A stretch of 61,287 bases of DNA from an uncultured Thermoanaerobaculia bacterium (lineage in GTDB: Bacteria > Acidobacteriota > UBA4820 > DSQY01). Each line of letters opens with the position of its first letter. Within the stretch, counting starts at the first letter, position 1. Positions 1-61,287 of the stretch are shown here, piece after piece. Location of the stretch: positions 1-61,287 of the forward strand of contig CAZIBS010000002.1 in the NCBI GenBank assembly GCA_964537405.1. Reading direction: 5' to 3'. Position numbers and translations under genes: made by a program. The notes under the pieces were generated by a model. That model made no database searches. It saw only the letters and a list, made by a program, of their open reading frames with translations, and was not told where the DNA came from.

Positions 1-278
1 CCGCCCCTCCTGAACATGTGGTCTCTTTCGACGTAGACCCTCTTCCAGGCGGTATAGACGGAGGAGAGACCGGCGATCTCATCGGCGATGGGAGTCCCGC
101 CGGCGTCGCACTTGGTCACTTCCACCTGGAAGTTGTTCCCGGAATACCTTGCCGGGATTTCCAGGTAGAGTAAGAGGTAATTGGCGCCGTCGGCCGGGAC
201 GTTGTCCACGCCGGGCCGGAATTTAACCGTCACCGCCCACGGGCCGTTGAGGTTGTTGGAGAGGCCGTAGCCGGTCAT
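1..278 (-). CDS. hypothetical protein, N-terminal part only (runs off left edge)
   Basis: Not in the ORF track because it is truncated. The reverse strand has ATG at 278-276 overlapping the TGA stop of the upstream gene (ATGA). It then reads MTGYGLSNNLNGPWAVTVKFRPGVDNVPADGANYLLLYLEIP... and stays open to position 1. No family recognised. Confidence 0.4.
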   Translation of the reverse strand, partial: MTGYGLSNNLNGPWAVTVKFRPGVDNVPADGANYLLLYLEIPARYSGNNFQVEVTKCDAGGTPIADEIAGLSSVYTAWKRVYVERDHMFRRG

Positions 279-2065
279 GCCCTCGTTGTCGTTGCCTTCG
301 TAGGGCAGGGACCTGCCTGGGTGCAGCTTCCTTGCAAGCATCCCCCGTCGGGCGCGTAAGGCGACAGGTCCGGCGGGTCGATCACCCGGACCTGCTCGTA
401 CATCCCGTACCATCCCCAAATCTTCAACTGGATAATTCGGTCCGCTTTCTGGAACGAACTCGGGTAGGCCACGTTTTGGCCCGAGTTGTTTATCACCACC
501 CGCTGGGGCCAGTGGCGGGACACAAAGTAGCCCCAGTCCGGATCCACCTCGATGCTCCCGTCCGCCAAACCAAAGATATCCGAGCCGTGATAGGCGGGAG
601 CACCGTTGACGGGATTGAGGTTGAAGGCTTCGGCAACACTCCTGTTGTTCGTATAATCCACATAGAAATAACCCGCCGTAGAAATGTCGCGCTCCACGAA
701 CAAACTGTAGGCGATCCCCTGGGTGTACTCGCCAAAATGCGTATTGTACTGATCCGTCGTGTATCTATACCATCCGTACGCCGAGGTGGCGACCACCTGG
801 TGACCCACGTTTACGTCGATTCCGCAGGGGTCGGGAAAGTTCCACGTGTAGTCGCCCCAGTTGTCGATAATTGCGGAGGTGTTGTTCTGAGGAATCCGGA
901 CGAGCTTCCCAGTGCTTGCGTCGGCTATGTACACCGCCGAGCCGTCGGGGTCCACCGCGATTCCTACGGGTAGAATCGACCGGGTAAAGTACGGCTTGTG
1001 GGTGGTGTCCGTGGTGTCGGCGTAGAACGTGACGGCGCCCGAGGTCGCGTCAACCTGGTAAATCTTTCCAACACCAGCGACTCCATTTACCACGAGAATG
1101 CGGCCGGCGGCGGTTACGCGGGAAATGTAGGGCTTCGTATAGGTCGTGATGGACCGGACGATGACGGGATCGTGCTCGAAAATATCGATCTCGTCCACCT
1201 TGCCGTCAGCCGCTACCCAGATATGCCCCGTCTGGGGAGCGTAGGCGCAACCGTGAATGTTCGTGAAGGGTGCGATTCCCCTTGGCTTGAGTTTGACGAA
1301 GGACGTGACTTCGGCGGACGATGCGCGCCCGTGAACGTTTATAAAAGGATAAAAACTGCGGGCGTCATCGGGTATGGTGAAGGTTGCGGTTGTTGCGTAC
1401 CGCGCGCCGGTCGCGGCGTTTGTGTCCGTCGCCCGCACCGGCAGGTCGTACATCTGCACGACGTTCCCCTTTGCGATGGGGTCAAGGTAGTTCGAGGTAA
1501 AGACGACCGGATCGCCCCACCACAGGTTGTTCGTGTTGGGTGAGGGCGCCGCGGGCGCCGGCTCGGGATCGTATCCCGTTCCCTGCACCGCCTGGCTCAC
1601 GGTGGTGCTGTCCGTAACCGTGAAACACTCCAGGGAGGCGGCACCGTCGGCCTGCGTGCTCATCGTCGTTGCGGCCGTCCCCTGCGCCAGGGTTTCGTCC
1701 CCCTGCCGGAAGCCGGGGTCGGTGCTGTAAGACACCGTGTACGGCGAGGTTCCACCGGTCCACGAGAGGTTGATCGTCCAGCCGGAGCCGTTGGCCGTCC
1801 TGGTCACCGTCAGGCCAGTCGGGTCCGTAGCATAGGGAGAAGGAAAAATCTCCCCGTAAGAAGCGGGCGCGCGGCTTTCCGTCGGCGCGGCCGGCGATGC
1901 CCCGGGTGCGATGGACGAACCTTTCGCGCCACCCGCATCCATGACCCTGGCGTGAATCGTCCCCCCCAACGCGGCGGAAAAGGAAAGCGGAACGCGCCCG
2001 CGCGCGCTTTGCGCCGAAACGTTCACCAGGCCGCTCACCGCCACGAGGAGCGCGACAAGAACCAC
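275..2065 (-). CDS. secreted repeat protein, possibly beta-propeller-like; function unknown
   Basis: 596-aa ORF with a GTG start. The hydrophobic N-terminus (VLVALLVAVSGLVNVSAQ) resembles a signal peptide. The C-terminal two thirds contain repeated short strand-like motifs (e.g. YIADASTGKLVRI, VAADGKVDEIDI). No upstream in-frame start exists before a stop. Confidence 0.6.
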   Translation of the reverse strand: MVLVALLVAVSGLVNVSAQSARGRVPLSFSAALGGTIHARVMDAGGAKGSSIAPGASPAAPTESRAPASYGEIFPSPYATDPTGLTVTRTANGSGWTINLSWTGGTSPYTVSYSTDPGFRQGDETLAQGTAATTMSTQADGAASLECFTVTDSTTVSQAVQGTGYDPEPAPAAPSPNTNNLWWGDPVVFTSNYLDPIAKGNVVQMYDLPVRATDTNAATGARYATTATFTIPDDARSFYPFINVHGRASSAEVTSFVKLKPRGIAPFTNIHGCAYAPQTGHIWVAADGKVDEIDIFEHDPVIVRSITTYTKPYISRVTAAGRILVVNGVAGVGKIYQVDATSGAVTFYADTTDTTHKPYFTRSILPVGIAVDPDGSAVYIADASTGKLVRIPQNNTSAIIDNWGDYTWNFPDPCGIDVNVGHQVVATSAYGWYRYTTDQYNTHFGEYTQGIAYSLFVERDISTAGYFYVDYTNNRSVAEAFNLNPVNGAPAYHGSDIFGLADGSIEVDPDWGYFVSRHWPQRVVINNSGQNVAYPSSFQKADRIIQLKIWGWYGMYEQVRVIDPPDLSPYAPDGGCLQGSCTQAGPCPTKATTTRA

Positions 2066-2352
2066 GCCCCGTGTAAAAGCACTTTCTTCGCAAACAACCG
2101 AGCGTGCATCGTTTTTCGCCTCCCTCTCTTATCGTAACCTTAACCTATGCCCGACGAGCGAGCATGTCAAATAGCCGCCGCCTTCGGTTTCGCGCAATGA
2201 CCTCCTATGTGCCATTAACAAACACCCGAAGAGTCCTCCCTTAGCCGCATCCTCAACGTAGGCCGCGAAGAGTTCGATGTCAAGCCTCCGGTTGCCGTTC
2301 CTCCGACAATATGGGTCCCGCGCCGCGCCGTGTCAAGGTGCGTCTATTCCCC

Positions 2353-2475
2353 AAATTCCGCGATTGAAACGCCCGCTTGGCAAGGCCCGACGACGCTGTC
2401 GTAGCAACGCTACAACAACGATAAGCGCACACGCAGGAACGCGCGCCCGGTCCTCGGTTAGATGGCGGATTCAGG
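2353..2475 (+). repeat. diverged member of the dispersed intergenic element family (5' TTCC-N5-TGAAAC motif, GTAGC-AAC-GCTAC hairpin, 3' end related to the 177-nt elements)
   Basis: The 3' 27 nt (GGTCCTCGGTTAGATGGCGGATTCAGG) match the reverse-strand end of the 177-nt elements at 22 of 27 positions. It contains the exact 15-mer TAGATGGCGGATTCA (2459-2473), also found at 31994-32008 (-) and 61004-61018 (+). The 5' AAATTCCGCGATTGAAACGCC recurs at 12766, 29318 (-) and 54630. Confidence 0.45.
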
Positions 2476-2547
2476 ACCCTTTGCCTGCTTGACTCCACGG
2501 ACTTTTGCTTATAAACTATCCAACGTCCGACAGTCGTGTCGCTGGAG

Positions 2548-2563
2548 TGGCTGGTTTATTGCA
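2548..2563 (+). promoter_or_regulatory. sigma-54 (-24/-12) promoter candidate
   Basis: TGGCTGGTTTATTGCA has GG and GC separated by exactly 10 nt, with TGGC at -24 and TTGCA at -12. It lies 57 nt upstream of the ATG at 2620. Confidence 0.55.
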
Positions 2564-2619
2564 AAACCCTTGGCCTCAAAGGATTGCGTGATTCAGGCAA
2601 ATAGATAAGGAGAGATTCC

Positions 2620-3558
2620 ATGAAAAAGATGGTCGTTTTAGTGTTGGCTGTTCTACTGGCGGGAATTGCCGTTTTCGCAACGGGGATCCGCTACAGCGGT
2701 AACTTGAAGATAGAGCCGCCGGCCTCCCAGCGCGCTCGGATGAAACAGATGCCGGCCGAAGAAAAAGCGATGATGCGCTCCATGGGTATAAACCTCTATT
2801 CCATGAAAGGGTACAGCTTTGAGGCAATGGCCGACGGCGGTCACTTCAAGATGGTTTACACCTCTTCGTTCGCTATCTTCAAGAAGGGTTCTTACGTGCT
2901 GGGAGACAGCGGGCGCAAGGTCGCCTACATCGTCTTTCCCGACCGGAAGCGCTACGTCAAGCTCGACCTGAATAACCTGCAGAAAACCGTTTCCGGCATT
3001 GCCCATAAAACAAGAATGACCTATTCAAATCTCAAGATGGAGGTGGTCCCCCTAGCCCCGAAGGTCATCTCAGGAATACCATGCACTGGAAAGCGGATTG
3101 CGGTCTCCTACGACGTTTCCACTTCGATAATGGGATTCCACCACAGGAGCCGCGAGAAGAAGGTAACGGACTACTACACCACCTCGGAATACGACGCGAT
3201 GAAACTCTTCGGCGGGCACAACTGGCATACCAAGGTGTTCGCGGTCGGCTACGCGCCCTTCGATAAGGTGATTGCAAGCAAAGTCGGTTTTCTCGGGTTC
3301 TCCATCATGGCGAAAACGAGATCCTACAGCAACGGGAAGGACAACGGAACCATGACGCTTACAATTTTAAACGTACGGCCTAGCGTGATTTCCCCTTCGA
3401 CCTTCCATCTTCCGTCGGGTTACACGCAGACCACTATCGGGGCAATGTTGCAGGGAAGCTTCCGGGGAAGGCAAGCGCCCGGCGGAACTGCTCAGGCGGT
3501 GAAAAAAAAGAAGAAGAGGCCTTCACTGAAAGACATCCTCTCCGGCTTCAACGAATAA
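2620..3558 (+). CDS. hypothetical secreted protein
   Basis: 312-aa ORF with a GGAGAG Shine-Dalgarno upstream. It has an N-terminal signal peptide (MKKMVVLVLAVLLAGIAVFATG) and a lysine-rich tail (KKKKKR). No family recognised. Confidence 0.7.
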   Translation: MKKMVVLVLAVLLAGIAVFATGIRYSGNLKIEPPASQRARMKQMPAEEKAMMRSMGINLYSMKGYSFEAMADGGHFKMVYTSSFAIFKKGSYVLGDSGRKVAYIVFPDRKRYVKLDLNNLQKTVSGIAHKTRMTYSNLKMEVVPLAPKVISGIPCTGKRIAVSYDVSTSIMGFHHRSREKKVTDYYTTSEYDAMKLFGGHNWHTKVFAVGYAPFDKVIASKVGFLGFSIMAKTRSYSNGKDNGTMTLTILNVRPSVISPSTFHLPSGYTQTTIGAMLQGSFRGRQAPGGTAQAVKKKKKRPSLKDILSGFNE

Positions 3559-3638
3559 CGGAAGGCCGGGGCGGCCCTCCCCGGCTGCGGGGATAGTGAA
3601 GTAGCGAAGCTTGACCCGCTGGGTTCCAGGGAGTTGTC

Positions 3639-6600
3639 ATGAAAAAAATAGTCGCCGTTCTACTGCTGATTGTTGGAATGGGGACCGTACTTTTTGCTTC
3701 CGGAAAAGCGCGTTCCGGCCTTCCTGCGCGCTACCGGCTTCAAAGAGCCGTAGCCAAGGGAGAACTCCGGAAGGTCGAGAATCTGCTGGCCTTGAATCCC
3801 GGCCTGGACGTGTCCGGGTTTCACCCGCCACCGACGATGGTGGCGGCCAGGCGGGGAGATATTGCCATCCTTAACGCGCTGGTCTCCTTTGGCTTTGACC
3901 CTCTCGAAAAGGGAATGCTCAGGATCGGGAAAAACGCCTTCTACGGCACGGCTCTCTGCGCGGCTGCGGGGGAAGGTCACCTCGACGTCGTAAAGTACCT
4001 GGTTGAAGGCTGCAATGCCTCCGTGGATGGACAGGAGTTGATGCCCGACGGCAGGCAGGACGGCTGGACCCCGCTGGAATGGGCGGCCTTCAACGGAAAG
4101 TTGGAGGTGTGTAGGTACCTTCTGAAAACCGGCGCGAGCGTTTCCGTGAAAGACGTGGATGGGCGTACGGCGCTATACGTCGCGGCTGGGAGCGGCAGGC
4201 TTGATGTTGCGCGACTGCTCCTGACCGTCGGCGCGGATGCAGCCGCCAAAGACGTGAACGAAAACACGCCGCTCCAGATGGCGGCATTTAGCGGTTCCGT
4301 CGGCCTCTGCCGCCTTTTACTATCGAAAGCACCGGGGGCCTTGAACGCCGCCGGTAAAAATGGACTGACGCCGCTACACTATGGTGCGGGCGCCGGGAAG
4401 ACGGATGTGTGCGAAGCCTTGCTGGCCGCGGGAGCCAAAGTCAACGCAAGAGACAAGCAAAATCGGACCCCCCTGTATCTGGCCGCCACCGGCGGTTACC
4501 TGGAAACATGCCAAGTGCTCGTAAAACACGGGGCGGACGTCATGGCGGCCTCCGGGTTGGGCCTGACGCCGCTTCACCGGGCCGCGATTTCAGGGAACGG
4601 CGCCCTCTGCGAGTTCCTTCTTACCAAGGGGGCGGATATCAAGGCCAAGAGCAGGTACGGCTATACCCCGCTGGACCTGGCCGCACGGCAGAATAAAACG
4701 GGGGCTCTACGGGTTCTGCTGGTTCACGGTGCGAATGTAAAAGCCACGTCCAGAGAGGGGTTTACTCCTCTTCACGTCGCTATCATGAACAGACATTCGG
4801 CGGAGGCGCGGATGCTGCTTCAGTGGGGCGCCGATCCGAACGCGCGCGACTGGGACGGCTGGACGCCGCTTCACTGGGCCTGCGCACTCTTTAGTGCCAA
4901 ACAGAGCTTTGCTTTCGCAAAGGAGGCAAAAAAGGCTGAGAAAAAGGCCCCGGAGGAGGGAATGGTCCGGGTCCTCATTGCGGCCGGAGCAAAGGTCAAC
5001 GCCGTAACCAATTCGGGTGATACGCCACTGATCCTCGCCGCGTCCTCCGGCGACGAAGAGGGCGTAAGGGTGCTCCTGAAGACCGGTGCCGATCCCAACG
5101 CGGCGAATTCGAGGGGGCGGACGCCGCTTGATATGGCTTACCGTCTTAGGTTCGGAGGCGGCCCTATAGCGAAGATGTTGAAGGATGCCGGCGCCGTTGA
5201 AGTCAGGCCCAGCCTGGCAACGCTGGACAAAAAGCTTTTCAGGGCGATGCAGATGGGGGATCAGGCGGCCTTCGCGGCGGCCCTCGCCGATGGCGCCGAT
5301 CCAAACTCGGAGTACTGGGGAATAAGGGCCCTTAACGAGGCGGTATCATGTGAATCGACCGAAATGAGGCTGCCTGTCTCTGAGCGTAGAAACCGCGATT
5401 TTGTGGACCCGTTACTGGCCGCCGGCGCCGACGTCGACGCCGGTGGCGCGATTGGAAATCCTCCCCTGGAGAATGCGGCGCGGTACGGCAATGTTGCTCT
5501 CGTCAAACTCTTCATCAGGAAAGAGGCCAAGCTCGAAGCGAAAGGCGAGGATGGAGACACTGCCCTATACTCGGCCGCGGCAAGGGGCCACGTAGCCGTT
5601 GTCGGGCTTCTCGCGGAGGCGGGAGCGGACGCCGATGCCAAAGGCGCTCTGGGTTCTACTCCGTTGATGGCTGCGGCCGCCTCCGGTTCGGTGGATACGG
5701 TGAAGTACCTTCTTGACCACGGGGCGGATGTCAATAGCAAGGCATCTTTCGGGTGGTCCGCACTACACGTGGGTGTTTTAGTGCATTCCAGGGCGATTGT
5801 AAGGCTGTTGCTCGACAGGGGCGCGGATCCGGAGGCCATGGCCTCAGGCGGGGCCACTCCGCTTGATTTGGCGGTTTTTTCCGGCGACAATGCCGACGAG
5901 AAACTGCTGCGCGCCAGGGGGGCGCACACGCTTCACAAGGCGAGCATAAACCTCTCCCAGGCCATACGGGAAGGGGACGAAGACAAGCTCAAACGGGCAC
6001 TGGATAACGGCGCTTCCGTGAACCTTGGCGTAATTCCGTTTGTTCCACCGGTCTTCTTGGCAGCCAATGAGGATAAGTGGAAGATGACGGCGGACCTTCT
6101 CCGGAGCGGCGCGGATCCCAATTCGCTGGATTGGCAAAGATCGCCGCTGCTCTTTACACTCGTGCGGTTGAATGCACCGAGGAACCTCCTGGAAATTTGC
6201 CTGGATAAGGGCGCCGACGTAAACACCGGGAACAAAAATGGTTCGACCGTGCTGCTTGAAGCGATCCGGATGGGGCGGCGCGACCTCGTAGAGTTCTTTA
6301 TCCGCGCCGGGGCCGACCTGCTCGTCCGCGATAAGAAGGGACGCTCGGTTCTCGGCCAAAGCTATTACGGCGGTGGATTCGACGCCTCTTTCATCTCTTA
6401 TCTTCTGGACAAGGGCGCCGACATGGAGAACCGCGACAAAGAGGGCAGAACTCCGCTCATCAACTTTACAACCAAAGAGCGCGCCGATCTGCTGAAAGTG
6501 CTCATTGAACGGGGAGCCAACCTGAACGCCGCTGACAATGACGGAAATACGGCTCTTCACTTCGCCGCCCGCGAAGGTTGGCAGGATGGCGTAATGATGC

Positions 6601-6734
6601 TTCTCGAAGCGGGCGCCGATGCCTCACTCAAGAACAAGGACGGGTTGAGCCCTATCGGAGAAGCCTTCGATAGTGGTAAGAGGCGAATCGCCGACCTCAT
6701 CCGCCTCTACAAACTGGTTCCACGGCCCGGGTAG
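3639..6734 (+). CDS. ankyrin-repeat protein with N-terminal signal peptide (1031 aa)
   Basis: Signal-like N-terminus MKKIVAVLLLIVGMGTVLFASG. The ~33-aa ankyrin consensus (G.TPLH.AA..G....V..LL..GAD.NA.D) is repeated along almost the whole length, with more than 20 units by eye. Confidence 0.9.
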   Translation: MKKIVAVLLLIVGMGTVLFASGKARSGLPARYRLQRAVAKGELRKVENLLALNPGLDVSGFHPPPTMVAARRGDIAILNALVSFGFDPLEKGMLRIGKNAFYGTALCAAAGEGHLDVVKYLVEGCNASVDGQELMPDGRQDGWTPLEWAAFNGKLEVCRYLLKTGASVSVKDVDGRTALYVAAGSGRLDVARLLLTVGADAAAKDVNENTPLQMAAFSGSVGLCRLLLSKAPGALNAAGKNGLTPLHYGAGAGKTDVCEALLAAGAKVNARDKQNRTPLYLAATGGYLETCQVLVKHGADVMAASGLGLTPLHRAAISGNGALCEFLLTKGADIKAKSRYGYTPLDLAARQNKTGALRVLLVHGANVKATSREGFTPLHVAIMNRHSAEARMLLQWGADPNARDWDGWTPLHWACALFSAKQSFAFAKEAKKAEKKAPEEGMVRVLIAAGAKVNAVTNSGDTPLILAASSGDEEGVRVLLKTGADPNAANSRGRTPLDMAYRLRFGGGPIAKMLKDAGAVEVRPSLATLDKKLFRAMQMGDQAAFAAALADGADPNSEYWGIRALNEAVSCESTEMRLPVSERRNRDFVDPLLAAGADVDAGGAIGNPPLENAARYGNVALVKLFIRKEAKLEAKGEDGDTALYSAAARGHVAVVGLLAEAGADADAKGALGSTPLMAAAASGSVDTVKYLLDHGADVNSKASFGWSALHVGVLVHSRAIVRLLLDRGADPEAMASGGATPLDLAVFSGDNADEKLLRARGAHTLHKASINLSQAIREGDEDKLKRALDNGASVNLGVIPFVPPVFLAANEDKWKMTADLLRSGADPNSLDWQRSPLLFTLVRLNAPRNLLEICLDKGADVNTGNKNGSTVLLEAIRMGRRDLVEFFIRAGADLLVRDKKGRSVLGQSYYGGGFDASFISYLLDKGADMENRDKEGRTPLINFTTKERADLLKVLIERGANLNAADNDGNTALHFAAREGWQDGVMMLLEAGADASLKNKDGLSPIGEAFDSGKRRIADLIRLYKLVPRPG

Positions 6735-6822
6735 CCAAAAGTAGCGTTTGAAAATTAGCGAGTCGTGGCGCGGTGAAGACAGGCCTACCCTGAACAACGG
6801 CTCCGGTTCTCTGCTCCGCCCA

Positions 6823-7410
6823 CTAAATCAACCCGGGGATGAACCGCTTGGTGCGAGCGCGGTAGGCCGCGTACTCGGAACCCAGCGCGGTGAGCAATGC
6901 CCGTTCTTCTTTCACGACGCGGTTGATCACTGCGAGGGTGATGGGAATGAGCAGGCCCAAAATGCTTAGCCAGTTGGCAAAGAACACGCCCAAACCCAGG
7001 AAGGCGAGGAGGAGACCGGTGTAGGACGGGTGGCGAATGAAGCGGTAGGGACCGGCCTGAACAACGACATGGTCGGAGCTGATCGCAACGTTGACCGTGA
7101 AAAGCCGGCCGAGCGTGAGGATGGCTGCCCAACGCAAGGCGAGGCCGCCCAACAATAGACTAAGCGCCAGAAAGCGGTGCAGGTCCGGCGGCCCCGGAAG
7201 ACGCATCGACGGAACCCACCGGGAAGCTATGGCCAGGCCAAGCCCGAATGCAATGCTGAGCCAGAGCAGGCGCAATGAGCCCCGGTCTTTACTTTGTGCG
7301 GCTCGAACCCCGGACCGCTTCGCAACGCTAAGCGCAATCTCCGAGATGAGAAAAAGTGCTATTACAACTTCGAGAACAACTTGGAGCCACATGTGCTTTG
7401 TTCTCCTCAA
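6823..7410 (-). CDS. isoprenylcysteine carboxyl methyltransferase (ICMT)/phospholipid methyltransferase family membrane protein
   Basis: 195 aa and multi-pass hydrophobic. The C-terminal motif GPYRFIRHPSYTGLLLAFLGLGVFF is typical of the ICMT family. Confidence 0.8.
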   Translation of the reverse strand: MRRTKHMWLQVVLEVVIALFLISEIALSVAKRSGVRAAQSKDRGSLRLLWLSIAFGLGLAIASRWVPSMRLPGPPDLHRFLALSLLLGGLALRWAAILTLGRLFTVNVAISSDHVVVQAGPYRFIRHPSYTGLLLAFLGLGVFFANWLSILGLLIPITLAVINRVVKEERALLTALGSEYAAYRARTKRFIPGLI

Positions 7411-7444
7411 CGAATTCGTGCCGAGGCGGAGCGCCTTTACTTCT

Positions 7445-8494
7445 TCATCCCTCCCGGTTGGCTTGGGGCTCCTTGACGACCTCGGCCGGCGTGGCCGCAG
7501 TATGGTGGAGGCCGGCGATGCCCTCGATGGCGCGGGCGGCGACGGACTGGGAACGAGTCGCGCTCTCCTTGAGGTCGCTCTCGAGAGCCTTGATGCGCGT
7601 TATTTGCTCCTTCACCTTCTCCTGGAGACCGGTCACGGTGAGGCGCATCACCTCTCGCTCGCGCTCCATATCCTTTTCCAGCAGGAGCCTTTCCAGTTTG
7701 AACCGCTCCTCGGTGGCCTTGACGCCTGATTTGGAGGCGGCGCGGACCTCCTCTTCGAGCTGGGATGGAAACACCTCCACGCGCCTGTGAAGGTCGGCGA
7801 GTTCCTGTTCCCGGGTTGCGAGAATCTCTTCGCGGGCGTTTGCGTCCGCCTCGCGGGAAGCAAGTTCCTCCTCCAGCTTCCGGCGGCGCTCTTCGCGCTC
7901 CGCTTCGAAGGCGTCCTTCTCCCGCTGACGGCGCTGCTTGCGTTGGTACTGGTAATCCTCCTCCTCCCGGGCGCGCTCCTTCTTCTCCAGTGCATCGCGT
8001 TCCTTGAGGGCAATCTCGTGCTCCTTCTTGTCCTTATCCCACCGGATCCGCGTCTCCGCAACGGCGGTTTCAAAAGATGCCTGCTCTCCGGCCATGGTCA
8101 GGCGCAGCTCTTCCAGCTTGCCGGCGGCTGCTTCAATATCGTGCAGCTCGCCAAGGCGCGCTTCCTGCTCTGCCACGGCATCCTTCAGCACCTTGAGTTT
8201 AGCGGCCTCCCCCGTGAGGTGCTGCTCCAGCTCGGCCAAGTGCTTGCCGATGGACAGCCTGAGCGAGGAGAGTTCCATTACAATGGCGTCCAGGCTGAGC
8301 TCCTCCACCTCTTTTCTCGTCTCCGGCTTCATGGCGGGCCTGTTCTCCTCGGCAAAGAATAACGCGTCTTGAGGTTTGGCTGACTTCGCTGCGGCTGCTT
8401 GCGCCAGCCGCTGGTAGGCGGCAAGGATATCAGCTTTAGTGTTGCGTTCGGTAACCTCCGCTTCAGGCGGCGTGCTCTTTGTTTTTTTAGCCAT
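7445..8494 (-). CDS. coiled-coil protein, function unknown
   Basis: E/R/K/A/L-rich heptad-like sequence throughout. I chose the ATG at 8494, which is preceded by AAGGAGGAGCC, rather than the longer ORF start at 8515. Confidence 0.7.
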   Translation of the reverse strand: MAKKTKSTPPEAEVTERNTKADILAAYQRLAQAAAAKSAKPQDALFFAEENRPAMKPETRKEVEELSLDAIVMELSSLRLSIGKHLAELEQHLTGEAAKLKVLKDAVAEQEARLGELHDIEAAAGKLEELRLTMAGEQASFETAVAETRIRWDKDKKEHEIALKERDALEKKERAREEEDYQYQRKQRRQREKDAFEAEREERRRKLEEELASREADANAREEILATREQELADLHRRVEVFPSQLEEEVRAASKSGVKATEERFKLERLLLEKDMEREREVMRLTVTGLQEKVKEQITRIKALESDLKESATRSQSVAARAIEGIAGLHHTAATPAEVVKEPQANREG

Positions 8495-8626
8495 GGCTCC
8501 TCCTTGGTTTTCCACCGTTGGAAGTGTAGCGCAATCGGTACGAAAAAAGAAGCTTTAGACGGTGGTTTCAGGGTTTACGGGTACACTTCCCCGGCCAACG
8601 GTGATATAATTGTTATTGGGGGTGCT

Positions 8627-9292
8627 ATGGTAAAGGTAATTATCTGTAGCGAAGAGGAAAACGGCCCTCTGGAGCATCCCCTGCTTCGGAGAGAAAACGT
8701 TGAATTGCTGCGTTTTAAAGACACCGCGAAGGCTTTCATCAAGCTGATGGATTCCCCCTTTGACATCTTTATCTGGGAGCAGACCCTGGAAACCGAAGAG
8801 GCCCTGGTTTTCCTGGACCACATCCAGAAAGCGGCCAAGGATACCCGCTTGAAGGTAATCTGCTGCTGGAAGGGGCCGATTCCGAACAAGCTTCCCCCGG
8901 TCGTTTGCAGGTCTTTCAGCTTTCCACCCGACGAAAAGGATTACGGCGAATGGCTCTCTAACTGTCTTAATGCTCCAGCGCGCAAGGCAAGACGCGTACT
9001 TATCCGGGTTCGCCTCCTGGTAGAGCATACCGGCGCCGGAACCCTCTGTTCGACGATAAACGTGAGCAGGGAAGGATTGCTCATAGAGTCCAACAAATCC
9101 CTGCGGATTGGAGGGATCTACATTATCACCTTCCTCGGTCTTGGGGGCAAGCCCCTTCAACCCTTCAAGACGCGCATCATCCGGAGGGATGCTCCTCCGC
9201 GCGGAAAGTTGTCCCTCCATTACTACGCCGGGACCTTCGAGGATGTGCCCGAAAACCAGAGGGACGCCCTTGAAGAAGCGTTGAAGCTGTAG
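8627..9292 (+). CDS. PilZ-domain c-di-GMP receptor with receiver-like N-terminal domain
   Basis: The PilZ signatures RRVLIR (RxxxR) and NVSREG (D/NxSxxG) are present. I chose the ATG at 8627 (GGGGGTG 4 nt upstream). The track's earlier start at 8399 overlaps the divergent gene. Confidence 0.8.
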   Translation: MVKVIICSEEENGPLEHPLLRRENVELLRFKDTAKAFIKLMDSPFDIFIWEQTLETEEALVFLDHIQKAAKDTRLKVICCWKGPIPNKLPPVVCRSFSFPPDEKDYGEWLSNCLNAPARKARRVLIRVRLLVEHTGAGTLCSTINVSREGLLIESNKSLRIGGIYIITFLGLGGKPLQPFKTRIIRRDAPPRGKLSLHYYAGTFEDVPENQRDALEEALKL

Positions 9293-9514
9293 TCCGTCTC
9301 AGCCCGCCTGAACCGGGGTTCCCGTTGTTGCAACAACGAAGATTCGTCCATTGTAGCGGGTAGATCGCTCCATCATGTCATGCCGGTGTCTATCCGGAAA
9401 CCCGCATGAGAACAAGCGAAGTTGCCGAGCGAGCTTCAAACTTAAGCAACAATGATTTAAGCGTCTGTTTCAGGAAGCGCTTCGTTTTTCTTTTACCAAA
9501 AAGCAGGCGACCGG

Positions 9515-9979
9515 TTACTCCCTGAAGCGCCGGATAGCCCTCTCGGCCAGGTTGGCCAACTCTTCGTTGGTCCCACGGGCGGCGGAACGGAGTGTTTTTA
9601 TTGCCTGGACTCCTCCGATTCTGCCCAGGCTTCGTACGGCGTTTTTCCTGACAACGTAGGACGGATCGTTCATCACCTCAACGAGGTACGGAACCGCATC
9701 CTTCGCTTTCAAGAGCCCAAGGCCCTTTGCCGCACTCTTCCTGACGAACTCTTCGTCGTCCTTCAGGGCTTCTATGAGACGAGGGACGGCTTCGACCGAA
9801 CCAAGTTCCGCCAACGCAAAGGTGGCGTTGTTTCTGACACCCATATTCTGATCGCTCAAGGCGTCGAGCAGCGCTTCCTGCGCCCTCGGATCCTTCAACT
9901 TGCCCAGTTCCGCCGCCGCTCTCGCGCGTCCAAGCCCCGTCCCGCTTTTCAGTTCTTCTATAAGTTGCTCACATCTCAT
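9515..9979 (-). CDS. HEAT-repeat (PBS-lyase-type) protein
   Basis: Repeated ...A...LG.L.D..A...L...L.D....VR..A..AL motifs. The ATG at 9979 follows GGAGG. The ORF is open to a GTG at 10006, so the start is uncertain. Confidence 0.75.
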   Translation of the reverse strand: MRCEQLIEELKSGTGLGRARAAAELGKLKDPRAQEALLDALSDQNMGVRNNATFALAELGSVEAVPRLIEALKDDEEFVRKSAAKGLGLLKAKDAVPYLVEVMNDPSYVVRKNAVRSLGRIGGVQAIKTLRSAARGTNEELANLAERAIRRFRE

Positions 9980-10018
9980 TCCCGAACCTCCGAAGCCCAT
10001 TTCCACCTTCCACCGAAA

Positions 10019-10945
10019 TTATACCCCAGCCGCAGGCGTTTGCACACCCGCACGCAAGAAGAGCGCAAATCCCTCCGGAGGCTCGCAGCACACCTCGACG
10101 CGGTCGCCGCTCTCGGGGTGTTTCATCGCGATCTTCCACGCGTGGAGAAGATAGCCGCACTCACCGGGAAGGGCTATGGTTGGCAGTAAACCACCGCCCT
10201 TTGCGTAGAGTCGGTCTCCAATGAGCGGGTGTCCGCACGCCGCCATGTGTATTCTTATCTGGTGCGGCCGTCCCGTTTCTATGGACACCTCGACAAGACT
10301 CGCGCCCTCTCTTCTTTCGATTACGCGGACCCGGCTCAGGGCCGCCTTTCCCCCGGGATTCGCTGCGTGGACCGACCCTAAAAGGGGGTGGGCTACAGGA
10401 CCGATGGAAACTTCAACGGTGAAGTAGTCTTCACGGGGTTCGCCCTCCACAACACCAAGGTAGAGCTTTTCGACCCTGCGCTTCCTAAATGCCTCTGCGA
10501 GGGCTCTCCCGGCCTTAGGGGTTCTGGCGAAGAGAACCACGCCCGAGGTCGCCCGGCCCAGGCGGTGAACGGGCGAAACACCGGGAAAACGCCTGCGCAC
10601 CAGCGCTAGGAGGGTATGTTCGAGGTAGCCGCCGCCCGGGAGCGTGGGTAGGCCGGAGGGCTTTGCCACTGCCAGCAGCGCGTCGTCTTCGTGGAGAACC
10701 TGGAAGCAGAGTGGAACGGCCGCCTCTTCCCACGGAGGCCTCAGCCAGGCAACCTCCAACCCACACTTCAGCCTCTCGCCCGGTCGGGCTTCTCTTCCAT
10801 CCACGAGGACGCGTCCTTCCTCTATCCTATCCCGCCATTCCCCCTCTGAAGAATGGCGGTAACGTCCCGCGAGATAACCCGGGAGCGTCAAACCTTCGTC
10901 CCGGCGACCTATAATTTCGCGATAGGTATAACCCTTGTTCACCAC
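10019..10945 (-). CDS. RluA-family pseudouridine synthase homolog with S4-like N-terminus; catalytic Asp replaced by Gly
   Basis: Family motifs HRLxRxTSG (here HRLGRATSG) and GRPHQIRIHMA..GHPLIGD are present. The motif normally reads HRLD. The Gly codon GGC lies at 10556-10558 on the reverse strand. Confidence 0.85.
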   Translation of the reverse strand: MVNKGYTYREIIGRRDEGLTLPGYLAGRYRHSSEGEWRDRIEEGRVLVDGREARPGERLKCGLEVAWLRPPWEEAAVPLCFQVLHEDDALLAVAKPSGLPTLPGGGYLEHTLLALVRRRFPGVSPVHRLGRATSGVVLFARTPKAGRALAEAFRKRRVEKLYLGVVEGEPREDYFTVEVSIGPVAHPLLGSVHAANPGGKAALSRVRVIERREGASLVEVSIETGRPHQIRIHMAACGHPLIGDRLYAKGGGLLPTIALPGECGYLLHAWKIAMKHPESGDRVEVCCEPPEGFALFLRAGVQTPAAGV

Positions 10946-11261
10946 GCACCGTCCATCGAAACGAAGGGAAGGTTACGAAGACAGGAACCCTCGTACCCAA
11001 CCCCGGGCTTTTCTCCCGGGGAAAGGGGGCGGTAGATTGTGTGGGGCGTTGTTGCCTTGTACAATCCACCCTCCGGGTAGATTTTACGCACACTCCTGCG
11101 CCGACGCCTTCAACTCATATTGTCGCACAAATCCCGGTCCGGGTGGTGGATCTAAGTTCAGGCCCCCCCCGGCTTTTCAGGAGGCGCCGGTTGTGTCATG
11201 ATGTCGATCCGGGTAGTTAGGTTAAGACGACGCGCGCGGCGTCCTTTTGTAGGAGTCAGGA

Positions 11262-12707
11262 ATGCTCAATCTGGAACCGAAAAAGGTATGGGATTACTTT
11301 GAAGAACTGAGCGCCATTCCAAGGCCTTCCAAACACGAGGAGGCCGCCGGCGATTTCGCAGTCCGCGTGGCCAAGGACCACGGCCTTGATTGGAAAAGAG
11401 ACGCTGTCGGTAATGTTGTCGTCTTGCTTCCGGCGACGAAGGGCCGCGAAAAAGCGGCTACGACCATACTCCAGAGCCATATCGACATGGTCTGCGAGAA
11501 GAACGCGGGAATTCATCACGACTTCATGAATGATCCGATTAAGTTGCTGGTTAAGGGAAACATCATTACGGCCGACGGAACCACGCTTGGTGCGGACAAC
11601 GGCATCGGGGTCGCCATGAGCCTGGCGCTGCTCGATGAAAACAAGGCCGTCCACGGACCGCTCGAACTGCTCTTCACCGTAGACGAAGAAACGGGCATGA
11701 ACGGTGCCCTCGGCCTTAAGCCTGGGTTCCTTAAGGGCCGCCGCATGCTGAACCTCGATACCGAGGAGGATGGCGAACTCTACGTGGGATGCGCCGGAGG
11801 AATTGATACAACGATGTTTCTGCCCGTCGAAAGGGTCAAGCGGAACGACGCGAGAGACGCCTATAAGCTTGCGGTAACCGGTTTGAGGGGCGGCCACTCC
11901 GGTTGCGACATCCAGGAAGGACGCGGCAACGCAAACCGCATTCTCGCCAGGTTCCTACAGGCACTGGATGCGAAGGGAATTCCCTACGGGTTGTCCAGAG
12001 TTTCCGGCGGTTCCAAGCGCAACGCCATAGCGAGGGAAGCCTTCGCCACCCTGCACTTGGACGACAACACCGTAAGAAGGGCGCGGGGTACCGCTAAAAC
12101 ACTCCAAACCACCCTCCGTGAGGAACTAAAGGGGACGGACGACGGAGTATCATTGAAGCTCTCCAAGTCCACGGCTACCATTAACCCCCTCAAGGAGACC
12201 AGCCGCAGGAAGCTCGTAACCCTCCTCGGCGCCGTACCGCACGGACTGATATCTTACAGCCGGGAGATGCCCGGTCTCGTCGAGACCTCCACAAACTTCG
12301 CCATCATCGACAGCCGCCCGGCCAAGGTGGAAATAGCCACCTCCCAGCGTTCCAGCGTGGATTCCCAACTTGATTGGGCCGCGCAGTGGGTCGCTGACAT
12401 CGGGCTGCTGGCGGGTGCCAAGATCGTCCAGTCCGACGGTTACCCCGGCTGGAAGCCCAACCTCAAGTCCAAGATCCTGAAAGCCGCCCAGTCCACCTAC
12501 AAGCGCCTCTTTAACGTAGAGCCGGAACCCAAGGCCATTCACGCCGGCCTCGAGTGCGGTCTCATCGGCGCCAAGTTTCAGGGTATGGACATGGTTTCCA
12601 TGGGCCCGGAGATCCGCAACGTGCACTCACCCGACGAAGAGGTCCACGTTGATTCGGTTAAGAAGACCTACAAGTACCTCCTGGCCTTGCTGCAGGACAT
12701 CTCCTGA
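11262..12707 (+). CDS. pepD: aminoacyl-histidine dipeptidase (M20C, PepD-type)
   Basis: 481 aa. The N-terminus LEPKKVWDYFEELSAIPRPSKHEE and the HIDMV, DNGIGVA and EETGMNGA metal-site motifs are typical of PepD. Confidence 0.9.
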   Translation: MLNLEPKKVWDYFEELSAIPRPSKHEEAAGDFAVRVAKDHGLDWKRDAVGNVVVLLPATKGREKAATTILQSHIDMVCEKNAGIHHDFMNDPIKLLVKGNIITADGTTLGADNGIGVAMSLALLDENKAVHGPLELLFTVDEETGMNGALGLKPGFLKGRRMLNLDTEEDGELYVGCAGGIDTTMFLPVERVKRNDARDAYKLAVTGLRGGHSGCDIQEGRGNANRILARFLQALDAKGIPYGLSRVSGGSKRNAIAREAFATLHLDDNTVRRARGTAKTLQTTLREELKGTDDGVSLKLSKSTATINPLKETSRRKLVTLLGAVPHGLISYSREMPGLVETSTNFAIIDSRPAKVEIATSQRSSVDSQLDWAAQWVADIGLLAGAKIVQSDGYPGWKPNLKSKILKAAQSTYKRLFNVEPEPKAIHAGLECGLIGAKFQGMDMVSMGPEIRNVHSPDEEVHVDSVKKTYKYLLALLQDIS

Positions 12708-12733
12708 AGCCGCGTTTTCGAGGGCAGGAAAAA

Positions 12734-12759
12734 GAGGCGGGGGCACCCGCCTTTTTTTC
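12734..12759 (+). terminator. rho-independent terminator after pepD
   Basis: GGCGGG-GGCA-CCCGCC stem-loop followed by TTTTTTT, 27 nt after the pepD stop. Confidence 0.6.
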
Positions 12760-12765
12760 TTGCCA

Positions 12766-12946
12766 AAATTCCGGGATTGAAACGTCCGGGGCTTCGAATC
12801 GCCGGCGCTTCTGCTTTGTCAGCCTTTGGCCTCCGGCTCCTCCATGTACGCAGGTACTATTCCGTAGCGGAGGCCCCGGCTTTCGCGCCGGGCGGCCCAA
12901 TCCGCGCGGAACGCGCCTTTCTCCCTCCCTTCGGTCGGGCGGCAGG
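12766..12946 (+). repeat. member of the dispersed intergenic element family (about 181 nt) in an ORF-free convergent gap
   Basis: It starts with AAAATTCCGGGATTGAAACGTCC. It contains GGAACGCGCC (compare GGAACGCGCGCC at 2436-2447) and ends with CCTTCGGTCGGGCGGCAGG, which is related to the CCTCGGTTAGGCGGTGG end motif. It is rich in GC stems, including two hairpins with a CGAAG loop on the reverse strand just downstream. Confidence 0.4.
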
Positions 12947-13092
12947 CCGGGTACTGATAACCTGACTTACCGGGCTTCGCCCGGAAGGCGCACTTCGTGC
13001 GCAAGCCCTTGGCAGTGTACAATGAAACTTTCGCCATCTTCAGGGTTGGCTGTCATTACATATTTGACTTAGAAGTCGAATTAGCCCCGCGG

Positions 13093-13896
13093 TTACTGCC
13101 TTATGTGAACCCAATCGCTTTCGATCTTATCGAGGAACTCCGCCTGGTGGCTGCCCAAGCGCGGCAACCAGTAGGCGTAGTAGTTCTGGAAGTTGGGATC
13201 GGCCATCTTCTTGAGGAAGATGACGAAGTACTTGTAGGCGCCCTGCGGATCGCCCCTGTGCATTCTTATCTGCGCCAGGTAAAACCAGGCGTCCCGCATG
13301 GAAAAAGGGGTGTCGCCAAGCGAGAGCCCCATCTCCTTGCTCCCTTTGACGGCTTCAATAAAGAGTGGTTCGGCCTTCGCATACTTTCCCTGGTCGTAGA
13401 GATAACGCGCCTCCAGGTAGTTTGCCGTTTGCAAGGCGTCGACGCACTTACTCCGCCGCAGCCAGTTGATCCAGGCCATGCCGGGCTTGAACTTTCTCAG
13501 CAGGCGGTACATGGTTACTTCGCCTATGACCGCGGTTGCGGGTTTCTCCGCACGAATCCTGGCCGCGTCATAATACCTGAGAGCCTCCAGGTAGTTTTCG
13601 TCGTCCCAGTAGCTGCGGGCTATTTCGAGCGGCGCTTCGGAAGACCCGGGTTTGTAGGCCCACGCCTTAAAAAGATAGAAACGCCTGGCCGCTGCGCTCG
13701 AAACAATCTTCTTGGGAAGGCGCTCGCAGCAGAAGAGCCCGCGCTTCATCACCTTGATGGAATGAGCGTCGGTGATGCGGACCGCGCACTCCATCTCCTT
13801 CTTGTACTTGGTGTTCCTGGAGGAAAAGGCGCCACAGCACGAAGCAAACAGCAGAACCCCGCCGAGGACCGGAAATAGCAACCCGATTTTCTTCAC
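13093..13896 (-). CDS. TPR-like lipoprotein, function unknown
   Basis: GTG start at 13896 preceded by AAGGAGG. The N-terminus (M)KKIGLLFPVLGGVLLFASCC looks like a lipoprotein signal. The body has helical TPR-like repeats (YLEALRYYD, YLEARYLYDQGKYAKAEPLF). Confidence 0.7.
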   Translation of the reverse strand: MKKIGLLFPVLGGVLLFASCCGAFSSRNTKYKKEMECAVRITDAHSIKVMKRGLFCCERLPKKIVSSAAARRFYLFKAWAYKPGSSEAPLEIARSYWDDENYLEALRYYDAARIRAEKPATAVIGEVTMYRLLRKFKPGMAWINWLRRSKCVDALQTANYLEARYLYDQGKYAKAEPLFIEAVKGSKEMGLSLGDTPFSMRDAWFYLAQIRMHRGDPQGAYKYFVIFLKKMADPNFQNYYAYWLPRLGSHQAEFLDKIESDWVHIRQ

Positions 13897-13910
13897 GCCC
13901 CACCTCCTTG

Positions 13911-13926
13911 GTTTCCGTCCGGAAAC
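13911..13926. promoter_or_regulatory. palindrome GTTTCC-N4-GGAAAC at the predicted start of the sigma-54 transcript
   Basis: Perfect 6+6 inverted repeat immediately downstream of the -12 element at 13938. The same arrangement occurs at 28423-28438. Confidence 0.5.
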
Positions 13927-13936
13927 GGCCCTTCTC

Positions 13937-13952
13937 AGCAATCTCCGTGCCT
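13937..13952 (-). promoter_or_regulatory. sigma-54 (-24/-12) promoter
   Basis: The reverse strand reads AGGCACGGAGATTGCT, with GGCACG, 4 nt, then TTGC and GG-N10-GC spacing. It lies about 40 nt upstream of the GTG at 13896. Confidence 0.6.
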
Positions 13953-14051
13953 CCCCGTGCGTTGCACCTACCTGCGGGCTTTCTTGTGCAAGGTACAAAC
14001 GCACGTCCCCTCGTAACCCCCTGCTTTCCCTGACCTTGCGAAAAGCTCCTC

Positions 14052-14068
14052 TTTCCCGAATCGGAAAC
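14052..14068. promoter_or_regulatory. palindrome TTTCC-N6-GGAAAC, candidate enhancer (UAS)
   Basis: Centred about 109 nt upstream of the -24 GG of the 13937-13952 promoter. The counterpart at 28554-28570 sits at a similar distance. Confidence 0.4.
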
Positions 14069-14365
14069 TTCGCTTGTCCTCATCCTGATTCCCGGATGAA
14101 CACTCCTTAGGAAGCCAGTATAATCTCCGCGGCTCCTCTCAACAAGAACGTCGCGGAGTCCCGCAGAATGGTGTCGGATTCCGGACAAGCCGGAATGACG
14201 CCTTTTCCCTTATTGCCTCACCGTCTCCCTGTTGCTCCATACGGTTTTGTTTCTTCTCTTGATAACGTCCATCCTTCCCGTTCCGTATTACGACCGGCCT
14301 TTATGCTACTATGGCCCTTGGATTGACCAGCTACCCGGATCAATCCGGTGGTCGGAAGGCGGCAC

Positions 14366-15463
14366 ATGGCTCGGTATGACGTTGTAATAATCGGAGGCGG
14401 TTTCGCCGGCGCCTCCACGGCATGGTGGCTCAGGAAAAACGGGACGCAACGCGTTCTTATCCTCGAACAGGAACTCTTCCCCGGCATGCACGCATCGGGG
14501 AAGAATGCGGGAATGGCGCGGCAGGCCATCGCCCAGCTTCCTACCACCCGTTTGGCATCCCGAAGCGTTTCCTTTATTCGCCGACCTCCTCCGTATTTTT
14601 CCGACACCAGGCTCTTTACACCCAGCGGCGGTTTTCTGCTCTCCCAGCTCCCTAAAGACCCCAGGCTCGAAACCCTGCAACTTAATGCCGGTTCCGCAAG
14701 GCTCTCTCACTCGCCCGTAGAACGGGATGAAGTCCTGGAACGACTTCCATTCCTCGAAGGCGCCCCTTTCAGGAGTGCAATGTTCTGTCCGGGCGACGGA
14801 TTGGTGGACATACACGCGCTGCTCACCGGTTTCCTGGCCGATACCGAAGTCAGGAGCGATACGAAGGTTACGGGTTTTCGTCTTTCCGGCCGCGTCATCA
14901 ACGAAGTTGAAACCAACCGCGGGAGCTTCGCGACCGAATGGGTAGTAAACGCAGGCGGAGCATGGGCCGGGCCGATCGGGAAAATGGCCGGCGCGTCTTT
15001 CATCCCCATGGTTCCCAAACGAAGGCACCTTTTGCATACCGGCCACCTCGACCGGTTTGACCCGAAGATACCCTACGCCTGGTCTATCGATCCCGCCGTC
15101 TACTTCCGTCCCGAGAGCGGCGGTCTGCTCCTCTCGTCCTGCGACGGGATGGACTGGCCTCCGTGCGGACCCCCAAGCGACAATGACGCGGCGGTTTGGC
15201 TCGCGGAAAAACTGGAGCAAACCATGCCAAAACTGGCCGATCTGCCGATCGCCAGGATCTGGGCCGAACTCAGGTGTTTCACTCCCGATGAGAACTTCAT
15301 CATAGGCAGAGACGGGAAGGTGTCCAACTTCTTTTGGACCTGCGGCCTGGGCGGTCACGGCATGACAACATCCTGGGCCGTGGGCGAAATGGCCGCCGAC
15401 CTCATCCTGGGCAGGACGCCGGTCTTTGACCCCGGACCCTTCGACCCCGGCAGGTTTTCCTGA
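14366..15463 (+). CDS. FAD-dependent oxidoreductase (DAO/glycine-oxidase-type family)
   Basis: Dinucleotide-binding motif YDVVIIGGGFAGASTAWWL at the N-terminus. The ATG at 14366 follows GGAAGG. The track's start at 14348 is a GTG. Confidence 0.85.
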   Translation: MARYDVVIIGGGFAGASTAWWLRKNGTQRVLILEQELFPGMHASGKNAGMARQAIAQLPTTRLASRSVSFIRRPPPYFSDTRLFTPSGGFLLSQLPKDPRLETLQLNAGSARLSHSPVERDEVLERLPFLEGAPFRSAMFCPGDGLVDIHALLTGFLADTEVRSDTKVTGFRLSGRVINEVETNRGSFATEWVVNAGGAWAGPIGKMAGASFIPMVPKRRHLLHTGHLDRFDPKIPYAWSIDPAVYFRPESGGLLLSSCDGMDWPPCGPPSDNDAAVWLAEKLEQTMPKLADLPIARIWAELRCFTPDENFIIGRDGKVSNFFWTCGLGGHGMTTSWAVGEMAADLILGRTPVFDPGPFDPGRFS

Positions 15464-15465
15464 AG

Positions 15466-15984
15466 TCAGCCTTCGCGCTTGATTGCGATGCGGCAGAAGT
15501 CCGCACCCCTGCCCATTGATTTTTCGATCTTAGCTTCCCAGCAGGAACCAGGGAGCAGTGCTTCCAGCCAGGAAGACCAAAGGCGTTCGCACGCAACGCA
15601 GGGCGTATCATTTTGCAATCCGGCCTTGGCCGCCCCCTCCTGAGGCAAGCACTTCGTAACATCTATGACGGCTCCTTGTTCCCCGTTTATCTTCCACTCG
15701 CCCTTCAGGCCATCCCCGAGGAAGAGTCGCCCGTAGCCGTCCAGCAAGTGAGCCGCTTCTTCCAGCGATGCGGCCCTATCCACGCCAAGTGCCTTGAGGT
15801 ATTCGCGCATCTCTATGCGGCCGAAGCTTTTCCTGACCTTGGCGTTTATCTCCACCGCCTTCTGAAGGCCGCACGACTCCGCCGTCTTCAAAAACCACTG
15901 GCCGTCCCACGCAAGCATGAGCCGGGCCATGAGGACGGCCGCTTTCGAGGACCCGAGTTCGTAAACCTTTTCATCTTCGCTCAT
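15466..15984 (-). CDS. hypothetical protein with Cys-containing C-terminus (possibly ATC-hydrolase-like)
   Basis: 172-aa ORF convergent with the oxidoreductase. It has protein-like composition and the C-terminal motif TPCVACERLW...GADFCRIAI. The family assignment is only a recollection. Confidence 0.6.
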   Translation of the reverse strand: MSEDEKVYELGSSKAAVLMARLMLAWDGQWFLKTAESCGLQKAVEINAKVRKSFGRIEMREYLKALGVDRAASLEEAAHLLDGYGRLFLGDGLKGEWKINGEQGAVIDVTKCLPQEGAAKAGLQNDTPCVACERLWSSWLEALLPGSCWEAKIEKSMGRGADFCRIAIKREG

Positions 15985-16048
15985 GACGCCCCTCCAAACA
16001 CCTGATTTTACCTTACTACTCCGACGGACAGAGGTTTGCCGGTTTGTC

Positions 16049-19000
16049 TTATCCCCGATCCGGTTCCGGCGCCCGTGGTGGTTTCCCCGAGCGACTCCAG
16101 TGAAGATAGAGGGCGGGGATCAGGTTTGTGCTGAGTAGTGAACTCCAGATCACGCCGCCCAAAATTACCAGGGCGAGTCCCTGCTCCGGCTCCGCACCAA
16201 GCCCCCATCCCAACGCGGTGGGCAACATCCCCAGCACGGCCGCCAGAGTGGTGAGCAGGATCGGCCGGAAGCGGACCGCCACGGCTTCCCGGATGGCGGC
16301 CTCGGGATCCAAACCTCGTGCCTCGTTTCGCCTCGCCCTGTGCAAAAGAACGACGTCGTGGTTAAGACTGATGCCTATGAGCGTCAGCAGGCCCACAAGA
16401 CCGGTTGCGTTGAGACCCACCCCGCTGATTTCCAGGGCCAACGCCCCGCCCGTGAAAGCGAGGGGCATTTCCAGAAGGAGGATGCCCGGCAGGAGCAAGC
16501 CGTCGAATTGGAGAAGAAGGATACCGATTATCAACGCCAGCGCGCCGAGGGCGCCCAACCCAAGGCCCATGGCTGCATCTTCCAGCTTGGAGATGAGGCC
16601 CCCGAAGGCGACTCTATAACCGGGCGGAAGTTTCAAGCCCTTCAGAGCGCTCCTGGCCGCGGTGATCGTGCCGCCGAGCGGTCCCGTGGGTGTAGCCAAT
16701 ATCTGTAGTGCCCTCGCCCCATCAATGTGACGAATCTCATTCGGACCCGACACCAGGCGCAAATCGGCCAGTTCGCCGAGAGGCGTCCATCCTTTGCGGG
16801 TACGGATAAGGAGGCGCCGCATACCTGCTATGCCCATATCCGGCGCCTTCGCCAGGCGGAGATAAATGTCCAGGTGGTAGGTGCCCTGAGGAACACGCGC
16901 CACAACCACACCGCCGAGTGCCGGCCGGACCTGAGCGTAGAGAGAAGCCGGCGTCATCCCGTATATGGCGAGTGCGGCGGGATCGGGCCGTATACGGAGC
17001 TGCGTGATTGGATAGGCATCATTGTTGAAAAGATCCGTGAGTTCGTGGACACGGCGCAGCCGCGCCGTTACCTCCCCGGACAGCCGCCTGAGGGTCGAAA
17101 TCCGGTTGCCGAACAAGGTAACCACGAACGGTTGCGGCAGGCCCGACAAACTCTCACCGAGCCGCTCTATGGTGGGTGTGTCGATGCTCTGTTGCACACC
17201 GTTCATTCGGCTCTCCCTGACCAGGCGCGCGGCGATCCTGCCCAGACTCCGGGCCCTGACGTGAGGCTTGAGTCTCACCTGTATCTCACCAGCGAAATTG
17301 GGTTCGGTGTAGCTCGTCCCCTCCGGCGAACCTATCCGGGCCAGCGTGTGCGCGACGTCGTGATCGGCCCGAAACTTCGCCGTCATTCGTTCAACGGCCA
17401 ACCGGGTTTCACTCAGTGCCGTCCCCGGCGGTAGCGCGAAGCTGTCCAGGAGGACGCCTTCGTTTGGGAGTGGGAGAAAATCGAAGGGTACGAAACCCAG
17501 GATACCCACGCTGAGGAAGAGGAGAGCGGCGGCGGCGGAGAGGCTCCAGCGGGGATATTTGAGGGTAAAATGCAGCAGGCGCTCGTTGAGATGCTGAAGC
17601 CATGTCACAAAGAAAGCCCCCGGGGGAGGTCCTTGTTGCCTGCGGGCGCCCAGAAACCCCAGGAGGAAGGGAATGAACGTCAGCGAGATCACGAGGGAAG
17701 CCAGGAGGGATAGTCCCATGGCCAAGGCAAAGGGGATGAAGAAAAGCCCGACCAGGCCGCCCACAAAAAGAAGCGGCAGGAAGACCGATACGGTGGTCAG
17801 GGTTCCGGTCACATCGGGGGCCGTGATGTCGAGAAGGCCGAGCCGGATGCCTTCGCGTCCCTCGAAACCGAGTTCCCATCGGTGGTAAATGCTTTCCAGG
17901 ACGATGATGCCGTCGTCCGCCAAGAGCCCGACGACCACGGAGAGCGCGCCCAGGGTCAGGAGGTTGAGGCTCTGCCCGGCGACGTAAAGGCCGGCAATGC
18001 CCATCAGCAGGGCCATGGGGATGCTCGCCACCAGTATCCAGACCCCCCGGTGCATCCCCAGCATCCAGAAGAGAAGGAGTACGGCCAGGAGACCTCCGAT
18101 GAGGAGGTTCCGTCCCAGGTCATGTTCGACGAGGCTCACAAGGTGTCCCTGGTTGTAGAACCTCACCCATCGCGTCCCCACGGGCAGTTCATTTTTCAGA
18201 GAACGCAACGTCTTCGAGACCGCGCGCGTCACGGGGAGCGTGGACGCACCGGCGTGCTTGAAAACCAGCATCGCAACGGTCTGCCGGCCGTCCAGCTCTT
18301 CTCTGTAACGAATGGGCCTGGCGGTATAGGTGATCTTTGCCAGGGCACTCAACGGAACAGGGCCCGCGGAGGCCGGAATCATAATGGAGGAGAGCGCGCC
18401 GATACGTACCGGCAGGTTCCGGGCCTGGATCGGGACGTCCTGATACCCCAGCCGCAGGTAACCCGAAGGCCCAAGGAGAACCTGTTTCCTGAGGCAGGCC
18501 TCAAGGACGTCGAGGGAGACCCCGTAATGGCGGAGCGCCGAAAGATCAGGCTGTACCCACAGCGATTCATTCCCGCTGCCGAATACCTCCACCCGTTGGA
18601 CACCGGGAAGGGTACGGATGGCCGGCGCGATCCGGGTCGCCACTGCACGTTCAACCACCATAGGTTTGACACCGGTCGGAATCTCCACCGCGTAGTCCGC
18701 TACTTCGTTGATAGCTGCGCCCATGATCTCGGCGCGCGGCCGAACAGTCGGCGGCAGGCTGCGCTGTGCCCTGTCGATGGCGCCGTAGACGGCCTGGAGA
18801 TCCATCTGGGCATTGCTGCCGTCGCGGAAGCGCGCATCGATCTCGAGCGTATTCTGCCCCATCACGGAGCGGAGGGATGAAAGCTTGGGAAGCGTCAGCA
18901 ACCGGCCTTCGAGCGGGCGGGCCACAAGGTTTTCGATATCCTCAGCCGTTGCACCGGGATAATGAACGATAATGCTTATCTGTGGATAGTCGAAGCGCGG

Positions 19001-19120
19001 AAGCACTTCCACTGGTATACGGAACAGGGCGTACACTCCGAAGGCCAGAAGTGCCCCATACACAAGAAACAATAATACGGGTCTCTGGAAAGTCTCCGCC
19101 AGATAACGTTTCGAATTCAT
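16049..19120 (-). CDS. RND efflux transporter, inner-membrane permease (AcrB/CzcA superfamily)
   Basis: 1023 aa with 12-TM, two-large-loop architecture and a typical N-terminus (...ALFRIPVEVLPRFDYPQISIIVHYPGA). It is the last gene of an OMF-MFP-RND operon. Confidence 0.95.
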   Translation of the reverse strand: MNSKRYLAETFQRPVLLFLVYGALLAFGVYALFRIPVEVLPRFDYPQISIIVHYPGATAEDIENLVARPLEGRLLTLPKLSSLRSVMGQNTLEIDARFRDGSNAQMDLQAVYGAIDRAQRSLPPTVRPRAEIMGAAINEVADYAVEIPTGVKPMVVERAVATRIAPAIRTLPGVQRVEVFGSGNESLWVQPDLSALRHYGVSLDVLEACLRKQVLLGPSGYLRLGYQDVPIQARNLPVRIGALSSIMIPASAGPVPLSALAKITYTARPIRYREELDGRQTVAMLVFKHAGASTLPVTRAVSKTLRSLKNELPVGTRWVRFYNQGHLVSLVEHDLGRNLLIGGLLAVLLLFWMLGMHRGVWILVASIPMALLMGIAGLYVAGQSLNLLTLGALSVVVGLLADDGIIVLESIYHRWELGFEGREGIRLGLLDITAPDVTGTLTTVSVFLPLLFVGGLVGLFFIPFALAMGLSLLASLVISLTFIPFLLGFLGARRQQGPPPGAFFVTWLQHLNERLLHFTLKYPRWSLSAAAALLFLSVGILGFVPFDFLPLPNEGVLLDSFALPPGTALSETRLAVERMTAKFRADHDVAHTLARIGSPEGTSYTEPNFAGEIQVRLKPHVRARSLGRIAARLVRESRMNGVQQSIDTPTIERLGESLSGLPQPFVVTLFGNRISTLRRLSGEVTARLRRVHELTDLFNNDAYPITQLRIRPDPAALAIYGMTPASLYAQVRPALGGVVVARVPQGTYHLDIYLRLAKAPDMGIAGMRRLLIRTRKGWTPLGELADLRLVSGPNEIRHIDGARALQILATPTGPLGGTITAARSALKGLKLPPGYRVAFGGLISKLEDAAMGLGLGALGALALIIGILLLQFDGLLLPGILLLEMPLAFTGGALALEISGVGLNATGLVGLLTLIGISLNHDVVLLHRARRNEARGLDPEAAIREAVAVRFRPILLTTLAAVLGMLPTALGWGLGAEPEQGLALVILGGVIWSSLLSTNLIPALYLHWSRSGKPPRAPEPDRG

Positions 19121-19129
19121 TCACGGCCC

Positions 19130-20245
19130 TCAGTCGGGAGGTGTATAGAATTGAGCCACGTTCTTGTGGAAGATGAGATAGGCGTCCCTGACCACTACGA
19201 TCTGACCCGGCCGCAACCCCTTTCGGATGACCGTCCAGCCTGCGGACCGTGGACCCGGCACGACCTCCCGGCGCGTGTCCCCCTTTGTCTCGTGGAGAAC
19301 GACATACCACTTGCCACCCTTCAGGATGAGGGCGGTCGATGGAACCATCAGGCGGGAGACGGATGGGCCCTCAAGGCGCAAGGTCCCCGCCTCTCCGTTA
19401 AGCCAGCTTGCGGGCGCAACGGGCGCGCAGCCCACTCCGCGTCCTCCGTCCGGGCGAATTGGAGGGATCACGCCACGCACCCGAACCGCTATGGGAGGCC
19501 TTCCCCGGCCGGGAATGAAGGTCCCTTTCATGCCGGGCCGCAGGCGCCGGGCCGCCGGGCCGTAGTAAACACCGTAAAGCCACAGGCGCCGTGGATTCTG
19601 CATCCTCAACAGGGCCGTGCCCGCAACCACCTTTTGTTCGCTCACGGCAAAGACGGCGGTCACCACCCCGGCAACCGGCGCCCTGATAACACCGTTCTTT
19701 ACAATAAAAGCCCAGCGTGCGCGCACCGCCTTCAGTTGCTCCCGTGCCTTTGCCACCGCGGCCATCGCGGCTCGGAGCTGCCTGCGATCACTGATCGCCG
19801 GGTATGTCCGGCGAACGGCGCATTCCTCTTCTCCGGCAAGCTTGAAGGCTACGCGTACCTCGGCCAGGGCCGAACGGGCCGCCGCAACTTCCTTCTGATG
19901 CTCAACCCCGGCCAGCCGGCCGAGGACCTGCCCGCGCACGACCCTCATCCCTGGAAAGACATTGAATTCCTTGAGGGTTCCGTCCAATAACGTGGAAACC
20001 CTCAACGGCGCTATAGGCCTGACTTCGGCGTAGGTCGAGTAGTGAGGCGCGAGAGATCTGACCACGGCCGCGACGCCCTGAGCCGATTTCAAGCGGTTTT
20101 CAGGAGGGCCGGAACTTTCTCCCCTCCCGCCGCAGGAAGCTAAGGACGCCAAGACTAACGTGGCCATCGTGGCCATCGTGGCCATGAAGAAACTGAAGCT
20201 TCCAAGCCAAGGGACGTTACACTTTTTCAAGAGACCGGCCTTCAT
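19130..20245 (-). CDS. RND efflux membrane-fusion (periplasmic adaptor) lipoprotein
   Basis: HlyD/CzcB-like body. The ATG at 20245 overlaps the upstream TGA (ATGA). The signal peptide has a lipobox (LASLASC). Confidence 0.9.
   Translation of the reverse strand: MKAGLLKKCNVPWLGSFSFFMATMATMATLVLASLASCGGRGESSGPPENRLKSAQGVAAVVRSLAPHYSTYAEVRPIAPLRVSTLLDGTLKEFNVFPGMRVVRGQVLGRLAGVEHQKEVAAARSALAEVRVAFKLAGEEECAVRRTYPAISDRRQLRAAMAAVAKAREQLKAVRARWAFIVKNGVIRAPVAGVVTAVFAVSEQKVVAGTALLRMQNPRRLWLYGVYYGPAARRLRPGMKGTFIPGRGRPPIAVRVRGVIPPIRPDGGRGVGCAPVAPASWLNGEAGTLRLEGPSVSRLMVPSTALILKGGKWYVVLHETKGDTRREVVPGPRSAGWTVIRKGLRPGQIVVVRDAYLIFHKNVAQFYTPPD
20159..20185 (-). repeat. perfect 9-nt x3 tandem repeat (ATGGCCACG)3 encoding MATMATMAT
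   Basis: Read directly. It lies inside the signal-peptide region of the adaptor gene. Confidence 0.9.
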
Positions 20246-21696
20246 GGGCGAACCTCCTTCATTCCGGTTTGGGCGCTCTTTTTCCACTTTTCCGGCGCCG
20301 CAAAGTAGCGACCGGAGGCAAGTTCGAGGGCGGTTTCAAGTTCCGCCGACTTCGAGCGGAGTTGGTAGACGGCGATCTCCTGCGACCACACGTCATTCTC
20401 CACCCGCGTCAACTTGAGTAGGCTTACGTCCCCGTCGTCGAAGGCCGCCCGGTAGGCCTTTGCAATTCGCGAGAGTCCGGGGAGGAGCCCTTCGGCCACC
20501 GCGAGGCGGCGCCTTGAAATCTTCATGGTCGCCAGCAACCGCGAAACTTCGGCGCGCGCGCAAAAAAGCCTCGCACAGTACTCGTCGTACAGCTTCCTTC
20601 GCGTAGCCCTCTCCCCGGCGATCCGGCCCTGGTTGCGGTCGAAAACCGGTAGACCGATCGACACGGAGTAGCCGTTCGTAACGACGTTGTCGGTGTCTCT
20701 AAGGTGTGTAAGGCCAATAACTATGGCGGGAAACTGGGCACGTATTGCGGCCCGCAACCGTGCGTTCTGGCTGGCGTAGCCTTCCCTGAGCGCCAGGAGG
20801 TCCAGCCGCCGTTCCGGGAGACCGTTCACCAGATCCTTCTCGGGCGGGAGTTTCTTCAAGGCCGGGAGGCCCCGGTTCTCCTGAAGTCGCACCTTTTCGC
20901 CCGGAGACAATCCGAGCAGTCGGTTCAACCCGTGGCGTTCCACATCATTGAGACGAAGAAGAGAGAGATACGCTTGGCGGGAACGTTCCCAGGCTACGCT
21001 CGCCGCCTCGACGCGCTCCCTGGAGAGCGCACCATGGCCCGCCGCATCCCGGACCGCGGTAAGCATTCTCAGGAAGAGCGCTTCTCTCTGCCTCGCCGGG
21101 AGCAGTTCCTTTTTAAGCAAGAGTATGAGGCGAACCTGGAGCTTGGCCGCTTCGGCTACTCGCCATTCTCGCCAGGCTATGGTCAGGCTGATCGATCGAG
21201 CCGCGGCTTGGGCGCCTTTCCTGCGCTGGCTCCTCGTAAACAGGGCTGATACCATCCATTCCAGGCCCATACCGTAGCCGACAACTTTGTTCCGGTAGTT
21301 GCCGCTCGTGGTGGGAGTATCACGGTTGTAGGAGAATACCGGGTTGGGCAGGACTCCGGCTTCGAGCAGTTGGGCCCGGGCAATCCCCCTCGCGTCCCTG
21401 AGAGCCCGAAGCCCCGGGTTTGCCAGAACGGCCATGACGGCCGCCTCGCCGGGCGAGAGTCCATCATCAATATCGAAGTCTATCGGCTTGAGGAGCGGGT
21501 GGCGGATCTTTGCGGCCTCCACCTTTATCGTCGCCATTGAGGGCGGCGACAGAGCCTTTCTTTCCGCCTCTCTGTCGAGGGGCAGAGGATGGTAGGTTGC
21601 ACAACCTACAAGCCATAATACGCACCCGGACGCCAAGAGCACCCGCCCTATGAGGTCCATCTGTTTTTTCCTCCGAGCCATGCCCCAAAAACTCAC
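20242..21696 (-). CDS. TolC/CzcC-family outer-membrane efflux protein
   Basis: 484 aa with a lipoprotein-like N-terminus (LLASGCVLWLVGC) and two OEP-type repeats. It is first in the operon, the czcCBA order. The GTG start is preceded by GGGAGA. Confidence 0.9.
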   Translation of the reverse strand: MSFWGMARRKKQMDLIGRVLLASGCVLWLVGCATYHPLPLDREAERKALSPPSMATIKVEAAKIRHPLLKPIDFDIDDGLSPGEAAVMAVLANPGLRALRDARGIARAQLLEAGVLPNPVFSYNRDTPTTSGNYRNKVVGYGMGLEWMVSALFTRSQRRKGAQAAARSISLTIAWREWRVAEAAKLQVRLILLLKKELLPARQREALFLRMLTAVRDAAGHGALSRERVEAASVAWERSRQAYLSLLRLNDVERHGLNRLLGLSPGEKVRLQENRGLPALKKLPPEKDLVNGLPERRLDLLALREGYASQNARLRAAIRAQFPAIVIGLTHLRDTDNVVTNGYSVSIGLPVFDRNQGRIAGERATRRKLYDEYCARLFCARAEVSRLLATMKISRRRLAVAEGLLPGLSRIAKAYRAAFDDGDVSLLKLTRVENDVWSQEIAVYQLRSKSAELETALELASGRYFAAPEKWKKSAQTGMKEVRP

Positions 21697-21822
21697 TTCA
21701 TCTCCCGAAACACGGTAGAAAGGCGCTTGGGCTCCTGTCTATCGCCGGTCATGGATAATTTCCGAACCGGGAACCCCGCTTCTCTCTCCGGATAGACATA
21801 GGATCCAAGTCCCATGCGAAAA

Positions 21823-21838
21823 TATAATGATAGTGCCA
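21823..21838 (-). promoter_or_regulatory. weak sigma-54 promoter candidate for the RND operon
   Basis: The reverse strand reads TGGCACTATCATTATA. The -24 TGGCAC is perfect, but -12 is TTAT instead of TTGC. It lies about 125 nt upstream of the OMF start. An inverted repeat TTTCC-GAACCG-GGAAC follows at 21759-21774. Confidence 0.25.
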
Positions 21839-22211
21839 TGATGAAGTGAAGCTGATTTTTGCTTCCAGGGGAAAAGGGTAGAGTAGAGAGCCGGAGCGGT
21901 TTTTTAGGGTCGGGCCTAACGGTTGCCGCCCCTTTCGTCCGGCAGTGCCTCACCAACCTCTCCATGTTTGGCTCTAACCCTCCCTCATCAAACCGTGCGT
22001 GCGGTTTTCCCGCACAAGGCTTTCCGATGCCCTTCACCGCAAGGTATGCATATTCGCCAATCCCGCCGTCGTCGACACATTGTAAAGCCCGCACCTGTTG
22101 CATAAGTCCCCGCTTGGAAATCGTTTGTATCCTGCGCCTCCGGTTCTTATCTTGTGTCTCTTACGAAAGTGGGTCCGAACACGCTATTACACATATCCTT
22201 ACAATGGCCCT

Positions 22212-23576
22212 TCACAGGTCGAACTTCTTGAGACGGTAGCGGAGGGTGTCGCGTGTAAGGCCGAGGAGTTTGGCGCTGCGCGTCTGGTTCCCCCCGGTTC
22301 GGCTGAGAGCTTGCTCGATCAGGCTGCGTTCCATCTCTTCGAGTATGACGCCTCCCGGTGGAAGAACGAACACGTGTTCCGCCGACCGGTAGGGATTCTG
22401 GACGAGGATGTCCATGGGAAGGTCGGTTCTGTCGATGAGTTCCTTGTCTTCGAGAATCATTACCTTTTCTATGAGATTCTTTAGCTCACGGATGTTGCCT
22501 GGCCATGGATGCTCGATTAGTACCCGCATCGCGGCGTTGGTTACGCCGCGCGTATTCTTCTTGAACGCCCTGTCAAAGTTACCGATGAAGTACTTCACCA
22601 GAAGCGGGATGTCCTCCGGACGTTCCCTGAGGGGGGGAATCGTAATGGGGATCACCTTCAGTCTGTAGTATAGGTCCTTACGAAAAACGCCCGAAGCGAC
22701 GGCCTGCCTGAGGTCGGCGCTGGAAGCGGCGATGACCCGCACGTCAATGTGTATGTCGCGGGTGCCGCCCGCCCTCTTAAACCTCCGGTCTTCCAGGAAC
22801 CTGAGCAGTTTGAACTGGATGCTCGCACCAATCCGGCCTATTTCGTCCAGGAAGGCCGTTCCCCCGTCGGCGAGTTCGAATAGGCCCTTCTTGGCCGTGG
22901 TCGCCCCTGGAAATACGCCCTTTTCGTATCCGAAGAGTTCATAATCAAGGTTCTCCTCGGACATGGCCGAACAGGCCACGCTCATGAATGGTTTTTTTGT
23001 ACGATCGCTGGCGAAGTGAATCGTGTTAGCCATAAGGTCTTTGCCCGTTCCGCTCTCGCCCTGCAACAGTATGGTTGTGGCTGAAGAAGCAGCTATCTTC
23101 TCAATGAGTTGGAAGATCTCCATCATGCGTGCGTTCTTGCCCACCAAGTTGCCGACGCCGAAGCGTCTTTCCTGGACTTTGCGATAGCGATTCAACTCCC
23201 GCTTGAGCGAGGTGTTTTCGAGGGCTTTCTTCACGCTGATGAGAAGTTCTTCAAATTCGAATGGTTTATTCAGGTAATCGAAAGCGCCGAGCTTCATGGC
23301 TTCGATAGCGCTTTCAACCGTACTGTAAGCGGTCATCATGATAACCGGAAGTGGCTCAAAGTGCGGAAGTATGTTCCTTAAAACCTTCAGCCCATCCATG
23401 TCCGGGAGGCGGTAGTCGAGTAGAACCAGATCCACGTCCTTTTCCTCCAGGGCCTTGAGGGCGTCTTCTCCCCGGTCGGTTTCAAGGGTTTCGTAACCGG
23501 CCTTTTTAAGATGATTAGCCAGAGACCACCGGATCAGCTTTTCGTCCTCGACCAGGAGAATAACTTCCTTTGCCAC
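22212..23576 (-). CDS. sigma-54-dependent response regulator (NtrC family: REC-AAA+-Fis HTH)
   Basis: REC (DLVLLDYRLPDMDG), Walker A (GESGTGKD) and a C-terminal HTH (QTRSAKLLGLTRDTLRYRLKKF) are present. The sigma-54 contact loop reads GVFPGA instead of GAFTGA. The GTG start overlaps the kinase stop. Confidence 0.95.
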   Translation of the reverse strand: MAKEVILLVEDEKLIRWSLANHLKKAGYETLETDRGEDALKALEEKDVDLVLLDYRLPDMDGLKVLRNILPHFEPLPVIMMTAYSTVESAIEAMKLGAFDYLNKPFEFEELLISVKKALENTSLKRELNRYRKVQERRFGVGNLVGKNARMMEIFQLIEKIAASSATTILLQGESGTGKDLMANTIHFASDRTKKPFMSVACSAMSEENLDYELFGYEKGVFPGATTAKKGLFELADGGTAFLDEIGRIGASIQFKLLRFLEDRRFKRAGGTRDIHIDVRVIAASSADLRQAVASGVFRKDLYYRLKVIPITIPPLRERPEDIPLLVKYFIGNFDRAFKKNTRGVTNAAMRVLIEHPWPGNIRELKNLIEKVMILEDKELIDRTDLPMDILVQNPYRSAEHVFVLPPGGVILEEMERSLIEQALSRTGGNQTRSAKLLGLTRDTLRYRLKKFDL

Positions 23577-25873
23577 TACGTCCTCCCATCTTCTTCAAAG
23601 CTGAGGTAGACCGTGAATGTCGTCCCGCCGGGCACCTTGGAAGAGACGTTGATCCGTCCCCCGTGCGCATTGATTATTCTGCGGACTATAGACAGTCCAA
23701 GGCCCGTACCGGTGTACTTTGTGCTGTAAAAGGCATTGAAAATATCCCGGAGGTTTTCCTCGGGAATGCCGCAGCCGGTGTCCTTGATTTCCAGAGCCAG
23801 CTCTTCTCCGCAGAGGAAGCCGTCGATTGAGACCTTGCCCCCGGGAGGCGTAGCCTGTATTGCGTTGGTGACCAGGTTGATGATTACTTGCTGGAGGCGC
23901 TGGGGGTCCGCAAGGGCCGGCGGCAGTCCGGCAGGCAGGCGGTTCTCTATGGTCACGCCCGCTTCGCTCGCCTGCTGTTCTACGAATGGAAGACACGCTT
24001 CGGCCACCAGCCCCAGTGGAACGGCTTCAATCTTGGCGCTGTAAGGCTTCGCAAAGGAGAGAAGATCCTTGACGAGGACGTCCAGCCTTCTGATCTGCGC
24101 GAGCCCCTCCTGGAAGATGGCAAACCTGGGATCGTCGGCGTTGTGCTGGCCTTGCATTATTTCCATGGCGCCCCGGAGTCCGGCTATCGGATTCTTGATT
24201 TCGTGGGAGACGCGAGCCGCGATCCTTCCCAGTTCGGCCAGGTATTCCGCCTCGGCCAGCTCACGCTGAAGCGTCTTCATTTCGGTAACGTCCTTCAGTA
24301 CAACGGAGGCCCCGGCGTACCCGCCCGAAGCGTTTTTTATGGAAGTCCTCGTGCCGAGCAGGTCCTTGTAACCGTTGCGTCCCTTGGACAACCGGGCTTC
24401 AAAGCGATGAACGCCGCCGGGGGGGTCCTCCGATGAGGGTCTCTCCTGGATGGCGCTGTGGGGTAGAAACTCCTCCATGGAACGTCCCAGGGCGACAGGA
24501 GCGTCCACTCCGAAGAGAATGGAGGCGCCGCGGTTCCAGGAGGCTATCTTGTTCTCCGAATCGAGCGTTACCAGGCCGTCCATGGAAGCCTGAAGGATTG
24601 AGAGAAGGTACTGGTTCTTGTCCTCCACCTCTCTTTTCAACGCTTCTTCCGTCCGCATATCCTGGCAGAAGCATATACTGCCAAGCAACGCGCCTTGCTC
24701 GTCCTTGAGTAGCGAGAAGGAAGCCTTCAGGGGAACGTAGGCGCCGGACTTCTCCCTGAAGGTGATAGCGCAGCCCGAAACGACTTTGTTCACGAGGATG
24801 AGGCGCATGACGCGCAGGGCCTCGGTGGCGCCTCCTCCGTAGTAGTCGGAGATGCGTTTTCCAATAATTTCGTCTTCGGAGAAACCGAAAATCTTCTCGG
24901 CGGTCCTGTTGAAAAGAGTGACGCGGCCCTCCCTGTCCGTTGCTATGATGCCGCTGACTGATGAATTGAGGATGTTGCGTACAAACTCCTTAGTGCGTGC
25001 CAGAGAGCGTCGGGCCTTTTCAAAGTCCGTGGTGTCGATATATATCTCCATCACGTGTTGCCCTTCGAGGTTGCCTCCCGAAATAGGACGGGTCACCTTG
25101 AGGTACTCCCTGGAACCGGTGGGAGAATCAACAATAACCAGTTCCTGCACCGGGGTATCGCCATTGATTAAGGTCTTGACGGAACAGTGTCCACAAGCAT
25201 TGCTGTCGTAGGCAAGAGCCTCTTGGCAGCTTCTTCCCACGGCCAAATCCGGGCTGATTCTCAATAATTCACGGGGAATGTTTTTGTTGAGCCAAACCAC
25301 CTTCAGGGTTTCATCAAAGAGCACGATGCCAACGTCCATGGCCGAGAGTATCTGGTTTAACAGACCCCACTGTTCCCGTGCCCTGGCCGCACCGGCATTC
25401 GTCGCCCTAATCCTGTTTCTCGCCTCCGTCGCCATCTCTTCCGTAGCGCTTTGGTAGCAGTCCAGGAGTATGAACAGACCTTCACGGAAGGTGTCCCGAA
25501 GCAGTTCGAGATAGTCCCCTACGGAGGGAATGTTGGAATGTTCCAGCCGCTTCAGCAGGATGTCTTCCCCCAGAGCGACAGCGCGCGCCACGTCGGCGAG
25601 GAGAACCTTGTCTGAGATGCGCTTTCGTGCCAGGTCGCGGTAAAAGGCATACAGGAGATTCCGTAATCCCAAGTCCCAGTACTGCCTAAGCGCCTCCTGG
25701 TGCCGTTTGATGGGAAGACGTGTTTCCTCGGCATTCATACCGGCGTAGGCCTGAATATTGTCCCGGATGGCCTGAACCCACTCGTCCAGCCACTCCTCGC
25801 CAATACCGTCCAACCACTTCATAAATTGCCCGTGTCCGGACAGGCTGGTATGGTCGGAAGCGGCCTTCACCAT
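23576..25873 (-). CDS. multi-PAS sensor histidine kinase
   Basis: H-box SHEIKNPIAG, N-box NLVTNAIQA, G1 DTGCGI and G2 GTGLGLS are present. I chose the ATG at 25873 (MVKAASD...), which overlaps the hydratase stop (ATGGTGA). The track's 143-aa N-terminal extension overlaps the hydratase gene. Confidence 0.9.
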   Translation of the reverse strand: MVKAASDHTSLSGHGQFMKWLDGIGEEWLDEWVQAIRDNIQAYAGMNAEETRLPIKRHQEALRQYWDLGLRNLLYAFYRDLARKRISDKVLLADVARAVALGEDILLKRLEHSNIPSVGDYLELLRDTFREGLFILLDCYQSATEEMATEARNRIRATNAGAARAREQWGLLNQILSAMDVGIVLFDETLKVVWLNKNIPRELLRISPDLAVGRSCQEALAYDSNACGHCSVKTLINGDTPVQELVIVDSPTGSREYLKVTRPISGGNLEGQHVMEIYIDTTDFEKARRSLARTKEFVRNILNSSVSGIIATDREGRVTLFNRTAEKIFGFSEDEIIGKRISDYYGGGATEALRVMRLILVNKVVSGCAITFREKSGAYVPLKASFSLLKDEQGALLGSICFCQDMRTEEALKREVEDKNQYLLSILQASMDGLVTLDSENKIASWNRGASILFGVDAPVALGRSMEEFLPHSAIQERPSSEDPPGGVHRFEARLSKGRNGYKDLLGTRTSIKNASGGYAGASVVLKDVTEMKTLQRELAEAEYLAELGRIAARVSHEIKNPIAGLRGAMEIMQGQHNADDPRFAIFQEGLAQIRRLDVLVKDLLSFAKPYSAKIEAVPLGLVAEACLPFVEQQASEAGVTIENRLPAGLPPALADPQRLQQVIINLVTNAIQATPPGGKVSIDGFLCGEELALEIKDTGCGIPEENLRDIFNAFYSTKYTGTGLGLSIVRRIINAHGGRINVSSKVPGGTTFTVYLSFEEDGRT

Positions 25874-26643
25874 TCCGGCTTTCTCTTGGCAAAAAAGGCC
25901 GAAAGCCCCTCGCGCATCTCCGGGTTCCGGCGGGCAAGAACATTCAGCCTTGAAGCGAGCTTCAGCGCTCCCTCCAATGACATCCCCGAAGTATTCCAGA
26001 GGAGTTCCTTCGTAAGAGCAAGGGCGCCCGGCGCGTTGAATGCCACGCGTTCGGCGGTTCCTATCGCTTCGTAGAGCAGTTCCCCGGAAGGCACCACGCG
26101 CAAGACAAAACCGAGTCTTTTTGCCTCTTCTGCGTCCAGGGTCCTGCCCGTCAGGAGAAGCTCCCTGGCCAACCGTTCGCCGACCTGCCTCGCGAGAAAA
26201 ACAAGAGCCATGGCGGCTACGAAGCCGATACGCACCTCGGGGTAGCCGAAGGAAGCCTTTTCCGAGGCAACGATGATGTCCAGGAGCGACACCAGACCGC
26301 AACCTCCGGCCAGGGCGGGCCCGTTAACCGCTCCGACGAGGACCTTCGGATAGGTCGCGAGTTGCCGGTAAAGCTCTTTCAGGTTGTCGCAGTCCCGGTC
26401 GTTTTCCTCCGGCGTAGCCTCCCGCAAAGCCTTTAGGGTGGCAAGGTCCGCTCCCGAACAGAAGGCCTTCCCAGCGCCGGTGACCACAATGGTCCTGATC
26501 TCGTTGTCGTCCTTCAGGTCGCGAAGGGTCGATTTGAAGCTCTCTACCATCCCGGGATTGAGTGCGTTCCTGGCTTCAGGGCGGTTCAGCGTGAGAAGAG
26601 CAACGGATTCTCTCGGGTGGGAAACCACAACCGATTTGTTCAT
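25867..26643 (-). CDS. enoyl-CoA hydratase/isomerase (crotonase) family, possibly methylglutaconyl-CoA hydratase
   Basis: 258 aa with crotonase fold motifs (LNRPEARNAL, GAGKAFCSGADL, GPALAGGCGL). It follows an MCC-beta-like gene. Confidence 0.9.
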   Translation of the reverse strand: MNKSVVVSHPRESVALLTLNRPEARNALNPGMVESFKSTLRDLKDDNEIRTIVVTGAGKAFCSGADLATLKALREATPEENDRDCDNLKELYRQLATYPKVLVGAVNGPALAGGCGLVSLLDIIVASEKASFGYPEVRIGFVAAMALVFLARQVGERLARELLLTGRTLDAEEAKRLGFVLRVVPSGELLYEAIGTAERVAFNAPGALALTKELLWNTSGMSLEGALKLASRLNVLARRNPEMREGLSAFFAKRKPEW

Positions 26644-26664
26644 TATCTCTCCTCTCCGGCTGGC

Positions 26665-28329
26665 TCAGGTCTGAAAAACGCCGACGCACAGCGGCGGAAC
26701 CTCGGGGTTGTGGGCAACAACGTTCAAGGCTCGCACGAGGTATTCCCTCGTATCTACGGGATCAATTATGGCGTCAACCCACAGCCGGGCGGCCCCGTAC
26801 TTGGGATCCAGGGATGCGGTGTAACGTTTCTTTATTTCATCCAGCGCCTTTTTCTTCTCCTCCTCACTGAGTTCCTTTCCCTGCTTCTTCAAACTGGCAA
26901 GGCGTATGCCGAGAAGCGTGTTCGCGGCCTGGTCCCCTCCCATGACGGAATATTTTGCCGTGGGCCACGCGAAGATAAAGCGGGGACCGTATGCCTTGCC
27001 GCACATGGCATAATGGCCGGCGCCGTATGAGCCGCCGATGATGACGCTGATTTTGGGGACGCCTACGTTGGAGACCGCGTTCACCATCTTCGCGCCGGCG
27101 CGGATGATTCCCGCGTGTTCGGAATCTCTGCCCACCATGAAACCATTTACGTCGTGGATAAATACCAGGGGAATCTTTTGCTGGTGGCAGTCCATGATAA
27201 AGCGAGCCGCCTTGTCGGCGCTGTCGACGTAGATAACGCCCCCGATTTGAAAGGGTCTCCCCTTCTCCCGCACGTGGGTTTTCTGGTTGGCAACGATGCC
27301 TACCGCCCATCCTCCAATCCTGGCATACCCACAACTGAGCGTGCGTCCGTACTCGGGCCTGTACTCGATAAAATCGCTTCCGTCCACGATACGCGCAATA
27401 ACTTCTCGTACGTCGTACTGGCCCAGCGAGGTGCTCGGTACGAGTCCGTATAAATCACGAGGATCGTGGAGAGGAGGCTTCGGATCGGAGAAGGAAAAGG
27501 CGGGAGCAGCGGGGGCACCGAGTTTGTCAACGATCTCGCGTATACGTGCGATGCACGATTCATCGTCTTTCTCGTGAAAATCCACGGTCCCGGAAATCGA
27601 GGCATGGACGGCGGCGCCGCCCAGTTCTTCGGAATTGGTTTCCTGGCCTATCGCCGCTTTTACGAGCGCCGGGCCCGCCAGGTAGAGGCCGGAACCGTCG
27701 GTCATGAGCAGCGTGTCGCACATCACCGGAAGGTATGCGCCGCCGGCGACGCACGGCCCCATGATGGCCGCTATCTGTGGAACACCCGCGGCGGAAAGCC
27801 TGGCATTCAGGTAAAAAACTCTTCCAAAGTCGTCCTGGTCCGGGAATACCTCGTCCTGAAGCGGAAGAAAAACGCCCGCTGAGTCAACCAGGTAGAGAAC
27901 GGGAAGCTTGTTTTCCAGGGCTATCGTCTGCGCACGAATTACCTTCTTGGCCGTCATGGGAAAAAAGGCGCCGGCCTTTACGGTGGCGTCGTTGGCTATA
28001 ACCATGAAGGTGCGTCCGCGGATAAGGCCCGTTCCCGTAACGGTTCCGGCGGCCGGCGCCCCTCCCCACTCCTCGTACATCCCGTAGGCGGCGAAGAGCC
28101 CGAGTTCGTGGAAGGCGGAACCGGGATCGAGAACGGCCTCCAGCCGTTCCCGGGCGGTCAGCCGTCCTTTCCCGTGTTGTTTCTCGATTGCCTTGGGACC
28201 GCCGCCCACCTTTATTTGCTGTTCGATGTCGCGGGTCTGACGGGCAAGGTTTTTAGAACTGTCTCTGTTCTTTTTAAATTCGAGTTTACCTTTTCGTTCG
28301 TTGCTAATAGAAGTACCCAGCACGGTCAT
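26665..28329 (-). CDS. acyl-CoA carboxylase carboxyltransferase (beta) subunit, methylcrotonyl-CoA carboxylase-beta-like
   Basis: 554 aa, collinear with the MCCC2-type sequence as I recall it (GGGPKAIEKQHGKGRLTARERL, ANDATVKAGAFFPMT, YLVDSAGVFLP, MGPCVAGGAYLP). Confidence 0.9.
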   Translation of the reverse strand: MTVLGTSISNERKGKLEFKKNRDSSKNLARQTRDIEQQIKVGGGPKAIEKQHGKGRLTARERLEAVLDPGSAFHELGLFAAYGMYEEWGGAPAAGTVTGTGLIRGRTFMVIANDATVKAGAFFPMTAKKVIRAQTIALENKLPVLYLVDSAGVFLPLQDEVFPDQDDFGRVFYLNARLSAAGVPQIAAIMGPCVAGGAYLPVMCDTLLMTDGSGLYLAGPALVKAAIGQETNSEELGGAAVHASISGTVDFHEKDDESCIARIREIVDKLGAPAAPAFSFSDPKPPLHDPRDLYGLVPSTSLGQYDVREVIARIVDGSDFIEYRPEYGRTLSCGYARIGGWAVGIVANQKTHVREKGRPFQIGGVIYVDSADKAARFIMDCHQQKIPLVFIHDVNGFMVGRDSEHAGIIRAGAKMVNAVSNVGVPKISVIIGGSYGAGHYAMCGKAYGPRFIFAWPTAKYSVMGGDQAANTLLGIRLASLKKQGKELSEEEKKKALDEIKKRYTASLDPKYGAARLWVDAIIDPVDTREYLVRALNVVAHNPEVPPLCVGVFQT

Positions 28330-28422
28330 GCCAGAATCCTTATAAAAGCAAATTGTAACAGAGTTTAATACCCCGGTGCAAAGAGAATGCGGGGTTAAAG
28401 CAATTTAAGGAGCTTGTAGCTG

Positions 28423-28438
28423 GTTTCCATCCGGAAAC
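28423..28438. promoter_or_regulatory. palindrome GTTTCC-N4-GGAAAC at the predicted start of the sigma-54 transcript
   Basis: Same position relative to the -12 element as 13911-13926. Confidence 0.5.
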
Positions 28439-28448
28439 AGCTCTTTTC

Positions 28449-28464
28449 CGCAAGCTCCGTGCCT
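28449..28464 (-). promoter_or_regulatory. sigma-54 (-24/-12) promoter
   Basis: The reverse strand reads AGGCACGGAGCTTGCG with GG-N10-GC spacing. It lies about 120 nt upstream of the carboxyltransferase ATG at 28329. Confidence 0.6.
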
Positions 28465-28553
28465 GCCTGTGCGTTGCACGCAGACAGGTCAATCCGCGGG
28501 CGTCCTTGTGCGACGCATTGAAATACGCCTCCACGCAAGTCTTTGATTTCCTT

Positions 28554-28570
28554 GTTTCCGTATTGGAAAC
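28554..28570. promoter_or_regulatory. palindrome GTTTCC-N5-GGAAAC, candidate enhancer (UAS)
   Basis: Centred about 99 nt upstream of the -24 GG at 28462-28463. Confidence 0.4.
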
Positions 28571-28708
28571 ATCCTTACGCCTACATCCGACATTTTCGGA
28601 TATGCACCAACTAATAGTTACGGGTGAAATCAGCGGGATGAAGGCGGGACACAACACCCCGCCTCCTTTACATAACCTGCCGAATCAGAGAAACCACTAC
28701 TGCCGACG

Positions 28709-29002
28709 CTATTTCCTGAGCGCGTCTTTCAAGGTCTTGGAAGGCTTGAAAGCCGGATAACGGCGTGTGGGCACCTTCACTTTGCTCCCGGTCTTTGGAT
28801 TGCGCGCCTGCCTGGCCGTTCTTTCCCTGACGTAAAACGTCCCGAACCCGGAGATGATAACCTTTTCTCCCAGCTTCAGCGTAGTCGAGATGAGCCCCTG
28901 ACCAGGTTTGGAATCCGTAAGAGCTTCGAGGACCGCTCGTACGTCTTTCTGTGGCAGGCCCGTCACTTCCGCAAGGTTTTTGATCAATTCTGTTTTCGTC
29001 AT
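28709..29002 (-). CDS. hup: HU/IHF-family DNA-binding protein
   Basis: 97 aa: MTKTELIKNLAEVTGLPQKDVRAVLEAL...GFGTFYVRERTARQARNPKTG. It has a basic C-terminal extension. Confidence 0.9.
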   Translation of the reverse strand: MTKTELIKNLAEVTGLPQKDVRAVLEALTDSKPGQGLISTTLKLGEKVIISGFGTFYVRERTARQARNPKTGSKVKVPTRRYPAFKPSKTLKDALRK

Positions 29003-29029
29003 CTGCTACCCTCCCAAAATGGTAATAAA

Positions 29030-29059
29030 AGTATATTCGTACTTCAAGCGGATTGTCAA
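29030..29059 (-). promoter_or_regulatory. sigma-70 promoter candidate for hup
   Basis: The reverse strand reads TTGACA, 18 nt, then TATACT, ending 27 nt upstream of the ATG. Confidence 0.5.
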
Positions 29060-29295
29060 GGGGTTAGTTTATCGTAGGTGCATGTTCCACGCAAGAGCCG
29101 CCCCAAAATCCCGCGATGGGTGATCGAACGGCCGGGAAAGACTCTGCGGTCCATGGTTTTGTGCCTATGGCGCTTCACCCCAAGGGATTGGGGGCCTTCG
29201 GGCCGGAGGCCAAGAAAGCGCCGAGGGTGGGGTGGGAATGGCCCTCCCCGTTCCAGGAGATGCTTATTTCCCCGGGCCGCGATTAAAAGACGCAG

Positions 29296-29318
29296 ACGTT
29301 TCAATCGCGGAATTCGGG
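29296..29318 (-). repeat. TTCC-N5-TGAAAC family motif forming the 5' arm of a 13-bp hairpin
   Basis: The reverse strand reads CCGAATTCCGCGATTGAAACGTC. CGCGATTGAAACG pairs with CGTCTTTTAATCGCG just downstream. Further downstream, TTGGCCTCCGGC and CCCTCGG resemble parts of the element at 12766-12946. Confidence 0.35.
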
Positions 29319-29359
29319 CCGCCCGGGGAATTTGCATCGTCTCTCGCCGGGGGCGGTAT

Positions 29360-31024
29360 TCATGGAAGGTAGTCTCCCAGCTCATGGCCGTCCACCAAAC
29401 CTCTTCGCGCCGCGTTAAGAACCCGTTCACCCAGATTGGTGCCCCCGGATTCGGCGATCCGACGGTGCAACTCTTCGGCGGTAGGTTCATCCTCGAATAA
29501 TCCCCTGCTCTCCTCGCCCAGGGGAATCCATTCCAGTATCTCAACCGAGTGGAGCGACTCCCACGTGAGGCACTTTTCGCATCCCTGCCGGGTAAAGAGG
29601 GAGTAAGCCCCCCCCGAACGACCGGAAACCCGGACGGGAAGCTTGCAGTCGGGGCAGAGAGCCGGAAGTGAAGCCACGGTCAGGATGCCCTTGAGTACGC
29701 CCGCCCGCAGGGGCGAACGGAAGTTGTTTCTCCACAGCCAGCGGAGGGCCGCAAGGGCATCGGGCTGGTGCAGGACGGCCAGGACACGGGTATGAGAGGC
29801 TGCCAACATGATCAACTCCATGGACATCCTCTCCTTGACGGGAAAGCAGGTGAAGAGTTCCGGATCCTGCTTCAGGGCCGTGGCGATGAGTTCCGGCCAC
29901 GTGGCGCCCTCCTCCCGCGAAACCTCCACCTGGGATGTGTTTTCAATGGCCAGCATGGAGTATTCCTCAAGCGCAACGGCTGCTTGGCCTCTGCTAGCGA
30001 GGTGGCTCAACAACGAATAGTAAACCTGGTACATGCCGGGTCCCGGCGGGCCGCTCATGATTACCAACCCGGGTGTTTTGTGCAGGGCCTTATTCAACGA
30101 CGCTCCTTCGGCCTCTCCCAGTTGGCCCGCCAGTTTCGTCCAGTTCCTGCTGAACACCTTCTCGTCGTAAAGCGTCAGGGTGTATCTTGTTCCCTGGAGG
30201 GTGGGAATCCCCTTTACGTAGAGAGTCATGAAACGGGAGCCGGCCTGGAGTCTCACGCGCCCCTCGATGCGTCCCCCTCTCCGGTGTTCCCGAATTCGTG
30301 CCAGCTCTCTCAGCAGGGCGTCCATCTCCTCCCGCTTCTTGGGGTGGAGCCCGAAGCGGTCCTCCACCTTGTCGGGCCTCTTGAAAGATATCTTAAGGTT
30401 TTTCTCGCCGGGGTTGATATAGAGGGTCCTGCAACCCGTTCTGATAGCCTCGGCAAGAATGGTCCTTAACCAATCGGTAGCGGAGGAATCCGGTTTAAGC
30501 ACGGACCAGTGGAGAGGCCTGATTCTGGGTGAACGGGAAGAAAGGATAAAGAGGTGGTCACCCGAGAGGCTCCTTACAACGCCGGGGTCCTTGGCGACTC
30601 CGTAGAAGCGTTCGAGGGCGTTGACGATCGTCTCTCGGGGACAGACCACCGGATCGATGGAAAGCCCCGTTAACTCCTCTATGGCGGGAATAATGCTGGG
30701 ATTGTCGAGGTCGGCGATGGCAACGGTCAGCACGTCTCCCCGTCTCTCCACCGGAATCACCTGGTAAAACTGGGCGATATTGGCGGGAAGAGTATCCAGA
30801 ACGGATTCGTCCGTAATCCAGCGGTTGAGGTTGTACGGGATGAGTCCCATCGACTCCCGCAGGAATTGGCTTAAGCGCTCCACGTTTACGTAACCCATGC
30901 GGATCAGGTGGTAGCCAAGCCGCCCACCCTGGCTTTTTTGGACCTCAAGGGCGCTGTTAAGCTCCTCTTCCGTCAGCAGCCCCTCCCTGAGAAGGAGCGT
31001 ACCCATTGCGGTGTGTTCGCTCAT
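29360..31024 (-). CDS. PilB/GspE-family protein with intact MshEN (c-di-GMP-binding) N-domain and degenerate ATPase domain
   Basis: Tandem 24-aa MshEN motifs (MGTLLLREGLLTEEELNSALEVQ, spacer KSQGG, then RLGYHLIRMGYVNVERLSQFL). Walker A reads GPPGPGMY instead of GPTGSGKT. The Walker B region reads FTCFPVKE instead of MVGEIRD. CxxC...CxxC is retained (CPDCK...CEKC). Confidence 0.85.
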   Translation of the reverse strand: MSEHTAMGTLLLREGLLTEEELNSALEVQKSQGGRLGYHLIRMGYVNVERLSQFLRESMGLIPYNLNRWITDESVLDTLPANIAQFYQVIPVERRGDVLTVAIADLDNPSIIPAIEELTGLSIDPVVCPRETIVNALERFYGVAKDPGVVRSLSGDHLFILSSRSPRIRPLHWSVLKPDSSATDWLRTILAEAIRTGCRTLYINPGEKNLKISFKRPDKVEDRFGLHPKKREEMDALLRELARIREHRRGGRIEGRVRLQAGSRFMTLYVKGIPTLQGTRYTLTLYDEKVFSRNWTKLAGQLGEAEGASLNKALHKTPGLVIMSGPPGPGMYQVYYSLLSHLASRGQAAVALEEYSMLAIENTSQVEVSREEGATWPELIATALKQDPELFTCFPVKERMSMELIMLAASHTRVLAVLHQPDALAALRWLWRNNFRSPLRAGVLKGILTVASLPALCPDCKLPVRVSGRSGGAYSLFTRQGCEKCLTWESLHSVEILEWIPLGEESRGLFEDEPTAEELHRRIAESGGTNLGERVLNAARRGLVDGHELGDYLP

Positions 31025-31088
31025 CCGGGTGTTATCTTTTCATCTTTAGGACAACTCCGTTGGAACCCACGGCGGTGATACGAAGCAA

Positions 31089-31529
31089 TCAGCGCCTGAA
31101 GGATATTTTGGTCCACCGTCCCGGTACGTCTTTCCATTGAACCGGCTCCCCCCCGTCGAGTGTATAGCTTCCCGCCCCCCTGAAGTGGGCCTTGCCGAAG
31201 CCTTTGACCCTTATCCCCAGGTTCCATCCGCGGATCTCCAGGTGGGCGCCTGGGCCGATGCTGTCTACGCTGCCCTTGAAGTGGTAGTAATTGCCTCCAT
31301 CCGCGGTTTTCTTGAGCTTCCCCCACTTCCCGTGGATCTTGAGAAAGAGGTTCGACCTGTTCTTGATAACCAGCGTTCCCCTGCCCGAGAGGTGTACCTT
31401 TCCCGTGCCCCAAAAACGAATCCAACCGTGGCTGCCATGGGCAATAAGAAGGTGCGCCCGGCCGGCGGCCAATGGCGCCAGGCACACCAACAGGACAACA
31501 ACGGCGATCGCCAAACGCTTTCTTTTCAT
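31089..31529 (-). CDS. small secreted protein, function unknown
   Basis: 146 aa with signal peptide MKRKRLAIAVVVLLVCLAPLAAG. It is Gly/Lys/His-rich and beta-like. Its ATG overlaps the upstream TAA by 1 nt. Confidence 0.7.
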   Translation of the reverse strand: MKRKRLAIAVVVLLVCLAPLAAGRAHLLIAHGSHGWIRFWGTGKVHLSGRGTLVIKNRSNLFLKIHGKWGKLKKTADGGNYYHFKGSVDSIGPGAHLEIRGWNLGIRVKGFGKAHFRGAGSYTLDGGEPVQWKDVPGRWTKISFRR

Positions 31530-31951
31530 TAGCCTGCTCCCATTCTCATCAATACTTTCTTAATGCAAGTATCTTGAACGACCATGAGCCCGCCACCGGA
31601 GGCTATCCCGGCGGCAACGTCATTGGACACGCCCTCCTGCATCCAAAGTGCCTTCGCCCCCGTAGAAACGGCCTCCCCGGCTATGGGCGCCACGGACTCG
31701 GAGCGGCGAAAGACATCCACGATATCCACCGCTTTGCCGTAAACCGCCAGGCTTGGATAGCACCGTTCTCCCAAAACTTCTTCCAGTTTTGGATTAATGG
31801 GAATCACCCTGTAACCACGGGCCTGTAGGAACGAGGCCACGTCATGGCTGGCTCGTTCGGGTTTGTTCGAGATTCCAACAACGGCAATCGTTACCGCATT
31901 CCGCAGCAACGTTCGGATTTTTTCGTTCACGGCGCCCTCCATCAACGCCAT
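31529..31951 (-). CDS. CoA-binding domain protein (YccU/YneT-like)
   Basis: TIAVVGISNKPERASHDVASFLQARGYRVIPINP is typical of the family. I chose the start at 31951 (MALMEG...). The longer ORF, to 32005, begins inside a repeat motif. Confidence 0.8.
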   Translation of the reverse strand: MALMEGAVNEKIRTLLRNAVTIAVVGISNKPERASHDVASFLQARGYRVIPINPKLEEVLGERCYPSLAVYGKAVDIVDVFRRSESVAPIAGEAVSTGAKALWMQEGVSNDVAAGIASGGGLMVVQDTCIKKVLMRMGAG

Positions 31952-31993
31952 TGTAATAGTCCCGGATGAAAAGGGGAAGTGAAAACTCCAACC

Positions 31994-32008
31994 TGAATCC
32001 GCCATCTA
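31994..32008 (-). repeat. exact 15-mer TAGATGGCGGATTCA (third copy)
   Basis: Identical to 2459-2473 (+) and 61004-61018 (+). Confidence 0.85.
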
Positions 32009-32067
32009 TATCTCTGCGGATCGTCCAGGAGCACCAACTCCCGGTTTAGGTGGTGGGTTCAGGCCAG

Positions 32068-32244
32068 CCATAATCCACCGCCTAACCGAGGACCGAGGGC
32101 AGCGGGGAAGGCTTAGATGCCAGGCGCCGAGACGATTTGAGCGCAGGCGTAGTAGCGCTACGTTGAGCATCAAATCGGCGAAAGCAACACCGCAGATGAG
32201 CCTTATCCCGCAGTACGAATCCCGGTGCAGGTGGTGAATTATGG
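32068..32244. repeat. 177-nt rod-folding intergenic element, copy 1 (MITE-like element or structured RNA; strand undetermined)
   Basis: 174 of 177 nt are identical to 58542-58718. It has 16-nt terminal inverted repeats and internal nested stems. Confidence 0.85.
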
Positions 32245-32257
32245 CCAGACCATCCCC

Positions 32258-32286
32258 TTGCAATTTCAGCCGTTTCCGTGTACAAT
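32258..32286 (+). promoter_or_regulatory. sigma-70 promoter candidate for acpP
   Basis: TTGCAA, 17 nt, then TACAAT, ending 30 nt upstream of the acpP ATG. Confidence 0.5.
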
Positions 32287-32316
32287 CCCTGACTCGTATG
32301 ATGGAGGAATACTACG

Positions 32317-32553
32317 ATGGACATCGAACAGAAAGTTAGGAGCATCATTGCTGACCAGTTGAGCGTCGACGAAGCCGAAATCAAGGCCGAGGCTTCTTTC
32401 ATCAACGACCTTGGAGCGGACTCTTTGGATACCGTTGAATTGATTATGGCCCTCGAAGAAGAGTTCGGTATCGAGATTTCCGACGATGACGCGGAAAAGA
32501 TTCAAACCGTCAAGGCGGCTATCGACTACATCAACAGCCACGTAGAAAAGTAG
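32317..32553 (+). CDS. acpP: acyl carrier protein
   Basis: 78 aa with the phosphopantetheine site [19 protein letters not shown]. Confidence 0.95.
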
Positions 32554-32566
32554 CCGGAGCAATATC

Positions 32567-33811
32567 TTGCTTCACCGTGTTGTAGTTACGGGGTTTGGAA
32601 CTATCTCCCCGCTGGCCCTTACAGTCGAAGGCACGTGGGAACGCATTCGCCGCGGCGAGTCGGGCGTAGGTGTCATTCAAAACTTCGATATCAGCGACTT
32701 CCCCGTGCGCATCGCCGGAGAAGCCGTTGATTTTGATCCCCTGGACTACATGGACCGCAAGGACGCGAGAACGATGGACCGCTTTATTCAGTTCGGAATC
32801 GCGGCCGCTCGCGAGGCGGTTGCCGTATCGGGGCTTGCCATCCCCCTTACGGATCCCGAGCGGGTAGGCGTGGCGGTGGGAAGCGGCATCGGCGGCCTGG
32901 CCACCATTGAGAAACAGCACAAGATTCTCCTGAAGCGGGGGCCGAAGCGCATCTCGCCTTTCTTCATTCCCGGCATTATCATCAACATGGTCAGCGGGCA
33001 GCTTTCCATAAAATACGGGGCGAAGGGACCTAATATCTCCACGGTCACCGCCTGCGCAACCGCCACCCACGCGGTCGGCGAGGCCGTGAGATACATCCAG
33101 CGGGGCGACGCCGACGTGATGATCTGTGGCGGCGCGGAAGCCGCGATTACACCACTTGCGGTGGCGGGCTTTGCTTCGATGCGGGCGCTTTCAACGCGCA
33201 ACGAAGAACCGGAAAAGGCTTCAAGGCCCTACGACATCGACAGGGACGGCTTCGTTATCGGGGAGGGAGCGGGTATTTTAATCGTCGAAAGCCTTGACCA
33301 TGCCCGCCGTCGCGGCGCCGGGGTATACGCCGAGATAAAGGGCTACGGCCTGAGCGGCGATGCCTATCACATCAGCGCTCCTTCCGAAGACGGGAGCGGT
33401 CCAATGCGCGCCATGGCGAATGCAATCAGGGACGCCGGGTTGAAGCCCGCCGACATCCAGTACATCAACGCTCACGGCACCTCCACCCCGGCCGGCGACC
33501 GCGTGGAAGCCCTCGCCATCAAACACGTCTTCGGAGACTATACGGATAAAGTAGCGGTCTCTTCGACGAAGAGCATGACCGGCCACCTTCTTGGAGCGGC
33601 CGGCGGACTGGAGTCCATTCTTACTATAAAAGCCATCCTCAATGGGATCGCGCCTCCGACAATAAACATGGAAAACCGGGATCCCTCTTGCGCCATCGAC
33701 TGCGTTCCGAACACGGCGAGGCCGCTTGAAATACGCAACGCCCTCAACAACTCCTTCGGTTTCGGTGGAACCAACGCCTGCCTGGTCTTATCCCGGTACG
33801 AAGAGAATTAG
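32567..33811 (+). CDS. fabF: beta-ketoacyl-ACP synthase II
   Basis: 414 aa with the active-site Cys (TVTACATATHA) and His motifs (NAHGTSTPAGD, GHLLGAAG). TTG start. Confidence 0.95.
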   Translation: MLHRVVVTGFGTISPLALTVEGTWERIRRGESGVGVIQNFDISDFPVRIAGEAVDFDPLDYMDRKDARTMDRFIQFGIAAAREAVAVSGLAIPLTDPERVGVAVGSGIGGLATIEKQHKILLKRGPKRISPFFIPGIIINMVSGQLSIKYGAKGPNISTVTACATATHAVGEAVRYIQRGDADVMICGGAEAAITPLAVAGFASMRALSTRNEEPEKASRPYDIDRDGFVIGEGAGILIVESLDHARRRGAGVYAEIKGYGLSGDAYHISAPSEDGSGPMRAMANAIRDAGLKPADIQYINAHGTSTPAGDRVEALAIKHVFGDYTDKVAVSSTKSMTGHLLGAAGGLESILTIKAILNGIAPPTINMENRDPSCAIDCVPNTARPLEIRNALNNSFGFGGTNACLVLSRYEEN

Positions 33812-33870
33812 TGCTCGTCTCCGTCCCCAATCCCATCAATCCATAACTTCCTGAACTACTGACTCATATT

Positions 33871-35178
33871 TTATCTCTCAGCGGCACCGCCGGGTTCAAG
33901 GTAAACCATTTCGCTGTCGTCGTCGTAGGCGAGGAGTTCGGCGTAGCGTCCCCAGTTAACGACGGTCTCGATCTGTCGTTCCGCCTCCTGCGAGGGAAAC
34001 TCAGGCTCCAGGGCGGCCTGCGCTACGTCCCAGTTCAGGCGCTGCTTTTCGGCGGCCCTCAAGAGTCTCGTCAGCCACTTGAAGATGGGCAGGCGACGTA
34101 TGCGACCGGCAAAAATTTCCTTTCGGGCCAGGATACCGGCCTCCGCGAAGGCTTCTCCAAGCGGCGTCAGCGCGATATCGCCCTCTGCAATCGTGGCAAA
34201 GCCAAGCAACTCCGCCGTTTCGCTCAGCCTGAGGATCTGGTCGGAGTCGACGTTCAGGTCATCGGGAATGCGGTAGATGTCATGACGGTCGTCCGGGTAG
34301 GCAGCGAGGTGTTCGAGAAAACTGGCCAGGTCGTTGATGTTGATGTGCGGCAGGGCGCGCGTGCGGCCCGGTTCGCCGGGCGCGGTGCCCATTTCGACGT
34401 GCTCCGGCATCGTCTGGCCCGCAAGGGTGGCATAAACGCGGTCTACCATTTCAATGAAGGGGGGCGCCTTGCGGTTGCGCGGGTGGGGGAAGTTTATCTC
34501 GAACTTGGCCATGATTCGGCCGGGATCCTTGTCCATCAGGATAATTCGGTCGGCCATAAGAACCGCTTCCTCGATGTTGTGGGTTACCATCAGGATGGCC
34601 TGGGTGGGAATGCTTCCGCTGGTCCATAGTTCCAGCAACTCACCCCTGAGGGCTTCGGCGCTCAACACGTCGAGAGCCGAAAAGGGTTCGTCGAGACATA
34701 GAAGTTCCGGATCCAGCGCCATGGCCCTCGCAAAACCCACCTTTTGGCGCATGCCGCCCGAGAGTTCCCTCGGATACGCCGTCTCAAAACCATCAAGGCC
34801 GACGCGGTCCAAAAGGTCTATGGCCCTTCCCACGCGGAATTTAGCTTCAAGTCCGCGCGCCTTCAGTGGCAGCTCCACGTTTTCCTGAACCGTGAGCCAG
34901 GGGAAGAGCGCGAAGGATTGAAAGACGATGGTTGCACGTGGGTTGGCGCCAGTGAGAATGGCATTGCGGTAGAGGACGGTCCCCAGCGTTGGCCGCTGGA
35001 GGCCCGTTACGATCCTCAGGAGCGTGCTCTTTCCGCAGCCGGAAGGACCGAGCAAGCAGACGAACTCCCCTTCGTCGATCGTGAGACCGATGCTCTCCAC
35101 CACGGTGAAGGGACGCTTTGGACTGCCGTAAACCTGTCCCACGTCTTTTAGTTCGAGCAGGTGAGCATTTGAGGCCAT
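33871..35178 (-). CDS. ABC transporter ATP-binding protein (NitT/TauT-type) with C-terminal AAA-associated domain
   Basis: Walker A GPSGCGKST, signature LSGGMRQ and Walker B LLCLDEPFS, followed by a ~180-aa C-terminal extension. Confidence 0.9.
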   Translation of the reverse strand: MASNAHLLELKDVGQVYGSPKRPFTVVESIGLTIDEGEFVCLLGPSGCGKSTLLRIVTGLQRPTLGTVLYRNAILTGANPRATIVFQSFALFPWLTVQENVELPLKARGLEAKFRVGRAIDLLDRVGLDGFETAYPRELSGGMRQKVGFARAMALDPELLCLDEPFSALDVLSAEALRGELLELWTSGSIPTQAILMVTHNIEEAVLMADRIILMDKDPGRIMAKFEINFPHPRNRKAPPFIEMVDRVYATLAGQTMPEHVEMGTAPGEPGRTRALPHININDLASFLEHLAAYPDDRHDIYRIPDDLNVDSDQILRLSETAELLGFATIAEGDIALTPLGEAFAEAGILARKEIFAGRIRRLPIFKWLTRLLRAAEKQRLNWDVAQAALEPEFPSQEAERQIETVVNWGRYAELLAYDDDSEMVYLEPGGAAER

Positions 35179-35181
35179 GGT

Positions 35182-37053
35182 TCACTCCATTCGGTATCGC
35201 TCTTCGGCCAGTCGGTACAGGCGGCGCCAGACCAGCCGGTTTATCAACACCACCGTGACGATCATGGCTAGGGTAGAGGCAAGAAGCATGGGATAGTCTC
35301 CACTGGCCGTGGCCTCGGCGATGAGCGCGCCGATGCCCGTAGTATGCAGCGTCTTGCCGCCGAATGCCACGTATTCCGCCACGATGCTCGCATTCCACGC
35401 ACCTCCCGAAGCCGTGATGGCGCCCGTGATGATGTAGGGGAAGAGGGCCGGCAGTATGAGTGTGCGCCAGCGCTGCCAGCGTCCAAGACCCATGAGAGTG
35501 GCGGTGTACTTCAGATCCTGGGGAATGGCGGCGGCCCCGGCGATGACGTTGAAGAGCAGGTACCACTGGGTTCCCATCAGCATGAGCAGTATGGCCGCTA
35601 TGTTTAAACCCGCCGGGAGGGTGACCACCATGAGAAGAAATACCGGGAACAGTGCGGTGGCCGGGACCGAGGCGGTAACCTGTACGAGCGGCTGGAGCCA
35701 TTTCGCCAGTTTGTGGTTGGTGCCGATGGCGACGCCGAGCGGCAGCGTCCATGCCAGTGCTATGGCAAGGGCGACGGCTACCCGAAGGAAGGTGGCGCCC
35801 AGCCCAACGGCCACCGCGCCCCACTGGGCCAACCTTACTTCAAGGACCATTCCTCCCGCTTCGTAGAGACCGTAGAGGACGCCCGCGCCGATAATGGTAA
35901 GAAACGCGTAGAGCAGCCGGGGGTGCTTTTCTGCCTCGCCGGGGTAGCGTCCCCCGGCTGGAAAACGCTGCGACAGCCGCGTATCCACCCAGTTCCAGAC
36001 CGGCCCCCATATTCTATCCGACAGCCATTCTACGATCCTGGCGTCACGCAGGGCGTCATAGACCCACGACGTTGGGGGATTCTCTCCCTGGACCATTTCC
36101 AGCTTGAAACGATCGGCCCAGGCAAGCAGAGGCCGCCAAACGAGTTGGTCGAGGGCAACTATGACGAAGACAAGCGTTGCGATACCCCACGCGATTGCTT
36201 TGAAGTTGCCCTCGCTCGCGGCCTGTTGGAGGTAGGAGCCTAAACCGGGAAGGCGGAAGTCCCGCTGGCCGACGGTAAATATCTCGGCCGCCATAAGGAA
36301 GAACCACCCGCCGGCCCAGCTCATCATGCTGTTCCAGATGAGGCTTATCGCTGCGAAGGGAAGCTGAAGGGCTTTAAAGGTGATCCAGCCGTTGAAACGG
36401 AAGATGGAACCGGCCTCCTTGAGATCCGTGGGTATGGTGGTCAGAGCCTGATACCACGCGAAGGTAAGGTTCCACGCCTGACTCGTGAAGATGAGCACTA
36501 TGGCGGCAATACCGGCCGCGGTGCGGTCCGGCAGGATCGCGCTCAGCCCAAGAAGGACCACCGGGAGGAAGGAGAGGATGGGAATGCTCTGCAAGACATC
36601 CAGCATGGGAAGAAGAACGCGCTCCACGCGGCGGTTCGACGCCGCCAAGTAGCCATATACGATGGTGAAGAGCATCGACAGGGCGTAGGCGACGAACATT
36701 CGTCCCAGCGAGTAACCCGCGTAGAGAGGAAGCGCCTTTAAAGAGAGGGAAATATTGGGACCCTGTACGACGGAAGGGGCATGAAAGGCCAGGCGTATCC
36801 CGGCGTAAAGGAGGGCGCCCACACCCAGAAGGACCACCACGTCTCCCCATCCGGGGACCGGGCGACGCGTGTGCTCGGTTTTGAAGAGACGTTCAGCGGG
36901 TTGTACCGACAGACGACCCTCGTATGGCTCGGTAATTCCCTTAGCCTTCCACATGGTTTCCCCGTTACGGTACAACATCAGCGCAGCGCGGCCTTCACAT
37001 GGAGGCCTCAAACCACGCACGCCATTGTAGCCGCTGGCCCTCAAATCGTCCAA
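35182..37053 (-). CDS. ABC transporter permease, duplicated (two fused permease domains)
   Basis: About 12 TM segments in two homologous halves, located 3 nt upstream of the ATPase gene. The true start may be the internal ATG at 36978 or 36954. Confidence 0.85.
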   Translation of the reverse strand: MDDLRASGYNGVRGLRPPCEGRAALMLYRNGETMWKAKGITEPYEGRLSVQPAERLFKTEHTRRPVPGWGDVVVLLGVGALLYAGIRLAFHAPSVVQGPNISLSLKALPLYAGYSLGRMFVAYALSMLFTIVYGYLAASNRRVERVLLPMLDVLQSIPILSFLPVVLLGLSAILPDRTAAGIAAIVLIFTSQAWNLTFAWYQALTTIPTDLKEAGSIFRFNGWITFKALQLPFAAISLIWNSMMSWAGGWFFLMAAEIFTVGQRDFRLPGLGSYLQQAASEGNFKAIAWGIATLVFVIVALDQLVWRPLLAWADRFKLEMVQGENPPTSWVYDALRDARIVEWLSDRIWGPVWNWVDTRLSQRFPAGGRYPGEAEKHPRLLYAFLTIIGAGVLYGLYEAGGMVLEVRLAQWGAVAVGLGATFLRVAVALAIALAWTLPLGVAIGTNHKLAKWLQPLVQVTASVPATALFPVFLLMVVTLPAGLNIAAILLMLMGTQWYLLFNVIAGAAAIPQDLKYTATLMGLGRWQRWRTLILPALFPYIITGAITASGGAWNASIVAEYVAFGGKTLHTTGIGALIAEATASGDYPMLLASTLAMIVTVVLINRLVWRRLYRLAEERYRME

Positions 37054-37202
37054 CGGGGCAAGGGGATCGGCGCCTTTATGGAATAGAGACGGGCAAGCCC
37101 CGGGGAAGAATACCTATCTCTCGAGGTCTTCTGAAGATGAACCCGGCTGCGCCGAGGTATAAAAGTTTGGCGCGCAAAGAGCGTCCCTGGAGATAGGGCG
37201 TT

Positions 37203-38975
37203 TTACCCGCCCGTGTCGTGCCGCTTTACCACTGCCCGTTTGGTCTCTTCAAGTATCCAGTCGCCCACGACTTTTAGCGCCTTTGGCGAGATAGTGGTCT
37301 TAATTGTGCCGTACCCGGAGGGCGCGCCCGTCTCGGCCGGTTGGAGCAGGTGGTTTAGCCCGGGGAGTTCCTTAACGGTGAAGTCCTTGTTGCCGCCCGC
37401 TTTGAGCGCGCTTGCAATGGCCGCCAGGTTTTGCTTCGCGGGTACTTGCAGATCTTTCGAACCGCCGATGGCCAGGACGGAGCACTTGACCTTCGAGAGG
37501 GTTGGCCTTGGATCGTAGGCGATGAAATTCCTGTACCAGGGTGAAAGCAGACCCCGAAGCTGTGTTTTCAAAGCAGCCCCCTTGAGCCGAGGGTCCGCCT
37601 TGCTCAGGATCCGTCGAAGCTCGACAGCGGCCTTGGCGTTGTCCGGCTGGTTCTTTATGACGGCCAGGATTTGCTTTTCCGAGGTCACCTGCGCCTCGAT
37701 CTTTTCGGGCGGTACGCCATGCGCCTTTAAGATAAGAGCGAGCTGGGACAGGATGATCCGGTCACCGGGAAGACCCGGCCCTTCCAGCAAAACTATGAAA
37801 GCCACATCCTTGGATCGCACGGCGACCCTTGGGGCTATGTTGCCGCCCTCGCTGTGACCGATGAGCCCGATCTCTTTGGGGTTGATATCGTGCCTGGTTT
37901 TTAGAAAGGCCAGGCCCGCAAGGGCGTCGCCCACGAAATTGTCATCCGTGGCGGTGGCGAAGTCGCCCGTGGACAGGCCCGTGCCCCGGTCGTCCACGCG
38001 CAGAACGGCGATGCCGCGGCGTGTGAGGTAATCCGCCAGCACCAAGAAGGGCTTGTGGCCGAAAATCGTCTCGTTGCGATCCTGCGGACCGGATCCGGAG
38101 ATGAGCAGTACGGCTGGGAATGAACCGCCCGTGCGCGGCGTAGTCAAGGTCCCGGCAAGCGTGATATCCGCCTTTTTATTCGGGAAGGTCACGTCCTCGG
38201 AACGGTAGGGGTACGGCGGTTTGGGTTCCTGTGGACTGGGGGTGGCTTTCGAGTGGGGCTTGACGAAAAAGAGTCCGGCGACTTTTCCAGTGCCATCATA
38301 GACGACCTTTACATCCAGGCGTGTGAGGGCGAAGGTGCAAGACACGAGCACCATGCGATACATACCGGCTTGCACTTGCCTGGTCGCGCCGATCTTCTTC
38401 AGGGCGCCTGCCTTGCTCCGGAGCTGTTCCCAAACCCGGGCCAGCTTGGCAGCAGGAAGCGCCGTTTGCATCCTGGCATCAAACTGAGAAACGATCGCGG
38501 CGTTACTTCCGGCGGCCAGGTCGGCAACGAGTCGTCGAGCCCGGGCCTCAAGCGCGGTAGCGTCCCGCGAACCGGGGGGAGCGACTCTCCTTCCTTCGGT
38601 GCGCTTCAGGTTCAGGGTGAAGGTCATGCCGTTCTGCATCCAATGACCCCGAATGGCCGCGGCGTTTTGCACGGTTCCCTCGTAGCGCCCCCCAATACCC
38701 GGGACGTCAAGGAGAACCTTCCCCTTTTCAAGCATTATGCTGGATACGGGGATGCCCATGGCGCCTTGGTCGGGACTGTCCATCGTGGCGGTCAGGCCGC
38801 CCCCGGCTTTGGCCTTAATGTGGAAGATCACCGTGAGGCCTGTCCCGGTTGTTTCGAGCATTCCCCGCCAATTGCCGGAAAGGCTTTGCGTCGTTTTTTT
38901 CACGGGCGGCTTGACAGCCCGGACGCCAACCACGAAAAACATTAGAATCAATATGCTGGTCCATTTTTGTCTCAC
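37203..38975 (-). CDS. secreted alpha/beta-hydrolase (serine hydrolase/peptidase) with N-terminal accessory domains
   Basis: Nucleophile elbow GHSEGG. I chose the GTG at 38975, which is preceded by AAGGAGGG. It has an N-terminal signal anchor (RQKWTSILILMFFVVGVRA). Confidence 0.85.
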   Translation of the reverse strand: MRQKWTSILILMFFVVGVRAVKPPVKKTTQSLSGNWRGMLETTGTGLTVIFHIKAKAGGGLTATMDSPDQGAMGIPVSSIMLEKGKVLLDVPGIGGRYEGTVQNAAAIRGHWMQNGMTFTLNLKRTEGRRVAPPGSRDATALEARARRLVADLAAGSNAAIVSQFDARMQTALPAAKLARVWEQLRSKAGALKKIGATRQVQAGMYRMVLVSCTFALTRLDVKVVYDGTGKVAGLFFVKPHSKATPSPQEPKPPYPYRSEDVTFPNKKADITLAGTLTTPRTGGSFPAVLLISGSGPQDRNETIFGHKPFLVLADYLTRRGIAVLRVDDRGTGLSTGDFATATDDNFVGDALAGLAFLKTRHDINPKEIGLIGHSEGGNIAPRVAVRSKDVAFIVLLEGPGLPGDRIILSQLALILKAHGVPPEKIEAQVTSEKQILAVIKNQPDNAKAAVELRRILSKADPRLKGAALKTQLRGLLSPWYRNFIAYDPRPTLSKVKCSVLAIGGSKDLQVPAKQNLAAIASALKAGGNKDFTVKELPGLNHLLQPAETGAPSGYGTIKTTISPKALKVVGDWILEETKRAVVKRHDTGG

Positions 38976-39106
38976 CCAAACCCTCCTTGAGATAGACCTG
39001 TTATTCCTGCTTTCCACCGCGCCGGTTTTTTTATTCCCACCCTCAGGGAACAATGATACTACTTCAATGCTTCACGCACCGGAATGACGCCCTCCGGTTG
39101 CTACTA

Positions 39107-39122
39107 TTGGCATTAACCTTGC
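39107..39122 (+). promoter_or_regulatory. sigma-54 (-24/-12) promoter
   Basis: TGGCATTAACCTTGCA has GG-N10-GC spacing with TGGCAT at -24 and TTGCA at -12. It lies 36 nt upstream of the ATG at 39158. Confidence 0.6.
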
Positions 39123-39157
39123 ATCTTCTGTATCCTTTTGGTTGGAGGTGTGCCAAT

Positions 39158-40588
39158 ATGGCTCATGGGACAATTGTCATCCTGGAAGACGAAGCCGAAA
39201 ATCTCAGGAGCCTCACGCGCGCCCTGGAAAAGGTGGGCTACGATGTTCACGGCTACAGGGATCCCAGGAAAGGCATGGCTTTTCTTGACGACCACCGGAA
39301 TGTCGATATCGTTCTGACCGACATCAGAATGCCGGCCATGGACGGCATGGCCGTACTGAAGCACGTCAAGGAAAACCGGCCCGGCCTGCCCGTGCTTCTT
39401 ATAACCGCTTTCGGTTCCGTCGAGTCCGCCGTGGGAGCGATGAAGGTAGGAGCGGACGACTACCTGGCGAAACCGATCGACCTCTACGAACTCAGGCGCC
39501 GCGTCGAGGCACTCGTTGAAAAGCACCGCCTTGCCATGCGGGTCGATGAACTTCAAGCAAGGTTGGACGAACGCTTCGGCTTTGAGAACATCGTCGGAAC
39601 GAGTCGCCCCATGCAGGAACTCTTCCAGCAGATAAAGATGGTGGCTCCTACCAGGGCTACGGTTCTCATCAACGGTGAGTCGGGAACCGGCAAGGAACTG
39701 ATAGCCAACGCCATCCACCACAACTCCGACCGCAAGCGCAATCGCTTCCTGCCGATCAACTGCGCCGCGATTCCCGCCACCCTCATGGAGAGCGAACTAT
39801 TCGGCCACGAAAGGGGCTCTTTTACGGGCGCGGAGAAAACCCACCCCGGTAAGTTCGAACAGGCCGACCGCGGAACGCTCTTCCTGGACGAGATCGGGGA
39901 GTTGCCCATCGGCCTGCAGGCCAAATTGTTGCGAGTCCTTGAAGAGCGCATGGTTACCCGCGTGGGAAGTTCCCACCCCATACCGGTGGACGTCCGCATA
40001 GTTACCGCGACCAATCGCAATATCGAGGAAATGACGGCCGCCGGGGATTTTCGCAAAGACCTGTTTTACCGTCTCAAGGTCGTCGAGCTGCGCATCCCTC
40101 CTCTCAGGGAAAGAAAGGAAGACATTCCCCTCCTGGCCCACAGCTTCCTGGAGCAGTTAAACCGGGAGCACGGCAGAACTATAGAGAAAATTTCACCGGA
40201 GGCGCTCTCCGCCCTGGTCGCCTACCCCTGGCCCGGAAACGTAAGAGAGCTGAGAAACGTGATCGAGAGAACGGTTGTCTTCTGCCCGGAAAACGAGATA
40301 AGAATGACGCACCTTCCCGTTGAACTGCAAAGCGGCGTCGCCTTGACCACCCACGCCGGTCTACCTTCCCTACACGCGGCCGCCTCCACCGGTTTTGACG
40401 TCAGAGGCGAGGTGGTGCCGCTGGAAGAGATGGAAAGGCGCGCTATCTTACGAGCCCTTGAAGAAACCGGCGGGAACAAGACCCGGGCCGCCCGCCTGCT
40501 CGGCATCGGCCTGAGAACACTCCACCGTAAACTAAAGCAGTACCGGTATGATAACGCAACCATAAATTCAGAGAGGAGTATGCAATGA
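39158..40588 (+). CDS. sigma-54-dependent response regulator (NtrC family), no adjacent kinase
   Basis: REC (DIVLTDIRMPAMDG), Walker A GESGTGKE, GSFTGA loop and Fis-type HTH (KTRAARLLGIGLRTLHRKLKQY). The ATG at 39158 follows GGAGGTG. Confidence 0.95.
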   Translation: MAHGTIVILEDEAENLRSLTRALEKVGYDVHGYRDPRKGMAFLDDHRNVDIVLTDIRMPAMDGMAVLKHVKENRPGLPVLLITAFGSVESAVGAMKVGADDYLAKPIDLYELRRRVEALVEKHRLAMRVDELQARLDERFGFENIVGTSRPMQELFQQIKMVAPTRATVLINGESGTGKELIANAIHHNSDRKRNRFLPINCAAIPATLMESELFGHERGSFTGAEKTHPGKFEQADRGTLFLDEIGELPIGLQAKLLRVLEERMVTRVGSSHPIPVDVRIVTATNRNIEEMTAAGDFRKDLFYRLKVVELRIPPLRERKEDIPLLAHSFLEQLNREHGRTIEKISPEALSALVAYPWPGNVRELRNVIERTVVFCPENEIRMTHLPVELQSGVALTTHAGLPSLHAAASTGFDVRGEVVPLEEMERRAILRALEETGGNKTRAARLLGIGLRTLHRKLKQYRYDNATINSERSMQ

Positions 40589-42096
40589 AATTCTTCAAAT
40601 CACTCGTGCTGGCCGCCGTCGGCGCACTCCTTATACTGGCCGGCTTCGCCTTCGCGCAGTTCAAGAACGTCAGTACGCCCACGGCCCACGCGGCAACCAA
40701 GATCGCCAGCGACACGCAACCGGTGTTGAGAGGCGCCCCAAGCTTCGCCGACATTGCACAGAGAGTCAACCCGGCCGTTGTCTCCATCACCGCCATTGTC
40801 ATCCAAAAGAATAGACAGCCCAACAACCACGGCAACTTTCCAGGCCCGATGAACCCCTTCCAGTTTTTCTTCGGAACGCCCCACCCACAGATGCCGCGGG
40901 GAACTCCGCCCGTTCAGGAATCCGGGGGAAGCGGATTCATTATCAGTCCGAACGGTTATATCCTTACAAATAATCACGTGGTAAAGGGAGCTTCCAAGGT
41001 TACGGTCCGGCTTGACGACGATAGGAGCTTTACGGCCAAAATCGTTGGAACGGACGCGGACACCGATATTGCACTCCTCAAGATCAATGCTGAAAACCTG
41101 CCGACCCTTCCCATGGGCAATTCGGACGCAATACGCCAGGGAGACTGGGTTATGGCCGTCGGGAACCCTCTCATGTACAGCCATACCGTTACGGTGGGCG
41201 TTATCTCCGCCAAAGGACGTCATCTCTCTTCAAATTCTCTCGACAACTTTCTCCAGACAGACGCGGCCATTAACTTTGGAAACTCCGGCGGGCCCCTCGT
41301 AGACACGTCTGGAAAGGCCATAGGCATAAATACCGCGATCACGCGCAGCGACTTCAGGGGACGAATGGTCGAGGGCATCGGCTTCGCCATTCCTATCAAT
41401 ATCGTAAAAGAGGAGCTTCCGCAGCTCAAGAGCGGACACCCCGTCAAACGCGGCTACATGGGCGTACGGGTCGGTCCGGTCGACCATGACGCAATCGCTT
41501 ACTACAAGAGCACCTTCGGTATTAAGATAAACGGCGGAGCGCTGATCCAGAGTGTCGACGAAGGCACGCCGGCGGCTAAAGCCCACCTTGAGAAGGGCGA
41601 CATAATCGTGAGCGTCGACGGCAAGAAGATAAAGGACAGCAGTGAGCTTCCAGGTATCGTATCCGCTTACGCCCCCGGGAAGACCATAAAACTCGGCATT
41701 ATCAGAAAGGGACACCGCAAGTCGATCAAGATTACACTGGGCGACCGCGCTGTCGCTCTTAACGGTGGCTTTTCCACCAAAGGCGGAAAGAAAGGCAAGC
41801 ATTCCGCCAAGAACGTCCTGGGCATTATGGTGCAAGAGATCACGCCGCAGGCCAGGATGATGTACAGGATTCCCCAGGCTCTGAACGGGGTTGTCATCAC
41901 TTCGGTTGACCCGAAATCCAGCGCCTTCTCCAAGGGCATCAGGGAAGGCATGGTGCTCAACGAACTGGACGGCAAGACGATCAACAGCGTGGAAGACTTC
42001 CAGTCCGCCGTGGCAAAGGTTAAGAAAGGAGACATGGTTTCCGTCTACCTGCCTTCGGCCCATGGTGGAATCTACATGTACTTCCCCGCCGATTAA
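40585..42096 (+). CDS. htrA: periplasmic serine endoprotease DegP/HtrA (Do family, two PDZ domains)
   Basis: Signal peptide present. Catalytic triad motifs TNNHVV, DIALLKI and GNSGGPLVD are present. The ATG overlaps the regulator stop (ATGA). Confidence 0.95.
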   Translation: MKFFKSLVLAAVGALLILAGFAFAQFKNVSTPTAHAATKIASDTQPVLRGAPSFADIAQRVNPAVVSITAIVIQKNRQPNNHGNFPGPMNPFQFFFGTPHPQMPRGTPPVQESGGSGFIISPNGYILTNNHVVKGASKVTVRLDDDRSFTAKIVGTDADTDIALLKINAENLPTLPMGNSDAIRQGDWVMAVGNPLMYSHTVTVGVISAKGRHLSSNSLDNFLQTDAAINFGNSGGPLVDTSGKAIGINTAITRSDFRGRMVEGIGFAIPINIVKEELPQLKSGHPVKRGYMGVRVGPVDHDAIAYYKSTFGIKINGGALIQSVDEGTPAAKAHLEKGDIIVSVDGKKIKDSSELPGIVSAYAPGKTIKLGIIRKGHRKSIKITLGDRAVALNGGFSTKGGKKGKHSAKNVLGIMVQEITPQARMMYRIPQALNGVVITSVDPKSSAFSKGIREGMVLNELDGKTINSVEDFQSAVAKVKKGDMVSVYLPSAHGGIYMYFPAD

Positions 42097-42222
42097 CCGG
42101 GCACGTTTAACAGGCCTGCCAGGGAAGGGGCCGGCACCGGTCGTGCGCCGCCGGCTCCTTCTCCGTTTTACAACCAGCCATCTTTCTCTTCGGACGCCCA
42201 CCGCTGAAAACTCCGCTTGTTC

Positions 42223-42251
42223 TTGACCCGGAGACATCTATTGCCTATAAT
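42223..42251 (+). promoter_or_regulatory. sigma-70 promoter candidate for lysS
   Basis: TTGACC, 17 nt, then TATAAT. Confidence 0.55.
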
Positions 42252-42356
42252 TCAGGCCTTCGGATGGAGGCGCCTGCCCCGGCAGGTTACTATTGCCTCG
42301 CAACGCCCCCTTTGGAGTATCGCGAGAGACCCCCAGGCGTTTTTTTGGAGAAGCTG

Positions 42357-43853
42357 TTGGAAGACGAACTCGTAGCCCGGCGCCGCGCAAAGCGTGAAGA
42401 ATGGCCATCCGCCTTCGAGAACGCACTTGCCGACCGCTTCCCAACGACCCACTTAATAGGTGAAGTGCTCCGGCTCTACGGAAAGACCGCCGGAGAAAAA
42501 CTCACTCAAGACCCGGTTCGGGTGAAAGTCGCGGGAAGGCTGCAAAGCCGACGAAAGATGGGGAAGATAACCTTCGCCCACCTCGGTCAGGCCGGAGAAA
42601 AACTTCAACTTCTCTTCCAGCATCAGAAGCTGGAGGCCGGCTACGCCAAGCTTTCGCTCCTGGACGTCGGCGATTGGATCGGGATCAGCGGAGACCTCTT
42701 TCGGACGCGTACCGGTGAACTTACCGTACGGGTTGAAACCTATACGCCCCTGCAAAAATGTTTGAGGCCTCTCCCGGAGAAATGGCACGGCCTCACCGAC
42801 GTGGAGAGGCGTTACCGTCAACGCCACCTCGATTTAGCCATCAACGCCAAGAGTGTTGAACGTTTCAAGGCCCGTTCGAGAATGATAGCCGCCCTTAGGG
42901 CCTTCATGCACGAAAGCGGGTACGAAGAGGTGGAAACGCCCATGCTCCACCCGCTGGCCGGCGGTGCGGCCGCAAGACCCTTCGCTACCCACCACAACGC
43001 CCTGGACTGCGAACTCTTCCTCAGAATAGCACCGGAGCTGTACCTTAAACGACTGGTTATCGGCGGCCTGCCCAGGGTCTACGAGATCAACCGCAACTTC
43101 AGGAACGAAGGGGTTGATACCACGCACAATCCTGAATTCACCATGATGGAGTTCTATCAGGCCTATGCAAACGTTGAGGACCTGATGGTCTTCACCGAGA
43201 CCATGCTGCAACGGGTGGCCGGGGAGGTCTCCGGCGCGGGACCGGTTTCATTTGCGGACCACTCGATCGATTTTACGCCACCCTTCAAGCGACTTCGATT
43301 GAGAGAAGCTTCCGCTGAAGCCCTCGCCGAAAGGGGCGTCCCCGAAGGGGCCCGCCTCACTCCGGAGGGAAGGACCGAATGGGCACAGAAGCTGGGGATG
43401 AGTCCCAACAAGTCCCGCACCCCCGAGCGTTTCCTGTTGGAGGCCTTCGAAACCCTGGTGGAACCGACCCTGTGGGCACCCACCTTTGTATACGATTTTC
43501 CTATAGAGGTCTCCCCACTCTCTCGCCGAAAGGCGGCTGAGCCGGATACCGCCGCGCGTTTCGAACTCTTTGCCGGCGCGATGGAGTTGGCCAACGGCTT
43601 TTCGGAACTGAACGACCCCGACGACCAGCGGGCACGTTTCGCCGAACAAGCCCGCGCCAAGGCCGGGGGCGAGGAGGAGACGATGCCCTACGACGAGGAT
43701 TACTGCACGGCCCTCGAGTACGGTCTTCCGCCGACCGCCGGCGAGGGTCTCGGCATCGACCGCCTCGCCATGTTGCTGACCGGAACATCCTCCATCCGGG
43801 ACGTCATCCTTTTCCCCCTGTTAAAACCTCGCCCGGACGGCAATCGTCCATGA
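42357..43853 (+). CDS. lysS: lysine--tRNA ligase (class II)
   Basis: Class II motifs and an OB-fold region (GRLQSRRKMGKITFAHL). I prefer the TTG at 42357 (GGAGAAGCTG upstream; the N-terminus MEDELVARRRAKRE resembles other LysS). The ATG at 42264 lies only about 6 nt from the predicted transcription start. The ORF is open from 42264. Confidence 0.9.
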   Translation: MEDELVARRRAKREEWPSAFENALADRFPTTHLIGEVLRLYGKTAGEKLTQDPVRVKVAGRLQSRRKMGKITFAHLGQAGEKLQLLFQHQKLEAGYAKLSLLDVGDWIGISGDLFRTRTGELTVRVETYTPLQKCLRPLPEKWHGLTDVERRYRQRHLDLAINAKSVERFKARSRMIAALRAFMHESGYEEVETPMLHPLAGGAAARPFATHHNALDCELFLRIAPELYLKRLVIGGLPRVYEINRNFRNEGVDTTHNPEFTMMEFYQAYANVEDLMVFTETMLQRVAGEVSGAGPVSFADHSIDFTPPFKRLRLREASAEALAERGVPEGARLTPEGRTEWAQKLGMSPNKSRTPERFLLEAFETLVEPTLWAPTFVYDFPIEVSPLSRRKAAEPDTAARFELFAGAMELANGFSELNDPDDQRARFAEQARAKAGGEEETMPYDEDYCTALEYGLPPTAGEGLGIDRLAMLLTGTSSIRDVILFPLLKPRPDGNRP

Positions 43854-45082
43854 GCCTGGCTTCCTTTGTAGGATTCCGTTACCTCTTCGCCCGCAGGCGT
43901 CAGGCCTTTATTTCCCTGATTACTGTAATATCCATCCTTGGCATCATGGTAGGCGTGATGGCCCTGATTATCGCCCTGGCCATCTCCACCGGCTTCACAA
44001 CCCGCATTCAAGAGAAAATTCAGCTCCTGAACGCGGATCTCAACGTTCTGGGAGGAGCCGGTGAAATCTCCCCGGTCCACTACAAGGAGATAGCGAAGAT
44101 TCTCAAGGATTCCCCGCTGGTCAAGGCCTATGCACCCCTCGTCCTCGGCACCGGCCTGGTGAGTGGACCCACAACCCGGGTCGGCGTCGTCGCCAAGATC
44201 ATGGGAGTAAATCCCGCCAAGGAAGCCGCCATCGTCAACCTCAAGCCCTACATCAAGGGCTCGGCATTTCTTGGTCAGATGCCCGACGGAAGCCACGGAG
44301 CCGTTCTGGGCACCGACCTGGCCGACACACTACGGGTGGGGACCGGCGACACGGTGCAACTCCTCGCCCCGCGCCTGACGCTCTCTCCCTTCGGGAACAT
44401 TCCCAAGCTCGTTTCCTTGAAGGTTACGGGGATACTTGATACCGGCTATTACCTCTACGACACCCAGTTCATCTATACCGATATCGGGCTGGCACGCCGT
44501 CTCTTCACCCAACCCGGCACCGTGAGCGCCGTCCAGATTCGTCTTAAGAATCCGGCCGCCATTGACTCCGCGCGCCGAAGCCTCCAGACCAGTTTGGGAA
44601 GCAACTACAGGATACTGGACCTCGTGGAGAGCAACGCCGAGTTCTTCAAGGCGCTCAGGATGGAACGCATGCTGCTCTTTCTTGCTATCGGTTTAATAGT
44701 GATGGTGGCCGCCCTGAACATCATCTCAACCCTGATCCTGATGGTCATGGAAAAGGTCAGGGACATTGGAATCCTACGAAGTATGGGCGCGTCACGCTCC
44801 GACATTCAACGGATTTTCCTCTTTCACGGGTTGATAATAGGCTTCACCGGCACGGCCCTGGGCGCCGTACTGGGCGCACTTGCATGTTCCATCCTGGACC
44901 GAACCCACGCGATACCGCTCTCCCTCGACGTCTATCCCCTTCCCTACGTCCCGTTTATCACCTCTCCCGGCCAGATCGCCGCCGTTTGCGCCTTCGCCCT
45001 CCTCGTTTCCTTCATGGCTACTCTCTACCCGGCCTACCGGGCCGCCCGCCTGGATCCCGTTGAAGCGTTGAGGTACGAGTGA
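43850..45082 (+). CDS. lolC: lipoprotein-releasing ABC transporter permease (LolC/LolE family)
   Basis: 410 aa with a MacB/FtsX-type 4-TM topology and a typical N-terminus (FRYLFARRRQAFISLITVISILGI). Confidence 0.9.
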   Translation: MSLASFVGFRYLFARRRQAFISLITVISILGIMVGVMALIIALAISTGFTTRIQEKIQLLNADLNVLGGAGEISPVHYKEIAKILKDSPLVKAYAPLVLGTGLVSGPTTRVGVVAKIMGVNPAKEAAIVNLKPYIKGSAFLGQMPDGSHGAVLGTDLADTLRVGTGDTVQLLAPRLTLSPFGNIPKLVSLKVTGILDTGYYLYDTQFIYTDIGLARRLFTQPGTVSAVQIRLKNPAAIDSARRSLQTSLGSNYRILDLVESNAEFFKALRMERMLLFLAIGLIVMVAALNIISTLILMVMEKVRDIGILRSMGASRSDIQRIFLFHGLIIGFTGTALGAVLGALACSILDRTHAIPLSLDVYPLPYVPFITSPGQIAAVCAFALLVSFMATLYPAYRAARLDPVEALRYE

Positions 45083-45741
45083 TGGTGCGAATTGAAGGCG
45101 TCCGTAAGGATTTCAGGTCGGGAGACAGGACTATTCACGTCCTCAAGGGAGCGACCTTGGCGGTAGCACGCGGCGAGGCGGTGGCCCTTACCGGTCCGTC
45201 GGGTGTAGGAAAGAGTACTCTTCTCCACCTCATCGGCGGCCTTGACCGTCCCGATGGCGGCACGATAACTGTTGCCGGGAAAGAGGTTACCTCCCTCAGT
45301 GGAAAAGCCCTGGATTCTTTTCGTTGCTTAACCATAGGCATCGTCTATCAGTTTCACTTCCTCCTGCCGGAATTCACCGCCCTTGAAAACGTGATGATCC
45401 CGGCCATCACGGCGGGAAACAACCGCACGGCCAAAGAGCGGGCCGCGGATCTGCTGTCCGAAGTCGGCCTTGCCGAACGGCTTCACCACGTCCCGTCGAA
45501 GCTCTCGGGAGGAGAGCAGCAGCGCGTGGCCTTGGCGAGGGCCCTCATGAATCACCCGAAGCTGCTCCTGGCCGACGAACCTACCGGCAACCTGGACGAG
45601 GAGACCTCTGCCCGGGTGTTCGCTCTACTCATGGAACTTAAGCAGAATCACGGTTTGACGGTTTTACTCGCCACTCACAACCTGGGGCTGGCGGCTTCCT
45701 GCGACAGGACGCTTCGGCTCAAGGATGGCGAAATAGGATGA
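45079..45741 (+). CDS. lolD: lipoprotein-releasing ABC transporter ATP-binding protein
   Basis: Walker A GPSGVGKST, signature LSGGEQQRVALARAL and Walker B LLLADEPTGNLD. It overlaps lolC by 4 nt. Confidence 0.9.
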   Translation: MMVRIEGVRKDFRSGDRTIHVLKGATLAVARGEAVALTGPSGVGKSTLLHLIGGLDRPDGGTITVAGKEVTSLSGKALDSFRCLTIGIVYQFHFLLPEFTALENVMIPAITAGNNRTAKERAADLLSEVGLAERLHHVPSKLSGGEQQRVALARALMNHPKLLLADEPTGNLDEETSARVFALLMELKQNHGLTVLLATHNLGLAASCDRTLRLKDGEIG

Positions 45742-45766
45742 CATATTCCCGGGGCAATGCTATACT
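45738..45766 (+). promoter_or_regulatory. sigma-70 promoter candidate upstream of bamA
   Basis: ATGACA, 17 nt, then TATACT with a TG extended -10. It would give a leader of about 230 nt. Confidence 0.35.
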
Positions 45767-46003
45767 CGCCTTCGTCGAGAGGAGCCGAGAGCGAATTGTA
45801 TCTTTCTTTTTTGAAGTTAAATAAGCCAAGAGCCTCCTCCCGCCGAAGCAGCGCTCCCGCGCGCGAACCATCGCGCACGGCTTGGTTTGGCGGGGAAGAA
45901 ACCGGACACGGGACTTCTTGCCGCCGGGGTTTATCCGTTCTTCGGAGGGGCGACGCTCGTGCGGGATCACTGGCCATGTCGTTCATATCAGGATAGGTGG
46001 GGA

Positions 46004-48361
46004 ATGAACCGGAGACTGACTAAGACATTGATCGTTCTTCTTGCGCTCGTCGCGGCCGTCACTCCGGTGGCCCAAACCGTCGGCGTAAAACCCGGGAAAG
46101 TCACAAAAAAAAAGGTTCTTATCGAAAAAATCGTCCTTGAAGGCAATGAGCGCTTAACCCAGAAAGCCTTCTTGGCGCTTACGAGCCTGCGTGTCGGTGA
46201 ACCGTACGACAAGGCCCGGGTTATTAAAGCGTTCCACAAAATCTGGGAGTCCGGTCTTCTCGACAATCTATCCATCGACAGCAAACCGGGAAAGACCGGG
46301 GTCATACTCACCTTCCACATCAAGGAACGCCCCATCCTGGCCTCCATTGACTACACGGGGAGCAAAACGCTGACCAGCACAACCGTCCTGGATAAGATCA
46401 AAGAGAACAAGGCCAACATCAAGTCGGGCACCGTTCTGGACTACGCCAAGATCAAGAAGCTGGAGGCGGCACTGCGCTTCATGGCGGCGGAAAAGGGGTA
46501 CCCCGACGCTCTGGTGACCTCCAAGCTCCAATCCATGGGGCCTGCCCAGGTTGCCCTTACCATAAACGTGAAGCAAGGACCAAAGGCCAGAATAGAGAAG
46601 GTTAAGTTCATGGGCGTACACGCCTTTTCCCAGCGCAAACTGCGCCTCACTCTCAAGAAAACCCGCTCTCACTGGTGGCTTTCGTGGGCCACGCGCCACG
46701 ACATCTACTCCGAGAGCAGGTATTACAAAGACGTGAAAAAACTTCGCAAACTTTACGAATCCAGGGGCTACCTCGACGTGGATATCGGCGATCCAATTAT
46801 AGACAGCCACATGAACAGGAAGAAAACGAAAAAGTGGCTGGTACTGACGATCCCCATCACCGAAGGCGTTTCCTACAAGTTGGGCACGATATCCTTCAAA
46901 GGGAACCACGTTTTCACAAGTGATGAACTCCACAAGATGATCCTGCTCAAAAAAGGAAAAACTCTGAACAAACTAGCCATCGACTACGTGCGCAAAGGTA
47001 TCGAAGCCAGGTACGGAGAAAAGGGCTACATTTACGCCACCGCCACCCCCATCTTTGATAAACACCCCGGCAAGAAGATCGCCAACGTTACCTTTTTAAT
47101 CACCGAGGACCATGTTTACTACGTAAACAGGATTGAGTTCTACGGCAACACCTCCACCCGCGACTACGTACTCAGGCGGGAGATGGAGATCTACGAACAG
47201 GAACTCTTCAACTACGTAAAGTACAAGCGTGGACTCTACCTCTTAAAACAGCGGGCTATCTTCACGATCAAGAAGGATCCGATTATTACGAAGGTTCCCA
47301 ACACAAACACGGTTAACATCAAGATCGTGGGAGAGGAGGCCAATAAGAACGAGTTGCTTTTCGGCGGTGGTTACGGTGGAATTAACGGTTTCTTTATCTC
47401 CGGCTCTTTCAAGACCTACAACTTCATGGGAATGGGGACGACCCTCTCCCTCAACGCGGAGGTGGGGAAATACCAAAAGCTGTACTCCATAAATTACTCC
47501 GACCCGTGGCTCTTCGGAAAACGCATAGGGGGCAACTTCTCCGTCTTCAATTCCCAATTGGACTACCTGGAGTTCAAACAGGGATCAAAGGGCGGTTCCA
47601 TGGGGATTTCCTTTCCCCTTGGGGACTTTGCCTACTGGACCGTCGGCTACCGTTATGACCGCTCCGACGTTACGGGTATCAGCACCAATTACATCAGCCC
47701 CGACTACGAGGCGTACCTGAACAACTCCGCTACCTCGTCGGTATTGCTGGGCATCGGTTTCAACACCGTCAACAATCCCTTCAGACCGATGATGGGTTCG
47801 TCCGCCTCCTTGAACGCCACCGTTGCCGGGGGTCCCGTAGGCGGCGATAATGATTTCATTAAGTCGACTTTTGACGGCTCGTTTTACCTACCTACCTTCA
47901 GGAAACAGAATCTGGCCTGGCGGCTGAGCATGGGATACATTACCGCCTACGACGGGCACCCGATTCCCATCTGGGAACGATTCTTCCTCGGCGGACAAAG
48001 CTCACTGAGGGGCTTCGCCATCCGCTCAATCTATCCAATGACTAAAGACGCGCGCTACTTCCTTGATCCCTACACGGGAACTATCGAAGGCGGAAACCGC
48101 TTCTACCTGCTTAATAACGAGTACGTCTTTCACCTTACGGAGTATGTGGACGTGGCGCTATTCATGGACATCGGCAACACCTACCACGAGCGGCAGAAGA
48201 TGCAGCTGTCGAATTACAGGGCCAATGCGGGTGTTGAACTGCGCTTCTTCATACCCACCTTCAACGTACCTCTGCGACTAATTTATGCTTCGAATCTCAA
48301 ACCACGGCCTAACGATGACTTCAGCAGCTTTCAAATCTCCATCGGTCTGACGTTCCAATGA
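46004..48361 (+). CDS. bamA: outer-membrane protein assembly factor BamA
   Basis: Signal peptide from the ATG at 46004 (MNRRLTKTLIVLLALVAAV), POTRA repeats and a C-terminal 16-strand barrel. It is followed by skp-lpxD-fabZ-lpxA, the conserved context. Confidence 0.95.
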   Translation: MNRRLTKTLIVLLALVAAVTPVAQTVGVKPGKVTKKKVLIEKIVLEGNERLTQKAFLALTSLRVGEPYDKARVIKAFHKIWESGLLDNLSIDSKPGKTGVILTFHIKERPILASIDYTGSKTLTSTTVLDKIKENKANIKSGTVLDYAKIKKLEAALRFMAAEKGYPDALVTSKLQSMGPAQVALTINVKQGPKARIEKVKFMGVHAFSQRKLRLTLKKTRSHWWLSWATRHDIYSESRYYKDVKKLRKLYESRGYLDVDIGDPIIDSHMNRKKTKKWLVLTIPITEGVSYKLGTISFKGNHVFTSDELHKMILLKKGKTLNKLAIDYVRKGIEARYGEKGYIYATATPIFDKHPGKKIANVTFLITEDHVYYVNRIEFYGNTSTRDYVLRREMEIYEQELFNYVKYKRGLYLLKQRAIFTIKKDPIITKVPNTNTVNIKIVGEEANKNELLFGGGYGGINGFFISGSFKTYNFMGMGTTLSLNAEVGKYQKLYSINYSDPWLFGKRIGGNFSVFNSQLDYLEFKQGSKGGSMGISFPLGDFAYWTVGYRYDRSDVTGISTNYISPDYEAYLNNSATSSVLLGIGFNTVNNPFRPMMGSSASLNATVAGGPVGGDNDFIKSTFDGSFYLPTFRKQNLAWRLSMGYITAYDGHPIPIWERFFLGGQSSLRGFAIRSIYPMTKDARYFLDPYTGTIEGGNRFYLLNNEYVFHLTEYVDVALFMDIGNTYHERQKMQLSNYRANAGVELRFFIPTFNVPLRLIYASNLKPRPNDDFSSFQISIGLTFQ

Positions 48362-48546
48362 GCAAAGACTCGCGCGCCTTTCTATATCTCAACCTGTCGA
48401 ATTACAGGGCCGACGCCGGTGTTGAACCGCGCTTCTTCATACCCACTTTCAACGTACCTCTGAGACCAATCTATGCTTCGAATCTCAAACCACAACCTAC
48501 CGATGACTTCAGCCACTTTCAAATCTCCATCGGTCTAACGTTTTAA
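48358..48546 (+). pseudogene. tandem duplicate of the bamA 3' end, readable as a 62-aa ORF
   Basis: 48393-48542 matches 48206-48354 at roughly 90 percent identity by hand count. The ATG overlaps the bamA stop (ATGA). The product repeats the last ~50 BamA residues with two Leu-to-Pro changes and ends in ...GLTF. Confidence 0.6.
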
Positions 48547-48565
48547 CTGCCAGGAGGATTGGACC

Positions 48566-49075
48566 ATGCGTAAAACTCTCATATTCGTCCTTGCCGCCGT
48601 TACCATGCTCGCGTCGCTCGGCGCAATAGCGCAGGACAAAACCAGGGTGGTTAACGCCCGCAAGGTTTATAACGAGTGTAAGCTCGGCAAGCAGATACAA
48701 CTCAAGCTCAAGGCCCTCTACGAGCAGAAAAAAAAGGAGATCGACGCCAAAAAGGCGGCGCTGGACGCATTGCAGAAGCAAGCTCAGGATCCGAAGATCA
48801 GCCAGCAGAAGATGCGCGACCTCAAGAACAAATACAACCAGAAATACTACATCTTTCAAGCCTACGTAAAGTCAGATCAGGACGATATGCGTAGCAAGGC
48901 GCAGCAACTACAAGGCGGCTTTCAGAAGAAGTTCATGGCCGTCGTCAACCAGTACGCCCGTTCACAAGGTTTCGCCCTCGTTCTCGAACAAAGTGCGTGC
49001 CTGTATAACGCCAACGCACTGGACATTACGCCGGAAATCGTAGCGGCCATGAACCAGGCATACCCCGGCACCTGA
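48566..49075 (+). CDS. skp: OmpH/Skp periplasmic chaperone
   Basis: 169 aa with a signal peptide and a K/Q/E-rich helical body. It sits at the conserved position between bamA and lpxD. Confidence 0.9.
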
Positions 49076-49080
49076 TTCCA

Positions 49081-50109
49081 ATGAAAGTCTCCACTATCGC
49101 CGAGCGGCTCGGTCTCAGTGTAGAGGGCGACGCTCGGATCGAGATCGCGGGAGTGGCTCCGCTTAGCGTGGCGGGCGAGAGCGACCTTTCCTTCCTGAGC
49201 AACCCCAGGTACCGTGAGACAGCGAAGAGTAGCGCGGCCGGCGCTATAGTGGTGTCCGGGGAAACCACCCTACCCGGACACACCCTTCTTATAGCCGGAA
49301 ATCCCTACCTGGCCTTCGCCCGCGCCATTGAACTTTTCCACCCCCCAAGAATCTTCGAAGGGGGCATCCATCCCACGGCCCTGGTGGGAAAGGAGTGCAG
49401 CTTTGCACCCAGTTGCCACGTCGGGCCTTATGTTGTAATCGGGGACCGCGCCGTCATCGGGGAGGGGAGCGTTATCGAAGCCGGGTGCGTGGTGGGGCGC
49501 GACTGTGTTATTGGAGAACGCTGTCGTCTCTACCCCCGCGTGGTGCTCTACGACGACACACGACTCGGCAACGAGGTGATCCTCCACTCCGGGGTGGTCG
49601 TCGGCTCCGACGGCTTCGGTTTCGCCCATGACGGCGGGCGCTACGTAAAGGTGCCCCAGATCGGTCGGGCCGTCGTTGAAGACAGCGTGGAAATCGGCGC
49701 CAACTCTACCGTTGACCGGGGAGCACTCCAAGAGACGCGTATAGGCGGCGGCACCAAGATAGACAACCTCGTCCAGGTAGCTCACAACGTGCGAATCGGG
49801 CACTCCTGCATCCTCGTCGCCCAGAGCGGAATCAGCGGCAGCACGTCCCTGGGCGAAGGAGTCATTCTCGCCGGACAGTCCGGTATCGTAGGGCACGTAA
49901 CCATCGGAGACGGTACGCGTATCGGTGCGAAATCCGCCGTGACGAAGAGTCTCCCGGCGGGCTCCTTCGTAACCGGGCACCCCGCCCAACCGCACAGGAA
50001 GTGGCTTAAGGAGAGGGCCATGGCTGCCAGATTGGAGGAGATTATCAATCGTCTGCGTGCTTTGGAAAGCAACCATGCGGACCAGCGTGTTTTGGAGAAA
50101 AAACCATGA
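49081..50109 (+). CDS. lpxD: UDP-3-O-(3-hydroxyacyl)glucosamine N-acyltransferase
   Basis: 342 aa with left-handed beta-helix hexapeptide repeats and a typical N-terminus and context. Confidence 0.95.
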
Positions 50110-50537
50110 TGGATATACTTGAAATCCAAACTATCCTGCCCCACCGCTATCCCTTCCTGCTCGTTGACCGTATTCTGGAGGTCGAGGAAGGGAAGCGCAT
50201 TGTTGGCATCAAGAACGTGACCATAAATGAAGAGTTTTTCCAGGGTCACTTTCCGGGTCATCCCGTCATGCCCGGCGTTTTGATCATAGAGGCCATGGCC
50301 CAGACCGGCGGCGTATTGATGCTCCGCGATCTGAAAAACAGGGGCGAGAAACTCGCCTATTTCATGGGCATAGACGACGCGCGCTTCCGCAAACCCGTCG
50401 TTCCTGGAGACCAGCTCCGCTTCGAAGTTGAAGTTCTTAAACGCAAGGCCACGACTTGCAAACTCAAGGGCAAAGCCTTTGTCGACGACAAACTCGTTGC
50501 CGAAGCGGTACTGCTCTCGGCAATCGTCGACCGCTGA
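50106..50537 (+). CDS. fabZ: 3-hydroxyacyl-ACP dehydratase
   Basis: 143 aa with the motif [12 protein letters not shown]...[16 protein letters not shown]. Confidence 0.95.
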
Positions 50538-50596
50538 AGCCGTAGAAATCAACACCTCCACCGACGGACGGGGAGGCGCACTAAACAGGATGAACC

Positions 50597-51385
50597 ATGA
50601 ATAGAATCCATCCCACGGCAACCATCGACCCGGCGGCCGCCATCGGCGATGGCTGTACGATCGGCGCCTACACGGTCATCGGCCCGGAAGCCGTGGTGGG
50701 CGACGACTGCGTCATCGGGCCCCACTGCGTTATCCACGGCAGGGTGGCTATCGGCGCAAAGAACACCTTTATTTCGCAGGCGGCCGTCGGCGGGCCGCCC
50801 CAGGACACTTCCTACAAAGGGGAACCAACCGGGCTGGTCATAGGCTCCGGCAACACCTTCCGCGAGTTTGTCACCCTGAACCGCGGCACGGCCAAGGGTG
50901 GCGGAACCACCAGGATCGGTGACAACAACCTGATGATGGCCTACGCCCACATTGCCCACGACTGCCTGGTCGGCGACAACACCGTCTTCGCCAACGCCGC
51001 GACACTGGCCGGCCACGTTGAGGTAGGAAACCACGCAACAATCGGCGCCTTTTCCGCCGTCCACCAATTCTGTAGGATAGGCAACTATGCCTTCATCGGC
51101 GGTTTTTCGGTAATTACGAAGGACGCAATGCCCTTCATCAAGACCGTTGGCGCCCGCAGCGAGGCCCGTCTCTTCGGAATCAACACCATCGGTCTTGAGA
51201 GGAAGGGCTTTTCGCCCGAGACGATCTCCTCATTGAAGGCTGCCTATCACACCCTCTTCCTCTCCAAGAAGCTCCTGAAAGAGGCTGTAGAAGAACTTGA
51301 GGAGGAAGACTCCGGCAATGCGTGCGCCGAGGTCAGGCACCTGTTGGACTTTATCAAGTCCTCAACCAGGGGCATCCAGCGGTAG
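50597..51385 (+). CDS. lpxA: acyl-ACP--UDP-N-acetylglucosamine O-acyltransferase
   Basis: 262 aa with hexapeptide repeats and a helical C-terminal domain, located after fabZ. Confidence 0.95.
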   Translation: MNRIHPTATIDPAAAIGDGCTIGAYTVIGPEAVVGDDCVIGPHCVIHGRVAIGAKNTFISQAAVGGPPQDTSYKGEPTGLVIGSGNTFREFVTLNRGTAKGGGTTRIGDNNLMMAYAHIAHDCLVGDNTVFANAATLAGHVEVGNHATIGAFSAVHQFCRIGNYAFIGGFSVITKDAMPFIKTVGARSEARLFGINTIGLERKGFSPETISSLKAAYHTLFLSKKLLKEAVEELEEEDSGNACAEVRHLLDFIKSSTRGIQR

Positions 51386-51418
51386 CCTGAAACTTCGCGT
51401 GAAAGGGTTCCCATCGCA

Positions 51419-52360
51419 ATGAAAAAGGAAACAAACAACTCGTTGCTCAAAGTCGCGGTGATAGGCGTCGGTTCGATGGGCCGGAACCACGCACGGATTC
51501 TGTCGCAACTTGAGGGCGTGGAACTCGTCGGCATCATCGACACGGATGAAGAACGAGCAAGTAAGATCGCCAAGATCTATCATACAAAGGTTCTGTCTTC
51601 CACTACGAACGCCTGGGGGTTGGATGGCGTAGTCGTGGCGGCGCCTACCCCCCTTCACAGGGAACTGGCCACTCGTTATCTTGAGGCCGGCGTCGGCGTC
51701 CTGTGTGAAAAGCCCATGGCTACCACCCTCGAAGATTGCGACGCGATTCTCGCCGCCAGGGAGCGCTCCGGCGCCCCCCTTCTGGTGGGTCACGTAGAGC
51801 ACTTTAATCCCGGCGTAGAACTCCTGGCTTCGCGTGTCGACAACCCCAGGTTTATGGAGATCGACCGCCTGGCCCTCTTTACACCCAGGAGTCTGGACGT
51901 TGACGTCATCCTTGATCTAATGATTCACGACATCGAGATAGCGCAGAGCCTGGTTGGAAAACCCGTAAAAGCCGTCGAAGCCGTTGGGGTCAACGTCCTC
52001 ACCTCCTACGCCGATATTGCAAACGCCAGGCTGGTTTTCAATGGCGGTTGCGTAGCCAATCTCACGGCAAGCCGAATCTCCCGCAAACGGGAACGCAAGC
52101 TGCGCCTCTTTCAGTCAAAGTCCTACCTCTCCGTAGACTACTCGGAGCAGAGCGTCGAACACTACAGGGTCGAGGAGACGGAAGCCGGAAAGACCATCGT
52201 CAATATCCCGGCGCCGATCCTGAAGAAGGAGCCCCTTCTTAACGAACTTGAGCACTTTGCCAGGGTACTCAGGGGCCAAGAGAGTCCCCGCGTCAATGGA
52301 GAGGCGGCCCGGGAGGCCGTCGCCGCGGCAAGGGCCATCCTAAAATGTATGGAAAGTTAA
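51419..52360 (+). CDS. Gfo/Idh/MocA-family NAD(P)-dependent oxidoreductase
   Basis: N-terminal Rossmann motif KVAVIGVGSMGRNHARIL and the EKP motif (LCEKPMA). Confidence 0.85.
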   Translation: MKKETNNSLLKVAVIGVGSMGRNHARILSQLEGVELVGIIDTDEERASKIAKIYHTKVLSSTTNAWGLDGVVVAAPTPLHRELATRYLEAGVGVLCEKPMATTLEDCDAILAARERSGAPLLVGHVEHFNPGVELLASRVDNPRFMEIDRLALFTPRSLDVDVILDLMIHDIEIAQSLVGKPVKAVEAVGVNVLTSYADIANARLVFNGGCVANLTASRISRKRERKLRLFQSKSYLSVDYSEQSVEHYRVEETEAGKTIVNIPAPILKKEPLLNELEHFARVLRGQESPRVNGEAAREAVAAARAILKCMES

Positions 52361-53427
52361 GGCTGGATGGAATTCGCACCCTCTTGAATGACGCCTGCCC
52401 GTCGCAAATGCCGGGCTATGGCTGGTCCGTGGTCGTGGAGGGAAGGCCAACGGCCCGGGGATGGGGCGGCTCGGCGGTCGTTGAACCGGAGGTGCACCCG
52501 GTAGCCGAGAATACCCTGTTCGACCTTGCATCTCTTACAAAGCCCCTTGCCACCGCTCTTATAGCGCTTATGGCTCACGATTCCGGAGAGTTGTCCCTCT
52601 TCGAGCCGCTGCCGGCCACCGGCCCCGGGCCGCCGACTCCCCTTCAACTGCTCCGCCACGAGGGCGGCTTTCCGCCCTGGCTCCCACTCTACGCTTATGC
52701 CGGCAACGAGGACGAAGCGTTCCAGTGGCTGCTCCACTCTTGTCCCAGGGAACCGGCGGGCCTCAAAGTTGCTTACAGTTGCCTGGGTTATATTCTGTTG
52801 GGCCTTGTCTTGGAGAAACGGTTGAATGCTTCCTTGCCCGAACTCTTTAAAAGCCGCGTTTTAGACACGCTTGGTCTTGCGAGCGATGAAGCGTTTTTTT
52901 CACCCGGCGGCGCCCTGTTGAAACGCTGTGCGGCTACCGAACTAGCCGGCAGCCATGAAGCCGGAATGGCGCGCCAATATGGCGCGGTTCCACCTCCCTT
53001 TCAAAACGGTGTAGCGTGGGGAGAGGTACACGACGGTAATGCTCGTTTTTTGGGCGGTGCCGCCGGCAACGCCGGCCTCTTCGCCACCCTCGGCGCCACG
53101 GAGAAACTATGTTGCGCTTACCGTTCCGGAAGCCGCCTCCTATCCACGGAAACGTTTCGCCTTGCATGGACCAGTGAAAACGCGCCGTCGGGTTTCCGGC
53201 GAACGGCCGGCTGGAAGGCCTCCGATTCAAAGGGTTGGTGGGCCGGAGACCTTATGCCGCCCGGCTCGATTGGTCACGAAGGCTTTACCGGAACCGGGGC
53301 ATGGCTGGAACCGGAGGGTAAAAGGATATATATTTTGCTAACGAACCGGATCCACCCCAGCCACCCTGGAACGGATTTCGGTCCATTGCGGGCCGCCTTC
53401 GTACGCGCCGCGGGGAAGATCAAATGA
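52345..53427 (+). CDS. serine hydrolase, beta-lactamase/transpeptidase-like family
   Basis: SxxK motif (ASLTKPLA) near the N-terminus. 360 aa. Confidence 0.8.
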   Translation: MYGKLRLDGIRTLLNDACPSQMPGYGWSVVVEGRPTARGWGGSAVVEPEVHPVAENTLFDLASLTKPLATALIALMAHDSGELSLFEPLPATGPGPPTPLQLLRHEGGFPPWLPLYAYAGNEDEAFQWLLHSCPREPAGLKVAYSCLGYILLGLVLEKRLNASLPELFKSRVLDTLGLASDEAFFSPGGALLKRCAATELAGSHEAGMARQYGAVPPPFQNGVAWGEVHDGNARFLGGAAGNAGLFATLGATEKLCCAYRSGSRLLSTETFRLAWTSENAPSGFRRTAGWKASDSKGWWAGDLMPPGSIGHEGFTGTGAWLEPEGKRIYILLTNRIHPSHPGTDFGPLRAAFVRAAGKIK

Positions 53428-54440
53428 AGGACCGTTCAACGGCAATTATTTCCATCCTTGTCGCCCTCGTGCTGCACGCCGCGATCATTCTTGTCGCCAT
53501 ACGCCAATATTCCTCCTCAACGCTCCACCAAGCGCGCGCAAACCAGGCGGCGGGACGCCTTAAAACCATAAAGGGCCAGCCGGTACGCTTCATCTACGTC
53601 AAGGACATGGTTCCCGGCAAACTACCACCCATGGATAGGAGCCGACTCTCCGACATGAACCGCCACGGCGCCAGCCCAAACAAGGTAAAAGGCCTCTCTC
53701 CCGATCCCACCTCCTTCGGTGGTAGTTCCATCCGACAGAGTGGAGGACCCGGCAACGCCCCCTTCAGCCGTCCATCAATGCGAATGGCCTCCCGCAGGGC
53801 CGTTCCTCCGTTGCCCGGGATCAAGGGGGCCTACCGAAAAAACGCTCGGGACGAGAAACCGAGCCGAAACACCGATTCCCGCAAGGAGACAACGAAGGGT
53901 CTCTTCAAGGAACAACGGGTCATCCCAACCCGGAACAACGTCGGACTGCCGGCCGGAGGAAAACCCGGACCGGGCTTCAAACCCCCGAAGCAGGGGTCCG
54001 GCGCAATTCCGGCGCGCCCGCCGCGTTCCGCCATTAGCGGCCAGATCCAGAGGATGATGGTAGGCAGCCTTCAGGGCGGCTATAACAACCCCATAGCCAG
54101 CCGCCTCAACACCGGCCAGCTCTCCTTTGATACGGCGGCATGGGATCTCGGGCCCTACGCACGCAAGGTCCAGGAACGCGTACAAAGCAACTGGCACATG
54201 CCCGAGGTAGAACGAACCCTCAGGCAGCAGGGATGGGTGGCAATCCACTTCGTCATCCACAAGGACGGCAGCGTAACCGACATCCAGGTCGTACGTCCAT
54301 CGGGCATTCCATCCTACAACCAGTCGGCTATGGACGCCCTTATCTCCTCCAACCCACTTCCGCCGCTGCCTTCGGAGGTTACGGTTCCTCAACTCTCCGG
54401 CATCTTCCGCTTCTTCTACAACATGCCGGATGGCAATTAA
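53424..54440 (+). CDS. TonB-family energy-transducer-like protein
   Basis: N-terminal TM anchor (AIISILVALVLHAAIILVAI), a Pro/Gly/Lys-rich linker and a C-terminal TonB-type domain (WVAIHFVIHKDGSVTDIQVVRPSGIPSYNQSAMDAL). Confidence 0.8.
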   Translation: MKDRSTAIISILVALVLHAAIILVAIRQYSSSTLHQARANQAAGRLKTIKGQPVRFIYVKDMVPGKLPPMDRSRLSDMNRHGASPNKVKGLSPDPTSFGGSSIRQSGGPGNAPFSRPSMRMASRRAVPPLPGIKGAYRKNARDEKPSRNTDSRKETTKGLFKEQRVIPTRNNVGLPAGGKPGPGFKPPKQGSGAIPARPPRSAISGQIQRMMVGSLQGGYNNPIASRLNTGQLSFDTAAWDLGPYARKVQERVQSNWHMPEVERTLRQQGWVAIHFVIHKDGSVTDIQVVRPSGIPSYNQSAMDALISSNPLPPLPSEVTVPQLSGIFRFFYNMPDGN

Positions 54441-54629
54441 CCGGAATCTTTTCAATCAAAGTCATCATTTTTGGTACGTCTCTTGCATATCAATACTTCT
54501 CAAATCCCCCCTCCATTCCTCATTTATAGCCCCTACGGGGGCTTTCTTTCTTGTTCCTCTTTCCAAGGCGTGTCAAATCCGACACAACGAGACACGGATG
54601 GCAGGGAAAAGGAGACGCTAATCCTAATC

Positions 54630-54650
54630 AATCTCCGCGATCGAAACGCC
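54630..54650 (+). repeat. variant of the TTCC-N5-TGAAAC family motif
   Basis: AATCTCCGCGATCGAAACGCC versus AAATTCCGCGATTGAAACGCC at 2353-2373 (18 of 21 identical). Confidence 0.35.
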
Positions 54651-54663
54651 GTTTTTCCGGATA

Positions 54664-54683
54664 CCCGACCTGTCGGGCTTTTT
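54664..54683 (+). terminator. rho-independent terminator-like hairpin
   Basis: CCCGA-CCTG-TCGGG followed by CTTTTTG. It lies 224 nt after the TonB-like stop and upstream of the trpS promoter. Confidence 0.4.
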
Positions 54684-54730
54684 GCGGCTATCCGCATCAA
54701 CCGTCGCGGGATCCCGGGCCCTCTGCTTCG

Positions 54731-54760
54731 TTGGCCGAAAGTGTGATCCTCTGCTAGAAT
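54731..54760 (+). promoter_or_regulatory. sigma-70 promoter candidate for trpS
   Basis: TTGGCC, 18 nt, then TAGAAT with a TG extended -10. GGGGAGAGGA Shine-Dalgarno before the ATG at 54788. Confidence 0.45.
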
Positions 54761-54787
54761 GCTCAATCTTGGGGAGAGGACGACACC

Positions 54788-55750
54788 ATGCGCATTCTTT
54801 CGGGCATACAGCCCTCCGGAAAACTTCACGTAGGCAACTATTTAGGCGCAATGCGGCAGCACCTTGAACTTCAAAACAAGGGCGAGGCCTTCTACTTCAT
54901 CGCCGACCTCCACGCCCTGACGACGGTTAAGGCTCCGGACACGTTGAGGAAAAACGTGCGCGACGTGGCGCTCGACTACCTCGCCCTGGGCCTTGACCCC
55001 GACGCATGCACCTTCTATCGCCAATCGGACGTTATCGAAGTAACTGCGCTGTCGTGGCTGCTGACGACCGTTACGTCCATGGGCTTGCTCGAACGCTGCC
55101 ACTCATACAAGGACAAGATAGCCAAGGGCCTGAGCCCCGACCACGGTCTCTTCGCCTACCCGGTTCTCATGGCGGCGGACATCCTGATCGTCGATTCGAC
55201 GACCGTGCCCGTCGGCAAGGACCAGAAACAACACGTAGAGGTGACGAGGGACATTGCCCAACGTTTCAACAGCCTATACGGCAAAACCTTCGTCATCCCC
55301 GAAGCCCGCATTCTTCCCAACGCCGGAATAGTGCCGGGCATTGACGGGCAGAAGATGAGCAAGTCCTACGGGAATACGATTGGCATTTTTCTCGAAGGCA
55401 AGGAATTGAAGAACAGGGTTTTTTCTATCGTCACCGACTCCGCTCCCGTGGAAGCGCCCAAGGATCCCGGCGGCAACAACGTTTTCAACCTCCTGAAGTT
55501 TTTCTGCACACCGGGGGAAGCGTCGGAATGGCGCGAACGTTTTCTCGCCGGCGGTCTTAAGTACTCCGACGCCAAGAAACGGCTTTACGAGCTGCTCAGT
55601 GAGACATTCGGCGAAGCAGCCGCGCGCAGAAGAGAGCTTGTCAAGCATCCGGATTACGTTGAAGACGTTCTCAAAAAAGGCGCCATGCGGGTCAAACCGG
55701 TGGCGCAGGCCACCCTGGATAGGGCGAGAAGGGCCTGCGGGATCGCCTGA
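54788..55750 (+). CDS. trpS: tryptophan--tRNA ligase
   Basis: HIGH-type motif (SGKLHVGNYLG) and KMSKS are present. 320 aa. Confidence 0.95.
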   Translation: MRILSGIQPSGKLHVGNYLGAMRQHLELQNKGEAFYFIADLHALTTVKAPDTLRKNVRDVALDYLALGLDPDACTFYRQSDVIEVTALSWLLTTVTSMGLLERCHSYKDKIAKGLSPDHGLFAYPVLMAADILIVDSTTVPVGKDQKQHVEVTRDIAQRFNSLYGKTFVIPEARILPNAGIVPGIDGQKMSKSYGNTIGIFLEGKELKNRVFSIVTDSAPVEAPKDPGGNNVFNLLKFFCTPGEASEWRERFLAGGLKYSDAKKRLYELLSETFGEAAARRRELVKHPDYVEDVLKKGAMRVKPVAQATLDRARRACGIA

Positions 55751-55790
55751 AGGATAGTATGGTTTTAACGCTGAAAGGAGGTTCATTCAA

Positions 55791-56984
55791 ATGTCGTATC
55801 CGCAATCTTCCGTCAAGATGCTAAAGGACAAACAACGCATGAAAGCGACGCTCGCCATCCTGGCTGCCGCTCTCTTCGCATTTCCTGTCTTCGGCGCCGC
55901 CCCGCCAAAGATAAAAGCGCCCTCGCTCCGGAGCGTGCGCGCGACCATGGGCATACCTTCAACGAGCCTTGCCTTGCGGGGACAGCGGGATGCCGTTGGT
56001 TACGCTTCGACGGCCGCGCAAATGGCGGAAGTATGGAAAGCATCTACGTCGCCTCCACTGCCCATGGTTCTCGGAAAGGCCGTGAATGCCCCGGTTGCCG
56101 GCATTCTCTGCCCTCACGACGACTACGTCTACGCCGGGCGCGTCTACCGGAAGCTCGTACCTCTTGTTAAGGCTGAAACCGTCGTGGTTATCGGGGTTTT
56201 TCACGCATGGCAACGCTTCGGGGCGAGGAACGTCTTGATCTTCGACCGCTACAAGGCGTGGCGGAGTCCCGACGGCCCCATCGTCGTCTCCAACCTGAGG
56301 GAGGACCTTATCAAGCGGTTGCCGAAGGCCGAAAGGATTCAGAACACCGCGATGCAGGACGAGGAGCACTCGGTCGAAGCCATCGTCTACTGGTTGAAAC
56401 ACGTTGACCCGGCCGTTCAAATCGTACCCATACTGGTGCCTGAAATGAATTTTGCCAGGATGCGGAAGTTGGCCGCCGACCTTGGAGACGCGCTGAAGGG
56501 TTCGATGGCCGTGCGAAGCTGGAAAGTGGGCAGGGACGTTGACGTCGTTATCTCCTCGGACGCCGTTCACTACGGCCCTGACTTCGATTACACCCCCTAT
56601 GGACCCGGAGGAGTAAGCGCCTACACGAAAGCCACGGCGCAAGACCTACGTCTACTAAAGGGACCTCTCGAAGGAAGGCTGACCACGGGAAAAGCGCGGC
56701 TGATCTTCGGCGCCCTCTGCGACGCTGCGAACCCCGAGAAGTACCGAATCACGTGGTGCGGCCGCTTCAGCGTTCCCTTCGGCATGTTGCTGCTTAACCA
56801 ATTGGCCGATATCAGGGAAGTTCCACTGGCTTACGCCACGTCGGTCGGTTGGCCGGAGCTGAAGATGAAGGGCCGCCTTCCGGCAGCAACGGCGCCCGAC
56901 AGCTTATACCACTTTGTAGGCTACCCGGGCGTGGAGTTCGTAGCCGCGGGCGCTGCCAAGCCCAAGACTCTTAACCTTAAATAG
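55791..56984 (+). CDS. secreted Memo-like (AmmeMemoRadiSam protein B-like) family protein
   Basis: Signal peptide (ATLAILAAALFAFPVFGA). The motifs CPHDDYVYAGRVY and ISSDAVHYG resemble the Memo-family PHAGYxYSG and SSDLSHY. The assignment is from memory only. Confidence 0.6.
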   Translation: MSYPQSSVKMLKDKQRMKATLAILAAALFAFPVFGAAPPKIKAPSLRSVRATMGIPSTSLALRGQRDAVGYASTAAQMAEVWKASTSPPLPMVLGKAVNAPVAGILCPHDDYVYAGRVYRKLVPLVKAETVVVIGVFHAWQRFGARNVLIFDRYKAWRSPDGPIVVSNLREDLIKRLPKAERIQNTAMQDEEHSVEAIVYWLKHVDPAVQIVPILVPEMNFARMRKLAADLGDALKGSMAVRSWKVGRDVDVVISSDAVHYGPDFDYTPYGPGGVSAYTKATAQDLRLLKGPLEGRLTTGKARLIFGALCDAANPEKYRITWCGRFSVPFGMLLLNQLADIREVPLAYATSVGWPELKMKGRLPAATAPDSLYHFVGYPGVEFVAAGAAKPKTLNLK

Positions 56985-57061
56985 AACCCGGGGGCGCCCG
57001 CGCACTTTCTCCCGATACCCGTGGTCCCCGAGTCCGGGGATCCCGCGGTCAAAGAGAGGCG

Positions 57062-58423
57062 TCAGCCGACCCATACGCTCTTTATATTGACGAACTCCCT
57101 GATTCCGAAGACGCCCAGCTCTCGGCCATAGCCCGATTGTTTCACTCCGCCGAAGGGCATCCTGGGATCGGATTTGACAATGCCGTTAACAAAGACGGCG
57201 CCGGCCTCCACCATGGCGGCGAGTTTCTCACCCCTGGTTGTATCGCGGGTCCATATGCTCGCTCCAAGGCCGAAGCCGGAGGCGTTGGCCAAGGCGATGG
57301 CGTGATCGGCGTCCCCGGCGGTGATTACCGCCGCTACGGGGCCGAAGGTTTCCTCGTCAAAGGCCGCCATACCGGGCTTCACATCGGTAATAACCGTTGG
57401 TTCATAGAAAAAACCCTTGGTTTCCAGCCGCTTCCCACCGGTCAGAAGGCGCGCGCCGGCGGCCACGGTACGCTCCACTTGACCCTGTAAGTCCTCAAGC
57501 AGGTCCAGGCGGGCAAGCGGACCAACCTTCGTTGAACGCTTCGCCGGGTCTCCCACAACCAGCTTTTTCATTTCACCAACCAAGGCCTTCTCGAAAGCCT
57601 CCTCAACCGGCGCTTCTATGATGAAACGCTTGGCTGCTATGCAGCTCTGGCCGCTGTTAAGCGTTCTTGCCACGGCAGCCGAACGAGCCGCCTCTTCCAC
57701 GTCCGCGTCGGCCAGGACAATGAAGGGATCGGAGCCTCCGAGTTCAAGGACGCTCTTCTTCAAGACCGCCCCCGCTTGAGCCGCCACGGCCCGGCCCGCA
57801 GGGTCGCTACCCGTTAATGTTACGGCGCACACCGCCGGGTGGCGTATGATTCCCTCCACGGCGGATGAACCCATGAGCAGCGACTGGAAGAGCCCCTCGT
57901 CAAAGCCGGCCTCACGAAAAACGTTTTCTATGGCGATGGCGCAGCCCGTAACGTTTGAGGCGTGTTTTAGAAGAGCCACGTTTCCGGCCATCAGTGCCGG
58001 TGCCGCGAATCGTAAGACCTGCCAGAAGGGAAAGTTCCACGGCATTACGGCGAGGACGGGACCGATTGGGTCGAAGCGGACGAAGCTGTGCGAACCATCG
58101 GTTTTGACCTCCTCGGGTGAAAGAAAAGCCTCGGCCTCTTCGGCGTAGAAGTCACAGACCCACGCGCACTTCTCTACCTCCGCTTCGGCCTCCACTATGG
58201 GTTTGCCCATCTCCCGCGTCATCAGCGCCGCGTAACTCGCCTTCCCCCGGCGCAGTCCGGCAGCGGCCCGTTTCATCAGACGACCTCGTTCGGCAAAGGA
58301 AGTAGTCCTCCAGGAACCGAAGGCTCTAACGGCTCGTTGCAACCGCTCCTCCACCTCTGCCGGGTCGTGCTCCCGGTACTCCCTAATAACCTCTTGTGTC
58401 GTCGGATTTACGCTTATCATCAC
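57062..58423 (-). CDS. NAD(P)+-dependent aldehyde dehydrogenase, succinate-semialdehyde dehydrogenase-like
   Basis: 453 aa with the catalytic Glu (LELGGSDP) and Cys (SGQSCIAAKR) motifs and the GSxxxG cofactor motif. Confidence 0.9.
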   Translation of the reverse strand: MMISVNPTTQEVIREYREHDPAEVEERLQRAVRAFGSWRTTSFAERGRLMKRAAAGLRRGKASYAALMTREMGKPIVEAEAEVEKCAWVCDFYAEEAEAFLSPEEVKTDGSHSFVRFDPIGPVLAVMPWNFPFWQVLRFAAPALMAGNVALLKHASNVTGCAIAIENVFREAGFDEGLFQSLLMGSSAVEGIIRHPAVCAVTLTGSDPAGRAVAAQAGAVLKKSVLELGGSDPFIVLADADVEEAARSAAVARTLNSGQSCIAAKRFIIEAPVEEAFEKALVGEMKKLVVGDPAKRSTKVGPLARLDLLEDLQGQVERTVAAGARLLTGGKRLETKGFFYEPTVITDVKPGMAAFDEETFGPVAAVITAGDADHAIALANASGFGLGASIWTRDTTRGEKLAAMVEAGAVFVNGIVKSDPRMPFGGVKQSGYGRELGVFGIREFVNIKSVWVG

Positions 58424-58541
58424 TTTCTACCTCCATACGGCCGCCACGATGGCCGTCTTTGATTATTCTACCGCATCCGCTATTGGTCCCGTTAGAATTA
58501 TACGGAATAAAGTGGACCCCGTTGTCAAGACAAGGGGTCCA

Positions 58542-58718
58542 CCATAATCCACCGCCTAACCGAGGACCGAGGGCGGCGGGGAAGGCTTAGATGCAAGGCG
58601 CCGAGACGATTTGAGCGCAGGCGTAGTAGCGCTACGTTGAGCATCAAATCGGCGAAAGCAACACCGCAGATGAGCCTTATCCCGCGGTACGAATCCCGGT
58701 GCAGGTGGTGAATTATGG
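58542..58718. repeat. 177-nt rod-folding intergenic element, copy 2
   Basis: 174 of 177 nt are identical to 32068-32244, in the same orientation. Confidence 0.85.
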
Positions 58719-59064
58719 TTTACTTTAAGCTGCCGGGGTAATTCTTCCCACCCACCCACATCAGGAACCCAGGCGTCGTGGTGTCCACCAGGAAGAAACT
58801 TGGTCGTAACAGGGTAACCCCTTAATTCCCAACACATTACGAACCTAGCGCCATCCGGTTCTTACCTGGAATATCCGCTATATATGGGAACTGCCATAGC
58901 ATGTTGTACAAGGCTTGTGAGGTCCATACGTTGAAGGTGTTAAGGCTACATCATGGCGCCCAAAAACACCCTTATAGGATGTATATCAATCAATCACTTG
59001 CATCACTTCAGGTGGTGGAAGAGCCGTTACAGGTAGGATTTCTTACAATTCGGGACCGATCGGC

Positions 59065-59565
59065 CTACCTGTAGTTTCCGAAGGTCAGTTCGACGCCGAA
59101 ATCTTTTTCCTTCAGGAGGGCGATGACACCCTGAAGGATATCTCGCGAGGGACCGGAAACACGGACCTTTTCACCTTCTATCGAGGCCTGTATCTTTTTA
59201 AGCCTGGCTTCCTTGATGATTTTTACCATTTTGCGGCACGTCTCAATATCCAGCCCGGACACAAGTTCGACCTCCTGTTTGATTCTGTCGCCACCGACCC
59301 TTTGAAGGGCGCCCCTCCGGCAGTTGCTTATGGGAACCTTCCGCCGAAGGAGCTTCGAAAGGAGAATCTCCCACATCGCCTTGAGCTTCATGTCGTCGGG
59401 CGCTTCCAGAAGAATAAGGTTGTCGGACTTCTTGAGTTCCAGGATGGTCTTCACGCCCTTGAAGTCGTAGCGTTGGGCTATCTCCTTCCGGGACTGGTTC
59501 ACGGAATTCTGGACCTCCATGAGGTCCACGCCGGTAGTTACGTCAAAGGACTCGTTTTTTGCCAT
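59065..59565 (-). CDS. yajQ: YajQ-family (UPF0234) nucleotide/c-di-GMP-binding protein
   Basis: 166 aa. N-terminus SFDVTTGVDLMEVQNSVNQSRKEIAQRYDFKG is typical of the family. Confidence 0.9.
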   Translation of the reverse strand: MAKNESFDVTTGVDLMEVQNSVNQSRKEIAQRYDFKGVKTILELKKSDNLILLEAPDDMKLKAMWEILLSKLLRRKVPISNCRRGALQRVGGDRIKQEVELVSGLDIETCRKMVKIIKEARLKKIQASIEGEKVRVSGPSRDILQGVIALLKEKDFGVELTFGNYR

Positions 59566-59607
59566 GTAAAAGCTCCTATCAACAGCACTGTAAGGGCCTG
59601 CCGCAGT

Positions 59608-60873
59608 TTACTTTTTTACGTCTCCGGTTGCCGCGCCGTGAAGTTTAACCTCCACCTTGTTTTCCAGGTGGTCGTAGTAATCCTTGAGGACGGCTATGAC
59701 TTCGGGCTTGGAAAACTCCTTGGGCACCGGTTTCCCTTCGCTCATCAGTTTCCTCAGCATCGTGCCGGAAAGAAGCAGTCTGGCGCCGCTCCTGTACTCG
59801 CCGTTCTCGTCGATTACGGCCTTCTCGTCGTGGGGACAGGTTTTCATCGACGCCATGGAACCGCACTTGAAGCAGTAGAAGGTCCAGTCCATACAAAGGG
59901 GCTGGAGCTTCAACGATCCGCGGGGAATTTCGTGGAAGATACCCTGGGCGTCGAAGGGTCCGTAGTAGTCGCCTACTCCGGCGTGGTCACGACCGACGAT
60001 GAGGTGGGAGCAACCGTAGTTCTGGCGAAAGACGGCGTGGAGAAGCGCTTCCCTGGGACCGGCATAGCGCATTTCGAGGGGGTATCCGCCCTGGATGACG
60101 CGCTCCTTGCGGAAGTAGTTGTTCACGAGGGCGTCTATCGCCTTGACCCTTACCTTGGCGGGAATGTCGCCCGGCTTCAACTTGCCTACGAGCTGGTGAA
60201 TGTAGACTCCATCGCAAACCTCGATGGCTATCCAGGCAAGGTAGGCGTGGGAGTTGTGCATGGGGTTGCGGAGTTGCAATGCCGCCACCGTGGTCCACCC
60301 CCGTTCATCGAACATCTTTCTGGCTTCGGCGGGGCGTTGGTAGATCTTGCCGAACATCTCAGGATAGTAGGATTCGGAAAGAACCTTGACGGAACCGGCC
60401 AGATTCACCTCGGCCTGGGCCATAACCTTTTGTACGCCGGGGTGCGCTTCGTCGGTGGTCTTGAAGACCTGACGGCATTCGTGGGCCTTGTCGATAGTGT
60501 ATTTCTCGGTGACCCTCATGGTTCCCATGAGGGTGTTGGTCTCGGTGTCCAGGAGGGCCACCTCCTCGTTGGGAGCGATGGAATCGGCGAGGGTCTTCTC
60601 GGCCGACAGTGTTATGGGAATAGGCCAGAAGAGGTCGTTCTTGGCGGGCATGGTGAAGGTGTCGCAGCACCCCAGCCAGTCGGCTTTGCCCATGAATCCA
60701 TCAAGAGGGGTAAAAGCGCCGATGCCCATCATAATGAGGTCTCCCGTCTCCCGGCTGGTAAGCGGAATCGTCTTCATGCCCGCGGTTTTTCCGATCTCTT
60801 CCTCCCGTGCCCGACCCTCAAGAAGAAGCGGTTTCAGCGTGTCGCTGCCGTGTGGAGCTACCAGTTTACTCAT
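59608..60873 (-). CDS. sat: sulfate adenylyltransferase (ATP sulfurylase)
   Basis: [13 protein letters not shown] and GRDHAGVG motifs are present. I chose the ATG at 60873, preceded by GAGGAGG ([16 protein letters not shown]...). Confidence 0.9.
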
Positions 60874-60989
60874 CCATAACCTCCTCGAAATGAGCCTACA
60901 TGGGTATCCAATGATCCTACGCGGGTGGGCTGTGGACATCCACCCATTCTTGTACATCGTACTACACCGCTTTCAATAAAACACGCCGG

Positions 60990-61020
60990 CCTCGGTCCCC
61001 GGCTAGATGGCGGATTCAAG
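60990..61020 (+). repeat. isolated copy of the element-family 3' motif
   Basis: CCTCGGTCCCCGGCTAGATGGCGGATTCAAG. It contains the exact 15-mer and resembles CCTCGGTCCTCGGTTAG of the 177-nt elements. Confidence 0.4.
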
Positions 61021-61245
61021 TGAAGAATTCGGTGTTGTGTCCCGAATGGCGCTAACTCAAGGTTTCTTGTATTTGTTTCTATGGGGAATCTCTTTGAATT
61101 CGGTTCTTGAAAGGTTTGGTGCCGGGGATTACGACGCCCGGACGGGAAGACGGCTTCCGATAGATTCGGGGCCTGCCACGGAGTTCAGCGCCTTCAACCC
61201 ACCGCTCTTTCGGGTTATACTTCGGGCGGAGGGACGCCGGTGTTC

Positions 61246-61287
61246 ATGAAAAACCAGCGCGTGGGCAAGTACAGGATCAAGGCTCCC
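61246..61287 (+). CDS. possible start of a CDS running off the right edge
   Basis: ATG then MKNQRVGKYRIKAP..., only 14 codons visible. A G.Y.I start is reminiscent of Ser/Thr kinases, but that is a guess. Confidence 0.25.
   Translation, partial: MKNQRVGKYRIKAP

Follow-up and report, generated by a model that had tools for sequence, protein, structure and literature searches.

A duplicated sigma-54-type promoter cassette in a hydrothermal-vent bacterium reads as a mobile repeat rather than as binding sites of the neighbouring regulator

Two non-coding blocks in a 61,287-nt stretch of DNA from an uncultured Thermoanaerobaculia bacterium of a hydrothermal vent (the window, meaning the whole stretch that was analysed) are closely similar and stand ahead of different genes, a carboxyltransferase-hydratase-kinase-regulator operon (locus A) and a TPR lipoprotein gene (locus B). 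Both combine a sigma-54-type promoter motif with palindromes, and they raise the question of whether the pair marks two promoters under one regulator or two copies of one piece of DNA. Our analysis favours the copies. We hold it rather probable that each 58-nt block forms the right-hand part of a copy, about 190 bp long, of a lineage-specific non-coding repeat that is composed of short palindromic units and is MITE/BIME-like in character, and that these copies added candidate sigma-54 promoters. The cassette reads as a mobile repeat and not as a set of sites for the protein encoded next to it.

The gapless match of 28421-28478 with 13909-13966 (minus strand, 50 of 58 positions), first reported in an earlier note on this DNA, was found again; other comparisons returned 59 nt at 86%, and the flanking similarity of the blocks ends abruptly on both sides. 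As that note had also claimed, the duplicated unit has a near-consensus sigma-54 -24/-12 motif, which faces a gene at each locus. Exact GGCACG-N4-TTGC occurs within the window at 28450-28463 and 13938-13951 only, and versions with one mismatch are elsewhere at chance level. Compared with TGGCACG-N4-TTGCW, locus A has two mismatches (AGGCACG-GAGC-TTGCG) and locus B one (AGGCACG-GAGA-TTGCT), with the GG and GC doublets 10 nt apart, the sigma-54 spacing, in both. The eight differences between the A and B blocks spare both promoter boxes (-24 and -12) as well as the arms of the palindrome, 22 positions in all (hypergeometric P = 0.016). Taking the C of TTGC as -12 puts the predicted +1 at 28438 and 13926, exactly where a GTTTCC-N4-GGAAAC palindrome begins, so that at locus A positions 28423-28438 would form the first 16 nt of the predicted sigma-54 transcript. 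A second palindrome does lie some 100-110 nt upstream of -24 at each locus.

The palindromes themselves are not a random feature of the window. TTCC-N4-6-GGAAAC gives seven strand matches, that is four sites, against 0.81 expected, which none of 100 shuffles reached; the earlier count of four stands. For the full GTTTCC-N3-7-GGAAAC form three exact sites compare with 0.03 expected. The fourth site (14051-14068) has one arm mismatch, is at chance by count (1 seen, 1.4 expected) and is notable solely through its position; most other copies of the element have a perfect GTTTCC-GATTC-GGAAAC there (the variants 14052 T>G and 14055 C>T account for most of the depth). The view that the four palindromes belong together is supported; they are structural parts of one dispersed repeat, as its putative terminal inverted repeat and as a repeat in its interior. 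It does not extend to the TTCC-N5-TGAAAC sites at 2353, 12766 and 29318, once taken for variants: these are genuine repeats of one another and make up a family apart, AAATTCCGCGATTGAAACG, with members of 22-41 nt. Listed beside them was the inverted repeat at 21759-21774, which belongs to a fourth copy of the element, a partial one of its left end (copy D in Table 1).

Table 1. Features of copies A and B, the partial copies and their surroundings, in coordinates of the window
Feature	Position	Strand	Remark
Partial copy C, only a left end, in the gap of two convergent genes	9385..9428	+	0/500 shuffles
Terminal palindrome of B, GTTTCC-GGAC-GGAAAC, then CA, AGGAGGTG, GTG start	13911..13926	-	
Copy B of the mosaic repeat, 194 bp	13909..14102	-	
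Sigma-54-type motif of B, GGCACG-GAGA-TTGC	13938..13951	-	predicted +1 13926
Partial nested palindrome of B, 18 nt, GTGCAACGCACGGGGAGG	13950..13967	-	source of the -24 GG in B
Internal palindrome of B, GTTTCC-GATTCG-GGAAAG	14051..14068	-	centre about -134
AGGAG abutting the left of copy B	14103..14107	-	repeated directly right, 13904-13908
Sigma-70-type promoter TTGTTG-N17-TATACT, upstream of copy B	14117..14145	-	
Partial copy D upstream of the RND/OEP operon, a shortened left end that contains GTTCCC-GGTTC-GGAAA	21759..21798	-	
Response regulator with sigma-54-interaction domain	22212..23576	-	GVFPGA in place of GAFTGA
Sigma-70-type promoter TTGCAC-N17-TACAAT, carboxyltransferase operon	28352..28381	-	kept in relatives
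Mosaic repeat, copy A (186 bp, TG...CA)	28421..28606	-	
Right-end module of A: CACGGAG-N-TTGC, 11-nt spacer, terminal palindrome, CA	28421..28461	-	
Terminal palindrome of A, GTTTCC-GGAT-GGAAAC	28423..28438	-	right terminal inverted repeat
Sigma-54-type motif of A, GGCACG-GAGC-TTGC	28450..28463	-	predicted +1 28438
Nested 27-nt palindrome, CCTGTCTGCGTG-CAA-CGCACAGGCAGG	28462..28488	-	
Block GCACAAGGACGCCCGCGGATTGA	28489..28511	-	also in copy B (13968-13989)
IHF-like site AATCAAAGACTTG	28536..28548	-	copy A only, no counterpart in B
Internal (upstream) palindrome of A, GTTTCC-AATAC-GGAAAC	28554..28570	-	centre -124
Left-terminal inverted repeat of A, ATATCCG-N7-CGGATGT	28583..28603	-	degenerate terminal-repeat copy

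The repeat extends well beyond the window. In the source metagenomes the right end (palindrome and -12 region) is found in ∼13 contigs per run and the left end in ∼5-7, all with different flanks; these copy numbers are summed k-mer depths from fragmentary Logan contigs, in which the other copies are read in part, and the counts per run may span more than one genome. At locus B a single-copy depth of ∼7 rises to ∼147 over 13909/11-13943/45 (13 contigs per run, with 2-5 differences) and to 32-52 over 14015-14104, the latter from ∼5-7 contigs. Similarity breaks at 13909-13911 and at 14104, with unrelated flanks beyond, and the sequence is likewise multi-copy when followed from locus A. From copy to copy the similarity extends 35-90 nt past the palindromes. 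In run X7 the right module is much deeper than the genome, therefore other organisms carry the module too; a search of viral contigs for it gave no match.

Copy A lies between the terminator-like hairpin of the HU gene (28643-28663) and the sigma-70-type promoter of the carboxyltransferase operon, and so upstream of that promoter. An HU/IHF-like protein is encoded at 28709-29002. Copy B is placed differently, between a sigma-70-type promoter, probably the ancestral one of the TPR gene, and the lipoprotein gene's Shine-Dalgarno sequence with its GTG start at 13896; a sigma-70 transcript there would carry the complete element as leader sequence. At copy A no target-site duplication can be seen, and the AGGAG pair around copy B may be one: removal of the copy with one AGGAG leaves TATACT-N9-AGGAGGTG-N4-GTG, a layout as in the orthologous sites.

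Comparison with relatives covered four carboxyltransferase loci (L010-L013) and six TPR loci (L014-L019). The order HU-carboxyltransferase-hydratase-kinase-regulator is kept in relatives, and in 113 kb of syntenic DNA of related Acidobacteriota we found no cassette, no palindrome and no sigma-54 motif. The four carboxyltransferase loci lack the element at the same site and have sigma-70-type promoters, as do the TPR orthologues, whose intergenic regions of 50-175 nt are also free of it. The sigma-54 promoter is thus not conserved at the orthologous operons and TPR genes, and in the sister strain X6 it is missing or broken. Locus A has a short form in that strain: a contig joins 28432 to 28565 through 7 nt of common arm and omits 132 nt, with the left end point of the deletion in the internal palindrome 28554-28570 and the promoter segment in the gap. 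At locus B of X6 about 17 nt are missing at 13950-13973, the -24 GG (13950-13951) included, and a sigma-54-type right end is present on another contig of the strain. In the X8 relative locus A has no element at all, and 144 nt stand in place of 333 nt. Multi-copy conserved ends with unrelated flanks, together with this presence and absence at given sites, are what is seen in MITEs. The copies have presumably spread by transposition; within the window there is no transposase or RAYT gene, and the translated element, used as a protein query against spurious ORFs on other copies, found nothing.

The terminus of copy C, GGTGTCTATCCGGAAAC, matches the reverse complement of the right terminus of A at 15 of 17 positions (0/1000 shuffles). 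The left termini of A and B are degenerate, and the terminal-repeat match is weak there (P = 0.03-0.24). As a whole the element folds only moderately better than shuffled versions (z about -3), its internal palindrome pairing with the terminal one.

Within the right half of copy A lies a 27-nt palindrome that contains the TGCAACGCAC block singled out in the earlier note and that ends in the GG doublet of the -24 box. Copy A presents the filled site, ...GATTGA followed by the 27-mer and CACGGAGCTTGC. Otherwise similar element copies exist without the 27-mer and present the empty one, ...GATTGA followed directly by CACGGAGATTGC; the block GCACAAGGACGCCCGCGGATTGA is present in these as well. The 27-mer is an independent unit. 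It occurs in 27-35 contigs per run and, in viral contigs, in 33 copies at 29 loci; phage capsid and terminase genes elsewhere contain it in frame. The length of the palindrome (27-33 nt) is a multiple of three in 32 of the 33 copies, there is a stop codon in no frame, and the 27-33-nt palindrome also nests within its own copies. A 30-nt form had no real match in cultured phages or plasmids. A technical artefact was considered and rejected, as diverged phages (flanks 88% identical) have the same in-frame insertion, with 26 of 27 positions of the 27-mer matching between them.

We propose that the element runs from a left terminal inverted repeat through an internal GTTTCC-N5-GGAAAC palindrome and a variable interior to a right module of 35-41 nt, ending GTTTCC-N4-GGAAAC-CA. 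The family has at least some twelve dispersed copies; strains differ by gain, loss and shortening of them, which would proceed partly via recombination at palindrome arms. In one subfamily of at least six copies the unrelated 27-nt palindrome is inserted at ...GATTGA^CACGGAG-N-TTGC, and its terminal GG turns CACG-N4-TTGC into the near-consensus AGGCACG-N4-TTGC. This motif points outward through the right terminal repeat, and any transcript would start with the palindrome as a 5'-terminal hairpin. A copy landing upstream of a gene with a sigma-70-type promoter would add a candidate enhancer-dependent promoter to it, the recipients here being the carboxyltransferase-hydratase-kinase-regulator operon and the TPR lipoprotein gene. 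The sigma-54 match could also be a by-product of the junction, with CACG-N4-TTGC already in place and the GG alone needed. Four other identities were tried for the right module and dropped, namely a sigma-70 promoter, an ECF promoter, a terminator and a CRISPR repeat: it has no -10 box at workable spacing and no T-run, the spacing is irregular and the loop varies in length.

The genome uses sigma-54, since the window has two AAA+ activator genes and a canonical sigma-54 promoter at 39108-39123; rpoN is not within the window. As far as the letters of the motif can tell, the duplicated cassettes are putative promoters of this type, and the internal palindrome may be an activator site. Both window copies belong to the subfamily with the sigma-54-type motif, and two of three further copies of it with readable flanks have a Shine-Dalgarno sequence and a start codon within 30 nt (one clear ATG, one tentative TTG). 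Many family members are without the -24 GG and read TTGAC(A/G)C-N-GAGATTGC. Scanning a genome collection for the promoter with its palindrome turned up a glnA-to-amt locus of Methyloceanibacter type, from a single lineage, a locus of Desulfuromonadales and nothing else; since chance alone should give about one match, the scan is no evidence for a general sigma-54 "+1 palindrome". A metagenome scan for TGCAACGCAC-N4-AGGCACGGAG-N-TTGC had no match, and a second one returned the Methyloceanibacter-type and Desulfuromonadales lineages again, plus two chance matches inside genes.

The palindromes had been explained before as sites, operators or enhancers, at which a common regulator acts, with the operon's own NtrC-type protein as the likeliest candidate; it would control the TPR gene together with the carboxyltransferase operon, each through a sigma-54 promoter. 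We consider this improbable, even if the geometry is suggestive. The upstream palindromes are at normal enhancer distance, centred at -124 and about -134, with one site per promoter and spacers of 5 and 6 nt; the N4 spacer of the terminal palindrome sets half-site centres 10 bp apart, which fits a dimeric helix-turn-helix protein; the window has two activator genes; and AATCAAAGACTTG in copy A fits the IHF consensus, WATCAANNNNTTR, as a candidate site. The protein itself, however, is a poor candidate for a sigma-54 activator because it has GVFPGA and not GAFTGA, the contact with sigma-54 (PMC7057263), and its orthologues vary at the same positions (GAFEDA, GAFEEA, GAFPDA or GAFTDA). Its helix-turn-helix is almost invariant in relatives whose syntenic 15-kb loci have neither palindrome nor promoter. 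The second activator (39158-40588) reads GSFTGA, and its own sigma-54 promoter is without such a palindrome. Similarity that continues 35-90 nt past the palindromes indicates common descent and not a shared binding site, spacers that vary (4, 5 and 6 nt) fit poorly with a single dimeric binding protein, copy C separates two convergent genes, a setting that calls for no promoter, and the sister strain is without both promoters. As parts of a dispersed repeat with unrelated flanks, whose cassette is missing from relatives, the palindromes do not hold up as a regulon of the GVFPGA protein.

The elements might instead be REP/BIME-type palindromic units without promoter role, with the match a silent accident of joining two repeats, which we regard as unlikely though well worth weighing. 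The units of 16-17, 27 and about 35 nt are in keeping with the 20-40-nt palindromes of REP/BIME mosaics, and their copy number is modest; the GG derives from the nested insertion and is wanting in the many TTGAC(A/G)C members, the sister strain has neither promoter, and both genes retain sigma-70-type promoters. Against an accident stand the low expectation for an exact GGCACG-N4-TTGC (about 4e-4 per 190-bp element on both strands, 2 x 190 / 4^10), a motif subfamily of at least six members, the orientation of the motif toward a nearby gene start in both window copies and two of three others (one start tentative), and the A/B mismatches, which spare the boxes. A far bolder proposal is doubtful in our eyes: that a self-spreading 27-nt palindrome, on insertion into a MITE-like element, supplied the -24 GG and made it a portable enhancer-dependent promoter, and that in a single strain lineage the composite, with its further palindrome at enhancer distance, moved before at least six genes and rewired them from sigma-70 to sigma-54/activator control. 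In that case the palindrome of 27-33 nt would be a new kind of ultra-small mobile element. Selection for an RNA function seems very improbable to us, be it through a stem-loop at +1, with an effect on transcript stability or on access to the Shine-Dalgarno sequence, or as a family of structured leader RNAs. The terminal palindromes are predicted to form hairpins of -6.4 to -8.2 kcal/mol from the predicted first nucleotide, and the one at locus B ends 3 nt before AGGAGGTG in what would be the leader of the sigma-70 transcript. But the palindrome is also found at untranscribed positions (upstream copies, copy C, left terminus), the element at locus A lies upstream of the sigma-70 promoter, and Rfam has no match at the gathering score or even at E <= 1 for either locus or for the 177-nt repeat. 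Should the promoter fire, the 5'-terminal mRNA hairpin that the earlier note offered as an alternative would arise of itself.

The reading as a mobile repeat places the element near several known systems. The BIMEs/REP of enterobacteria are extragenic, multi-copy and strain-variable mosaics of short imperfect palindromes and other motifs, and an IHF site lies between the palindromic units of RIP/RIB-type BIMEs, as one lies inside Correia elements. Our element is likewise an extragenic, multi-copy, strain-variable palindrome mosaic, with an IHF-like site in copy A, but it has tens of copies and not hundreds, its palindromes differ in sequence, and it is a defined unit of about 190 bp with putative terminal inverted repeats and a sigma-54-type motif, without a RAYT gene in the window; unlike REPs, moreover, the 27-mer is also found inside genes of phage contigs. 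On symbiotic plasmids of Rhizobium, nifH-type promoter regions are reiterated before different genes, each with a sigma-54 promoter and an upstream activator region, and these copies have proven NifA sites and form one functional regulon. Here a sigma-54-type promoter and its upstream region are similarly duplicated before different genes, whereas the activator site is putative and many family members are without the sigma-54 motif. The 5'-terminal stem-loops of the ompA type in E. coli protect mRNA; the predicted hairpin is like them in starting at the transcript start with no unpaired 5' nucleotides, and unlike them in being the terminal repeat of a dispersed element, so that any stabilisation would be a putative side effect.

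The A/B pair also fits the definition of putative mobile promoters, stretches of at least 50 nt and at least 80% identity upstream of unrelated genes of one genome (Matus-Garcia, Nijveen and van Passel 2012; PMC3575422). That survey left mechanism and sigma-factor type unresolved, whereas boundaries, empty sites and strain polymorphism are visible here. Correia elements of Neisseria are a promoter-carrying MITE (cited in PMC3575422). As they are summarised there, they resemble our element, with its putative terminal inverted repeats, in being non-coding, about 100-200 bp long, bounded by terminal inverted repeats and next to genes, with outward promoters possible; they differ in having sigma-70 promoters and a TA target, while here the motif is of the sigma-54 type and comes from a nested insertion, and the candidate duplication is AGGAG at one locus with none at the other. 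REPINs, inverted REP doublets mobilised by RAYT (Bertels and Rainey 2011; cited in PMC3575422, PMC8049555), share with it, in the accounts of the citing papers, a palindromic pair able to fold into a single long hairpin as single strand; in our element the two palindromes stand in direct order at a distance of 130-140 nt, with no RAYT gene in the window. Our literature searches on sigma-54 with MITE or REP, on the palindrome sequence and on reiterated nifH promoters returned nothing pertinent, and, as far as they go, a MITE that carries a promoter of the sigma-54 type has not been described before.

Inference of a regulon from repeated motifs fails where the motifs are parts of a dispersed repeat, and this case shows by which criteria the two can be told apart, namely flanking similarity, empty sites and strain polymorphism. 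The 27-nt palindrome, widespread in metagenomes and in frame in phage genes, may merit separate study. An active promoter here would mean that a sigma-54 promoter was born at the junction of two nested repeats and then spread.

The duplication reported in the earlier note is real. On the reverse strand, 28478-28421 (locus A, before the carboxyltransferase operon) and 13966-13909 (locus B, before the TPR lipoprotein gene) match without gaps at 50 of 58 positions, similarity ending abruptly at either side of this block. The sigma-54 motif GGCACG-N4-TTGC is exact within the window only at 28450-28463 and 13938-13951, and less strict matches occur at chance level. Counted from the C of TTGC set as -12, the predicted +1 does coincide with a palindrome: 28438 is the first base of GTTTCC-GGAT-GGAAAC and 13926 the first of GTTTCC-GGAC-GGAAAC. 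The second, upstream palindromes were also recovered, at 28554-28570 (centre -124) and 14051-14068 (centre about -134). Such palindromes are in excess as claimed, TTCC-N4-6-GGAAAC giving seven strand matches (four sites) against 0.81 expected in the window, and complete GTTTCC-N3-7-GGAAAC three exact sites against 0.03.

The window (G+C 58%) belongs to an Acidobacteriota-like organism from hydrothermal-vent metagenomes: the runs containing it are vent and marine metagenomes, and the closest homologues of its carboxyltransferase, at 79-81% identity, come from named Acidobacteriota. For the second activator gene the ORF start listed at 39053 is probably wrong. Elsewhere, 3639-6734 encodes a 1031-aa protein that consists of ankyrin repeats over nearly its whole length, and the last 149 nt of bamA are repeated at 91% identity in the spacer preceding a skp-like gene (48206-48354 and 48394-48542). 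Between the regulator gene and the RND/OEP operon, 21878-22024 (reverse strand) matches the Rfam group II intron RF00029 at 45 bits with no ORF for an intron-encoded protein, and is probably a 3' intron fragment.

Genes, promoter and partial element copies around the two loci
Feature	Position	Details
Downstream of locus A		carboxyltransferase (methylcrotonyl-CoA-carboxylase-beta-like), enoyl-CoA hydratase, PAS histidine kinase, response regulator with sigma-54-interaction domain
Upstream of locus A		HU/IHF-type gene and T2SSE/MshEN ATPase
Downstream of locus B	GTG at 13896	TPR lipoprotein gene; DAO oxidoreductase gene divergent to it
Second activator gene	39158-42096 with next gene	true start ATG 39158; HtrA-like protease gene next
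Canonical sigma-54 promoter of second activator	39108-39123	TGGCAT-TAACC-TTGCA, 35 nt upstream of ATG 39158
Partial left-end copy	9385-9428	between convergent genes; 0/500 shuffles
Partial left-end copy	21759-21798	upstream of RND/OEP operon

A gapped alignment of the two loci extends a weaker similarity over about 190 nt. When source-metagenome contigs were aligned to locus B, where single-copy depth is about 7, the terminal palindrome and -12 region (13909/11-13943/45) reached a depth of about 147, with 13 contigs per run differing at 2-5 positions, and the left end with the internal palindrome (14015-14104) reached 32-52, with about 5-7 contigs; over the interior, 13952-14014, depth is that of a single copy. 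The similarity of all copies breaks at 13909-13911 and 14104, their flanks being unrelated, and these shared break points define copy B as 14102 to 13909 (194 bp); by homology, copy A is placed at 28606 to 28421 (186 bp). In most other copies, seen only through aligned contig fragments and 30-nt loose ends, the internal palindrome is a perfect GTTTCC-GATTC-GGAAAC, differing from locus B at 14052 and 14055. The inverted repeat noted earlier at 21759-21774 lies inside one of the two partial copies. The left terminus of the other, GGTGTCTATCCGGAAAC, matches the reverse complement of copy A's right terminus at 15 of 17 positions (0/1000 shuffles), so that the +1 palindrome would double as the terminal inverted repeat. 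AGGAG stands on both sides of copy B, and removal of the copy with one AGGAG restores TATACT-N9-AGGAGGTG-N4-GTG, the layout of the orthologous sites; at locus A no flanking duplication is visible. The element is probably a MITE/BIME-like mosaic that is built from palindromic units and specific to this lineage; an Rfam search with it returned no match.

Part of copy A is a repeat in itself. Among contigs aligned to 28440-28640, 28455/61-28488/91 is covered in each run by 27-35 contigs, of which 15-18 agree at 99% or more, with flanks that all differ and a loop of variable length. The core, 28462-28488, is the 27-nt palindrome CCTGTCTGCGTG-CAA-CGCACAGGCAGG, which contains the TGCAACGCAC block of the earlier note. 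In other ~190-bp copies the left flank directly joins the right module, ...GCCCGCAGATTGA|CACGGAGATTGC, whereas copy A reads ...GCCCGCGGATTGA|27-mer|CACGGAGCTTGC; the 27-mer is thus a discrete insertion. Through its final GG, CACG-N4-TTGC becomes AGGCACG-N4-TTGC. In copy B the 27-mer is partial, with 18 nt at 13950-13967. The sigma-54-type junction occurs in at least six copies (A, B and four further contigs), and the GG-less TTGAC(A/G)C-N-GAGATTGC in at least seven.

The 27-mer occurs well beyond this genome. Eight metagenome runs contain it in very high abundance. In other metagenomes its depth bears no relation to that of the window genome (about 12000 in run X5), and exact copies occur in IMG/VR contigs with G+C contents of 52% and 66%. 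Allowing a free loop between its arms, we found 33 copies at 29 viral-contig loci (L031-L059; G+C 0.46 to 0.68). All but one measure 27, 30 or 33 nt (32/33); most are in frame within ORFs, and at least 20 lie within long open frames. L031 carries two in frame, one in a capsid-domain protein and one in the terminase large subunit. Copies within copies occur at L032 and L059. Two phage contigs with 88% identical flanks share the same insertion, the 27-mers being alike at 26 of 27 positions, which indicates that it is natural and inherited. No 27-mer was found in the cultured phage and plasmid collections, and a literature search for its sequence found no paper.

The element differs between strains. 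Contigs show absence less well than presence; the joints in X6 (a sister strain from a separate study, flanks about 97% identical to the window) and X8 (a more distant relative) nonetheless lie inside long contigs. On a 1550-nt X6 contig 28432 is joined to 28565, skipping 132 nt, and 7 nt (TGTTTCC) fit both sides; the left end and one palindrome are kept, and the internal-palindrome loop, IHF-like site, nested 27-mer and sigma-54 motif are gone. At locus B X6 has the element, with about 17 nt missing within 13950-13973, including the -24 GG, and a sigma-54-type right end was found on a different X6 contig. X8 has no element at locus A, since 144 nt there replace 333 nt. The element is probably gained, lost and shortened between strains, in part via recombination at the palindrome arms.

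The palindromes had been proposed as sites of the operon's own NtrC-type regulator (22212-23576). Sigma-54 is contacted through the conserved GAFTGA motif, in which the central threonine is key (PMC7057263). The regulator has GVFPGA instead, and its orthologues, with a nearly invariant helix-turn-helix, have GAFEDA, GAFEEA, GAFPDA or GAFTDA; since the orthologues vary at the same two positions, the regulator may not need sigma-54 for its action. Family proteins without GAFTGA are known to act on the housekeeping polymerase, as Rhodobacter capsulatus NtrC does. At four loci (L010-L013) that keep the HU-carboxyltransferase-hydratase-kinase-regulator synteny of the window, the intergenic region has neither sigma-54 motif nor GTTTCC palindrome, and these loci share with the window (28352-28381) a sigma-70-type promoter, TTGCxx-N17-TAyAaT, directly before the start codon. 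At six TPR orthologue loci (L014-L019) the intergenic region spans 50-175 nt and carries sigma-70-type promoters, compared with a spacer of about 450 nt in the window. Throughout 113 kb of these syntenic loci we found no TTTCC-N3-7-GGAAA and no good sigma-54 motif at promoter position. Together, the variant loop, the conserved sigma-70-type promoters and the cassette-free relatives argue against the proposed regulator. The second activator, with GSFTGA, could plausibly act on sigma-54, but no GTTTCC-type palindrome accompanies its own promoter.

Several other repeats were seen. The TTCC-N5-TGAAAC sequences, previously read as variants of the GTTTCC palindromes, are a separate motif family, AAATTCCGCGATTGAAACG(C/T)C (2347-2375, 12760-12802, 29279-29319, 54624-54652), two copies of which directly follow gene ends with a second arm AATCGC(G)G 18 nt downstream. 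Two stretches of 177 nt lying 26 kb apart (32068-32244 and 58542-58718) repeat each other at 98% identity, with a partial inverted third copy at 2442-2471. This repeat has no Pfam or Rfam match, and its copy at 32 kb occupies the place of the relatives' OmpR-type two-component pair. The palindrome ATTCCGG-CTTGT-CCGGAAT in the DAO-TPR spacer (14178-14196) has raised depth in runs X5 and X7 and thus belongs to a further dispersed repeat. Methyloceanibacter-type genomes (L001-L005, L007, L008, L020-L025, L028, L030) have a sigma-54 promoter after the end of a glutamine-synthetase-like gene, with GTTTCC-N5-GGAAAC, invariant in its arms and variable in its loop, at a constant distance after the promoter; the gene beyond is, by eye, presumably an ammonium transporter. 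The count of lineages with promoter plus palindrome, these included, equals the chance prediction.

Promoter-bearing repeats and promoter reuse are already known from Correia elements, ERIC, REPINs and putative mobile promoters (PMC3575422); our literature searches found no repeat bearing a sigma-54-type promoter, nor any promoter that nested repeats had created. In one subfamily of the present element, the near-consensus sigma-54 motif is the product of nested insertion. That it is a working promoter is plausible from its sequence context: by our own estimate chance would give an exact match about 4e-4 times per element, the mismatches between copies A and B spare boxes and arms (P = 0.016), in the two window copies the motif points towards the start of a gene, and two of three further copies have a Shine-Dalgarno sequence and start codon within 30 nt downstream, the start codon being clear in one and tentative in the other. 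In the fold of the whole element the internal palindrome pairs with the terminal one (z about -3). If the promoter fires, the 5' end of the transcript would be a hairpin of -6.4 to -8.2 kcal/mol.

Follow-up and report, generated by a model that had tools for sequence, protein, structure and literature searches.

MshEN modules are among the highest-affinity c-di-GMP receptor modules known, and they have been studied to date as regulators on active enzymes, i.e., pilus and type II secretion system (T2SS) ATPases and glycosyltransferases. The reuse of degenerate enzymes in c-di-GMP signalling is exemplified by FimX, with its degenerate GGDEF and EAL domains, and by BcsE, in which a degenerate RecA-like ATPase module reportedly serves as a c-di-GMP receptor. 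Type IVa PilB proteins with an MshEN domain are those of Geobacter (5tsg/5zfr), Myxococcus xanthus, Chloracidobacterium thermophilum and Thermus (PilF), as well as MshE of Vibrio cholerae. The consensus of the module comprises two 24-residue motifs, (R/K/L)LGxx(LVI)(LVI)xxG(LVIF)(LVI)xxxxLxxxLxxQ, with five residues between them, and a C-terminal subdomain whose guanine-contacting Asp is D266 in PilF GSPII-B and D108 in MshE (PMC11731258). In M. xanthus, ATPase-deficient PilB still signals to the production of EPS without pili, and nucleotide-free PilB has been proposed as the signalling state (PMC5544727). In an acidobacterial PilB, the c-di-GMP and ADP sites communicate allosterically (PMC6957770).

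The gene at 29360..31024 on the minus strand of the window (the whole stretch of 61,287 nucleotides that was analysed) encodes a protein of 554 aa, termed pseudo-PilB here, which resembles these PilBs in domain order, length and fold; it consists of an MshEN N1 domain, an N2D domain and a degenerate T2SSE ATPase domain (CTD) with a Zn tetracysteine site. It scored 85 bits against the Pfam T2SSE model PF00437 (gathering score 24.9), and the best PDB match was Geobacter PilB (E 2e-47), collinear across residues 5–543, which bears out the collinearity with secretion ATPases claimed in an earlier note on this DNA. The AF2 model proposed there as a check reached a pLDDT of 81, and in Foldseek searches it matched Geobacter PilB 5tsh with a TM score of 0.76, the values for PilB structures being TM 0.74–0.76 and E 4e-27. 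By homology and fold, i.e., N2D plus RecA-like CTD with the Zn tetracysteine site, pseudo-PilB is a member of the T2SSE superfamily. Its scores against the equivalog models for PilB (TIGR02538; 133.2 bits, cut-off 675.65) and GspE (TIGR02533; 94 bits, cut-off 630.25) are far below the cut-offs. An Rfam search of the locus gave no match, and none of the RNA runs searched for the sequence contained it.

How widespread the degenerate form is was a point which the earlier note had left to a survey. The family comprises at least 53 protein clusters and 27 species representatives, all 27 of them Acidobacteriota and mostly Thermoanaerobaculia; it is almost confined to this phylum, and synteny is conserved among the species representatives. 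An orthologue is present in the cultured Thermoanaerobaculum aquaticum (locus L027). Loci in Myxococcales and others that match GGRLGYHLI were considered as further members and rejected, as they code for canonical PilBs with intact Walker boxes; motif II of myxobacterial PilBs is nearly identical to this stretch of pseudo-PilB. No published description of the family was found in the literature, nor one pairing PilB with the term “pseudo-ATPase”, nor a relevant one on MshEN in Acidobacteria.

The N2D domain (residues 181–300; 30125..30484, minus strand, like all features of the protein), delimited by alignment to Geobacter PilB, keeps the E-G-R256-x-R258 arginines, both of which are present in 53/53 family members. 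The Walker A Lys/Thr, Asp-box D/P/E and Walker B Gly-Glu residues, which Type IVa PilBs keep, are all replaced in the pseudo-PilB family. The degenerate Walker A motif (residues 325–332; 30029..30052) reads GPPGPGMY and aligns to GPTGSGKT of canonical PilBs, confirming the reported absence of Lys and Thr. At the position of the Lys, Ile (20), Leu (18), Met (9) or Val (6) occur, and Lys in 0/53 members; the Ser/Thr position is variable. In the Asp box (residues 353–357; 29954..29968), EEYSM stands where canonical PilBs have EDPVE; the first Glu is retained in 53/53 members, while the D is replaced by E/D/M/N/T, the P by Y/H/N/F, and the second E by L/M/P. The Walker B region (residues 391–398; 29831..29854) reads FTCFPVKE, as the earlier note had it, and corresponds to hhhhGEIRD, aligning to (I/V)MVGEIRD of canonical PilBs. 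Its catalytic Glu is a Pro in 53/53 members and its Gly is F/N/Y/C/H; a new conserved motif, P-[LIV]-[KR]-[ED]-R, with invariant P395 and R399, occupies the site. The earlier note had also expected the loss of the His-box residues. In the modified His box (residues 415–423; 29756..29782; LAVLHQPDA versus STLHTNDA), the His is kept (47/53), so this part of the expectation did not hold; the Thr is a Gln in 52/53 members and the Asn is replaced by Pro and others. The claimed CxxC...CxxC zinc motif is present as C457-xx-C460 ... C482-xx-C485 (29570..29656); all four cysteines are invariant, both in the family and in its sister clade. A search for an alternative P-loop ([GA]xxxxGK[ST]) along the whole length of all 53 members gave none. 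With Lys and Glu replaced in 53/53 members, no other P-loop, and a PilB equivalog score of 133 versus 675 bits, the protein is probably catalytically dead, as had been proposed.

The loss of motifs is neither due to chance nor an artefact, because it is common to all 53 aligned members and because the open reading frame 29360-31024 shows no insertions or deletions in contigs from four independent hydrothermal-vent metagenome runs. This also answers the concern, raised earlier, that a frameshift or a sequencing error might explain it. Intact open reading frames of 552–570 aa are found in 27 species and no fewer than 53 clusters of the family, and residues that have been substituted, e.g., Pro395, Lys397 and Gln420, are conserved too. 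Relative to the value for the whole protein, pairwise identity averages 1.26/1.23 in MshEN and 0.87 in the CTD core, as compared to 0.79/0.70 and 1.33, respectively, in a set of canonical PilBs that had been picked on the basis of motifs and shows greater divergence than the pseudo-PilB family. Constraint is inverted with respect to real PilBs, with conservation highest in MshEN and, in the ATPase core, among the lowest of the protein; ligand-contact positions of MshEN are conserved more strongly in the family than in real PilBs. Purifying selection acts on all domains and is strongest on MshEN (dN/dS of 0.18 for MshEN, 0.29 for N2D and 0.35 for the CTD). Catalytic residues are lost, yet the reading frame remains whole and purifying selection acts on it in the different species, which is the pattern of a pseudoenzyme and suggests that the domain is inactive. 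In an NJ tree, the family is monophyletic (195/200), and its sister group contains degenerate proteins only (200/200); long-branch attraction could inflate this grouping of all degenerate proteins.

The N-terminus of pseudo-PilB, a four-helix MshEN module whose ligand-contacting positions are all retained, contains MGTLLLREGLLTEEELNSALEVQ (residues 7–29), KSQGG (30–34) and RLGYHLIRMGYVNVERLSQFL (35–55), in agreement with the two tandem motifs and the spacer quoted in the earlier note; the spacer has exactly five residues. The register of motif I was set by alignment to PilF GSPII-B, MshE and Geobacter PilB and by the published consensus (PMC11731258). Motif I (residues 6–29; 30938..31009; A-M-G-TL-LL-RE-G-LL-TEEE-L-NSA-L-EV-Q) and motif II (residues 35–58; 30851..30922; R-L-G-YH-LI-RM-G-YV-NVER-L-SQF-L-RE-S) each fit the consensus at 9/11 key positions. 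The claim of a twofold match to the MshEN pattern thus needs some qualification: motif I starts with A-M-G, deviating at position 1 (Ala) and position 2 (Met), and motif II has Tyr at position 11 and ends on Ser instead of Gln at position 24. These are conservative changes, fixed across the family; the leading Arg-Leu is missing, and motif I starts with Val/Met-Met across the family and with Ala-Met in the protein of the window. The Ala is smaller than Leu and Lys, the first-position residues that work in PilF (PMC11731258). G8, L10, G15, L16, L26 and Q29 of motif I are invariant in the family, the stretch from G33 to R42 (GGRLGYHLIR) is invariant in an alignment of 21 sequences, and R35, L36, G37, L40, I41, G44 and L51 of motif II occur in 53/53 members. 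The C-terminal subdomain of MshEN (residues 59–145; 30590..30850) has an invariant A-D105-L-D-N-P block; D105 aligns with D266 of PilF GSPII-B and is an Asp in 53/53 members. Pfam MshEN PF05157 matched with 63.2 bits (cut-off 23.1), and the curated NCBIfam model of the 53-residue c-di-GMP motif, NF053729, was passed with 54.1 bits (cut-off 38).

The nearest relatives of the family form a second degenerate, MshEN-PilB-like clade of the P0125/P0129 type, mostly from Acidobacteriota and including Ca. Polarisedimenticolia (210–290 bits, 25–34% identity), whose members are “hypothetical” proteins or auto-named PilB in the sources. Walker A is found in 0/91 of them, several members retain PF05157 only, and some still have Lys or Arg in the P-loop, with the context shifted. 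The MshEN motifs are retained; motif I begins with (R)R-L-L-G and has Leu at position 1, within the published extended consensus. In this clade, the pseudo-PilB gene is operonic with the gene of a diguanylate cyclase (GGDEF), in the order NfeD-Band_7-GGDEF-SPOR-pseudoPilB-Lnt at loci L053–L056 and with variants at L052 and the P0127 locus. The fixed GGDEF-SPOR-pseudoPilB-Lnt operon presents a concrete candidate cyclase-receptor pair. GGDEF, SPOR and Lnt are operon partners only in the sister clade; the link of the window's family to a cyclase is by relatedness only, because no GGDEF, EAL or SPOR genes occur within 10 kb of its loci.

Pseudo-PilB follows two genes on the same strand, one coding for a CoA_binding_2 protein (31529..32005, minus strand; Pfam PF13380, 128 bits), the first gene of the trio, and one directly upstream for a small protein of 146 aa, “Sm” (31089..31529, minus strand), which has a signal peptide and is all-beta and Gly/Lys/His-rich. 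The gene order given in the earlier note was verified, i.e., the CoA_binding_2 and Sm genes overlap by 1 nt and a gap of 64 nt precedes the pseudo-PilB ATG at 31024. However, the three-gene context is conserved in subclade A only: the CoA_binding_2 gene is located upstream in all subclade-A loci and is missing from subclade B. Sm homologues are encoded immediately upstream of pseudo-PilB in 27/32 family loci of both subclades. Sm did not match Pfam or NCBIfam, a word-indexed search found three homologous proteins only, and the AF2 model, a weak one with a pLDDT of 65, gave no Foldseek match at E ≤ 0.001; a relationship to SPOR was ruled out (hhalign probability 1.2%). Downstream of pseudo-PilB, an HU gene (28709-29002, Pfam) is preceded by a sigma-70-like promoter, TTGACA-18-TATACT (29030..29059, minus strand), identified by an 11/12 consensus match only, which suggests that the pseudo-PilB transcript need not extend into HU. 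Both subclades have a sigma-54 response regulator gene downstream; subclade B shows overlaps of the pseudo-PilB with the coiled-coil gene and of the latter with the regulator gene. The subclade-B regulator shares 46% identity with the other sigma-54 regulator of the window and 37% with the downstream one; orthology between the regulators of the two subclades is not clear, and they are therefore not taken as an established partner. No conserved cytoplasmic partner was found in the family neighbourhoods, which were scored by targeted tblastn; longest-ORF calling with clustering was confounded by long antisense ORFs, the DNA having about 58% GC.

As described in the earlier note, the window codes for a PilZ domain (within 8399-9292, plus strand) and YajQ/DUF520 (59065-59565, minus strand), which at 20–30 kb are too distant to inform on pseudo-PilB. 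Pfam searches of its substantial otherwise-unidentified ORFs detected no T4P/T2SS platform, secretin, pilin, GGDEF, EAL or HD-GYP genes, and a six-frame motif scan of the 61 kb gave no GGDEF, EAL, HD-GYP or pilin signatures, upholding the claimed absence of these genes; a few ORFs, e.g., 45079-45741 and 48566-52360, were identified by eye only.

From the invariance of the ligand-contact positions and D105 and from the operonic GGDEF gene of the outgroup, we infer, with a probability of roughly 0.6, that this PilB-derived pseudo-ATPase is a cytoplasmic, signalling-only receptor gated by c-di-GMP, in line with the repurposing proposed in the earlier note. The ligand would bind between the two 24-residue motifs, and the hydrophobic residue at the start of the motif would stack on one of its guanines, the way it does in Thermus PilF GSPII-B. 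As real PilBs have been shown to do, the protein would upon binding change the orientation of its MshEN subdomains with respect to the N2D-CTD body. That body presumably cannot cycle ATP and would therefore be locked in a nucleotide-free “signalling” conformation like that of PilB Walker-A mutants, leaving c-di-GMP occupancy as the sole switch that alters the binding of a partner. The family resembles a natural, fixed version of the M. xanthus PilB Walker-A variant, which is ATPase-deficient yet signals to Dif/EPS (PMC5544727). In that case a bifunctional protein was mutated by engineering, whereas the loss in pseudo-PilB is ancient and lineage-wide. The evolutionary logic is that of FimX and BcsE, where a catalytic scaffold is kept as a ligand-controlled adaptor. 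There the ligand usually sits at the dead catalytic or allosteric site itself, whereas the predicted site of pseudo-PilB is on a domain of its own, regulatory in origin, and the loss of activity has presumably hit the output (motor) domain. The neighbouring genes, i.e., exported small proteins in the window's family and SPOR, Lnt, NfeD and Band_7 in the sister clade, suggest an envelope-associated or membrane-proximal process, not a pilus.

The receptor idea can be narrowed down to a particular target if pseudo-PilB regulates in trans: the dead subunit would compete with an active PilB or GspE for the platform (PilC/PilM or GspL), or mix into its hexamers, depending on c-di-GMP, with the pilus or T2SS encoded elsewhere. 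Consistent with this, the N1D C-subdomain, the N2D arginines, the Zn site and the hexameric-ATPase fold, with which real PilBs dock and oligomerise, are kept, and the MshEN C-subdomain, which in GspE is the GspL-binding region (4pht, a structure among the matches of pseudo-PilB), is as conserved as the ligand site. Besides, PatA_N (PATAN) genes are located 4 kb upstream in subclade B and also in L052, and in Synechocystis, binding of PATAN regulators to the motor of T4P has been reported (bioRxiv 10.1101/2021.06.11.447907). As a lead for the window gene this is weak, since targeted tblastn did not detect PatA_N in the window. What makes a trans-acting role unlikely is the genomic setting: neither the 61-kb window nor about 10 kb around some 32 loci contains T4P/T2SS genes (judged at family loci with Pfam-annotated genes) or, at any of the 32 family loci, a second T2SSE gene, and the sister clade sits among envelope and chaperone genes, not pilus genes.

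It is rather improbable that the module no longer binds c-di-GMP, owes its conservation to binding a protein partner or a different nucleotide, and leaves the protein a ligand-independent scaffold. Non-binding, degenerate MshEN domains do occur, e.g., in XpsE and in PilF GSPII-A (PMC11731258 for GSPII-A); motif I lacks the Arg reported as pivotal in V. cholerae MshE (R9, position 1) and has Met at position 2, and no cyclase gene adjoins the window's family. Yet a hydrophobic first residue is tolerated in PilF and compatible with high-affinity binding, and known non-binders deviate far more, motif II of GSPII-A having about 45% key-position identity (PMC11731258). The family invariably shows the 9/11 fit of either motif, the five-residue spacer and the Asp that contacts the guanine, the curated motif model was passed, and the sister clade combines Leu at position 1 with an adjoining GGDEF gene.

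Residual NTPase activity at a non-canonical active site is very unlikely. The residues that remain in the pocket (G325, G328, E353, Q365, K/R397, E/D398, H419 and R256) would have to compensate for a hydrophobic residue in place of the P-loop Lys and a Pro in place of the catalytic Glu in 53/53 members, a variable Ser/Thr position and the loss of Mg-coordinating Asp-box residues, in one of the least conserved parts of a protein that has no second Walker A anywhere. The view of pseudo-PilB as a functionless, decaying relic or assembly artefact has nothing but the motif loss itself in its favour and is effectively refuted by intact reading frames of 552–570 aa in at least 53 clusters and 27 species, dN/dS values of 0.18–0.35 in every domain, conserved replacement residues, and four independent assemblies free of indels.

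Returning to the c-di-GMP-gated pseudo-ATPase, a broader proposal is tentative, and we would not put it at even odds: in a clade confined nearly entirely to Acidobacteriota, the hexameric PilB motor may have become a pilus-independent, c-di-GMP-gated inner-membrane scaffold that connects envelope processes with a dedicated diguanylate cyclase, with outputs rewired in Thermoanaerobaculia. In the sister clade, these processes may be related to septal peptidoglycan (SPOR), lipoprotein maturation (Lnt) and membrane microdomains (NfeD/Band_7). If this is true, a dead secretion ATPase would serve as the output domain of a c-di-GMP effector, and such effectors would form a new class. Automatic annotation now labels genes of the pseudo-PilB type “type IV pilus assembly protein PilB”, so that MAGs would falsely be credited with pilus capacity when their metabolism or traits are reconstructed. 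With a motor that presumably has long been dead in evolutionary terms and a receptor module conserved more strongly than any other part, the protein may be regarded as a natural “signalling-only” PilB. The family would offer a clean system for studying the signalling targets of PilB-type proteins outside pilus assembly, a question raised by the work on EPS in M. xanthus, and it points to an unexplored c-di-GMP output pathway in the Acidobacteriota, an abundant, poorly studied phylum.

The ORF at 29360–31024 on the minus strand of the window (GC content ~58%) encodes a 554-aa protein for which Pfam predicts an MshEN domain (63 bits) followed by a T2SSE domain (85 bits). The closest solved structures are those of Geobacter PilB (E ~2e-47), to which residues 5–543 align collinearly. 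An AlphaFold2 model computed from 21 family sequences, i.e., the window protein and its close relatives (mean pLDDT 81), matches PilB, PilF and GspE across the N2D and CTD in Foldseek searches, with target-normalised TM scores of 0.74–0.76. Domain order, the collinear alignment and the Foldseek match thus indicate that the protein is a genuine PilB homologue by architecture and predicted fold, and homology assigns it to the T2SSE superfamily as an MshEN-bearing member.

Its catalytic motifs are degenerate. Pairwise and multiple alignments revealed GPPGPGMY (residues 325–332) at the position of the canonical Walker A motif GPTGSGKT, EEYSM (353–357) instead of the Asp box EDPVE, FTCFPVKE (391–398) at Walker B (hhhhGEIRD), and AVLHQPDA in place of the His box STLHTNDA. 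The alignments bear out the claims of the earlier note that the Walker A Lys and Thr are missing and that Walker B is replaced; in a census of alignment columns across 53 family members, the Walker A Lys position was occupied by I, L, M or V and the position of the catalytic Walker B Glu by Pro in all 53. The Asp-box Pro is changed to Y, H, N or F, and its second Glu to L, M or P. The His box, whose loss had also been suggested, is altered but keeps H419 in 47 of the 53 proteins; G325, G328, E353, K/R397, E/D398 and the N2D arginines R256 and R258 are likewise kept. None of the 53 sequences contains [GA]xxxxGK[ST] elsewhere, which argues against an alternative functional P-loop. Scores against the PilB equivalog model (133 bits, cut-off 675) and the GspE model (94 bits, cut-off 630) fall far short. 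The window sequence also occurs in hydrothermal-vent metagenomes, and in four independent metagenome runs the ORF is covered by contigs that differ by substitutions only, with no indels, so the motif loss is not a frameshift or sequencing artefact. As judged from its sequence, the protein does not have the catalytic features that define a functional PilB/GspE.

The MshEN consensus comprises two copies of (R/K/L)LGxx(L/V/I)(L/V/I)xxG(L/V/I)(L/V/I)xxxxLxxxLxxQ separated by a 5-residue spacer; the ligand is contacted by Gly and Leu backbone amides and by three-leucine clusters, and a guanine by an Asp of the C-subdomain (PMC11731258; PMC12943098). The window protein carries motif I (A6-M7-G8-TL-LL-RE-G-LL-TEEE-L-NSA-L-EV-Q29), the spacer KSQGG and motif II (R35-L36-G37-YH-LI-RM-G-YV-NVER-L-SQF-L-RE-S58), and its D105 aligns with PilF D266. 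The double pattern noted earlier is kept in the spacer and most positions; the exceptions are positions 1 and 2 of motif I (Ala and Met rather than Arg and Leu) and positions 11 and 24 of motif II (Tyr and Ser). The NCBIfam curated 53-residue motif model nevertheless scores above its cut-off (54.1 vs 38 bits), and G8, G15, L26, Q29, R35, L36, G37, L40, I41, G44, L51 and D105 are invariant (53/53). Across the family, V (37), M (12), A (2) or L (1) replaces Arg at position 1, and position 2 is Met. R9 is pivotal in Vibrio cholerae MshE (PMC12943098); GSPII-B of Thermus PilF, in which these positions are Lys and Leu, binds with 6 nM affinity, and hydrophobicity of the first residue has been proposed to predict very high affinity (PMC11731258). 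The Ala of the window orthologue is the weakest point of the predicted c-di-GMP site.

Mean pairwise identity, expressed relative to the whole protein, is 1.26 and 1.23 in the MshEN N- and C-subdomains and 0.87 in the ATPase core, as compared to 0.79, 0.70 and 1.33 in 85 canonical PilBs. The dN/dS ratios (Nei-Gojobori, 273 ortholog pairs), approximate because dS is near 1, are 0.18 for MshEN, 0.29 for N2D and 0.35 for CTD. The putative c-di-GMP module thus appears intact and the most constrained part of the protein; the dead module seems to be still under selection, yet more relaxed than the sensor.

The family is discrete, comprising ~54 clusters of 42–67% identity in the database search, below which scores drop from 510 to 187 bits. 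Scanning one genome per GTDB species yielded 27 loci with at least 47% identity, all from Acidobacteriota (Thermoanaerobaculia, Thermoanaerobaculaceae, Thermoanaerobaculum aquaticum); loci sharing the window gene order are from Acidobacteriota MAGs, chiefly of the class Thermoanaerobaculia. Targeted tblastn over 32 loci, with gene labels from Pfam, revealed two single-strand syntenies: CoA_binding_2 – small protein – pseudo-PilB – HU – carboxyltransferase – enoyl-CoA hydratase – PAS histidine kinase – sigma-54 regulator in subclade A (window type), and PatA_N – HisPhos – ArgRS – RlmL – small protein – pseudo-PilB – coiled-coil protein – sigma-54 regulator – S49 peptidase in subclade B (Thermoanaerobaculaceae), where the coiled-coil gene overlaps the pseudo-PilB gene by 8 nt and the regulator gene by 4 nt. 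Orthology of the two regulators is not clear. Of the three-gene context described previously, the signal-peptide protein immediately upstream recurs in 27/32 loci and both syntenies, while CoA_binding_2 is confined to the subclade A order. Searches with the small protein gave no family match, confident structure model or fold match.

A strong sigma-70-like promoter precedes the HU gene. In four vent metagenomes, the pseudo-PilB/HU intergenic region (29107–29320) reaches 4–5x the assembler depth of its flanks and is where many contigs end, pointing to short dispersed repeat(s); 29279–29319 within it forms a 41-nt inverted match with 12762–12802. A 177-nt direct repeat (98% identity) lies in the CoA-binding gene/ACP gap (32068–32244) and the aldehyde dehydrogenase/YajQ gap (58542–58718); the 32-kb copy had no Rfam match. 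Candidate identities for this element are a dispersed repeat, a MITE and an RNA that lacks annotation. Two NtrC-type sigma-54 response regulators, 22212–23576 (−) and 39053–40588 (+), lie <17 kb apart, and their AAA+ regions contain a 44-nt inverted nucleotide match to each other; a DegP-like protease follows the latter, which loosely recalls how regulator and S49 peptidase are paired in subclade B. An Rfam group II intron match (RF00029, domains V/VI; 21878–22024 (−); 45.2 bits, gathering score 40) is located between a sigma-54 regulator and an outer-membrane efflux gene, with an overlapping 136-aa ORF devoid of Pfam matches and no reverse-transcriptase ORF nearby. A near-tandem 149-nt duplication (48206–48354 and 48394–48542; 91% identity, 188-nt spacing) covers the 3' end of a BamA/Omp85 gene and sequence just downstream. 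The 1031-aa protein encoded at 3639–6734 (+) consists of an N-terminal hydrophobic leader and almost exclusively ankyrin repeats (Ank_2, 470 bits, 13 stretches), which is unusual for a free-living bacterium.

As stated in the earlier note, the window encodes a PilZ-domain protein (8399–9292 (+); PilZ at residues 195–295, 31 bits) and a YajQ/DUF520 protein (59065–59565 (−); 177 bits), each 20–30 kb from the pseudo-PilB gene, and no GGDEF, EAL or HD-GYP protein; the organism thus has other candidate cyclic-dinucleotide receptors. T4P or T2SS genes were likewise not found in the 61-kb window, and none of the 32 loci contains a second T2SSE gene.

An exhaustive HMMER search of 1.84 billion representatives uncovered an intermediate tier (P0121–P0136 and others; 180–290 bits, 26–34% identity) with MshEN-type N-termini and likewise degenerate Walker boxes. 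In a neighbour-joining tree with 30 canonical PilBs (200 bootstraps), 195 replicates recovered the family as monophyletic, 175 split all degenerate proteins from the canonical ones, and the sister group consisted of degenerate proteins only in all 200 (most often P0148, in 137, then P0125, P0129 and P0157, in 122 each), long-branch attraction being a caveat to this grouping. The sister clade, drawn mostly from Acidobacteriota, comprises ~95 clusters in a profile search, with source names Ca. Polarisedimenticolia, "Acidobacteria bacterium" and one Dongiaceae, annotated solely as hypothetical or auto-assigned PilB. Walker A is present in 0/91 full-length members, motif I begins (R)R-L-L-G in the 37 members matched by the motif pattern, and in several MshEN is the sole Pfam domain still detectable. 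Four loci, L053 (1637–8691), L054 (936–6760), L055 (3252–10313) and L056 (3277–10379), show the order NfeD – Band_7 – GGDEF – SPOR – pseudo-PilB – Lnt, with overlapping stops and starts, an intact GGDEF motif and, usually, RF-HrcA-GrpE-DnaK-DnaJ downstream. Variants are GGDEF – PatA_N – SPOR – x – Lnt (L052, 1–5399) and NfeD – Band_7 – SPOR – x (P0127 locus). This operon is a candidate dedicated cyclase-receptor module tied to envelope, division or lipoprotein maturation, and its diguanylate cyclase gene, two genes upstream of the receptor-like protein, provides strong evidence by association for c-di-GMP sensing in this dead-PilB lineage. No such partners (GGDEF, SPOR, Lnt etc.) occur within 10 kb of window family genes, so for these the argument is carried by descent only. 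The PilF-like proteins P0056, P0058 and P0059 (~886 aa) combine MshEN, T2SSE and PatA_N (PF14332) in the precomputed Pfam list, which, together with the PatA_N genes near subclade B and in L052, gives a hint that PATAN and PilB-like proteins are recurrently associated in bacteria other than cyanobacteria.

Starting from the shared fold, the missing catalytic residues, the conserved ligand contacts, purifying selection and kinship to the cyclase-linked clade, we propose that the four-helix bundle would bind c-di-GMP, while the RecA-like body, presumably unable to bind or hydrolyse Mg-ATP, would for that reason be fixed in the nucleotide-free state, leaving c-di-GMP occupancy as the sole switch over partner interaction. 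By analogy, this mechanism would agree with observations in Myxococcus xanthus, where an ATPase-deficient PilB continues to drive EPS signalling in the absence of pili and the signalling conformation was proposed to be the nucleotide-free one (PMC5544727), and in an acidobacterial PilB with allosterically coupled c-di-GMP and ADP sites (PMC6957770). That pseudo-PilB acts in trans on a pilus or T2SS machine whose genes lie elsewhere seems rather unlikely to us; a membrane-proximal envelope process is favoured over a pilus because the flanking genes of both clades encode proteins that are exported or sit in the membrane.

Reuse of a dead enzyme as c-di-GMP receptor is a known concept, exemplified by FimX-type degenerate GGDEF/EAL proteins and BcsE. 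In the window family, by contrast, the ligand is predicted to bind the domain that was regulatory from the outset, and it is the motor, the output part, that is dead; we came across no account of such proteins in the searchable literature. Pilus assembly ATPase is the wrong annotation for the window protein, which is real and conserved, and its sister clade offers a testable cyclase-receptor pairing.

Follow-up and report, generated by a model that had tools for sequence, protein, structure and literature searches.

Two intergenic regions of the 61,287-nt stretch of DNA analysed here (the window) carry almost the same 177 nt, and the question that this locus raises is what kind of sequence the pair represents. 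The initial annotation left three options: a MITE-like non-autonomous element, a structured RNA of about 180 nt reminiscent of 6S RNA, and a cis-regulatory module co-oriented with the downstream gene. The existence of a multi-copy family with inverted ends and target duplications supports the first of these, and we consider it highly probable that the pair belongs to a lineage-restricted, GC-rich MITE family that is moved in trans by a DDE transposase. The 177-nt pair itself is two young copies of a gene-less mobile element and not a new RNA gene.

The 177-nt pair and its fold

The two copies, at 32068-32244 and 58542-58718, are direct repeats of 177 nt, both on the plus strand, to which the repeat finder assigned 98% identity; base-by-base comparison leaves only three differences (32101 A/G, 32121 C/A and 32212 A/G). 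Alignment, repeat finder and base comparison all agree with the earlier description of a 177-nt twin with three substitutions and unrelated flanks. The plus strand of the unit folds at -83.8 kcal/mol, compared with -54.6 +/- 4.2 kcal/mol for dinucleotide shuffles (z = -7.0, with 0 of 200 shuffles folding as well), and the minus strand at -79.9 kcal/mol (z = -5.55), which bears out the long imperfect rod that had been proposed for either strand. In the predicted fold the 16-nt terminal inverted repeats are paired with one C.A mismatch and one G.T pair, the GATTTGA/TCAAATC pairing and the CGTAG-N5-CTACG apex are both present, and two of the substitutions, at element positions 34 and 145 (32101 and 32212), are opposite one another in a 1x1 internal loop, with A.A for copy 1 and G.G for copy 2, and are non-compensatory as had been claimed. 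The rod exists because the element is nearly a palindrome. Its G+C content is that of the genome, 58%.

Copy 1, with the ends CCATAATCC...GAATTATGG, occupies the intergenic region of a divergent gene pair: on one side is a CoA-binding protein gene (31529-31951, minus strand; coordinates from a gene call in an independent contig), on the other acpP-fabF, with acpP at 32317-32553 (plus strand). A sigma-70-like site, TTGCAA-17-TACAAT at 32258-32286, is found outside the copy on the acpP side, and the effects of the element on its neighbouring genes are probably neutral. Copy 2 has an aldehyde dehydrogenase gene and yajQ, both on the minus strand, as its neighbours: it is 122 nt upstream of the start of the former (58420) and 346 nt downstream of the stop of the latter (59065). 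Each of its two junctions was confirmed separately in an independent contig (L036 and L040), the continuity between them being known from the window sequence alone.

Further members within the window

At least five members or fragments of the family, and three relatives that are more diverged, are present in the window. The left-end motif AATCCRCCRYCTAACCGAGGACCG has four matches in it against 0.00 expected, and the right-end motif likewise has four, three of them within family elements and one at 11133-11152. Closest to copy 1 is a 72-nt mini-member of an older subfamily at 31992-32063 (CCTGAATCCGCCATCT...GGTGGTGGGTTCAGG, -32.6 kcal/mol), which has the same plus-strand orientation and sits head-to-tail 4 nt upstream with CCAG between the two. 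Its right and left ends had previously been taken for an inverted partial copy at 32044-32066 and a separate 15-mer at 31994-32008, a reading that can now be abandoned. A diverged member had also been noticed at 2353-2475; there is indeed one there, but its extent has to be corrected to 127 nt, 2349-2475 on the minus strand, again in a divergent intergenic region, with the left end CCTGAATCCGCCATCTAACCGAGGACCG and a right end of a second type, ...CAATCGCGGAATTTGGGG.

The remaining relatives are more degraded or smaller. A degenerate left-end fragment, CTTGAATCCGCCATCTAGCCGGGGACCGAGG, occupies 60985-61020 (minus strand) just upstream of a sulfate adenylyltransferase-like gene (59608-60957, minus strand), and 11063-11152 (plus strand, AATCCACCCTCCGGGTAG...AATCCCGGTCCGGGTGGTGGATC) is probably a strongly diverged member with uncertain boundaries. 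Two mini-hairpins of about 45 nt carry the second end type, one at 12765-12810 (plus strand, CCAAAATTCCGGGATTGAAACG...CGAATCGCCGG) directly after a terminator-like hairpin and the other at 29279-29319 (minus strand, CCCGAATTCCGCGATTGAAACG...TTAATCGCGG). Extrapolation from these eight or more members, fragments and relatives in 61 kb gives a rough figure of several hundred copies per genome.

Constant ends and variable interiors

Every complete member has imperfect terminal inverted repeats of ~25-27 nt when its left end is compared with the reverse complement of its right end. The left-end consensus is CC[A/T][T/G]AATCC[A/G]CC[A/G][C/T]CTAACCGAGGA; a close variant of this sequence, reverse-complemented, makes up the right end. 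Alignment of the ends reveals that the two change together between subfamilies. Between these constant ends the interiors are palindromic and variable, such that members range from 44 to 235 nt, and all those with both ends fold as a hairpin. None has coding capacity, the ORFs that run across the elements being only low-GC3 artefacts.

The smallest forms are minimal hairpins of 44 nt (L001 and L030), followed by the single 72-nt form in the window and by 83-nt forms in which the core is replaced by a CCTGCCTGCAGCAGGCAGG palindrome (L004, L011, L015 and L029). Forms of 104 nt (L002) and 117 nt (L004/L019) are without the tip of the rod. The 177-nt form is complete in the two window copies, L003 and L025, and is cut by a contig end or truncated on the right in L007, L022, L023 and L026, whilst forms of 196 and 235 nt contain extra CCTGCCTGC...GCAGGCAGG modules (L024, L027 and L028). 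The interiors look like the products of internal deletion or of the addition of palindromic modules: loss of the hairpin tip would give the shorter rods of 44, 72, 83, 104 and 117 nt, and gain of modules the longer rods of 196 and 235 nt. The conserved left arm, at ~36 nt, is longer than typical transposase-binding ends and sits in the loop of the 44-nt minimal hairpins, which could point to some other constraint.

A separate motif, GAATGGCGCTAACT[T/C]AAG, comes after a truncated right end in both L026 (~205-240) and L027 (~2560-2593) and has another occurrence beside the left-end fragment of the window (~61041-61060). Possibly it marks one end of some other element, which inserts into members of the family or next to them.

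Distribution among metagenome contigs

A scan of metagenome contigs for the left-end motif returned 31 contigs, corresponding to ~27 distinct sites once duplicates were removed, and all but one of the 31 are VAPA-VAPD contigs. Other contigs were fetched from the VAPA/VAPC assemblies and from SRA runs SRR6439358-60 by means of the window's flanking proteins. L003 and L032-L037 align to the window at 99.7-100% identity, and L040, L041 and L085 encode window proteins exactly. Judged by these matches, they and nearly all family-bearing contigs belong to the window's own population. A diverged member, L002 (Ga0114934), derives from a different project, and the family is therefore not confined to a single sample series. 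In the 185,579 GTDB species representatives the left-end pattern had no match, and the right-end pattern had 43 single matches, scattered over unrelated phyla and showing no other resemblance to the family in blastn, which we treat as chance; no family matches were found in IMG/VR viral contigs.

The 177-nt copies differ from one another at 3-10 of 177 positions, a near-identity indicative of recent activity. Contig ends fall inside the element in all four cases for ACP, in both YajQ cases shown and in the one for aldehyde dehydrogenase, which is the behaviour of a high-copy repeat in short-read assembly. Searches through ACP, YajQ, aldehyde dehydrogenase, CoA-binding protein and FabF recovered no empty site, as they led only to contigs of the same population, all broken in the repeat; reconstructed empty sites read ...GGGTTCAGGCCAGACCATCCC... 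for copy 1 and ...GAACGCTGGTATCGG... for L015. The closest other FabF proteins, from Acidobacteriota MAGs, are 73% identical with none between 73% and 100%, so there is no sister genome with which to compare, and the host accordingly represents a sparsely sampled, uncultured lineage that is placed tentatively in the Acidobacteriota.

Contig L003 is 99.75% identical to window positions 29118-32310, yet six of the ~8 differences fall inside the 177-nt element. These differences are likely to result from repeat collapse or consensus-building in short-read assembly, and the sequences of elements in such contigs should therefore not be over-read.

Target-site duplications

The flanks of the elements are informative as to how they arrived where they are. 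The initial annotation had pointed out CCAG on both sides of copy 1 and nothing comparable at copy 2; both observations are correct, with CCAG at 32064-32067 and 32245-32248 flanking copy 1, and TCCA facing TTTA at copy 2. It had also objected to a MITE-like element that no consistent target-site duplication was present, an objection that disappears when more copies are considered. The young CCATAATCC...AATTATGG subfamily provides eight complete insertions at distinct sites. We compared their flanks, and four of the eight have flush direct repeats, of 4 bp in three cases (CCAG, CTGG and TTTC) and of 5 bp in one (GATGA); the flanks of L029 match at three of four positions. When left flanks were paired with the right flanks of other sites there were 0 matches in 56, and the binomial probability of at least four duplications in eight is ~2e-8. 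The duplicated sequences differ from site to site and are thus not part of the element. Such variable flush duplications are the signature of staggered-cut insertion by a DDE-type transposase. At the other half of the young insertions, copy 2 and three further sites, the duplication is absent, possibly because copies have recombined, because it has decayed or because short-read contigs join the wrong flanks.

Prokaryotic MITEs have been defined as elements of <500 bp with terminal inverted repeats, direct repeats in the younger copies and stable stem-loops (PMC10969869). The family agrees with this definition, in that it consists of non-coding members below ~500 bp that have terminal inverted repeats in common, are duplicated at their target in young copies and occur as near-identical copies at unrelated loci. 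We infer which kind of transposase is involved, and how it moves the element, from what is seen directly, a repeat family with inverted ends, target duplications and size variants that is spread over multiple intergenic sites in mixed orientation. A DDE-type transposase, encoded elsewhere in the genome, would bind both ends of the element, excise or copy it, and insert it at staggered cuts of 4-5 bp, leaving a short target duplication. Mobilisation in trans is inferential too, movement itself being deduced from the target duplications together with the near-identical copies at unrelated loci.

The same duplications bear on a different kind of mobile palindrome, a REP/REPIN-like family in BIME-like clusters. 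Such a family would owe its spread to a RAYT-type (Y1/HUH) transposase with single-stranded hairpins as its substrate. The elements are, as this would predict, abundant, extragenic, G+C-rich and fully palindromic, they have a CGTAG motif at the apex, minimal hairpins of 44-45 nt exist (L001, L030 and window 12765-12810 and 29279-29319), and in four cases (window copy 1, L024, L026 and L027) among the 15 young left junctions neighbouring members are 3-5 nt apart. However, to our knowledge HUH transposases leave no target duplication, whereas half of the eight young insertions have flush duplications of 4-5 bp that differ between sites. Furthermore the left flanks have no common tetranucleotide, which site-specific insertion of the IS200/IS605 type would need, members reach 235 nt with distinguishable left and right ends, and no Y1 transposase domain was detected in the 20 window ORFs scanned. 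It would seem quite improbable, then, that the family spreads in this manner.

Structured RNA and regulatory roles

The stability of the rod, which is far beyond that of shuffled sequences, speaks for the idea that the family is conserved for its fold, either as a structured non-coding RNA gene in multiple copies or as an RNA hairpin that acts in cis, such as an attenuator, RNase III site or insulator. The paired ends also co-vary between subfamilies, but this is equally expected of inverted repeats bound by one transposase. Rfam gave no match at the element, either at gathering thresholds across the whole window or at E<=10 for 31950-32320, and no promoter-like or terminator-like site, T-tract terminators included, is common to the copies. 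The strand that folds better also varies across 17 members, the plus strand being favoured in 2349-2475, L004- and the mini-element and the minus strand in L027a, L030b and L015, and the G.U counts show no strand bias, the strand richer in G.U pairs likewise changing from one member to the next. The interiors of members from 44 to 235 nt are arbitrary, being freely deleted or replaced with the ends alone constant. The ~180-nt 6S-like RNA that had been suggested finds no support.

Many copies do lie 50-130 nt upstream of a gene start and in the same orientation; co-orientation with a gene start had been the basis of the proposed cis-regulatory module. Across the sites, though, the right-hand side of the element faces a co-oriented gene start in 12 cases and a gene end in seven, which is not significant, and the left-hand side is equally mixed, so this proposal finds no support either. 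The target duplications moreover show insertion as DNA. Taken as an RNA gene or RNA-level signal in its own right, the family is thus very unlikely to be correctly explained, and a MITE family remains the preferred reading.

The search for a parent element

A MITE moved in trans requires a transposase from elsewhere, and the earlier statement that the window contains none holds for its 20 least obvious ORFs, in which a Pfam scan detected no transposase or RAYT/Y1 domain. An autonomous element with matching ends was found neither in the window (20 ORFs scanned) nor in the 31 contigs, which together make a small search space. Many accepted MITE families have no known parent.

One candidate adjoins the family itself. 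In three contigs (L014, L020 and L021) fragments of a single IS1634-like transposase gene, with a match to NCBIfam NF033559 at E = 0.003, have left ends of the family upstream of them or fused to them, and the family could on this basis be regarded as deletion derivatives of that IS1634-family insertion sequence. The insertion sequence in L014, however, has a left end of its own, CTCATCTTGAACAGTTG, ~180 nt before the ATG and ~280 nt inside the family end, and this end agrees with the two, CTTTTCTTCTACAGTTG and CTCATCTTCTACAGTAG, that bound a complete relative in L038, but bears no relationship to the ends of the family. The fusions are, in addition, situated at contig ends and at the hairpin apex, places of frequent short-read mis-joins. 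IS1634 was accordingly rejected as the parent, its own ends, known from L014 and from the L038 relative reached by protein search, being different and inside the family end; such a derivation is extremely unlikely.

The L038 relative, from an unrelated ENA contig, is a complete IS1634-family insertion sequence (3828-5745) with the ends given above, inserted in a type I restriction-modification locus, where it interrupts a YgjP-like gene. Two ORFs, of 176 and 364 aa, were called for its transposase, probably because of a frameshift or sequencing error. The IS1634-like transposase gene of L014 and L020 is for its part interrupted by a ~45-nt tandem repeat, GATCATTCGGGGCTGTAAGCCCCTCCTGCGGATTGATGGTTGGTTTG, at positions that differ between the two (L014, reverse complement, about 700-774 of a printed stretch; L020, 2660-2810), and this adds a further kind of repeat to those of the population.

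A second lead comes from the IS1380 family, whose range of target duplications in ISfinder is compatible with 4-5 bp. Its member ISEcp1 has the inverted repeats CCTAGATTCTACGT (IRL) and ACGTGGAATTTAGG (IRR) and produces 5-bp direct repeats (PMC6061673, PMC7864471). The ends of our family similarly begin with CC and finish with GG, and its right ends ...GCGGAATTTGGGG, ...GGTGGATTCAGG and ...GGTGAATTATGG resemble the ISEcp1 IRR, at best in 11 of 13 positions, a resemblance that spans ~13 nt only and is a lead rather than a test of membership. No IS1380-type transposase was, on the other hand, found in the window or the retrieved contigs, and we would regard an IS1380-type parent as a hint that is suggestive only.

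Insertion beside resident copies

The arrangement upstream of acpP, where the duplicated CCAG of copy 1 directly abuts the end of the older mini-element, is not an isolated case. Four of the 15 distinct young left junctions have the end of an older member 3-5 nt away, head-to-tail in window copy 1, L026 and L027 and head-to-head in L024. By a rough estimate well below 1% of intergenic positions belong to family ends, and four adjoining junctions in 15 thus constitute a strong enrichment, with the proviso that the contigs are short-read assemblies in which some adjoining junctions could be artefacts. A BIME-like mosaic had been described at this locus; the pattern fits, but its composition is different, as whole family members have been inserted side by side. 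In the proposed mechanism new copies would land preferentially next to the ends of resident copies, and the mosaic upstream of acpP would exist because of this.

A perfect 8-bp hairpin, GGACCCCGTTGTCAAGACAAGGGGTCC, is located at 58513-58539, 2 nt from the left end of copy 2, which may therefore also have been inserted beside a pre-existing palindrome.

Whether the family is more than selfish DNA can be asked in two ways. The transposase may target resident termini and so build head-to-tail arrays in which the spacer is the target duplication. Alternatively the 36-nt left arm, including the loop motif CTAACCGAGGACCGAGG of the 44-nt hairpins, may have been co-opted as a protein-binding or RNA-level signal, in which case mobilisation might involve a transposase type not yet linked to MITEs. 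That one or other of these holds is unlikely.

Comparison with known repeat families

The family is a new one of a well-known kind and no new class of system. Like Correia (CREE/NEMIS) elements in Neisseria, RUP in Streptococcus pneumoniae, ERIC/IRU in enterobacteria and QMITE2 in Coxiella, it consists of ORF-less elements of <500 bp with terminal inverted repeats, short duplications in young copies, many intergenic copies, size variants that arise by internal deletion and a long stable hairpin when transcribed. Its sequence is unrelated to those of Correia, RUP, ERIC and QMITE2 as judged without a reference library. Correia and RUP elements duplicate TA, in contrast to the 4-5 bp of variable sequence duplicated here. 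MITEs are described as typically AT-rich (PMC10969869), whereas the G+C content of this family is 58%, equal to that of the genome, and the nested palindromic modules inside it, the preference for resident ends and the lack of an identified parent insertion sequence set it further apart from known MITEs. With REP, BIME and REPIN sequences it has in common that abundant G+C-rich extragenic palindromes cluster into mosaics, but it differs from them in its target duplications, its distinct left and right ends, its lengths of up to 235 nt and the absence of any RAYT seen.

The discovery thus adds a G+C-rich and highly modular MITE family from a poorly sampled lineage, and the apparent preference for resident ends and the missing parent element are points for specialists in mobile elements. 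For those who annotate genomes the family is a trap, both for RNA-gene and for regulatory-motif prediction, and it fragments the short-read assemblies of this uncultured lineage, with mis-joins possible in the longer contigs.

Other features of the window

Several further features were encountered in the window. Domains V-VI of a group II intron (Rfam RF00029) are recognised at 21878-22024 on the minus strand with 45.2 bits (gathering score 40), where a TolC-like gene and a response regulator gene are separated by ~500 nt. A reverse transcriptase ORF is absent from this site, an overlapping 136-aa ORF (21693-22103) having no Pfam match, and the feature looks like an ORF-less intron or the truncated 3' end of one.

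A second repeat family, unrelated to the first, comprises a 59-nt unit at 13909-13967 and 28421-28479 (86% identity) and a 43-nt inverted pair at 9386-9428 and 14061-14103. The minus strand of the 59-mer contains GGCACGGAGATTGC, which resembles a sigma-54 -24/-12 promoter; sigma-54 activators are encoded in the window at 39053-40588 and probably at 22212-23576.

Finally, a direct repeat of 149 nt with 91% identity is present at 48206-48354 and 48394-48542, the two copies being spaced 188 nt apart. It lies at and just past the 3' end of an 824-aa ORF (45887-48361) and may be a local duplication of the end of that ORF.
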